DNA of 32,000 nucleotides from a beta proteobacterium MWH-UniP1 (GCA_036362785.1 CP143625.1:217401-249400), one strand, 5' to 3'. Counted from the stretch's first letter, positions 1 through 32,000 are shown. Made by a program: numbers and translations. Notes: a model not told the origin generated them from the sequence alone.

Positions 1-135
1 GAGATCGACGGTATTGGGGCGATTGAGAATCCGCTGGTTTAAAGTAAAAGGATTTATTTAATCAGGGGTGGTTTTCAAAAACTCGATTTCATGCTTACAT
101 TACGAGATCTAGAAAAACCTAAATTGGCTTAATTT

Positions 136-594
136 TTGACAGTTCAACACTCAGCTAGAGAAGCTTTGCCCGTTTTGGCCGTTGACTTAGACGGCACCCT
201 TACGCTTTCTGACACGCTACACGAATTAGCCTTCGGTCTGCTACGTGATAGTCCCCTTAAGGTATTCGCCCTGCCATTTTGGTTATTACAGGGGAAAGCG
301 GCGCTTAAAGCCAAAGTAGCAGACAGTGTCAGTCTAGATGTCACCACGCTGCCTTTTAACATCGCGCTAATTACTTGGTTAAAAGAAGAGCGGACTGCAG
401 GTAGGCGGATTGTGCTGTGTACGGCAGCAGATAAGCGCGTGGCTCAAGCCATCGCAGACCATTTGGGTGTTTTTGACGAAGTGCTGGCAAGCGATGGTAC
501 GACCAATAACGCAGGCGCAAACAAACGGGCTGCATTAGAAGCCAAGTACGGGGAAAAGGGTTATGACTACGCAGGTAATTCTGCGGCAGATTAA
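136..594 (+). CDS. HAD-superfamily (IB-like) phosphatase domain, N-terminal part. It ends at an in-frame TAA (592-594) that interrupts the domain; same frame as the next ORF.
   Basis: HAD motif I DLDGTL near the N-terminus and a late motif GNSAAD immediately before the stop. TTG start at 136. Frame continuity with 598..1593 (598-136 is divisible by 3). Confidence 0.6.
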   Translation: MTVQHSAREALPVLAVDLDGTLTLSDTLHELAFGLLRDSPLKVFALPFWLLQGKAALKAKVADSVSLDVTTLPFNIALITWLKEERTAGRRIVLCTAADKRVAQAIADHLGVFDEVLASDGTTNNAGANKRAALEAKYGEKGYDYAGNSAAD

Positions 595-597
595 GAA

Positions 598-1593
598 GTG
601 TGGGCTGGCGCGCGGCAGGCGATTGTGGTGAACGCTAGTGAAGCGATTGCTAAGCAAGCTGAAAAAGTAGCTACTGTGTCTAAAGTCTTCCCGCCGCAAG
701 TGGTAATGCTTTCGCATTGGCTAAAGACGCTTCGGGTTCATCAATGGCTAAAGAATTTGCTGCTTTTTGTGCCACTGCTTGCAGCCCATCAGATGGGCAA
801 CTTCCAATCGCTATCTACGTTGGTTCTCGCTTTTGTGTCATTTAGCTTGTGTGCCTCTGCGGTATATATGGCCAATGACCTATTGGATTTAGAAAGCGAC
901 CGCAGACACCCCCGGAAGCGCCACCGCCCTTTCGCTTCAGCAGCCGTTCCCCTTAAAGTGGGGGCGGTACTTTTGCCACTGTTTACTGCTACAAGCCTTG
1001 CATTGGGGCTGGTGGTAGGTGCAGCGTTTGCAGCTTGGTTAATAGTCTACTTCTTACTGACCTGTGCGTATTCCTTGTGGTTAAAGCGCCTGGCGCTGAT
1101 TGATTGCCTAACATTAGCTGCGCTTTACACATTACGCATTATTGCTGGCGCAGCAGCAGTGACCATCCCTCTATCTTTTTGGCTTTTAGCGTTCTCGGTC
1201 TTTATCTTTTTGTCACTTGCTTTCGTTAAGCGATACGCAGAGCTACAAGTGCAGGCGGCTGCCGGTAACGCCTTCGCCCATGGCAGGGGCTACGCCGTAA
1301 CAGATGCGCCCTTGGTTCAGACTTTGGGCATTACGGCTGGCTATGCAGCAATACTGGTGTTAGCACTTTACTTGCAGGGAGAAACAGTCGTCACGCTTTA
1401 TGTGCAGCCTGAACTGATTTGGTTGGCCGTGCCTTTAATGCTGTTCTGGGTAAGTTGGGTATGGATGAAGGCGCACAAAGGCGAAATGCACGACGATCCG
1501 ATAGTGTTCGCCATAAAAGATAAAGCCAGTCTTACGGTTGCTGTGCTTATTGCATTTTCTTTTCTGCTTGCTACAAAAGGTATTGGTAGCTAA
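598..1593 (+). CDS. UbiA-family polyprenyl-phosphate phosphoribosyltransferase/prenyltransferase (Rv3806c-like). The first ~30 aa read as the tail of the upstream HAD domain.
   Basis: Multi-TM protein with the Asp-rich UbiA motif NDLLDLESDRRHPRKRHRP. GTG start in the ORF track. TAATG overlap with the next gene. Confidence 0.85.
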   Translation: MWAGARQAIVVNASEAIAKQAEKVATVSKVFPPQVVMLSHWLKTLRVHQWLKNLLLFVPLLAAHQMGNFQSLSTLVLAFVSFSLCASAVYMANDLLDLESDRRHPRKRHRPFASAAVPLKVGAVLLPLFTATSLALGLVVGAAFAAWLIVYFLLTCAYSLWLKRLALIDCLTLAALYTLRIIAGAAAVTIPLSFWLLAFSVFIFLSLAFVKRYAELQVQAAAGNAFAHGRGYAVTDAPLVQTLGITAGYAAILVLALYLQGETVVTLYVQPELIWLAVPLMLFWVSWVWMKAHKGEMHDDPIVFAIKDKASLTVAVLIAFSFLLATKGIGS

Positions 1594-2021
1594 TGGCAAA
1601 AACGGCGGTCAGCCTTGCCGTGCTGTATACGCTTTTTGCAGCGTTTTCCACGGCGATTAATATTGGCGCGCAGATGCTGTGCATTTGGGCTTACACAGGG
1701 CCTTATTCTGTTGAGGTGTCTATTTTGATTGGCACTGGTGCGGGCTTGCCACTGCGTTACCTGTTAGAAAAACGGTATATTTTTGCGTTTCAGAGTAACA
1801 ACATCGCGCACGATGGGAAGCTCTTTGTGCTTTATAGTTTTATGGGCGTTTTTACCACCGCCATCTTTTGGGGTGTGGAGTATGCGTTTCACTTTATCTT
1901 CGCGACAGACATCATGCGTTATGTGGGTGGCGTGATTGGCCTAAGTCTTGGCTTTTATATCAAGTACCAGCTAGACAAAAAATACGTGTTTGTCAGCGGC
2001 GATAAGCAGGTGGCGGTATGA
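1593..2021 (+). CDS. GtrA-like small membrane protein (Rv3789-like)
   Basis: 142 aa with about four hydrophobic helices. Overlapping start and stop codons with both neighbours. Sits between UbiA-like and DprE1-like genes, as in the mycobacterial locus. Confidence 0.6.
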   Translation: MAKTAVSLAVLYTLFAAFSTAINIGAQMLCIWAYTGPYSVEVSILIGTGAGLPLRYLLEKRYIFAFQSNNIAHDGKLFVLYSFMGVFTTAIFWGVEYAFHFIFATDIMRYVGGVIGLSLGFYIKYQLDKKYVFVSGDKQVAV

Positions 2022-3346
2022 CGGCTGCCCCCCAAACAACTGCCACCACAACGATTAGTGGATGGGGTGGCTATCCAACACAAGAAGCACAGGTGATAAT
2101 TCCGCGGTCACTTTCTGGCTGCAAAACTGAACTAGAGCGCCACTCATCGCTCATTGCACGGGGCATGGGCAGAAGCTATGGCGATAGTGCCAATGCTGCA
2201 ACCGTCTTACAGACCACCTGCTGTGACCACTTCATTGCGTTTGATGACAAAACGGGTTTGCTGACAGCGGAGGCAGGCGTAACACTGCGAGACATATTAA
2301 AAATTACGGTAAAGCACGGTTGGTTTTTACCTGTAACACCAGGCACGAGTTATGTCACAGTGGGTGGGGCAATCGCCAGTGATGTGCATGGCAAAAACCA
2401 TCATGTCGCAGGTACATTTGGGCAGCATGTCGTGTCTTTGACTTTGCTGCTTGGCACAGGGGAAATTGTTACTGCATCACCTACGCATCTGCAAGACCTG
2501 TTTCACGCGACGTGTGGCGGCATGGGGCTAACGGGTGTGATTCTCGTTGCCACTATTCAGCTCATTCCAGTTAAGTCAGCTCAAATCACGCAAAAAACCA
2601 TCAAGGCAGCTTCGTTAGAAGAAGCTTGCGAGGCTTTTGAAGTGTATAGCGCATCGACTTATAGCGTGGCGTGGATTGATTGCTTGGCGACAGGTAAACG
2701 CTTGGGCCGTAGCGTGGTAATGCTGGGGGAACATAGCGACAGCGGAGGGCTGAACCTAACAGTTAAAGACCCCGTCACTGTTCCTATCCATACGCCTGCC
2801 GCCTTACTGAATAGCATGACAATGCGGGCATTTAACATAGCTTATTGGGCAAAAGCAGCACATGACAAAACACAGACCGTGCCACTGCAGCCCTACTTCT
2901 ATCCGTTAGATGCACTAGGTGGATGGAACAAGCTTTATGGTAAAGCCGGGTTCGTGCAATATCAGTTTGTGCTACCTAAAGCCGATGGCGTTTCTAACAT
3001 GCGCACCATTCTTACCCAAATCGCCGAAAGTGGTGCGGGGTCGTTTTTGGCAGTGCTAAAACAATTCGGCCCTGCCAACAAAAACTTACTGTCATTTCCA
3101 ATAGAGGGCTACACCCTAGCGTTAGACTTTAAAATGTCCTCATCTGTAGTAGCGTTATTGCACAGGCTAGACGATATGGTGGCCGGAATGGGCGGCAGGG
3201 TTTACCTAACGAAAGATGCGGTAATGAAAGAACTTACGTTTAAAGCGACATACCCAGAATGGCAGGAGTTTGAAGCAGTGCGTCATAAGTATGGGGCCCT
3301 GGGCAAGTTTGCCTCTGCTCAATCGAAACGATTGGGGTTGGCGTGA
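2018..3346 (+). CDS. FAD-binding oxidoreductase, DprE1-like (polyprenyl-phosphoribose 2'-oxidase family)
   Basis: 442 aa. N-terminal FAD-binding segment with RGMGRSYGDS and VGGAIASDVHGKNHH motifs. ATGA overlap upstream and GTGA overlap downstream. Confidence 0.8.
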   Translation: MTAAPQTTATTTISGWGGYPTQEAQVIIPRSLSGCKTELERHSSLIARGMGRSYGDSANAATVLQTTCCDHFIAFDDKTGLLTAEAGVTLRDILKITVKHGWFLPVTPGTSYVTVGGAIASDVHGKNHHVAGTFGQHVVSLTLLLGTGEIVTASPTHLQDLFHATCGGMGLTGVILVATIQLIPVKSAQITQKTIKAASLEEACEAFEVYSASTYSVAWIDCLATGKRLGRSVVMLGEHSDSGGLNLTVKDPVTVPIHTPAALLNSMTMRAFNIAYWAKAAHDKTQTVPLQPYFYPLDALGGWNKLYGKAGFVQYQFVLPKADGVSNMRTILTQIAESGAGSFLAVLKQFGPANKNLLSFPIEGYTLALDFKMSSSVVALLHRLDDMVAGMGGRVYLTKDAVMKELTFKATYPEWQEFEAVRHKYGALGKFASAQSKRLGLA

Positions 3347-4080
3347 GAAAAATTCTCATTCTTGGCGCAACATCTGCTATTGCTGAACACTGTGCACGGA
3401 TATGGGCAGCTAGGGGTGATGCCCTCTATTTGGTGGCGCGAAATGAGGAACGTCTTAAAACGATGACTGCTGACTTAATAGTAAGGGGGGCAGAACAGGC
3501 CCACAGCTTCTGCGTGGACTTAAACGATATGCAGAAACATGTTGCTCTATTAGACGCAGCAGAAACAGCAATGGGCGGCATAGATACAGTGCTGATTGCG
3601 CACGGAACTTTATCGAATCAAAAAGCTTGTGAACAAAATGTCGAGCAAACCCTTGCAGAGATAAACACCAATGCATTGTCAGTCATCAGTCTGCTAACGC
3701 ATATTGCAAATCGGTTTGAAGCAAAGCAGTCGGGAACAATCGCTGTGATTTCTTCTGTTGCGGGAGATCGAGGCAGGGCCAGCAACTATGTTTATGGCTC
3801 AGCCAAAGCAATGGTCACGGCATTTACATCGGGCTTACGGCAGCGACTGCATAAATCAAATGTGGCAGTGGTCACCATTAAGCCGGGTTTTGTAGATACG
3901 CCCATGACCGCATCATTTAAAAAAGGGTTGCTATGGGCTAAACCCGATCATGTGGCACCAAAGATTGTGCAGGCTATTGATAAGAGAAAATATGAAGTGT
4001 ATGTGCCCACATTTTGGTGGGTAGTTATGGCGGCCATTAGACTGCTTCCCGTCAGAGTTTTTCTCAAACTAACTTTCTAA
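3343..4080 (+). CDS. Short-chain dehydrogenase/reductase, DprE2-like
   Basis: 245 aa. N-terminal Rossmann motif ILGATSAIA and catalytic YGSAKA (YxxxK). Confidence 0.8.
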   Translation: MRKILILGATSAIAEHCARIWAARGDALYLVARNEERLKTMTADLIVRGAEQAHSFCVDLNDMQKHVALLDAAETAMGGIDTVLIAHGTLSNQKACEQNVEQTLAEINTNALSVISLLTHIANRFEAKQSGTIAVISSVAGDRGRASNYVYGSAKAMVTAFTSGLRQRLHKSNVAVVTIKPGFVDTPMTASFKKGLLWAKPDHVAPKIVQAIDKRKYEVYVPTFWWVVMAAIRLLPVRVFLKLTF

Positions 4081-4111
4081 GCCAAAGCGCTTTTACGTAA
4101 AAGGTTTCAGT

Positions 4112-5680
4112 TTGTTATTTAATCCAAAAGCTGTCTTTTTCTTAGCTTTTCTTTGTACGCTCATTGCCAAGCTTTGGCTTGCGTACGTGGTCCCTATTAC
4201 TGGGGACGAAGCGCTATTTTTTTGGTGGGGGCGTTATCCCTATTGGGGATATTATGATCACCCGCCAATGGTGGGTTGGATGATTGCTTTGCTTAGTCTC
4301 ATTGGCGAATCACCCCTGGCATTGCGGATTTTGACAGTTAGCGCAACTTTTTTTGTTTCTTTAGGTATTCTCGATTTAGTCAATCGACTTGCGCCACACA
4401 AAGTAAATGCGAAATGGAACGCGGCAACGCTGTATCTGCTGACCCCAATCAGTTGGATTGGCGTTCCTGTAACCAATGACACACCGTTAATTTTATTTGT
4501 TTTTCTTTCGTTTTATTGTTTCGCTCGCGGAGAATTGTTACGTAGTGTGTCGAGCAAGACTATGGGAAGAACCTTTCCCCAGGAATTTTGGTGGTTTGTC
4601 TTAACTGGACTAATGCTTGGGCTTGCGTTTTTATCAAAGTACCTCGCTGTAGTTATAGCGTTCGCCTATGCAGTTACTCTTCTCAGAACGCCAAAGCTGG
4701 GAGGGCCTAGTCTCGCGCACGGCCTAAAAATTCTTGTAACAATTTTTATTGCGGCATCACCATTTGTTCTGTTGAACGTTGCCTACAACGCGACAAATTG
4801 CTGGAACAACGTCATGTTTAACGCAATAAATCGCCATGACGACGTATCTGTAGGCCTGAAGAATTTAGGCATCTTCATCGTCATGATGATTTATTTGGTT
4901 GCACCATGGACATTATGGGGCCTGTGGAAGTCACGAAAGCATATCCATCTCCACTTTGCTGTGTTTGTTTTGGTTTGTGTCTCTTTCGGATGTTTTTTGC
5001 TGCTTTCGTTGTTTAGGTCTGTCGGACTACACTGGGTGTTAGCTTTTCTGCCGTTGTTATTCGTGCTTACGGGTGTTCTCCTTTCAGAAGATCGTCTGCG
5101 GCGCTACATTGGCTGGACTGCGCTTTGGTGTATGCCACACGTTGTTCTTGTCGTTGGTTTTTTTGGTTTCCCTGGTTTTTGGCTAGAACACACCAAGCTC
5201 AAAGGTGCCGGCTTTGTTTACGATGCCAAGGAACTCCCAGCTATGGTCATGCTAGGCGCTTCAGATACGACTACGCTAATGGCTGAAGGATACAGTCCAG
5301 CGTCGATTCTTGGTTATCATGCAAAGCGCTACGTGCCTGTTTTTGGGGTTGGCTCTCGATATGCTCGGCAAGACGACTACCAGGTGGATTTCCAACAGTT
5401 TGATGGCAAACCCGTGCGAATTCTGCTGAGTAGCGAGCGGCCTTTGGCGGATTTCCTTCCTTTTTTTGATTCGGTCAGCCTGCACACCCTGCAAGTCCGT
5501 AATCGGCAATATTGGGTCATTCACGGAGAGAAATTTAAATTCTCTGCATATCGAGAAACGGTCATTGCCGAAATCGCCAAACGTTATTATCAGATTCCGG
5601 CCCTGTTGCCCATGTACTCTTGTCCTTTTACTGAACGTTACGACTTAATGGTTGAGGGCAGAGCGCGGTCAACATACTAA
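4112..5680 (+). CDS. GT-C fold glycosyltransferase (ArnT/PMT-like, GT39/GT83-type) that uses a polyprenyl-phosphate sugar donor
   Basis: 522 aa, many TM helices. N-terminal loop motif ITGDEALFFWWG...YYDHPPMVGW is typical of ArnT/PMT-like enzymes. TTG start. Confidence 0.7.
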   Translation: MLFNPKAVFFLAFLCTLIAKLWLAYVVPITGDEALFFWWGRYPYWGYYDHPPMVGWMIALLSLIGESPLALRILTVSATFFVSLGILDLVNRLAPHKVNAKWNAATLYLLTPISWIGVPVTNDTPLILFVFLSFYCFARGELLRSVSSKTMGRTFPQEFWWFVLTGLMLGLAFLSKYLAVVIAFAYAVTLLRTPKLGGPSLAHGLKILVTIFIAASPFVLLNVAYNATNCWNNVMFNAINRHDDVSVGLKNLGIFIVMMIYLVAPWTLWGLWKSRKHIHLHFAVFVLVCVSFGCFLLLSLFRSVGLHWVLAFLPLLFVLTGVLLSEDRLRRYIGWTALWCMPHVVLVVGFFGFPGFWLEHTKLKGAGFVYDAKELPAMVMLGASDTTTLMAEGYSPASILGYHAKRYVPVFGVGSRYARQDDYQVDFQQFDGKPVRILLSSERPLADFLPFFDSVSLHTLQVRNRQYWVIHGEKFKFSAYRETVIAEIAKRYYQIPALLPMYSCPFTERYDLMVEGRARSTY

Positions 5681-5737
5681 CTAACATTTACAGCGTTTGG
5701 CTGACGGCAAATTTATCCGTTCGATATGTCTAAATAG

Positions 5738-7180
<1,443 letters not shown>

Positions 7181-7249
7181 TTACGCTCGTAGCCATTGGG
7201 CAGAACAATTCGCTGATGGATTAAGACAATCTGATGCACCGGCCGTCTT

Positions 7250-8380
7250 TCAGCTAGATCGCCCCGAAATAATCCCACCACCCAGGCAGACTGGGCCGTC
7301 ATAGATCACGGCGGACTGGCCTCGGGTGACCGCCCACTGGGCTTGCGGGAAAGCCAACTCGAACCCATCAACCCCACCCCGATAGGTGCAGGCCGCGTCT
7401 GGCTGGCGGTATCGGGCCTTGGCAGTCAATAGGGCGCCGTCTGCAGGCGCGGTGCCTGACACCCAGCTGGGGTCAATGGCTGTCAATCCATGGGACAGCA
7501 GGCCCGGGTGATCGTGGCCTTGGGCCACGATGAGCCGGTTGCCCGCCATGTCTTTATCCAACACAAACCAGGGGCTGCCATCACCCGCCTTATCGCCCCC
7601 AATGCCCAAGCCCTTGCGCTGGCCCAAGGTATAAAACGCCAGGCCCATATGCTGGCCAACCGTGCGGCCTTCTGGCGTGACCATGGGCCCAGGTTTGGTG
7701 GGCAGGTAGCGGTTCAAGAACTCCCGAAATGGCCGCTCACCGATAAAGCAGATACCTGTGGAGTCCTTCTTCGCCGCGTTGGGCAGACCAATTTTTCTGG
7801 CCATATCCCGCACCACAGACTTATGTAAATCGCCAATCGGGAAGATAGTACGTGCTAACTGTTGTTGATTTAGGCGGTGCAGAAAGTAGGTCTGGTCTTT
7901 GCCCGGGTCGGCACCCCGGACCAGCTGGACCTGGTGGCTTGAGACCCACTGGACCTGTGCATAGTGGCCCGTGGCAATACAGTCGGCCCCCTGGGCCATG
8001 GCGTGGTCCAAAAAGGCCTTGAACTTAATTTCGGCATTGCACAGCACGTCGGGGTTGGGGGTTCGGCCAGCCTGGTACTCCCGCAAGAAATCCGCAAAGA
8101 CCCGGTCTTTGTAGTCCTTCGCAAAGTTCACCGCCTGCAATTCAATGCCGATCACTTCGGCCGCCGCAGCGGCATCTAGGAAGTCTTGGCGGGTGGAACA
8201 GTACTCGCTGTCGTCATCGTCTTCCCAGTTTTTCATGAAAAGACCAATAACTTCACAGCCAGCCTCTTTGAGTCGCCAGGCGGTGACCGATGAATCGACC
8301 CCGCCCGACATGCCCACCACCACCCGTTTGCGGCCCCGCAGTGAGTCTTTCCAATTTAAAACGGGGTGATTGCTCATCAT
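7250..8380 (-). CDS. mnmA: tRNA-specific 2-thiouridylase
   Basis: PP-loop [13 protein letters not shown], conserved CNAEIKF and GHYA segments, 376 aa. Confidence 0.9.
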
Positions 8381-8518
8381 GTGTCGGAGTGTCGCGAACA
8401 GGCGCCTAAAACCAGAGAAATGGGACCCATGATTCTAGTCTGCCCGCCCACGCTTGGTGCGGTTGTCGGGTAGCATTTAGCCTGTAACTCAATCCCCACA
8501 CGTTATGGAGACCATCGA

Positions 8519-9634
8519 ATGCACGTTGGCATTCCCAAGGAGTCATTGCCCGGCGAAACGCGGGTAGCGGCGACACCCGAGACGGTGAAAAAATTTATTG
8601 CCCAGGGGCATCAGGTCACGATTGCTGCTGGCGCGGGCGTGTCCGCGAATTTTATTGACGAGGCCTATACGGCTGTTGGCGCAAAGGTCGGTTCTCAGGC
8701 TGATGCCATGGGCACCGATTTGGTGCTGAAAGTCCGCATCCCGTCAGATGACGAAGTCAAACAGATGAAGCAGGGTGCCGTGCTGATCGGCATGCTGAAC
8801 CCCTTTGACCGTGCTGGCTTAGAGCGCTTAGCTGGCGCTGGCATTACCGCCTTTGCCATGGAGGCAGCCCCCCGCACGACCCGTGCCCAGAGCATGGACG
8901 TGCTGTCATCCCAGGCCAACCTGGCGGGCTACAAGGCCGTCATGCTGGCTGCGGATGCCTATCCCAAGATCTTCCCCATGCTCATGACCGCTGCCGGCAC
9001 GATTAAGGCCGCTCGCATGGTCATTTTGGGCGCTGGTGTTGCCGGTCTGCAGGCCATTGCCACGGCCAAGCGCCTGGGTGCTGTGGTGGAAGCCTCTGAC
9101 GTTCGCCCGGCTGTGAAAGAGCAGATTGAGTCCCTTGGCGCGAAATTCATTGATGTGCCCTTTGAGACCGATGAAGAGCGCGAGATCGCCCAGGGCGTGG
9201 GCGGCTATGCCCGGCCCATGCCGGAAGCTTGGATGAAGCGCCAGAGTGCAGAAGTGGCTAAGCGCATCGCGGCTGCAGACATTGTGATTTCCACCGCCTT
9301 GATCCCTGGTCGTAAGGCCCCAACCCTGATCACAGAAGACATGGTCAAGTCCATGAAGCCGGGTTCGGTGATTGTGGACATGGCCGTTGAGCAGGGCGGT
9401 AACTGCCCCTTATCGGAACTGGGCAAGACAGTGGTCAAGCACGGCGTGATCATTGTGGGCCAGCCCAACCTGGCGGCCTTGGTGCCAACGGATGCCAGCG
9501 CGCTCTACGCCCGCAACCTGCTGGACTTCATGAAGCTGATCGTGACCAAAGAGGGCGCGCTCAGCATCCCCGCAGACGACGACATTGTGACGGCCACTTT
9601 GGTGACCAAAGACGGCGCTGTTTTACGTAATTAA
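8519..9634 (+). CDS. pntAA: NAD(P) transhydrogenase subunit alpha, part 1 (soluble dI domain)
   Basis: MHVGIPKE...ETRVA N-terminus and Rossmann motif ILGAGVAGLQAIATAKRLGA. Followed by a split alpha part 2 and the beta subunit. Confidence 0.9.
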   Translation: MHVGIPKESLPGETRVAATPETVKKFIAQGHQVTIAAGAGVSANFIDEAYTAVGAKVGSQADAMGTDLVLKVRIPSDDEVKQMKQGAVLIGMLNPFDRAGLERLAGAGITAFAMEAAPRTTRAQSMDVLSSQANLAGYKAVMLAADAYPKIFPMLMTAAGTIKAARMVILGAGVAGLQAIATAKRLGAVVEASDVRPAVKEQIESLGAKFIDVPFETDEEREIAQGVGGYARPMPEAWMKRQSAEVAKRIAAADIVISTALIPGRKAPTLITEDMVKSMKPGSVIVDMAVEQGGNCPLSELGKTVVKHGVIIVGQPNLAALVPTDASALYARNLLDFMKLIVTKEGALSIPADDDIVTATLVTKDGAVLRN

Positions 9635-9654
9635 TTCAAATAGAGAGTGATGCG

Positions 9655-9978
9655 ATGGAAGCAATCAGTCCAACCCTTGTGAACTTAATCATCTTTGTGC
9701 TGGCCATCTACGTGGGTTACCACGTGGTCTGGAATGTCACGCCTGCCCTGCACACGCCACTCATGGCTGTGACCAATGCGATTTCCGCCATCGTGATCGT
9801 GGGTGCCATGCTGGCGGCCGCACTGACTGAAACCGTGCTGGGTCAGACCATGGGTGTCTTGGCCGTGGCACTTGCTGCCGTGAATGTGTTCGGTGGCTTC
9901 TTGGTCACCCGCCGTATGCTGGAGATGTTTAAAAAGAAAGAGAAAAAACCCGCTGCGAACGCAAAGGAGGCTGCATAA
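9655..9978 (+). CDS. pntAB: NAD(P) transhydrogenase subunit alpha, part 2 (membrane dII part)
   Basis: 107 aa with three hydrophobic helices. Located between pntAA and pntB. Its stop abuts the pntB ATG. Confidence 0.85.
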   Translation: MEAISPTLVNLIIFVLAIYVGYHVVWNVTPALHTPLMAVTNAISAIVIVGAMLAAALTETVLGQTMGVLAVALAAVNVFGGFLVTRRMLEMFKKKEKKPAANAKEAA

Positions 9979-11502
9979 ATGTTAAGCCTCTCGATGAATA
10001 CCGTAACGCTGCTCTATCTGATCGCGTCGGTCTGTTTTATTCAGGCGCTAAAGGGCCTGTCGCACCCCACTACATCGATTAAGGGCAACTTATTTGGCAT
10101 GACCGGTATGGCGATTGCGATCTTTACCACGGTCGGTTTGATTTCCACCATGTCGCAAAGCCTAGCCCCCACAGGCATTGAGGCCGCACTGCAGTCCGCT
10201 CAGAATGCCGTGAACCAGGCCATGGGCAAAGCACCCGCAGCCGAGAACGGTCTAATGAAGGGCCTGCTCTTGGTGCTGGGTGGTTTGGTGGTGGGCGGCG
10301 CCATTGGCGCCACCATGGCCAAGCGGGTGGAGATGACCAAGATGCCAGAGCTGGTGGCCTTCATGCACTCCATGATTGGTCTAGCAGCTGTGTTTATTGC
10401 CGTTGCTGCCGTTGCTGAGCCGTATGCCTTGAACATCACGCAAAAAGGCCAGCCCATTCCGATCGGCAACCGCTTAGAGCTCTTCTTGGGCGCAGCCATT
10501 GGTGCGATTACTTTCTCAGGCTCTGTGATTGCGTTTGGCAAACTCTCTGGCAAATACAAGTTCCGCCTGTTCCAGGGCGCGCCAGTCGTGTTTTCTGGCC
10601 AGCACATGCTCAACCTGATTTTGGGTATCGCCACGATCGCGCTTGGCCTGGTGTTTATGTTTACGGAAAGCTGGCCGGCGTTTTTTGCCATGCTGGCACT
10701 CTCGTTTGTGCTGGGTGTGTTGATCATCATCCCGATTGGCGGTGCCGATATGCCAGTGGTGGTGTCGATGTTAAACAGCTACTCTGGCTGGGCGGCAGCG
10801 GGCATTGGCTTTAGCTTGAATAACTCCATGCTGATCATTGCGGGTTCGCTTGTGGGTTCCAGCGGTGCGATTCTGTCTTACATTATGTGTAAGGCCATGA
10901 ATCGGTCGTTCTTCAACGTGATTCTGGGTGGCTTTGGTGGTGACGCTGCAGCAGCTACTGGCGGTGCACAAGAACAGCGCCCGGTGAAGAGTGGTTCGCC
11001 CGATGATGCTGCCTTTATGCTGACCAATGCCGAGACGGTGGTGATTGTTCCCGGTTACGGTTTGGCGGTTGCCCGTGCCCAGCATGCACTCAAAGAGTTG
11101 ACCGAAAAGCTCACGCACAAGGGCATCACGGTGAAGTACGCCATCCACCCTGTAGCTGGCCGTATGCCGGGCCATATGAACGTGCTCTTGGCGGAAGCCG
11201 AGGTGCCGTACGATCAGGTCTTTGAGATGGAAGATATCAACTCAGAGTTTGGTCAGACCGATGTGGTCTTGGTGTTGGGCGCGAATGACGTGGTCAACCC
11301 CGCCGCCCGCACGCCAGGCTCCCCTATCTTTGGCATGCCGATTCTGGAAGCCTATAAAGCCAAGACCGTTATTGTGAACAAGCGCTCTATGGCTGCTGGT
11401 TATGCTGGCTTGGATAACGACCTTTTCTACATGGACCGCACCATGATGGTCTTTGGTGATGCCAAAAAGGTCGTTGAAGATATGGTGAAGGCGGTGGAGT
11501 GA
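9979..11502 (+). CDS. pntB: NAD(P) transhydrogenase subunit beta
   Basis: Membrane N-terminal half plus a C-terminal dIII domain (VIVPGYGLAVARAQH, GANDVVNP). GGAGG Shine-Dalgarno 8 nt upstream of the ATG at 9979. Confidence 0.9.
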   Translation: MLSLSMNTVTLLYLIASVCFIQALKGLSHPTTSIKGNLFGMTGMAIAIFTTVGLISTMSQSLAPTGIEAALQSAQNAVNQAMGKAPAAENGLMKGLLLVLGGLVVGGAIGATMAKRVEMTKMPELVAFMHSMIGLAAVFIAVAAVAEPYALNITQKGQPIPIGNRLELFLGAAIGAITFSGSVIAFGKLSGKYKFRLFQGAPVVFSGQHMLNLILGIATIALGLVFMFTESWPAFFAMLALSFVLGVLIIIPIGGADMPVVVSMLNSYSGWAAAGIGFSLNNSMLIIAGSLVGSSGAILSYIMCKAMNRSFFNVILGGFGGDAAAATGGAQEQRPVKSGSPDDAAFMLTNAETVVIVPGYGLAVARAQHALKELTEKLTHKGITVKYAIHPVAGRMPGHMNVLLAEAEVPYDQVFEMEDINSEFGQTDVVLVLGANDVVNPAARTPGSPIFGMPILEAYKAKTVIVNKRSMAAGYAGLDNDLFYMDRTMMVFGDAKKVVEDMVKAVE

Positions 11503-11535
11503 TTCGCTTTAACCGAACTAAGAAGTTGTAACGCA

Positions 11536-11568
11536 AAGAAAAACGCCACTCATCGAGTGGCGTTTTTC
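11536..11568. terminator. Bidirectional rho-independent terminator between convergent pntB and erpA
   Basis: Hairpin acgccact/agtggcgt (11543-11550 / 11556-11563), flanked by an A-run upstream and a T-run downstream. Confidence 0.6.
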
Positions 11569-11599
11569 GTTCTTTTAGCGGTTCTAGAAAAAGATGGCT

Positions 11600-11971
11600 T
11601 TAGGCTGAAAAGCTTGAACCACAGCCACAAGTGGTCGTCGCATTTGGGTTCTTAATCACAAACTGTGAACCCTCAAGATCCTCTTTATAGTCGATTTCGG
11701 CGCCCACCAAGTACTGGTAACTCATGCTGTCAATCAGCAGAGTCACGCCATTTTTCTCCATGCTCGTGTCGTCTTCGTTGACGGCTTCATCAAAAGTAAA
11801 GCCGTACTGAAAACCACTGCAACCACCACCCTGAACGAACACGCGCAGTTTAAGCTCGGGGTTGCCCTCTTCATCAATAAGAGCTTTGACTTTGGCTGCC
11901 GCATTATCGGTAAAGTTAAGCGGGGCAGGCATTTCTAAATCAGCATTCTCAACGGCAGCATTCATATTCAA
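11600..11971 (-). CDS. erpA: Iron-sulfur cluster insertion protein (HesB/IscA family, ErpA-type)
   Basis: 123 aa with [11 protein letters not shown] and the C-terminal CGCGSSF motif. Adjacent to argC, as in many Burkholderiales. Confidence 0.85.
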
Positions 11972-11981
11972 TTCCTTTCAT

Positions 11982-13046
11982 TTACGGCAAAACTGGTACC
12001 TGGGTTAGACCAGCAGTTTCAGGCAGGCCAAACATAATGTTCATAACTTGCACCCCCTGGCCAGAGGCCCCTTTAGCCAAATTATCCTCTACCACCAGCA
12101 CCACGAGAAGATCACTCTCGGGCGGGCGATGCACCGCAATACGCACAAAATTAGACGCCCTGACCGACCGTGTCTCTGGGTGAGAACCCCGTGGAAGCAC
12201 GTCTACAAAGGGTTCTGCGGCGTAGCGCTCGTCAAAAAGCTTCTGAAAATCAAAGTCCTTGGCGTGGCCTAATACCCTTGCATAGAGTGTGGAATGGATG
12301 CCCCGGATCATCGGCGTCAGGTGGGGCACAAAGACCAGTTTCAAGTCGTTGGCACCCTGCGCCTTGCCGGCAGTAGAGGCAATCGCCTTAAGCCCCTGGG
12401 TGATTTCTGGCCAGTGGCGGTGGCCGGTAACGGAATAGGCTTTGAAGTTATCCCCCGCTTCCGCCAAAAGAATGCCGACCTCGGCCTTACGGCCCGCACC
12501 GCTAACCCCAGATTTGCAGTCGGCAATCAGAGATGAGGTGTCCACCAGGCCACCATGCTCCAGAACCGGCAGAAAACCCAGCTGTACGCTGGTGGGGTAA
12601 CAGCCGGGCAGACCGATCAGTCGGGCGACACGAATTGCCTCGCGATTGACCTCTGGCAGGCCGTAAACAGCTTCTGAAAGCAGATCAGTGCATGTGTGCG
12701 GGGTCTTGTACCAGCGCTCGAATTCAGCGGGGTCTTTGAGCCGAAAGTCTGCGGCCAGATCAATCACCTTGACGCCAGATTCCAGCAGGCCTCTTGCCTG
12801 CTCCATGGCAACCCCATGGGGTGTTGCAAAGAAGACGACATCACACTTTTGCAGGGGCGCATTGGCTGGGTCTGTAAATTGCAGATCGACCCTGCCGCGC
12901 AGAGACGGAAACATGTCGGCAACGGCCATGCCAGCTTCTTTTCGGCTCGTAATTGCTGTGATCTCTGCGTGGGGGTGCTGGGCCAACAGCCGAAGCAATT
13001 CAACCCCCGTGTAGCCAGTGCCCCCGACAATGCCAACTTTGATCAT
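11982..13046 (-). CDS. argC: N-acetyl-gamma-glutamyl-phosphate reductase
   Basis: [22 protein letters not shown]-terminus and active-site segment PGCYPTS, 354 aa. Confidence 0.9.
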
Positions 13047-13063
13047 TTCAGAATCCTTAAAAG

Positions 13064-13095
13064 AAAAACCCCTCGGAGATTATCTCTCGGAGGGG
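13064..13095 (-). terminator. Rho-independent terminator after rpsI
   Basis: Hairpin cccctcggaga...tctcggagggg with one mismatch. On the minus strand it is followed by a T-run (the A-run at 13064-13068 on the plus strand). Confidence 0.6.
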
Positions 13096-13138
13096 TCTCG
13101 GTTTGGGAGTGGAAAAGAACCCCCAAAATTTCCAACAA

Positions 13139-13531
13139 TTAACGCTTCGAGAACTGCTTGCGCTTACGGGCTTTATGCAGACCGACTTTTTTGCGCTCGA
13201 CCTCTCGGGCGTCACGCGTGACCAAGCCAGCTTTCGACAGAGCGGCTTTCAGCGTTTCATCGTAGTCGATCAGAGCACGGGTCAGACCGTGGCGAACTGC
13301 GCCCGCTTGGCCAGACTCGCCACCACCGTTGACGTTTACTTTCACGTCAAACGTGCTGTTGTGGTTGGTCAAAACCAAAGGCTGCATCACGATCATGCGG
13401 CCAGTTTCGCGGGAAAAGTATTGATCCAAGGGCTTGCCGTTGACAACGATGTTGCCCTTACCGCTTTTAATGAAAACACGGGCTACCGAGCTTTTGCGCC
13501 GTCCCGTTCCGTAGTTGTATTCGCCGACCAT
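13139..13531 (-). CDS. rpsI: 30S ribosomal protein S9
   Basis: 130 aa with the C-terminal [14 protein letters not shown] signature. Confidence 0.95.
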
Positions 13532-13586
13532 GGTGCTTAAACCTTTTTTGTTGAGCTTTTCATTAATGTGCCGTTGATGGCACGAA

Positions 13587-14018
13587 TCAGTTAATCATAA
13601 GGGCTTTGGGCTGCTGTGCGCTGTGGGGATGTGCATCACCCGCATAAATCTTTAACTTCTTGATCATGGCGTAGCCCAGTGGGCCTTTGGGCAGCATACC
13701 TTTCACTGCAATCTCTAGTGCACGGCCAGGAAACTTGCCCTGCATCTTGCTGAATGTCGTTTCTGAAATACCGCCGGGGTAGCCGGAGTGGCGGAAGTAC
13801 TTCTTGTCATCCGCCTTGTTGCCAGTGACACGGATTTTTTCAGCGTTCACGACAACAATGAAGTCGCCCGTGTCTACGTGGGGCGTGAATTCTGGCTTGT
13901 GCTTGCCGCGCAGGCGGTGAGCAATCTCAGCCGCCAGGCGGCCCAATACAGCATTCGTGCCGTCGACGACGTACCAGTCGTGTTGTGCTGTTTCAGCTTT
14001 TGCGGAAAACGTCTTCAT
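13587..14018 (-). CDS. rplM: 50S ribosomal protein L13
   Basis: [21 protein letters not shown]-terminus. I place the start at ATG 14016-14018 (143 aa) rather than at the extended ORF-track start of 14114. Confidence 0.95.
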
Positions 14019-14124
14019 ATTCTCAATCTCTTTGGTCAATTTTGCCCGCTGGACAAACCGCCAGCGACCGAACGGAATTAGGGAAAGCCTTCTAGGATAA
14101 CGGGTTTCAGCCAAATCAGCAAGG

Positions 14125-14158
14125 CAAAAAAAAGCCCCAAGCCACAGGGGCTTGGGGT
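14125..14158 (-). terminator. Rho-independent terminator-like hairpin downstream of the toxin-antitoxin pair
   Basis: gccccaagc ... gcttgggg(c) stem. On the minus strand it is followed by a T-run (plus-strand A-run at 14125-14133). Confidence 0.5.
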
Positions 14159-14388
14159 GTAATCCACCAAAGGAGGAGGGTGGAGGAGACAGATTGTAGA
14201 GTAACCCGAATTTTGGTGCGGCGCAACTATTTATGAACCAAAAGTCATTAGAAAGTCAGGGGAGATGATTTGGTCTTTTTAGGGTTGGGGCAGCAAAACC
14301 ACTTTAATAGCATGGTTTTTTAACGGAACCGATTTTGGGCGGTGAGTCCCTTTGCGGACTGCTCAACAGTGTGTCTTAAAAGGACTTG

Positions 14389-14673
14389 TCAGAAACTGCT
14401 GGGCCAGATACGCGAGCTATGAAACACGTGAAGGATCTGGACTTCTTGACCTTTCACGCGATAGGGAATGATGTAGGGGTACTTGACCAAGACCAACTCG
14501 CGGGTGCCGTGTACTCGGCCCGTGCGACCGGTCTGCGGGTATTGCGCCAGCTGCTCTGCGCTGGCTATCGCATGGCGGAAAAACTCTCGTGCCGCCTTGG
14601 GGTTGTCTTGAGCGATATAGTCGTGGGCTGCGATCAAGGCTTTGGTCGCCCTGGTAAGCCATCTAACCCGCAT
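14389..14673 (-). CDS. Type II toxin, ParE/RelE family
   Basis: 94 aa. MRVRWLTRATKAL..YIAQDNPKAA N-terminus and C-terminal ILHVFHSSR, typical of ParE-like toxins. 11-nt overlap with the upstream antitoxin ORF. Confidence 0.75.
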   Translation of the reverse strand: MRVRWLTRATKALIAAHDYIAQDNPKAAREFFRHAIASAEQLAQYPQTGRTGRVHGTRELVLVKYPYIIPYRVKGQEVQILHVFHSSRIWPSSF

Positions 14674-14899
14674 ACTTCTTCACGATCTTGGCAAACTCCG
14701 CATCGCTTACAAAGTCGCCCGCGTCGGCTTCCTTGATGGCTTGTTTAATTTCCTTGATCTGCCAGGCCTCTACTTCAAGATAGCGCTCAATCGCTTCAGC
14801 TGCAAGAAAAGACTTTGAGCGCTTGGTGGCCTCGGCTAGCTTATCCAGTTTGGCCTTGGTTTTGGTATCGACCCGTAAAGTAAGCACAGCGCTTTCCAT
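14663..14899 (-). CDS. Type II antitoxin, ribbon-helix-helix (CopG/ParD-like)
   Basis: 78 aa from ATG 14897-14899, preceded by AAGGAG. N-terminal beta-strand LTLRVDTKTKAKLDKLA followed by helices. The ORF-track start at 14992 is probably an over-extension. Confidence 0.7.
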   Translation of the reverse strand: MESAVLTLRVDTKTKAKLDKLAEATKRSKSFLAAEAIERYLEVEAWQIKEIKQAIKEADAGDFVSDAEFAKIVKKYAG

Positions 14900-15094
14900 G
14901 AGCTGCTCCTTCGTAAGATGCAGATGTATACATTGTATAAATTTTGGGCCAAAACGCAACCGCTCGTTTTTCATTAAAAGGATTTGTTGCACGTGGGCCC
15001 GTTAAGCGGAGCGCACTTTAATAACCGCTTCGGGGTTGTGTTGAGTCACGTTGAACAGCAACAGCACTGGACTGTGGGGTGAGGTCACACAAAC

Positions 15095-15122
15095 AAAAAC
15101 CCCCGCTTTGTGAGCGGGGGTT
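15095..15122 (-). terminator. Rho-independent terminator of porin gene 1
   Basis: cccccgct/agcggggg hairpin (15100-15107 / 15113-15120). A T-run follows on the minus strand. Confidence 0.6.
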
Positions 15123-15169
15123 CTCGCGGTTTCTAACTCTTTCAACAGTCTGGTGACTGTCGGGGGAGA

Positions 15170-16321
15170 TTAGAAGCTGTGGGTCAAACCGACGCGAGCT
15201 GTGGTCCGCTTGATATCGTCAGTCGCAGGGGACTCGTCCTTGTCCGAGCCGTACAATGCCCAAGCAGAAGTACGCTTGCTAAATGCATAGTCGGCAATTA
15301 CCTGGAAGCCAGGACGATCAAACGAGGCTGCACCACCAGCTGATGGCTCAGTCTTAGCTGAGGAGTAACCTGCCTTGACCGTGAAGGCTGATGTAACAGG
15401 AACTGCTACGCCAAACTCGGTGTAGCTGGACTTTGACTCGGCTCCAGTGAGACCAATCTTGCGCTGGCCAATCAAACCAGTGACTTTTGCTACTTTGAAG
15501 TCATAGCTAGCACCGATAGCGGCTGTATCGTAGCGGTATTTGCCAGGGCCGGTTTCTACGCCAAAAAGAGACACTCCTTCGGATTTTGAAACGCCGGTAC
15601 CGGAATCAATATCCCCACTACCGAAATGAACTCCCACCGAGAGTGGGCCGGCAACGTAGTTGATGTTTGCTTGGGCCATTGATACGTCATAAAACTCCAC
15701 TGCATCTGTTGCAGCAGCCTCGTAGGAAGCCTTGGAAGCTGAGTAAGCAACGGAGGCGGCGATACCACTAAACGACGGGGTGGTATAGGCGATCTGGTTA
15801 GCACGGGTCAAGCGACTGACTTTATGGCCCTCGTAGCCAGCGGAGTTATCTGTCAACAGGGAATAAGTATCGTTAAAGTCCGTGTCGAGGGTTTTCTTGT
15901 AACCAATTAAGGCTTGACCGAAATTGCCGCTCAAGGTCATAAACGCTTGACGAGTGGCTGCACCGAAGACAGCCGAATCGGCCGAGGTAGTAGAAGTAGA
16001 ACCTTCTCCCGTTCCTGTGACTTTATGGCCATTGGTCTTATCGATTGCTGTACCGTTCGTCAGGTTCAGGCCGGACTCAAGCACAAAACCGGCCTTCAGA
16101 CCACCACCCAGATCCTCGGTGCCACGGAAACCGAGACGGCTCGAGCTATTTGCGCTGTCAGCCAATCCCGTGCTTTTAACGTTGCTGGTTGCGGTTGCCG
16201 AGCCCTTCGTTTCATTTACGCCGTAGGACGCGTCAAGTACACCATAAATGCTAACGTTTTGAGCCATCGCAGGCACTGCAACAGCAGCAGCTACGGCAGC
16301 AGCAATAAGATGCTTCTTCAT
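15170..16321 (-). CDS. Outer-membrane general porin (Gram-negative porin family), paralog 1
   Basis: Signal peptide MKKHLIAAAVAAAVAVPAMA/QN, beta-barrel-like alternating pattern, C-terminal ...VGLTHSF (terminal Phe). Confidence 0.85.
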   Translation of the reverse strand: MKKHLIAAAVAAAVAVPAMAQNVSIYGVLDASYGVNETKGSATATSNVKSTGLADSANSSSRLGFRGTEDLGGGLKAGFVLESGLNLTNGTAIDKTNGHKVTGTGEGSTSTTSADSAVFGAATRQAFMTLSGNFGQALIGYKKTLDTDFNDTYSLLTDNSAGYEGHKVSRLTRANQIAYTTPSFSGIAASVAYSASKASYEAAATDAVEFYDVSMAQANINYVAGPLSVGVHFGSGDIDSGTGVSKSEGVSLFGVETGPGKYRYDTAAIGASYDFKVAKVTGLIGQRKIGLTGAESKSSYTEFGVAVPVTSAFTVKAGYSSAKTEPSAGGAASFDRPGFQVIADYAFSKRTSAWALYGSDKDESPATDDIKRTTARVGLTHSF

Positions 16322-16337
16322 TAATAGTTCTCCTAAA
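16261..16337. repeat. 77-bp segment (porin 5' UTR plus signal peptide), near-identical to 26121..26197
   Basis: Hand alignment gives 3 mismatches in 77 bp against the porin-2 copy. Confidence 0.85.
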
Positions 16338-16652
16338 GGGGAACTACGATTTCAAAACCTTTTTCGACCGTATCGTAATGGCTCCAACACCGCAGCAGCA
16401 TTGGGTTTCAGCGTGTTGCACACCGCGTAGTGTGCGAGAAAAAATCGTGAAGATTTGTTGAAAATATTTTCGATGTTTGACGCTGCGTTTACGGTGCACT
16501 GACGCAATGAGATTGGCATTGATACAATTTCAGTTTTTGTTATCTCGCTTTTATATAGCGGTGTGCGACATTACGCTGTGCAGATGCTGTGTGCTGCAAA
16601 CGACGAAAACTTTTACGCGATACGCTGCCGAACGCTGCCACGGTTAGATACG

Positions 16653-17858
16653 ATGACGCAGATTCCTGGCTATCCCACGAAGTTGAAAATCTTTCAAACC
16701 AATGCATCACGATTTTGGCAAGTGCGTTGCTTCTTTCCGCCTAAAGCCATTATTCGCAGTCTGCGAACTACAAGTAAGCGTGAGGCGATTGCAAAAGCCA
16801 AACTCTTTTATGACACTGAGTTGGTAAAGCGTGGCTTGTTGGCAAGCGATATCAGTAAACGCTTAACGCACAGCGTGGAAGAAGTGGCAGCACTGTTATT
16901 TGATAGTGAGGCTGCACGGCTAAAACGAGACGAGATCACCAAGCAGTCGTATGTGATGCTGACTTGCCGAATACGCAAGCAGGTGTTGCCATTTTTCCGC
17001 AATGTTGCGGTTGAAGATATTGACTACACGCAAGTGGCAAAATTCTTGGCACATCTAAGCCAGCATGACTATAGACCCATGACGATCAAGCAATACATGT
17101 CTGCACTGCGTAGGGTCTTGACATGTGCACACGATCACGGCTGGGTAGAACGATTGCCAAAGTTTCCACAGCTCAAAATACATAGCTCGGCCCGCGGCTC
17201 GTTTGCTGTAGCGGAGTATCGACAATTACTGCGTACAGCCAAACAGCTTCGGCAAATCAATCCCAAACCCATTACGCTTACCCATCGCAGTACACGCGGG
17301 GGGATTTATACGGATACGGAAGGGTTGCCGTGGGAGTTTGCGTGGCTAATTGGTTTTATGGTCAATAGCTTTGTGCGTCCAGTCGATGTCAAAGTCATCC
17401 AGCACAAGCATGTGCAGGTGATACGGGGTGAGCACTGCTACTTGCGATTGGTGCTGCCTGAAACCAAACGCCATAAAAGCCAAGTTATTACACTGCCAGC
17501 AGCCCTGCACATTTATGAGCAGTTAAAGCAGCACTTTGAGCGGCAGGGATTGGCAGGCGAAGAAGACTATTTGTTTTTACCCCAAGTGCAAGATCGTGCC
17601 GCGGCGATGTGGCTGCTTGAGCGGTATTTTGGAAGACTCCTGGATGCAACGGGCTTGCGTTTTAGTGGGCCGGGGGGACGCAGAACGCTGTATAGCCTTC
17701 GCCACTCTGCCATCACTTTTAGGCTGCTGTATGGCAAGGGCATTGACTTGCTGACCCTGGCACGCAATGCCCGCACCAGCTTAGAGATGGTGGATAAGTT
17801 CTATGCAAGCGAGCTCAGTGCCGAGATGAATGTTGCCATGCTGCACAGCAGGCGGTAA
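16653..17858 (+). CDS. Tyrosine-type site-specific integrase (phage integrase family)
   Basis: C-terminal catalytic region with LYSLRHSAITFRL (HxxR) and MVDKFYA (catalytic Tyr), plus an N-terminal SAM-like/core-binding region. Start placed at ATG 16653 (401 aa); the ORF-track GTG at 16563 is less likely. Confidence 0.85.
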   Translation: MTQIPGYPTKLKIFQTNASRFWQVRCFFPPKAIIRSLRTTSKREAIAKAKLFYDTELVKRGLLASDISKRLTHSVEEVAALLFDSEAARLKRDEITKQSYVMLTCRIRKQVLPFFRNVAVEDIDYTQVAKFLAHLSQHDYRPMTIKQYMSALRRVLTCAHDHGWVERLPKFPQLKIHSSARGSFAVAEYRQLLRTAKQLRQINPKPITLTHRSTRGGIYTDTEGLPWEFAWLIGFMVNSFVRPVDVKVIQHKHVQVIRGEHCYLRLVLPETKRHKSQVITLPAALHIYEQLKQHFERQGLAGEEDYLFLPQVQDRAAAMWLLERYFGRLLDATGLRFSGPGGRRTLYSLRHSAITFRLLYGKGIDLLTLARNARTSLEMVDKFYASELSAEMNVAMLHSRR

Positions 17859-17951
17859 TGCACAGGGAGAAGGGGGTATTTTTACCGTATTCCCCATACG
17901 CCAACCCCGTCTCGCTATGCCAGCTCCTCAACCCCCCAAACTCACGCTCAA

Positions 17952-17974
17952 AAAACCCTAATTTAAGGTTTTAG
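17952..17974. repeat. 23-bp near-palindrome, copy 1 (aaaaccctaatttaaggttttag)
   Basis: Identical over 23 bp to 21558..21580. Arms AAAACCC / AGGTTTT surround the TAATTTA spacer. Confidence 0.8.
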
Positions 17975-18144
17975 GCGGCGATGGAAAGTTTCTGGGCGGC
18001 TTTGGCACGGCGTTGGCGTTCCCGTTCTGCTGCCAGCTGCCGCCTTGCTTGCTCCACTTGTGCTTGCAGGGTACGCAGGCGGGCTTCCTGGGGGTTAAGC
18101 GGCTTGGCTGGGGGCATAGCAGGCTTGAATTCAAAAAATCTCAT
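17971..18144 (-). CDS. Possible small (57 aa) Arg/Gln/Ala-rich coiled-coil protein
   Basis: Internal ATG 18142-18144 avoids overlap with the upstream 145-aa gene. The product resembles the small ORF at 24753..24929. No convincing Shine-Dalgarno. Confidence 0.3.
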   Translation of the reverse strand: MRFFEFKPAMPPAKPLNPQEARLRTLQAQVEQARRQLAAERERQRRAKAAQKLSIAA

Positions 18145-18184
18145 CGTCTTGTATTTAAGCTGCCACCCACCCCCATTGCATTGA

Positions 18185-18622
18185 CTACTTGCGAAAGCCT
18201 GAACGCAGGGCCCCACTTGCCAGCTCAATTTGGCTATCGAGCTCGCCAGCTTCCACAGCCGTCTTAACAACCGTCAATGCATCAATTAGCTCGGCTGCGC
18301 TGCCCACCTCGATTGCGGACTTATTTTTCGCCAGCTCAATCAGTTTGCTGCCATAACGCACATTGACACAGACCTTGCCGTTTTCCGCCACGAACCACCA
18401 CGGCTTTATGCGCTTGGCGACTTCCACGGTGGTACGCACGCCATCGGCATCGCGAATGCTTTTAAGTTTCTTGCTGACAAAAGTGCTGCCCGTTTGTTGT
18501 GCCCTTGCAAGTTCAATTTGCTCCCATAGCCGCTTTGACAGCTTGTTGCGTTGGGCCACGATGGCAGGTTGGTTAATGGGCTTTTTTGCCGCAGTTAATT
18601 TGAGACTGGCTAATGCTGACAT
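18185..18622 (-). CDS. Hypothetical protein (145 aa), island-borne
   Basis: Clean ORF with no recognisable catalytic motif. The sequence style (…RLWEQIELARAQQ…KRIKPWWF…) resembles conserved hypothetical proteins seen on integrative elements; this is from memory and unverified. Confidence 0.55.
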   Translation of the reverse strand: MSALASLKLTAAKKPINQPAIVAQRNKLSKRLWEQIELARAQQTGSTFVSKKLKSIRDADGVRTTVEVAKRIKPWWFVAENGKVCVNVRYGSKLIELAKNKSAIEVGSAAELIDALTVVKTAVEAGELDSQIELASGALRSGFRK

Positions 18623-18788
18623 GTGTTTGCTCCTTTAAGTAATGGTTGGAAGCTTTAATTTGCGATCAGTAGCCAGATCTGGGCAAATAGTTTCGCGGCT
18701 CTTGCCTTACCCACGATAAGAATTGAAAGCGATTTTTCTGCAGCTCTTATCTCGTCAAGTTTTTTACGCTACACAATATCCAAAAAAT

Positions 18789-19280
18789 ATGTCAGCATCT
18801 CCCGCCATGAGCGGCCAAGAAAAAGACCTGCTACAAAAACTCCAAGACAAGCTTCTCAAGCTCGTCATGATTGCCCATAGCCATATGCTTACTGAAGAAG
18901 ACGAGCTAGTCTATATGCCGGCGATTCAAGGCGGAGTTAGTCTGGTGCAATTTGATGACGCGCTTCTTTTAAAGCTTGTTGATCTCTCCGCATCCGATTC
19001 TGGGGGCACTTATTTTTTGAAATTTGAGGCGTTAGGCTCTCTTGCTAACGCACTGCAAGCGGGTGGGTTGGCGACAGTGTTTGATGCGTGGCTTATTAAT
19101 GCAAAATTTAAAAGGATTTTTGTGATCGACGAACACTGCGATCTAGAAAAGATATTTTGGCAGGTTGTGACAAAACCAGCGCAGGCGCAAACGCCCCCGA
19201 CAGTCGATCAATTAATGTTGGCACATGAAAGCTTAGACAAACTTTTGGTCTTTTATGCAATGAAATTTTCAAACTCGTAA
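18789..19280 (+). CDS. Hypothetical protein (about 163 aa)
   Basis: ORF 18723..19280; the first ATG is at 18789. No recognisable domain. AT-rich. Confidence 0.45.
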   Translation: MSASPAMSGQEKDLLQKLQDKLLKLVMIAHSHMLTEEDELVYMPAIQGGVSLVQFDDALLLKLVDLSASDSGGTYFLKFEALGSLANALQAGGLATVFDAWLINAKFKRIFVIDEHCDLEKIFWQVVTKPAQAQTPPTVDQLMLAHESLDKLLVFYAMKFSNS

Positions 19281-19354
19281 TTGGTGGCTTTAGGCAAACG
19301 CCTGAAATTCCAAGAATATTTCTCCTTAAGCCGCAAGATCATAAATAAACATGC

Positions 19355-19387
19355 GAGTTGCTATGGAGTTGCTAATGAGTGGCAAGT
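19355..19387. repeat. Three tandem 11-bp units (gagttgctatg / gagttgctaat / gagtggcaagt)
   Basis: Read directly from the sequence. 11-bp periodicity, within a 280-bp intergenic region rich in other short repeats. Confidence 0.6.
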
Positions 19388-19559
19388 CGCCGGGTTAGAA
19401 ACAAGTCACTCGTTACTAGTTACTTGCTGCGACAAATGGCAACGAGCTACCTAAAGTGGCGTTCGTTACAAGCAACCGAAACAAGTGACTTTTTCTCCTG
19501 GCCTGCGACTGCAAAAGCAACACTTGCGACTGGCGACTAACAACAAGGAGAAACACAAA

Positions 19560-20075
19560 ATGAAAAGCAATCAAAAGCACAGCATGGCTGTGCGCTTATA
19601 CGACAACCCAAAGTTCGGCAAAACATTTGGGAAGGGTCTTTATCACAACACACTTTTTAATGGCACAGTGGATTTGCCAGTGCTGGGTCTAAAGTATTTA
19701 ATCGATTTGGTCCAATACGAGCAGTGGCAGCACACCGCCAAAAGCGATCAGGATATGGAGATGCTGGCCACAGCGATTGACTACCTGAAAGCCCAAGACA
19801 TCGATATTGAGTCTGGGGCTAATCGCACCAATATCTTGTGCAGTTGGATAAAGCGGTTTGACAGCAATATGTTGAAACCCAAAGTCCCGGGATTTGCATT
19901 ACTGGATTTGCAGAAGTGCAAGATCACGGTCGTCGTAACGGACGAACAACATGGCATCGCGTTTGGCGAGCGGCTTTGTATGCGCAGCTGCAAGGATCCG
20001 AGCAATGGGCAGCGCAGCCCTAACTACTTTGCCAGCAACTACGACGCAGACACGCGACTGCCACTAGCAGCATAA
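19560..20075 (+). CDS. Hypothetical protein (171 aa)
   Basis: ATG 19560 preceded by AAGGAG (19545-19550). No recognisable domain. Confidence 0.55.
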   Translation: MKSNQKHSMAVRLYDNPKFGKTFGKGLYHNTLFNGTVDLPVLGLKYLIDLVQYEQWQHTAKSDQDMEMLATAIDYLKAQDIDIESGANRTNILCSWIKRFDSNMLKPKVPGFALLDLQKCKITVVVTDEQHGIAFGERLCMRSCKDPSNGQRSPNYFASNYDADTRLPLAA

Positions 20076-20469
20076 GTGCACTGTGTAGGCGCGAGGGTGG
20101 TGGTCAAAAATCACCACCCAGAAAATCCAAGTACTCCACAGCTGAAAAATGCAGCAGCACCCAAAAACCCAGCAAGTTGGCGGGTTATGTGCGCGAGCTA
20201 CGCAAAGCGGGTGTGGGCAGCACTAGCCCAGCAGCAAAACCCCCTCAAAAAAGCCCTACAGCAGCTTTTTGGCTGGCTCCGAATGCTCTGGGTGCTGGGC
20301 TGTGCTGTCGTGCGCTTGTAGGGCTGATTTGCTGTGTGGCGTAAATGCCATGCAGTGCAGCGAACACATAAGGAAATACATAAACCCTTTTCGATTCCAG
20401 CTAAGTGCTTGATTTTTGGAAGGATCTGCAGCGGCCATTTTTAGGTAGGAATTTGCGAGAAATGAAAAC

Positions 20470-20483
20470 ACACTTGCAAGTGT
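20470..20483. promoter_or_regulatory. Perfect 14-bp palindrome ACACTTGCAAGTGT upstream of the small recombinase gene (possible operator)
   Basis: Read directly. It lies 32 bp upstream of ATG 20515. Confidence 0.3.
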
Positions 20484-20514
20484 CAATTATTTGCACACAA
20501 AGGAGCACAGCACC

Positions 20515-21081
20515 ATGGCACAAGCCAAAACACTTACCCAAGCTGAACTTGATCAAGTACTGCGCCACTGCGCACGCACCCGCTACAAAGCACGAAATAG
20601 GGCGATGGTGGTTACGAGTTTTTGGAGTGGGATGCGGGTAGGGGAGATCGCGGCACTAAGAGTGGGTGATGTCGCGAACACGGACGGCACGATCAAGAGC
20701 GAAGTACGGCTTTTGGCGCAGCAAACGAAGGGGCACTATGGCAGGGTGGTATTTTTAAATGACAAACTTAGGGCAGAGCTTGCAGCTTATCTGCGCACTG
20801 TTCGGGTGAAAAATCTCCAGCAGCCACTTTTTTACACCGAAAAGGCGGCAGGGTTTTCAGCCAACACGCTAACGCAGTGGTTCTATTGGACCTACAAAAA
20901 AGCTGGCATTAGTGGTGCCAGCAGCCACAGCGGCAGGCGCACTTTCATCACCAACTTAGCCAGCAAAGGCATTGGGGTGCGGGTGTTGGCAAGTTTGGCA
21001 GGGCACCGATCGATTGCCGTCACGCAGGCATATATCGATGTGAACGATGACATGAAGCGGCAGGCGGTGGAGCTGGTTTGA
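20515..21081 (+). CDS. Small tyrosine recombinase (188 aa, catalytic domain only; FimB/FimE-sized)
   Basis: WSGMRVGEIAALRVGDV (catalytic Arg), SSHSGRRTFITNL (HxxR), LAGHRSIAVTQAYIDV (His and Tyr). AAGGAG about 10 nt upstream of ATG 20515. Confidence 0.85.
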   Translation: MAQAKTLTQAELDQVLRHCARTRYKARNRAMVVTSFWSGMRVGEIAALRVGDVANTDGTIKSEVRLLAQQTKGHYGRVVFLNDKLRAELAAYLRTVRVKNLQQPLFYTEKAAGFSANTLTQWFYWTYKKAGISGASSHSGRRTFITNLASKGIGVRVLASLAGHRSIAVTQAYIDVNDDMKRQAVELV

Positions 21082-21088
21082 CTCACTA

Positions 21089-21538
21089 TCAAGCCAATAA
21101 TCGTCTAAGCCGTTCGATTTTATCTGCATGTTTTATCTGGTCAAATAGTCCGCCATGATCTCGATATATGCTCATGTCTTCCTGAAGTGATTTTTTTAAT
21201 CGAGGATTTAGAGATGTACAAGCTTTTAGTTTAGCCTCAGCTGCGATCTGTTTGTCTGGCCCGACACTCTCTAATGCCTCGATAATCACAGCCAGAGTAA
21301 AAGCATTCTGGGCATTTAACATCGCCTCATATTGCGCATTCGGCGCGAGAAAAAGGCTTTGTCTCATAATTTCGATTGTCTCATCTGCTGCTATGAATAT
21401 AGCATCTATAAATGTCGATAAGTCCTCTGGGCTATTGCTCTCCGCTTGTGCAATTATCCCCATCGCCATGGTTTTCATATATTCCATGCGTTGTGTAATC
21501 GCTTTATCGATCATTGCGGCTGCCTGGGCTTTGTCCAT
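21089..21538 (-). CDS. Hypothetical all-helical protein (149 aa), downstream of the TGT-like gene
   Basis: ATG 21538 preceded by AAAGGAG. AT-rich. No recognisable motif. Confidence 0.55.
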   Translation of the reverse strand: MDKAQAAAMIDKAITQRMEYMKTMAMGIIAQAESNSPEDLSTFIDAIFIAADETIEIMRQSLFLAPNAQYEAMLNAQNAFTLAVIIEALESVGPDKQIAAEAKLKACTSLNPRLKKSLQEDMSIYRDHGGLFDQIKHADKIERLRRLLA

Positions 21539-21557
21539 CCTGTATCTCCTTTTACTT

Positions 21558-21580
21558 AAAACCCTAATTTAAGGTTTTAG
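21558..21580. repeat. 23-bp near-palindrome, copy 2 (aaaaccctaatttaaggttttag)
   Basis: Identical to copy 1. Overlaps the stop codon of the TGT-like gene (21577-21579) and lies 20 bp upstream of the start of the 149-aa ORF. Confidence 0.8.
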
Positions 21581-22896
21581 CCCTCGTAACGAGACGCTGC
21601 CACGGCATCCAGCAAACTGCTGTGTTCATCAAGCAGTGCACGCCAGTCTTTTGCGGCAAATAGCTGCTCAATCAAATCCAAAAGCTGTGCGTATTGCCTC
21701 GGCAACTGATCACGATGCCCACCAAAGGCCAGAGCGTTTGCTCGTCGTGCCGCGTCCAGTATCACCCAGGTATTATGATTTACCAGTAGCTGTGAGCTAA
21801 TCGTATCTAATCGCCTCCCCGCAAATGGGTCAGGGTCAACAGCGAGATGATGCATCATGAGTTTTTGCCCGATTGGCGATTGCAGGTTTGCAGGTATAGG
21901 ATTGTTTGCGTCTGTATGATACTGGTGCAAAGTCATCGTCTGGAATCGATAAGACCAATCCTGGGCTGAAGGCCCAAGATTGATAGGCAAAATATATGCA
22001 TCCTTATTTCCTGCTTGACGCGTCGGTGTGGCACTGTCACAGCTGACTTGCAACAGCGAATTTGTTTTTCTCAATTCACGCTGTATGGCTGTCAGCACGA
22101 TGTCCCAAGTGGGCTGCGACATTCCAAGCACATGCAACCAATCCATCCCTTTTTCAAATGCAGCCTCATCACGCATCATCAGCACGGTGGCTAATACATT
22201 TTTCACACCGCCACGCCAACCTGCAGCACCTGCCAAAGCCCAACCACCACCGCGGAACCACTTCACACTGTCCCACCAACGCTGGATATTTTGTGCATTG
22301 GTGCCTTGGATGACATTAAGCCATTTTGTTCTGCCGCGACGCTCTGCGTCGATAATACGCAGATTCTCTACCGTCATATCGATTAGCTGTTGTTCATTAC
22401 AGCGATGAAAAGGTGAGGCCTTTCCAGATGCGGTCATTGCCCATAGCGGCATGTCAATCGTCATGGCGTAGTCACAATAACGCTCAAGCCAATCGATAAT
22501 CCAAATCTTTGCGTCGTAATTTTCAGCCCACGCACGAACGGCGGCGGCACCGTCCATATTTGCCGTAAGTCCCTTTACGCCTTGCAGCGTGCCTGTGCCA
22601 ATCTGGAAACCTCCGCTGTCACCCACCAATACAAACTCGCCAGCTGTTTTATTAAAGATGCTGCCCCGTGTATCAACACCCACACGATAACCGCCCACGG
22701 AATGCAGCAAGCACTTATGCGTCCATAGTTTGCTATTGCCACTCCAAAATGCGAGATCGGCAAGCGTTAAGCCTGCGGGCAGTGCACGGTCTGCGGGTGT
22801 TGGCAAGTCTGCTACGCGGATGTAGTTCTCGTTTAATGCGGGCAGATACACTGCCGTATCATGGGGCACACTCAGTGCAAATTGATCTGCTGTCAT
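21577..22896 (-). CDS. TGT-superfamily protein (tRNA-guanine transglycosylase fold), DpdA/TgtA5-like candidate DNA or RNA base-exchange enzyme
   Basis: 439 aa. VGDSGGFQIG (nt 22603-22620) matches TGT DSGGFQ. LNVIQGTN matches GIVQGG. GGWALAGAAG matches GYAIGGLSVGE. LHVLGMSQPTWD matches LMGVGxPxD. VSCDSATPTR matches FDCVxPTR. LVNHN matches the HNL motif. No CxCxxC...H zinc motif. Confidence 0.8.
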   Translation of the reverse strand: MTADQFALSVPHDTAVYLPALNENYIRVADLPTPADRALPAGLTLADLAFWSGNSKLWTHKCLLHSVGGYRVGVDTRGSIFNKTAGEFVLVGDSGGFQIGTGTLQGVKGLTANMDGAAAVRAWAENYDAKIWIIDWLERYCDYAMTIDMPLWAMTASGKASPFHRCNEQQLIDMTVENLRIIDAERRGRTKWLNVIQGTNAQNIQRWWDSVKWFRGGGWALAGAAGWRGGVKNVLATVLMMRDEAAFEKGMDWLHVLGMSQPTWDIVLTAIQRELRKTNSLLQVSCDSATPTRQAGNKDAYILPINLGPSAQDWSYRFQTMTLHQYHTDANNPIPANLQSPIGQKLMMHHLAVDPDPFAGRRLDTISSQLLVNHNTWVILDAARRANALAFGGHRDQLPRQYAQLLDLIEQLFAAKDWRALLDEHSSLLDAVAASRYEG

Positions 22897-24695
22897 TTGC
22901 GCAGCCGCTTCATGTTTTCCAGTAGCTGCTGATTTTCAGCTTCGGTGGGGTCAGGCACCAAATCGTCGGGATCTTTGCTGGTTTCCAAACCTTCTGTTTG
23001 CACAGGGTTATAGGGTTCAAAGCATTGCGTGTGTCTCGTACCAGCATCATCTGCAGTGGGGATCCAGCACTCAAAGCTGTTGGCATCCGTTTCAAACTGC
23101 AGCCGTAATGCACCACTGTCTATCGCTAAATCAATATCACCCATGATGTTGAGGTCTGCTATCTGCCGCAGTGTGAACATGAGATCGGCTGAGCGTACCG
23201 TTACACACATAAACTGATTAAATTGCTTGACAGGCAAGGCAAGAGTGCGTGTTTGGCTGTAGCCCACGCCCGTGTCAAGATCAAAGCCAATGATCAATGC
23301 ATTTTTATCTAAGCCCAAGCTCATGGTGCGGTTGAGATCACGATTGGCTTTATCGCCACGATTCTTCACCCATTTATCCACGAACTCGGTAGTCGTCTCA
23401 CGCAGCCAATCCAGGCTAATCTGTGCCGCCCACTGTGCTGAAAATGCATCACTGCGATTGGTGACTTGCCACACTGGCGTGCCCATCGATTCGTAAAACG
23501 GGATAAAGCTCAACGGCGGGTGACTGAGATTTTTAGTCACGGCAAGTATTTGATTAGCGGTGACACCGTCTTTGCCATCCAATATCAGTTTGGTGTCTAA
23601 CTTTACATACTGGGCCGCGATAAATCCGGCTGGCACACGATGGAACTTTTGATCGGAAGATGCACGGAATAAATTAAAAGCGGATTGATGCAACAATCGC
23701 CGCTCGATCGATTGCCGTGCACTCTCCATCAAGAACATGTCACCCTTGCGTTTATCCATCACGGCTTTTTTGGGGCGAGAAGTCAGCACCACGCTGCTAT
23801 CAACGCCTGTGAGACTGAGCAGAAAGTCTGCGGTGTCAGCCCTGTATATCAAACGGCGATGTGCCAGCATAGCTTTGGGTTTTGCAGCCCACGGATCTTT
23901 TATGCGGCTTTTCTCTGCGAGCTTGTCGTAGGCATGTGCGATTGAGCGTGGCACATTGAGAACATGCAAAGGCTCTAACACACTGCGGACAGTGATCGGC
24001 TGTGCGGTAAAGTCATCGCGATAGGTTTTTATTAACGCTTCATCGATCAGTGTGTTGTCGTTGCTGGTGCCCACCAATGTGACTTTGCCGCTGTGTTTGT
24101 GCATGACCACCACGCTGTAGCCTGCATCCGAAGTGTGTAGTGCGGGCATATTGATGCTGGGGCGATGTTGGCTTTGGGCGTAAAACTTGCGAGCTTCATC
24201 GCGTAGCACGGGGATCAGTTCCGCTTCGTTTAGATCAAATAACAGCAGCGGTGCATCTTCGATCAGTTCCTCATCATCAGTCTGCGTGCCGTGATAGCCC
24301 GCCAATCCTGCTTTGCCACCATTAAGCTTTACGAAATGACAGATGGCTTCAACTGGCTCCGTCGCGTAATGATCGGGATATTTTTCAAACTCGTCATGGA
24401 TACGACGCAAAGCTTTTGCCCATAAATCCAAGTCAGTGTCTTGTATTCGGTTGTCGTGCACCAGCCGCAGCAGTGGGCGGAAATTTACGCCGCGAGTTTT
24501 GTTGAAAGTGATGTGGTTATGCTGATAGCAGGCTTCCAGATAGCCAGGCACCGAGGCAGCTTCTCGCCACCATAAGTAAGCGTGGGCCATGATGCGGCGT
24601 TCATGCTCGCGGGTGAGTTTTTCTAAGACTGCAAAGTTGGCGACATCAAGTTGTAGTTCCGCCAGCCGTGTGTCCAGATTGAGTGTCTGTGCCAT
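22893..24695 (-). CDS. Large hypothetical protein (600 aa), translationally coupled to the TGT-like gene
   Basis: Long uninterrupted ORF. AAGGA 9 nt upstream of ATG 24695. The stop overlaps the downstream start (ATGA at 22893-22896). I could find no Walker A, ParB/DGQHR, HNH or PD-(D/E)xK motif. Confidence 0.75.
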   Translation of the reverse strand: MAQTLNLDTRLAELQLDVANFAVLEKLTREHERRIMAHAYLWWREAASVPGYLEACYQHNHITFNKTRGVNFRPLLRLVHDNRIQDTDLDLWAKALRRIHDEFEKYPDHYATEPVEAICHFVKLNGGKAGLAGYHGTQTDDEELIEDAPLLLFDLNEAELIPVLRDEARKFYAQSQHRPSINMPALHTSDAGYSVVVMHKHSGKVTLVGTSNDNTLIDEALIKTYRDDFTAQPITVRSVLEPLHVLNVPRSIAHAYDKLAEKSRIKDPWAAKPKAMLAHRRLIYRADTADFLLSLTGVDSSVVLTSRPKKAVMDKRKGDMFLMESARQSIERRLLHQSAFNLFRASSDQKFHRVPAGFIAAQYVKLDTKLILDGKDGVTANQILAVTKNLSHPPLSFIPFYESMGTPVWQVTNRSDAFSAQWAAQISLDWLRETTTEFVDKWVKNRGDKANRDLNRTMSLGLDKNALIIGFDLDTGVGYSQTRTLALPVKQFNQFMCVTVRSADLMFTLRQIADLNIMGDIDLAIDSGALRLQFETDANSFECWIPTADDAGTRHTQCFEPYNPVQTEGLETSKDPDDLVPDPTEAENQQLLENMKRLRK

Positions 24696-24700
24696 GGCCC

Positions 24701-24723
24701 AAAATCCTTAATTTAGGGTTTTT
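24701..24723. repeat. 23-bp near-palindrome, copy 3 (aaaatccttaatttagggttttt), diverged
   Basis: Same TAATTTA centre. Its arms match copies 1 and 2 at about 19/23 positions in either orientation. It starts 6 bp upstream of the 600-aa ORF start and contains that gene's AAGGA Shine-Dalgarno. Confidence 0.7.
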
Positions 24724-24752
24724 GGCAAGCATAACGCAGCTATATGGGATAG

Positions 24753-24929
24753 GTGGTTCGCACTGCCACCAAACCCCAGAAACCCAAGACGCCCGCGGAG
24801 CAGCGTGTGTCGGCGTTGAAGACACAGCTGGATCAGGCTCGCGTGGCGGCTCGGAGGCAGCGGCTAGCTGCGAGGCAGGCACGGTTGAACCAAGAACGGG
24901 CGGCTTTAACTAAAAACATTGGTCAATAA
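24753..24929 (+). CDS. Possible small (58 codon) Arg/Gln/Ala-rich ORF or gene remnant
   Basis: GTG start directly after a TAG, with a poor Shine-Dalgarno. Not in the ORF track (<60 aa). The product QKPKTPAEQRVSALKTQLDQAR... resembles AKPLNPQEARLRTLQAQVEQAR... from 17971..18144. Confidence 0.25.
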   Translation: MVRTATKPQKPKTPAEQRVSALKTQLDQARVAARRQRLAARQARLNQERAALTKNIGQ

Positions 24930-24962
24930 AAAACCCCCGCCTTGTGAGCGGGGGGTTTTTGT
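24928..24962. terminator. Rho-independent terminator of porin gene 2 (bidirectional shape)
   Basis: cccccgc/gcggggg hairpin (24934-24940 / 24949-24955), flanked by an A-run and a T-run. Paralogous to the terminator at 15095..15122. Confidence 0.6.
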
Positions 24963-25002
24963 GGTTTCTAACTCTTAGACAGCGTGATCGCTGTGGGGGA
25001 GA

Positions 25003-26181
25003 TTAGAAGGTGTGGACAATGCCGAGTGCAGTTTGGCTGTACTTGTCTTCCTTAGCATCAGCATGGGTACCCTTATCGAGCTTGGTCTCACCGGTGATCA
25101 GGTAAGCAGATGTGCGCTTGCTAAATGCATAGCTCGCACCAAGCGAGTAGCCGCTGACATTGCGGCTTTCGGTGGTTCCCGCGGCAGCCGCAAGCTTGTT
25201 CTTGCCGTCAGAGTACTGGCCCATCAAAGTGATTGCACCGAGAGGTAAACGGAGACCGACGCTCATTGCGTCTGCTTCGCCTTCACCCTTGGCAATTGCC
25301 TCGAGGTCATTGTCCAGTTCTTTCTTGCCGTATTGGAGGAACGCCTGCGCCACGCCAAAATTGTAAGAGCCACCGATCACGGTTGTCTTGACTTTTCCAT
25401 CGAAAGCGGCGACAGCCTCAGATGCCACTAACGATGAGCCGGCTGTCAAATAATTGCCTATGCTTAGCGCCTCGTTCTTCTGCTTGACATCCTGGTAGGC
25501 AGCGCCAATTGACAGGGGGCCATCTGCGTACTGCAGCGCAGCAATGTAGCCAGACTGAGCTTTTGCGGATTTGTCGTTACTACTTCCCAAATTGGCATCG
25601 TCGTTTTTAGAGATTCCAACCGTGCCCTTTAGTCCCTTGACCAGAGTCTGGGACACTTGGATACCAGTGCGGCGGTTGCTGGAGAATTGGCTGTCGTTGT
25701 TTAGGACATTACCAACCATGTTCGAACCGGCCATGGCGTCATAGGCAATCGTGAAATCACGGATCGGGGTCGAGCCAAAACCAACACGAACATCGGTTCC
25801 TGTGGGGAAGGACAGGGTTGCGAAGATCCCGCGATCACCAACCACTGCGTTGTCGAGTGTGGTGCCGTTTCCGTTGTTGGTACCGTTGGCGTTCTGGGGG
25901 TTTTTCTCCAAGCCACTACGCATGTTGGTGCTGATGCCGGTCTCAACCGTAAAAGACGCCTTGAGACCACCGCCGAGATCCTCCGTGCCGCTGATACCCC
26001 AACGGCTTGAAGAGTTGGAACTAAAGCCAACAGCAGACTTCTTTGCGACCTTCACGCCTGCAGTTTCACGCTCAATCGTGCCGTAGCCAGCGTCCAACAA
26101 GCCGTAGAAAGTAACATTCTGAGCCATCGCGGGCACTGCAACAGCAGCAGCCACGGCGGCAGCAATAAGATGCTTCTTCAT
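25003..26181 (-). CDS. Outer-membrane general porin, paralog 2
   Basis: Signal peptide identical to porin 1 (MKKHLIAAAVAAAVAVPAMAQNV). GTEDLGGGLKA motif shared with porin 1. C-terminal ...GIVHTF. Confidence 0.85.
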   Translation of the reverse strand: MKKHLIAAAVAAAVAVPAMAQNVTFYGLLDAGYGTIERETAGVKVAKKSAVGFSSNSSSRWGISGTEDLGGGLKASFTVETGISTNMRSGLEKNPQNANGTNNGNGTTLDNAVVGDRGIFATLSFPTGTDVRVGFGSTPIRDFTIAYDAMAGSNMVGNVLNNDSQFSSNRRTGIQVSQTLVKGLKGTVGISKNDDANLGSSNDKSAKAQSGYIAALQYADGPLSIGAAYQDVKQKNEALSIGNYLTAGSSLVASEAVAAFDGKVKTTVIGGSYNFGVAQAFLQYGKKELDNDLEAIAKGEGEADAMSVGLRLPLGAITLMGQYSDGKNKLAAAAGTTESRNVSGYSLGASYAFSKRTSAYLITGETKLDKGTHADAKEDKYSQTALGIVHTF

Positions 26182-26197
26182 TAATAGTTCTCCTAAG
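26121..26197. repeat. 77-bp segment (porin 5' UTR plus signal peptide), near-identical to 16261..16337
   Basis: 3 mismatches in 77 bp by hand alignment. Confidence 0.85.
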
Positions 26198-26341
26198 AGG
26201 TTGTTTTACGATCGGCCGACCATTGGCCGACCGCAACAGTCAGGACTTCCTGACCGCTGGAGAGGATTGTTAATGAGTCGCCAGGATTACTCAATTCTTA
26301 CGACTCGAAAAAGACAGTTTTTTGAGTAAATCGTTGCTTAA

Positions 26342-28168
26342 ATGACACATTGGTCTCAGGGGGCTTGCAAGGCTAAAATTAGGACTGAAGCCCAATTTAT
26401 ATGTAAGTACTCGCTTACAAGAAACCAACGCAAGAATCAGTTGACCTCTTTAGCCCTTTTCAAACGCCTGCTTTCCTACTCCTTTCGGTATTGGACGGGC
26501 TTCCTTGTGGCCGTAATCGGCATGACCATCACAGCAGCTACCGAGACGGCTTTCCCGGCCTTGATGAAGCAATTAATGGACAAGGGCTTTCAGGGAGCAG
26601 AATCCTTCGAGGTCTGGTGGGTTCCGGTCGCAGTCTTATTCATCTTTATCGGGCGCGGAGTGGCCACATTTCTGGCTTCTTACAGCATGGAGTGGGTATC
26701 AAATAACGTGCTGCGCGACCTGCGCCAGGCAATGTTTGAAAAACTAATTCTCTTGCCGTCTCGCACTTTCGACGCCAGTTCATCTGGCCAGCTGATTTCG
26801 AAAATGATCTCCGAGGCACAGCAGGTGCTCTTCGCCGCGACCAATGTCGTGACTGTGCTGATTCGAGACAGCCTAGTTTTGGTCGGTTTGCTCGGCTGGC
26901 TTTTCTGGATTAATTGGAAGTTAACGTTAGTGGTCGTCTGCCTAATGCCTTTTTTGGCAGTGGTCACTCGAAAATTCTCAAAAAGGATGCGGACTGTCAG
27001 CCGTAACTATCTCGCTTCGGTCGGCGACATGACGGTAACCGTTGAGGAAGCCATATCTGGAAACCGCGTGATCAAGGTTTTCGGGGGCGAACCTTATGAA
27101 AAAAAACGTTTCGCAAACGCAAATGCTGCATTTCGGGGTCAGGCAATGCGCTACGCCGTAGCAGCAGCGCTGCAAACACCGATTAGCCAATTTATATCAG
27201 CAATTGGCGTTACTGTCGTGATCACCATCGCTCTGATTCAAACCCGATCCGGTGAGGCCACGATTGGTGACTTTGTTTCTTTCATTACGGCAATGCTTTT
27301 GATGTTTAGCCCCTTGAAGCACCTTTCTGAGATCAACGCCCTGCTACAGAAAGGCCTTGCCGCGGCTGAGGGTGTCTTCAAAATGATCGACGAAAATGGG
27401 GAAAAAGAAACCGGGCATCTTGATATAGGCCGTGTGGAAGGCGCAGTGGAATATCGCAATATCACCCTGCGGTATCCAACCCGCGAGACAGATGCCTTAA
27501 GCGATATCAACTTGAAAATAGAGGCCGGAAAAACCTATGCTTTTGTTGGTCCGTCTGGTGGTGGCAAAACATCCTTGGTGAATTTATTGCCGCGCCTCTA
27601 TGATTTTGATAGTGGAGACATCCTCATCGATCGCGTCTCAATCCGGGACTTCACGTTAACGTCGTTAAGGCGACAGATCGCACTCGTCTCTCAAGATGTT
27701 GTACTTTTCAATGACAGCATTGCAAGAAACATTGCCTATGGATTGAGCAGTGTTGACGAACAAAAAATTTGGGATGCAGTAAAAGCCGCGGCACTTAAAG
27801 AGTTCATAGACTCACTGCCCGACGGCCTAAATACTATTGTTGGTGATCGTGGAGTGCGCATCTCTGGCGGGCAGCGCCAACGCATAGCAATCGCCCGCGC
27901 ATTCCTAAAAGATGCACCAATATTAATCTTAGACGAAGCAACTTCCGCACTTGACACCCAATCCGAGGCAAGCGTTCAGAGCGCTATCGACCGCCTAAGG
28001 AGTGGCAGAACAACACTGGTCGTGGCACATCGACTTTCCACTATTGTCAATGCCGACCAAATTGTTGTATTGAGCAACGGAAAAATTGTGCAACAAGGAA
28101 ATCACAGTCAGTTAATCGCTCGGCCTGGCGTGTATCAATCACTTTATGCCAAGGCCCCCACAGCATGA
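26342..28168 (+). CDS. msbA: Lipid A export ABC transporter (permease/ATPase fusion), MsbA-like
   Basis: Six-TM N-terminal half. Walker A GPSGGGKTS, ABC signature ISGGQRQRIAIARA, Walker B ILILDEATSALD. Adjacent to LPS-core genes. The start is ambiguous (ATG 26342 or TTG 26441). Confidence 0.8.
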   Translation: MTHWSQGACKAKIRTEAQFICKYSLTRNQRKNQLTSLALFKRLLSYSFRYWTGFLVAVIGMTITAATETAFPALMKQLMDKGFQGAESFEVWWVPVAVLFIFIGRGVATFLASYSMEWVSNNVLRDLRQAMFEKLILLPSRTFDASSSGQLISKMISEAQQVLFAATNVVTVLIRDSLVLVGLLGWLFWINWKLTLVVVCLMPFLAVVTRKFSKRMRTVSRNYLASVGDMTVTVEEAISGNRVIKVFGGEPYEKKRFANANAAFRGQAMRYAVAAALQTPISQFISAIGVTVVITIALIQTRSGEATIGDFVSFITAMLLMFSPLKHLSEINALLQKGLAAAEGVFKMIDENGEKETGHLDIGRVEGAVEYRNITLRYPTRETDALSDINLKIEAGKTYAFVGPSGGGKTSLVNLLPRLYDFDSGDILIDRVSIRDFTLTSLRRQIALVSQDVVLFNDSIARNIAYGLSSVDEQKIWDAVKAAALKEFIDSLPDGLNTIVGDRGVRISGGQRQRIAIARAFLKDAPILILDEATSALDTQSEASVQSAIDRLRSGRTTLVVAHRLSTIVNADQIVVLSNGKIVQQGNHSQLIARPGVYQSLYAKAPTA

Positions 28169-29211
28169 AACTCTGGTTTGAGCGCGGTGCCTGGGCTTCC
28201 AAGTACGCAAAAAAAGCTGCTGCCGAACTGGCACCTGAGCAAGTCCGCCGTATCGCGGTGATACGCCACGCTGCTCTGGGCGACATGGTGTTAGTCCGCC
28301 CATTTTTAATTGAAGCAAGAAGATTTTTTCCTAATGCGGAAATAGTCCTGAGTGTCGTTTCCAATTACACCTACGGTGCACCCGATGACCTGGTTGACTC
28401 TGTCCATGTGTTGCACGGGAATGACAAGAAAAATGTGTCGGCGTGGCAGCGCTTAGCCAATGCTCGAGCGCTGGGGACAGTTGACATTCTTTTTGATTTG
28501 GCCGACACCACGCGGTCGCGTTATTTAACCCTGGTCACCTCCGCGAAGCTAAAAATCGGATTTCCGTATCGCTGGTATCTAAGAAACCTTCTTTTTGATG
28601 CAGCAGTCTTTCGGTCAGATTTCACTTTTGAGGCAGAGGTAATGCTGGACACACTCAAGCTTTTGGGCGCAAATCCGGCCGTTCCATTGCGTTTCAACTG
28701 GTCGGTTCCAACCCGAGAACAGCACGGTGAGACACGATCTGAACAAATTCTTTATTTTCCGTTCGCATCTGTTCAGAGCAAGTGTTGGCCGAGGGAGCGA
28801 TTTGCTGCCCTGATTGATCTCATGGCAACCGAATTTAAGCAATACACGCACGTTATTCTTGGCGGTATCAGTGACAACGAGGACCCTACCATTTTTGGTG
28901 ATTTGGCTACAAAGCACACCAACGTAACTTTGCAGCAGGCCATGAATTTGGATGCCACCATCCATCTTTTAATGGATTCCAAATTGGTCGTCGCCAACGA
29001 TACTGGTGTAAGAAACTTAGCGATTGCAATAAATACGCCCACTTTGGGCATATTTTTTTCAACTGTGCCACATCGTTATTGGCCCCGTTGGGGAGGATTA
29101 CACGATTCGGTATTCGTGGCTGATGGAACTGCGCCTTCAGTCGAAGATGTAGCCAGCCGAGCGAAGACACTTTTGAATTCTGTTTCTCGTTCTATGGGCT
29201 TTGCCCGCTAG
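28165..29211 (+). CDS. Glycosyltransferase family 9 (LPS heptosyltransferase-like)
   Basis: N-terminal RIAVIRHAALGDMVLVRPFL motif and C-terminal VVANDTGVRNLAIA motif. ATGA overlap with msbA. Confidence 0.75.
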   Translation: MKLWFERGAWASKYAKKAAAELAPEQVRRIAVIRHAALGDMVLVRPFLIEARRFFPNAEIVLSVVSNYTYGAPDDLVDSVHVLHGNDKKNVSAWQRLANARALGTVDILFDLADTTRSRYLTLVTSAKLKIGFPYRWYLRNLLFDAAVFRSDFTFEAEVMLDTLKLLGANPAVPLRFNWSVPTREQHGETRSEQILYFPFASVQSKCWPRERFAALIDLMATEFKQYTHVILGGISDNEDPTIFGDLATKHTNVTLQQAMNLDATIHLLMDSKLVVANDTGVRNLAIAINTPTLGIFFSTVPHRYWPRWGGLHDSVFVADGTAPSVEDVASRAKTLLNSVSRSMGFAR

Positions 29212-29239
29212 CTATCATACTGCTCTGATGGGGTGACCA

Positions 29240-30526
29240 ATGCAAAACTTGATTCATCTGGCACGGTATAAATTTTTTCCATTAACTACGGAGCGCCTTG
29301 CTGGACTATTGCTTTTTTTGTTTCCGATCTGCGCCGTTTCGGTTCGCCATTGGGTCAGCGCAATTTTTTTACTGTTTGCCTTGCTAGCCATATTTAATTT
29401 GAGGTCCCTGATTCGCAGTTCAAACCTCTCGAAACATGAGGTTTGGTTGCTGGTGCTGATGGCCATTTTTTTTGTTGTCTATCTGATCTCATCTTTTGTA
29501 AATGGCTGGAGCGATCGTAGTATTCGATTGTGGGAGCGTGAACTGCGGTTTTTGTTATTCGTCCCTGTTTACCTTCTGGTGCGACAGCGACCCAACCCGC
29601 TGGCCGCCTTGGGCTGTGGGGCAGCAATCGCAGTCTTTCTTACCGCCGTGATAGCGCCTGTTCAGGCTTATCTTTTGGGCTATGGACGTGATCTTGGTGT
29701 TTATGGGCCGCTTTTTACTGGGCCGATCACCGCCCTGTTTCTAATTGTCGCGATTGCTTGGGCTCATGCTGAGGTGCCGGTTCGATTCCGTAGAGCATTG
29801 GTTGCAGCCCTGTTTATTGCAACGCTAATCGTGGCGGTGTTGACAAGTAGAAGCTCGATCCTTGGGACATCCCTGATCCTTCTTGGCTATTACCTCTTCA
29901 CAAGCCGAGATTATCGATATCTGCTTGCCTTTGTGTTTCTTGGTGTGGCGATTGTTGGGGCGCACGAAGTTACAGAAGTCTCTACTGCGCCAAGGCTTGG
30001 CACAGCGTTTCAAGAGGCAAAGAACTACATTACTTTTCAGATAAATCACCCTGGTGAGATAAACCCGCACGCAGTAACTTCCGTCGGGACTCGGCTTGAA
30101 ATGTTGAGATCGCTGCAGTTTTTTCTGCGTGATTATCCAGTTTGGGGGGCTGGTGGGTACAACTATCACGAAGTGATTTCAGGATATATCAGCAAGGGGC
30201 TGGTTGCTGAAAGCGTAGCGTTTCACGCACATCCCCACAATGTTTTCGCCCAGGTTTTGGTCTCGAAAGGTATTGTGGGCTTAATTATTTTTTTGGGAAT
30301 TATTTTTATGTCAGCGTTCCTCTTAAGGCGGGCTGAGACCGACGGTGCAGGAACTTCGCGCCTAACTTTTGGGCTACTGTTTTTGGCTGCCCTGATTCTT
30401 ATGAGCTTTACAGAGTCAGCTCTAGTACTCAAGGGGAACTTTATTGCTTGTGGGTTATTGCTTTTGTGTGTGTTTCTCGCTGACCGACAGCGCAGGGAAA
30501 CTTTTTTGAATAAAAAACAAGCTTAG
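29240..30526 (+). CDS. O-antigen ligase family membrane protein (Wzy_C domain, WaaL-like)
   Basis: 428 aa, about 10-12 TM helices. The periplasmic loop carries the HAHPHNVFAQVLVSKGIVG motif typical of O-antigen ligases. Confidence 0.75.
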   Translation: MQNLIHLARYKFFPLTTERLAGLLLFLFPICAVSVRHWVSAIFLLFALLAIFNLRSLIRSSNLSKHEVWLLVLMAIFFVVYLISSFVNGWSDRSIRLWERELRFLLFVPVYLLVRQRPNPLAALGCGAAIAVFLTAVIAPVQAYLLGYGRDLGVYGPLFTGPITALFLIVAIAWAHAEVPVRFRRALVAALFIATLIVAVLTSRSSILGTSLILLGYYLFTSRDYRYLLAFVFLGVAIVGAHEVTEVSTAPRLGTAFQEAKNYITFQINHPGEINPHAVTSVGTRLEMLRSLQFFLRDYPVWGAGGYNYHEVISGYISKGLVAESVAFHAHPHNVFAQVLVSKGIVGLIIFLGIIFMSAFLLRRAETDGAGTSRLTFGLLFLAALILMSFTESALVLKGNFIACGLLLLCVFLADRQRRETFLNKKQA

Positions 30527-30528
30527 CC

Positions 30529-31608
30529 ATGAAAGCTGGCCTGACTAACCGAGACGGTCCGCCAGTGAAGAGGATAGGTGTGGTATTGCTCGGAATCTTG
30601 GGAGACGTCTTGACGCGGACGCCAACCGTACGAGAGATTCGAAAACTTTATCCTCATGCTCATATCCAGTGTTTTGTAGATCCCATAGGGTACGAAGGTC
30701 TGCAAAATAGCCCAGATATTGACTCTTTTAAAATTGTTTATCGATCCAGAATCCAGAGATATCGTTACCTTAAAAGTAAACTTGACACTTTGGCATACCT
30801 TGTGACACACAAGTTTGACCTTTTTATTGACCTTTACGGAAACTCCTGGTCGAGGCTGATGGCAAAATTTGCTCGCGCTAGGACAGAAATTATCGTTGCA
30901 GACGGTGCCGTGCAAGTTCGGGGGGTAAAAGAAAAGAGAGATGCGCTCAAGTTCACTAATGTCCACCACCTTTCTAATAACAGCCTTCAGATACTTAGGT
31001 ATTTTGACACCGAACAAATTTCTTTAGATCCACGGCCTGTAGTGGATTTAAAGAGCAAAGCGATGACTGTCGCCGAGAGAACTTATATCGATTGTTTAAT
31101 CGAGAAGCACAAAAGAGTCTTTGTTATCTCTGCGGGGTCCGGGGATATAAAAAAAATGATTCCTGTTGGTCTGTGTGTCAGCATTGCCCGGTCGATCTCT
31201 CAGAGTGATGGGGCTCATCCATTGCTCCTGTTTAACCCGGGTTCGAGAGATATTCAATGCGAGATAGCACTGGCGCTCGACAAAGCTGGGCTAAGCTATA
31301 GCAGGCTTCAGAGGTTAAGTATTCCTGCAGTGGTTTATCTGCTAAGACAGTCAGCTTTTGTTGTGGTCTCTGACTCAGGAATTTTGCATCTCAGCGTTGC
31401 AGTGGGCTCACCATTTTTGGGTGTTTTTACACACACGCCACCTGAAGAGGTTATTCCCCAGTCTGGTATTTTTGAGACGTGTTTTAAGCCGCATCCTGAT
31501 GCAATACCTTACGGAACGCGCGGCCTTGTCTATGGCGATCAATCAATTTCCGAGCAAGATGTACTACCGAAATTGGATATGCTGCTTCAGAAGATTAAGC
31601 GGCGTTGA
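30529..31608 (+). CDS. Glycosyltransferase family 9 (heptosyltransferase-like), second copy
   Basis: RIGVVLLGILGDVLTRTP N-terminal motif and VVSDSGILHLSVAVG C-terminal motif. Confidence 0.75.
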   Translation: MKAGLTNRDGPPVKRIGVVLLGILGDVLTRTPTVREIRKLYPHAHIQCFVDPIGYEGLQNSPDIDSFKIVYRSRIQRYRYLKSKLDTLAYLVTHKFDLFIDLYGNSWSRLMAKFARARTEIIVADGAVQVRGVKEKRDALKFTNVHHLSNNSLQILRYFDTEQISLDPRPVVDLKSKAMTVAERTYIDCLIEKHKRVFVISAGSGDIKKMIPVGLCVSIARSISQSDGAHPLLLFNPGSRDIQCEIALALDKAGLSYSRLQRLSIPAVVYLLRQSAFVVVSDSGILHLSVAVGSPFLGVFTHTPPEEVIPQSGIFETCFKPHPDAIPYGTRGLVYGDQSISEQDVLPKLDMLLQKIKRR

Positions 31609-31652
31609 GCCATCGCTGATAGCAATCCTCAGGTTCGATGGGGTAAAGGCCA

Positions 31653-32000
31653 CTAACAAGATCGGTTAATTCCAAAAAATGTAAAAAGCTCACTTGTTTG
31701 TTTTTTGTTAAACGAGAGGCGGAAATAAGGGTCGAGTAAAGCCATGGTTTCGAAGTTTTTTACCCCGTGTACTTCCCCCATAATCCACTGACAGTTTTTA
31801 AGCATTGTTTCAGGGATAGATGAAAGGATTGAGAATTCCGAACCTTCCGTATCGATTTTTATTAAATCTACCGATGAGATTTTCATTGCTTCTATAAATT
31901 CGCTTGCATCGCGGATTTCGATCTTGGTGGACGGGCTGGTTTGTGTGCCAAGATTGTCTTGGTCATCTCTTAATTGGTGCAGAGAAAATCCCCCTAGATT
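31653..32000 (-). CDS. FkbM-family methyltransferase, C-terminal part (the gene continues beyond the window end)
   Basis: IDLIKIDTEGSEFSIL motif. The reading frame stays open from 31886 to position 32000 (I checked the triplets and found no stop), so the ORF-track ATG at 31886 is internal. Confidence 0.65.
   Translation of the reverse strand, partial: NLGGFSLHQLRDDQDNLGTQTSPSTKIEIRDASEFIEAMKISSVDLIKIDTEGSEFSILSSIPETMLKNCQWIMGEVHGVKNFETMALLDPYFRLSFNKKQTSELFTFFGINRSC

Follow-up and report, generated by a model that had tools for sequence, protein, structure and literature searches.

A DpdA-like enzyme and a partner of predicted clamp shape, encoded by two overlapping genes within the 32,000-nt stretch of DNA analysed here (the window), point to a new two-part DNA base-exchange machine. 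The explanation we prefer, which in our judgement may turn out wrong as easily as right, is that the two genes encode a two-subunit, clamp-assisted DNA guanine transglycosylase using a 7-deazaguanine made by the host. A previous sequence-only reading had described a 439-aa ORF with the hallmark TGT motifs in the correct order, overlapping a 600-aa ORF by an ATGA, and all of these features were recovered as described. Their positions are given in Table 1 together with those of the surrounding island.

Table 1. Positions of the paired genes, predicted active-site codons and island features in the window.
Feature	Position (nt)	Strand	Remarks
Approximate island extent	16337–24923		between tandem porin paralogs
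Large island integrase, 431 aa	16563–17858	+	Phage_int_SAM_5 and DUF6538 matches
Palindromic motif, third copy	17952–17974		94 nt past integrase stop
DUF6641 protein, 145 aa	18185–18622	-	Pfam PF20346, 1.4e-12
Variable cassette, 185-aa and 196-aa ORFs	18651–20235		sole segment not common with island L195
Short tyrosine recombinase, catalytic domain only, 196 aa	20491–21081	+	Pfam Phage_integrase, 2.7e-24
Third operon gene, 149 aa	21089–21538	-	no assigned function; AAGGAG and ATG directly after the TGT-like stop
Palindromic motif copy	21558–21580		spans the TGT-like stop codon
TGT-superfamily, DpdA2-related transglycosylase-like enzyme, 439 aa	21577–22896	-	fold and profile match
D287 codon, predicted nucleophile Asp	22036–22038	-	equivalent to bDpdA Asp256
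D148 codon, predicted base-recognition Asp	22453–22455	-	equivalent to bDpdA Asp130
DSGGFQ motif, with D93 and F97	22603–22620	-	D93, G96 and Q98 invariant; aligns with Tgt and DpdA2
ATGA stop/start overlap, 4 nt	22893–22896	-	translational coupling
Partner protein, 600 aa	22893–24695	-	predicted helical N-terminal domain (~1–175) and sliding-clamp-fold region (~190–565)
Palindromic motif copy	24702–24724		6–30 nt upstream of the clamp-gene ATG

The 439-aa protein matched no Pfam, NCBIfam, PADLOC or PHROG model. The Pfam TGT family PF01702 went unmatched even at E ≤ 1, both by the window protein and by five phage and plasmid relatives; the PADLOC DpdA model was likewise unmatched by the window protein at E ≤ 1, and an hmmsearch of the PDB recovered TGT only at E ~1.3. 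The AlphaFold model (pLDDT 95.8) predicts a TIM barrel superposable on solved TGTs. When this model was compared with the PDB by Foldseek, the best 13 matches were all TGTs (E 1e-7 to 7e-5, probability 1.0), generic TIM-barrel glycosidases coming next at ~1e-4 and weaker. The TM-scores against the solved TGTs are low (about 0.37–0.55), and these, together with the missing PF01702 and PADLOC DpdA matches, count against the preferred explanation. Structural matches in BFVD, which are viral proteins annotated as DpdA or TGT, included those to a phage ‘tRNA guanine transglycosylase’ (4e-12) and to a protein of phage nt-1 with the length of DpdA2 (9e-7). Profile comparison with hhalign aligned the family to DpdA2 at 97.1–97.2% probability (E 4.4–4.8e-11) over 184–216 columns including all three Asp motifs, the control comparison of DpdA2 with Tgt reaching 85%; the DpdA3 profile gave 1.3%, and no match by phmmer. 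With proteins of the window, PA5oct and Vibrio as queries, tblastn returned the same 13 phage records only and no nt-1-like phage, so that the family is most suitably regarded as sister to DpdA2. The nearest characterised relatives are DpdA2 enzymes, and the protein does not cluster with the housekeeping Tgt enzymes; the fold search, the DpdA2 profile match and the census of catalytic residues given below support the earlier assignment of the protein to the TGT superfamily as a DpdA-like member.

The motifs follow each other in the order DSGGFQ (93–98), VIQG (195–198), GGGWALAGAAG, LGMSQPTWD and CDSATPTR and are collinear with Tgt over 342 columns. DSGGFQ aligns with residues 101–111 of the Z. 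mobilis TGT, with E. coli Tgt and with DSGGLQ of DpdA2; AMTIDMP, which contains D148, with GMCFDEIP of DpdA2 and VMIFDEC of E. coli Tgt; and VSCDSATP, which contains D287, with ISYDSstH and MFDCVMP, respectively. In the bacterial enzyme bDpdA, roles have been assigned to three invariant Asp residues and Phe99 (PMC10164549). By equivalence, D93 is the predicted general acid/base (Asp95 in bDpdA) and F97 the predicted base-stacking aromatic residue (Phe99). Among 194 family members D93, G96, Q98 and F/Y97 are kept in all 194 and D148 and D287 in 193 each, and H255 is invariant. Since D93, G96, Q98, H255, D148 and D287 are kept in relatives with as little as 20–30% identity, chance does not account for the motifs. 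As had been noted before, there are just four cysteines in the protein (C62, C141, C166 and C286) and no CxCxxC; in addition, no alignment column of the 194 members exceeds 50% Cys, leaving the CDCYTC of Tgt without counterpart, and only the His of the Tgt zinc ligands is retained (H374, 190/194).

According to the preferred explanation, the 439-aa protein would be the catalytic subunit, a zinc-less TIM barrel with the phage DpdA2 enzymes as its nearest characterised relatives. By analogy with TGT and DpdA, D287 would attack C1' of the target deoxyguanosine and displace guanine, giving an intermediate in which the enzyme is covalently bound to the DNA, with D93 acting as general acid/base and D148 and F97 holding the base; a free 7-deazaguanine base would then resolve the covalent intermediate.

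The best matches among solved structures are TGTs that modify tRNA, one of them QTRT1 from the heterodimeric enzyme of eukaryotes, and local hhalign against E. coli Tgt gave 64% for the family, higher than for DpdA1 or DpdA3. This could speak for a divergent tRNA-guanine transglycosylase paralog acting on tRNA or another RNA, with the partner as an RNA-binding protein or scaffold in the manner of QTRT2. We consider this very improbable indeed: the zinc cysteines of tRNA TGTs and a PF01702 match are missing, the nearest profile family is a DNA enzyme, the partner has a predicted DNA-clamp fold and is not TGT-like, phage relatives lie in DNA-modification clusters adjoining polymerase and primase genes, and the genes are located on a mobile defence island instead of in the queA/yajC neighbourhood.

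For the 600-aa partner the sequence-only reading could name no motif. At the level of sequence this still holds, as the partner and 36 diverse relatives gave no Pfam or PDB sequence match and sequence inspection revealed no Walker motif; the structure prediction, in contrast, does allow a name. An AlphaFold model (pLDDT 83.8, pTM 0.68) submitted to Foldseek against the PDB returned 225 matches at E ≤ 1e-3, and the 50 of these 225 that were listed are all PCNA, Rad9-Hus1-Rad1 or Pol III beta, with TM-scores to the target of up to 0.63 among the matches listed. This single model and its Foldseek matches suggest that the partner carries a DNA sliding-clamp fold; no sequence similarity to any clamp was found. 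That the fold is seen in structure prediction and not in sequence counts against the preferred explanation. Its family comprises 456 representative clusters.

The ATGA overlap had been taken to imply a functional pair, and the survey of related loci supports this. In 49 of 51 core loci the clamp gene lies immediately upstream of the TGT-like gene, both being on one strand. Of 52 loci, 48 have a gene junction of between −20 and +13 nt, and wherever an assessment was possible the two genes are contiguous. The pairing persists with clamp-family members at ~20–27% identity; whether one starts from the clamp family or from the TGT-like family, adjacency and translational coupling prove to be conserved. 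The 600-aa protein would accordingly be read, in the preferred explanation, as an obligate DNA-handling subunit that associates with the enzyme, its clamp-fold region binding or encircling DNA and delivering or retaining the enzyme there. It would thereby fill the role of DpdB, the ParB-like ATPase that serves bacterial DpdA, and would replace it; the closed DpdB dimer has been modelled as encircling dsDNA (PMC10164549). DpdA2 of phage nt-1 inserts preQ0 into DNA alone and needs no partner in E. coli (PMC10516641), which counts against this explanation, as it gives no reason for a partner.

Both genes lie, as had been recognised, in an integrase island. It is ~8.6 kb long and occupies the space between two paralogous porin genes, the flanking porin repeats being at 15090–16336 and 24924–26196. 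A search for an att repeat found none at the island, and its ends are therefore approximate. The same porin site is occupied in island L195, which is 87–91% identical to the window island apart from the variable cassette; the 185-aa and 196-aa ORFs of the cassette matched no family in Pfam, NCBIfam, PADLOC or PHROG. Homologs of the 431-aa integrase contain a Phage_integrase domain; this integrase is present in 34 of 51 core loci, adjoins a tRNA in two of them (L013 and L018), and is the usual neighbour of the DUF6641 gene, which is co-conserved in 33 of 51. The 149-aa third gene of the operon corresponds in position to a 151-aa homolog in L195 and L196, close relatives only, and is not conserved in the other loci surveyed. 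Palindromes flanking the operon are significant in 8 of 43 loci.

The 196-aa neighbour is a putative tyrosine recombinase in which the catalytic domain is clearly present. Its alignments are confined to the C-terminal domains of XerC, XerD and XerA and to profiles of ~200-aa tyrosine invertases, and it is too short to include a core-binding domain, like the ~200-aa FimB/E-type invertase profiles. It is present in 42 of 51 core loci, and the Azospirillum copy is 48% identical. The constant core consists of five genes, encoding the integrase, DUF6641, the short recombinase, the clamp partner and the TGT-like enzyme; the variable cargo of these small mobile islands is made up of genes for restriction-modification and for other kinds of defence. 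That the islands are defence islands, and that the short recombinase and DUF6641 are co-conserved, goes beyond the sequence-only reading.

A bolder interpretation, which we regard as rather unlikely, is that clamp and TGT-like enzyme form a DNA-tracking base-exchange machine of a kind previously not known, in which a ring or clamp sliding or loaded on DNA carries the transglycosylase. The short recombinase would be a third partner, for example one that switches or targets the module, and the whole would be either a stand-alone immune or anti-restriction system without nuclease or the writer of a base beyond the known 7-deazaguanines.

The constancy of the pair in islands whose variable cargo is defence systems would also fit an anti-phage effector, in which the clamp would be loaded onto foreign or replicating phage DNA for the TGT-like enzyme to damage, without self-marking, either by excising guanine or a modified guanine to leave abasic sites or by inserting a toxic base. 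TGT chemistry passes via a base-excised covalent intermediate (PMC10164549), pure excision needs no que genes, and glycosylases attacking 7-deazaguanine phage DNA have newly been recognised as a class of defence (bioRxiv 10.1101/2025.10.29.685425). Those antiviral glycosylases, however, show no link to TGT-like enzymes (bioRxiv 10.1101/2025.10.29.685425), there is neither a PADLOC match nor a conserved nuclease to process abasic sites, and the phage sister branch, with which all base-binding residues are conserved, is clearly in modification pathways. We therefore hold such an effector to be unlikely.

The preferred explanation, too, has to account for the constant position of the pair in a mobile element: as a constant core it could instead serve the propagation of the element, and this counts against the proposal. 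The pair might, for instance, use a covalent Asp-DNA intermediate to start replicating or transferring the element once it is excised, the clamp-like protein serving as processivity or loading factor, or modify element DNA only, so that it survives restriction in a new host. It is the sole conserved non-recombinase function in elements of 8–13 kb in which no genes for replication or transfer can be recognised; multiple copies are present in several genomes; the operon is bracketed by palindromes in the 8 of 43 loci mentioned; and co-conservation with the short recombinase extends even to divergent elements lacking the clamp. We nevertheless find a role confined to the island's own life cycle, with no host-level phenotype, distinctly unlikely. 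The islands have no conserved polymerase, primase, helicase or relaxase, island-type elements of the family are absent from IMG/VR, homology favours base exchange over strand transfer, and the anti-restriction version overlaps with the preferred explanation.

The sequence-only reading had seen no DpdB, helicase, nuclease, queC/D/E or folE gene in the island. None was found with Pfam, NCBIfam, PADLOC and PHROGs (nor any ParB), and phmmer searches with phage Que proteins yielded no locus with que or folE genes among ~50 islands. YhhQ is likewise missing from these ~50 islands, and no preQ1 riboswitch was found in any island examined. As the island lacks que and folE, the base incorporated by the proposed transglycosylase (preQ0, preQ1 or a derivative) would be supplied by the queuosine pathway of the host; with neither such genes nor a preQ1 riboswitch in any island, its identity is a guess. 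The likely benefit would be that island and host DNA are marked or protected against restriction. No restriction component is conserved across the islands, which counts against this explanation.

A sister branch of the family without the clamp occurs in at least 586 viral contigs and is tied to 7-deazaguanine biosynthesis, a link that the sequence-only reading did not contain. Of 80 sampled loci, 67 carry QueD/DpdL, FolE or QueE genes beside it, as do all 27 of those that are at least 18 kb long. PA5oct carries a family member, and its DNA resists restriction, which suggests a modified G (PMC12191111). Vibrio phage 2.275.O also carries a family member; the DpdA columns for this phage are blank in a table of 2019.

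The contrast between these 27 long viral loci, all with que-type genes, and the ~50 islands devoid of que, folE and YhhQ raises the question of whether the specificity of the island branch has moved to another purine analogue or metabolite of the host, so that a base other than a 7-deazaguanine is exchanged into DNA. The island branch does have invariant residues of its own, such as C166 and W51, and substrate shifts are known in DpdA subfamilies (PMC10516641). Against this, the base-contacting D148, Q197 and F/Y97 are identical in the island and phage branches. Proteobacteria, moreover, usually synthesise preQ0/preQ1. There is also precedent for phages with a singleton DpdA that draw on host precursors (PMC6884629), and we judge a different incoming base to be quite improbable.

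Among known systems, the phage DpdA2 enzymes (Vibrio phage nt-1 YP_008125322, VH7D), DNA guanine transglycosylases inserting preQ0 or preQ1, share with the window enzyme the TIM barrel of the TGT superfamily and a similar size (464 aa vs 439 aa), and the profile match covers the DSGG, second-Asp, QG, G.A..G, H.LG and nucleophile-Asp motifs. Identity is only ~18%, however, and phmmer and tblastn did not detect the relationship. DpdA2 lies in phage preQ0 clusters, whereas the window enzyme is found on a bacterial island, without que genes and always coupled to the predicted clamp-fold partner; co-encoded preQ0/G+ biosynthesis genes, a trait of DpdA2, are absent from the island branch and present in the phage sister branch. 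Tgt and QTRT1 (PF01702) provide the best solved-structure matches (E ~1e-7, probability 1.0), at TM-scores of only 0.42–0.55, but the CxCxxC zinc cysteines are missing in the window enzyme, and genomic context and partner differ. DpdA3 (Cellulophaga phage phiST gp042, Campylobacter phages) and DpdA4 (DUF6610) are highly divergent TGT-like enzymes adjoining FolE/QueD/QueE-type clusters without QueC, a setting similar to that of the phage sister branch; DpdA3, at 259 aa, is shorter than the window enzyme, which has no DUF6610 Pfam match.

The Dpd system of Salmonella Montevideo (DpdA/DpdB/DpdC and DpdD-K) is an island-borne DNA transglycosylase using host preQ0, as proposed here, and the catalytic Asp triad and stacking aromatic residue of bacterial DpdA have equivalents in the window enzyme. 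DpdC and DpdD-K (helicases, nuclease) are absent here, there is no PADLOC DpdA match, and the top structural matches do not include bDpdA. Bacterial Dpd likewise needs a DNA-encircling accessory protein, there a ParB-like ATPase with a DGQQR motif and here a protein of predicted PCNA/beta-clamp-like fold for which encircling is proposed. Sliding clamps (PCNA, Rad9-Hus1-Rad1, Pol III beta and phage processivity factors) would have their fold in common with residues ~190–565 of the partner, which differs from them in its additional ~175-aa helical N-terminal domain and in having no clamp loader or polymerase nearby. The partner shows no sequence similarity to the clamp of phage 9g, yet in that phage the dpdA gene directly adjoins the replicative clamp gene.

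The sequence-only reading had described a 600-aa and a 439-aa ORF, the latter with motifs of tRNA-guanine transglycosylase (TGT), on a mobile island. Both ORFs, the ATGA in which the stop of the 600-aa ORF overlaps the start of the 439-aa ORF, and the motifs were all recovered in place: DSGGFQ forms residues 93-98 (nt 22603-22620), followed in order by VIQG, GGGWALAGAAG, LGMSQPTWD and CDSATPTR. The count of four cysteines with no CxCxxC in the 439-aa protein was likewise correct, and no island ORF matches DpdB/ParB, a helicase, a nuclease or a Que/FolE protein, as had been proposed. The positions of these and the other features are collected in the table.

Features of the window and of compared loci. 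L numbers denote islands, phages and plasmids from other genomes or contigs.
Locus	Feature	Coordinates	Strand	Remarks
Window	TGT-like ORF	21577-22896	-	439 aa
Window	Clamp-partner ORF	22893-24695	-	600 aa
Window	149-aa ORF			Directly after the TGT-like stop; own AAGGAG ribosome-binding site
Window	Short tyrosine recombinase	20491-21081	+	196 aa; catalytic domain only
Window	Two unannotated ORFs			In the island
Window	DUF6641 protein	18185-18622	-
Window	Large integrase	16563-17858	+	431 aa
Window	Palindrome copy	24702-24724		6-30 nt before the clamp ATG
Window	Palindrome copy	21558-21580		Spans the TGT-like stop
Window	Palindrome copy	17952-17974		After the integrase
Window	Porin_4 paralogs	15170-16321; 25003-26181	-; -	5' and 3' ends 85-95% identical; spacing ~9.84 kb
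L013	tRNA gene at integrase end	16473-16545		Boundary of the intragenomic shared segment lies inside it
L018	tRNA gene at integrase end	14955-15027
L192	Type I R-M + DUF5655	1-7820		Cargo
L034	Type III R-M pair + GajB-like helicase	299-8258		Cargo
L020	NaeI-family endonuclease	12927-15183		Cargo; beside a gene clustering with the confirmed C-5 methylase of L026
L003	AriA/PtuA-like ATPase	5532-7118		Cargo
L044	DitA	4893-6497		Cargo
Pseudohongiella islands	ThiF + IrrE-like genes			Cargo
L004 (jumbo phage PA5oct)	gp168	5974-7596		Member of the TGT-like clade; unannotated
L004 (jumbo phage PA5oct)	gp167	7596-8657		~350 aa; weak glycosyltransferase-1 match
L007 (Vibrio phage 2.275.O)	AUS03049	4671-6461		Member of the TGT-like clade; unannotated
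L006 (phage Phosso)	Phosso protein	6968-8617		Member of the TGT-like clade; unannotated

The pair lies in an insert of ~8.6 kb between two paralogous porin genes, whose ends are repeated at 15090-16336 and 24924-26196 on either side of it. The flanks are ordinary betaproteobacterial chromosome (purB, mnmA, pntAB, an argC-type dehydrogenase, rpsI/rplM, msbA, a heptosyltransferase and an O-antigen ligase). The same island is present at the same site, with 87-91% identity, on L195, a contig of a different metagenome, the sole difference being the cassette between the short recombinase and DUF6641. No tRNA gene was found in the window, no att direct repeat was detected at the island ends, and the island contains neither a preQ1 riboswitch nor any other Rfam element. 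Outside the island, just upstream of rplM/rpsI, a Betaproteobacteria_toxic_sRNA (RF02278, 63 bits) lies at 14127-14191 (-). Because the 149-aa ORF follows the TGT-like stop directly and has a ribosome-binding site of its own, the three genes look like one operon.

The clamp/TGT-like operon is bracketed by an AT-rich palindrome of 21-25 nt, which in the window reads AAAACC(C/T)TA(A/G)ATTAAGGATTT. The arrangement is also seen in L001, L010, L012, L016, L019, L021 and L030, with a sequence specific to each locus, and recurs in 8 of 43 loci (z≥4). As the palindrome has no T-tract, it is probably an operator, an RNA hairpin or a recombination site, not a terminator. The idea that palindromes and short recombinase make the operon invertible was unsupported, the palindromes being significant in only those eight loci and more operator- or RNA-hairpin-like.

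Neither protein matched Pfam, NCBIfam, PADLOC or PHROGs at E≤1, and phmmer and hmmsearch against PDB sequences returned nothing significant for either. More than 534 relatives of the 439-aa protein were found in a 90%-clustered protein collection, all of them 'hypothetical' and none with a Pfam domain. The AlphaFold model built with an alignment of these relatives (pLDDT 95.8, pTM 0.94) was submitted to Foldseek. The top 13 matches in the PDB are tRNA-guanine transglycosylases (E 1e-7 to 7e-5, probability 1.0, TM 0.37-0.55), and unrelated TIM-barrel glycosidases follow with much weaker scores. Among predicted viral structures, the best match beyond the family's own phage members was a protein of Achromobacter phage Motura annotated as 'tRNA guanine transglycosylase' (4e-12); a protein of Vibrio phage nt-1 that is as long as DpdA2 matched at 9e-7, and several others are annotated as queuine tRNA-ribosyltransferase, i.e. 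are of DpdA type.

Profile comparisons point in the same direction. The family profile aligned to a DpdA2 profile, made from nt-1 DpdA2 (YP_008125322) and a few relatives, with 97% probability (E 4.4-4.8e-11, 184-216 columns). Little could be learned from hhalign with E. coli Tgt, 9g DpdA1 or phiST DpdA3 as a single-sequence template (0.3-18%), and small DpdA1 and DpdA3 profiles gave ~1%. In a control under the same conditions, DpdA1 and DpdA3 scored as weakly against Tgt. Since accepted superfamily members fare equally poorly against shallow templates, these weak scores were not counted against homology. The E. coli Tgt alignment is collinear over 342 columns, and in both the DpdA2 and the Tgt alignments the motifs pair throughout: GDSGGFQ with DSGG[LF]Q, AMTIDMP with the second-Asp motif, NVIQG with the QG strand, GWALAG with G.A.GG, HVLG with [HY]LMG, and S.DSASP with the nucleophile-Asp motif. 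NHNVWVY of the family is paired with the Tgt helix that carries the zinc-ligand His.

Across 194 aligned members of both branches, D93, F/Y97, Q98 and H255 are conserved in all 194, D148 and D287 in 193 and H374 in 190, and the alignment has no Cys-rich column. The aspartates of Salmonella DpdA corresponding to D93, D148 and D287 are the acid/base Asp95, the base-recognizing Asp130 and the nucleophile Asp256 (PMC10164549). The protein shows the fold and the active site of the TGT superfamily; it has no match to PF01702 and no zinc site. We conclude that it is a zinc-less TGT-superfamily enzyme, predicted to be catalytically intact, and that the DpdA2 DNA transglycosylases are its nearest characterised relatives. 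With ~18% identity to DpdA2 and no retrieval by tblastn, it is too distant to be classed simply as a DpdA2. Assignment to DpdA3 was rejected on account of size, the lack of a phmmer match and an hhalign probability of 1.3%. RNA as the substrate would agree with the tRNA-modifying enzymes heading the structural ranking; given that the nearest characterised relatives act on DNA, we regard it as highly improbable.

In the AlphaFold model of the 600-aa partner (pLDDT 83.8, pTM 0.68), the first ~175 residues form a helical domain, which a disordered linker joins to an alpha/beta region at ~190-565. Foldseek returned 225 PDB matches at E≤1e-3. All 50 of those listed are DNA sliding clamps, namely human Rad9 of the 9-1-1 complex, PCNAs and bacterial Pol III beta, and among them TM to the target reaches 0.63 over ~320 columns. 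The partner would therefore have a sliding-clamp fold, an assignment to be taken with caution as it rests on one model. No P-loop was seen on inspection of the sequence, the conserved GGK motif misfitting the Walker A pattern, and the partner has no internal sequence repeat. An exhaustive HMMER search yielded 456 representative clusters, 214 of them at E≤1e-30; full-length members are mostly ~550-690 aa, next to some shorter fragments. None of 36 diverse members has a Pfam domain or a PDB sequence match, and the family has no member in IMG/VR.

The suggestion that overlapping reading frames reflect a functional pair was followed in a neighbourhood survey, in which one genome per species was scanned and the ORFs of the resulting 63 loci were analysed by local hmmsearch and clustering. 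The TGT-like gene is present in 51 core-clade loci. Its immediate upstream neighbour, in the same orientation, is the clamp gene in 49 of these; the remaining two have no usable upstream sequence. The distance from clamp stop to TGT-like start is -20 to +13 nt in 48 of 52 loci; a ~200-codon ORF (~600 nt) separates the two genes in L033, L035, L037 and L039, from Burkholderiales and related hosts. Viewed from the partner, clamp members with 27% and ~20% identity to that of the window each have a TGT-like gene a few nt downstream. Co-conservation from both sides bears out the pairing. The short recombinase (42/51), the large integrase (34/51) and DUF6641 (33/51) accompany the pair in many core loci, and the remaining gene content is variable. 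That the pair serves replication or transfer of the island itself would fit its being the only conserved function besides recombination, but is quite unlikely, as homology points to base exchange.

Among the hosts, Beta-, Alpha- and Gammaproteobacteria of freshwater and the sea predominate (Limnohabitans, Polynucleobacter, Pseudohongiella, Rhodobacteraceae, Rhizobiales), several genomes having two copies. In a Pseudohongiella genome a segment of ~12.7 kb is common to both copies and has its boundary within a tRNA gene by the integrase, which is typical integrative-island behaviour. As tRNA genes abut the integrase end in L013 and L018, some members of the island family target tRNA genes. Other insertion neighbours are secA (L001, L003) and, in the window, the porin genes; a porin also adjoins the clamp gene in L010. 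In the L001 island a Polynucleobacter-1 RNA (the orphan Rfam motif RF01718) lies between short recombinase and DUF6641 at 12994-13091 (-), with 51.8 bits (gathering score 37). The window island gave no match to it at E≤1, and the motif may belong to this island family.

Azospirillum pAB510d (434862-437713; L005) and Rhizobium wenxiniae (L063) carry a clamp-less, phage-like TGT-like gene together with a short recombinase 48% identical to that of the window, and the L063 element also keeps DUF6641 and an integrase. A 510-aa neighbour in L063 gave a weak collinear match to the N-terminal half of the partner family (267 columns, E 0.007, 5%). The Azospirillum 560-aa protein, PA5oct gp167 and a 666-aa protein of L070 were rejected as diverged clamp partners (probability <1%).

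From the variable cargo adjoining the core (see the table), the islands carrying the pair are defence islands. A defensive glycosylase or base-exchanger acting on foreign DNA would be at home there and is nonetheless an unlikely reading; what speaks for modification by insertion of a 7-deazaguanine comes from the phage branch of the family.

By tblastn, relatives with 22-25% identity turned up in jumbo phages of the PA5oct type, in Sinorhizobium phage Phosso and Vibrio phage 2.275.O, and on a megaplasmid of Azospirillum; in IMG/VR, a relative is encoded on at least 586 viral contigs. In Vibrio phage 2.275.O, an amidoligase-like gene, QueF, a transporter of COG1738 and a gene for queuosine biosynthesis come after the TGT-like gene; PA5oct has a QueE-like gene 3 kb away, and QueE, QueF, QueC or FolE genes are among the neighbours in PA5oct, 2.275.O and Phosso. 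A 7-deazaguanine pathway gene was found within 10 kb in 67 of 80 sampled viral loci, and in all 27 of those having at least 18 kb of sequence. QueD/DpdL-like genes were counted in 65 of the 80, FolE in 39 and QueE in 20; clamp partner, short recombinase, integrase and DUF6641 occurred in none. Pathway genes beside the phage branch provide strong guilt by association for 7-deazaguanine insertion into DNA as the chemistry of the family. A different incoming base, for which the que-less islands would leave room, has a slim chance.

The DNA of PA5oct, a phage with QueE- and QueD-like genes, resists several restriction enzymes in a pattern that suggests a modified G; the paper concerned (PMC12191111) names no transglycosylase for it. 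For 2.275.O, a 2019 survey table gives pathway genes and leaves the DpdA columns blank. PA5oct gp168 and its relatives, including those of 2.275.O and Phosso, are candidates for the missing DNA transglycosylases of such phages. The phage-branch enzyme is almost always accompanied by a gp167-like gene (55 of the 80 sampled viral loci), with homologs also in L060, L061 and L065-L067, and in PA5oct the start of gp167 overlaps the stop of the enzyme gene. The gp167-like protein may catalyse a second, hypermodifying step.

Most likely, the 439-aa enzyme would swap guanine in DNA for a free 7-deazaguanine by the double-displacement mechanism of TGT and DpdA, and the chemistry of the pair is probably the known one. 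The clamp-fold partner would give DNA binding, loading or processivity. As the islands have no que genes, the base would come from the host, for which singleton-DpdA phages offer a precedent (PMC6884629). For a mobile defence island, the modification could serve to keep its own and host DNA safe from restriction, also by R-M systems that other elements carry as cargo, or else to mark self-DNA. Two observations call for caution with this model: DpdA2 works without a partner (PMC10516641), and no restriction partner is conserved across the islands.

These data add a large, wholly unannotated clade, probably a sister of DpdA2, that counts over 500 bacterial proteins and is present on at least 586 viral contigs, and a second accessory protein of 456 representative clusters, structurally unrelated to DpdB and with a predicted sliding-clamp fold. 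They also add a family of mobile defence islands of small size in freshwater and marine Proteobacteria, of which the pair is the constant core, and offer a candidate transglycosylase for PA5oct, Vibrio phage 2.275.O and similar jumbo phages, which have seemingly G-modified DNA or encode the pathway with no DpdA assigned. With a two-gene system, access of a TIM-barrel transglycosylase to duplex DNA becomes directly testable. Should host or island DNA be modified by the pair, a widespread epigenetic mark in environmental bacteria is being missed by the current annotation tools for defence and anti-defence. To specialists, an obligate partner with a predicted clamp fold would come as a surprise, as would so large a clade without any annotation.

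The DNA 7-deazaguanine transglycosylases described so far fall into five subfamilies (bDpdA and DpdA1 to DpdA4), with the ParB-like ATPase DpdB as the sole known accessory factor. Our literature search found no paper linking a clamp-fold protein with DpdA and no mention of DUF6641, DUF6876 or DUF6538. In phage 9g (L009:2006-3960), dpdA (gp03) has the gene of the replicative sliding clamp (gp02) and the DNA polymerase as direct neighbours. In position this resembles the pair described here; the two clamp proteins are unrelated in sequence, and the 9g clamp was rejected as a relative of the partner for that reason. DpdA and DpdB form a parallel in that an accessory protein is involved: the DpdB ATPase is required in vitro, and its closed dimer was modelled around a 20-Å tunnel fitting dsDNA (PMC10164549). 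The accessory protein of the window differs from DpdB in its predicted, unrelated fold and in having no visible NTPase motif. Of the Dpd R-M cluster components that were compared, the window system has the transglycosylase and none beyond it, and DpdA2, although homologous to the 439-aa enzyme, is not retrieved by it in simple searches. We therefore rate the system as new in three respects: the DpdA-like clade, the type of accessory subunit and the family of mobile islands.
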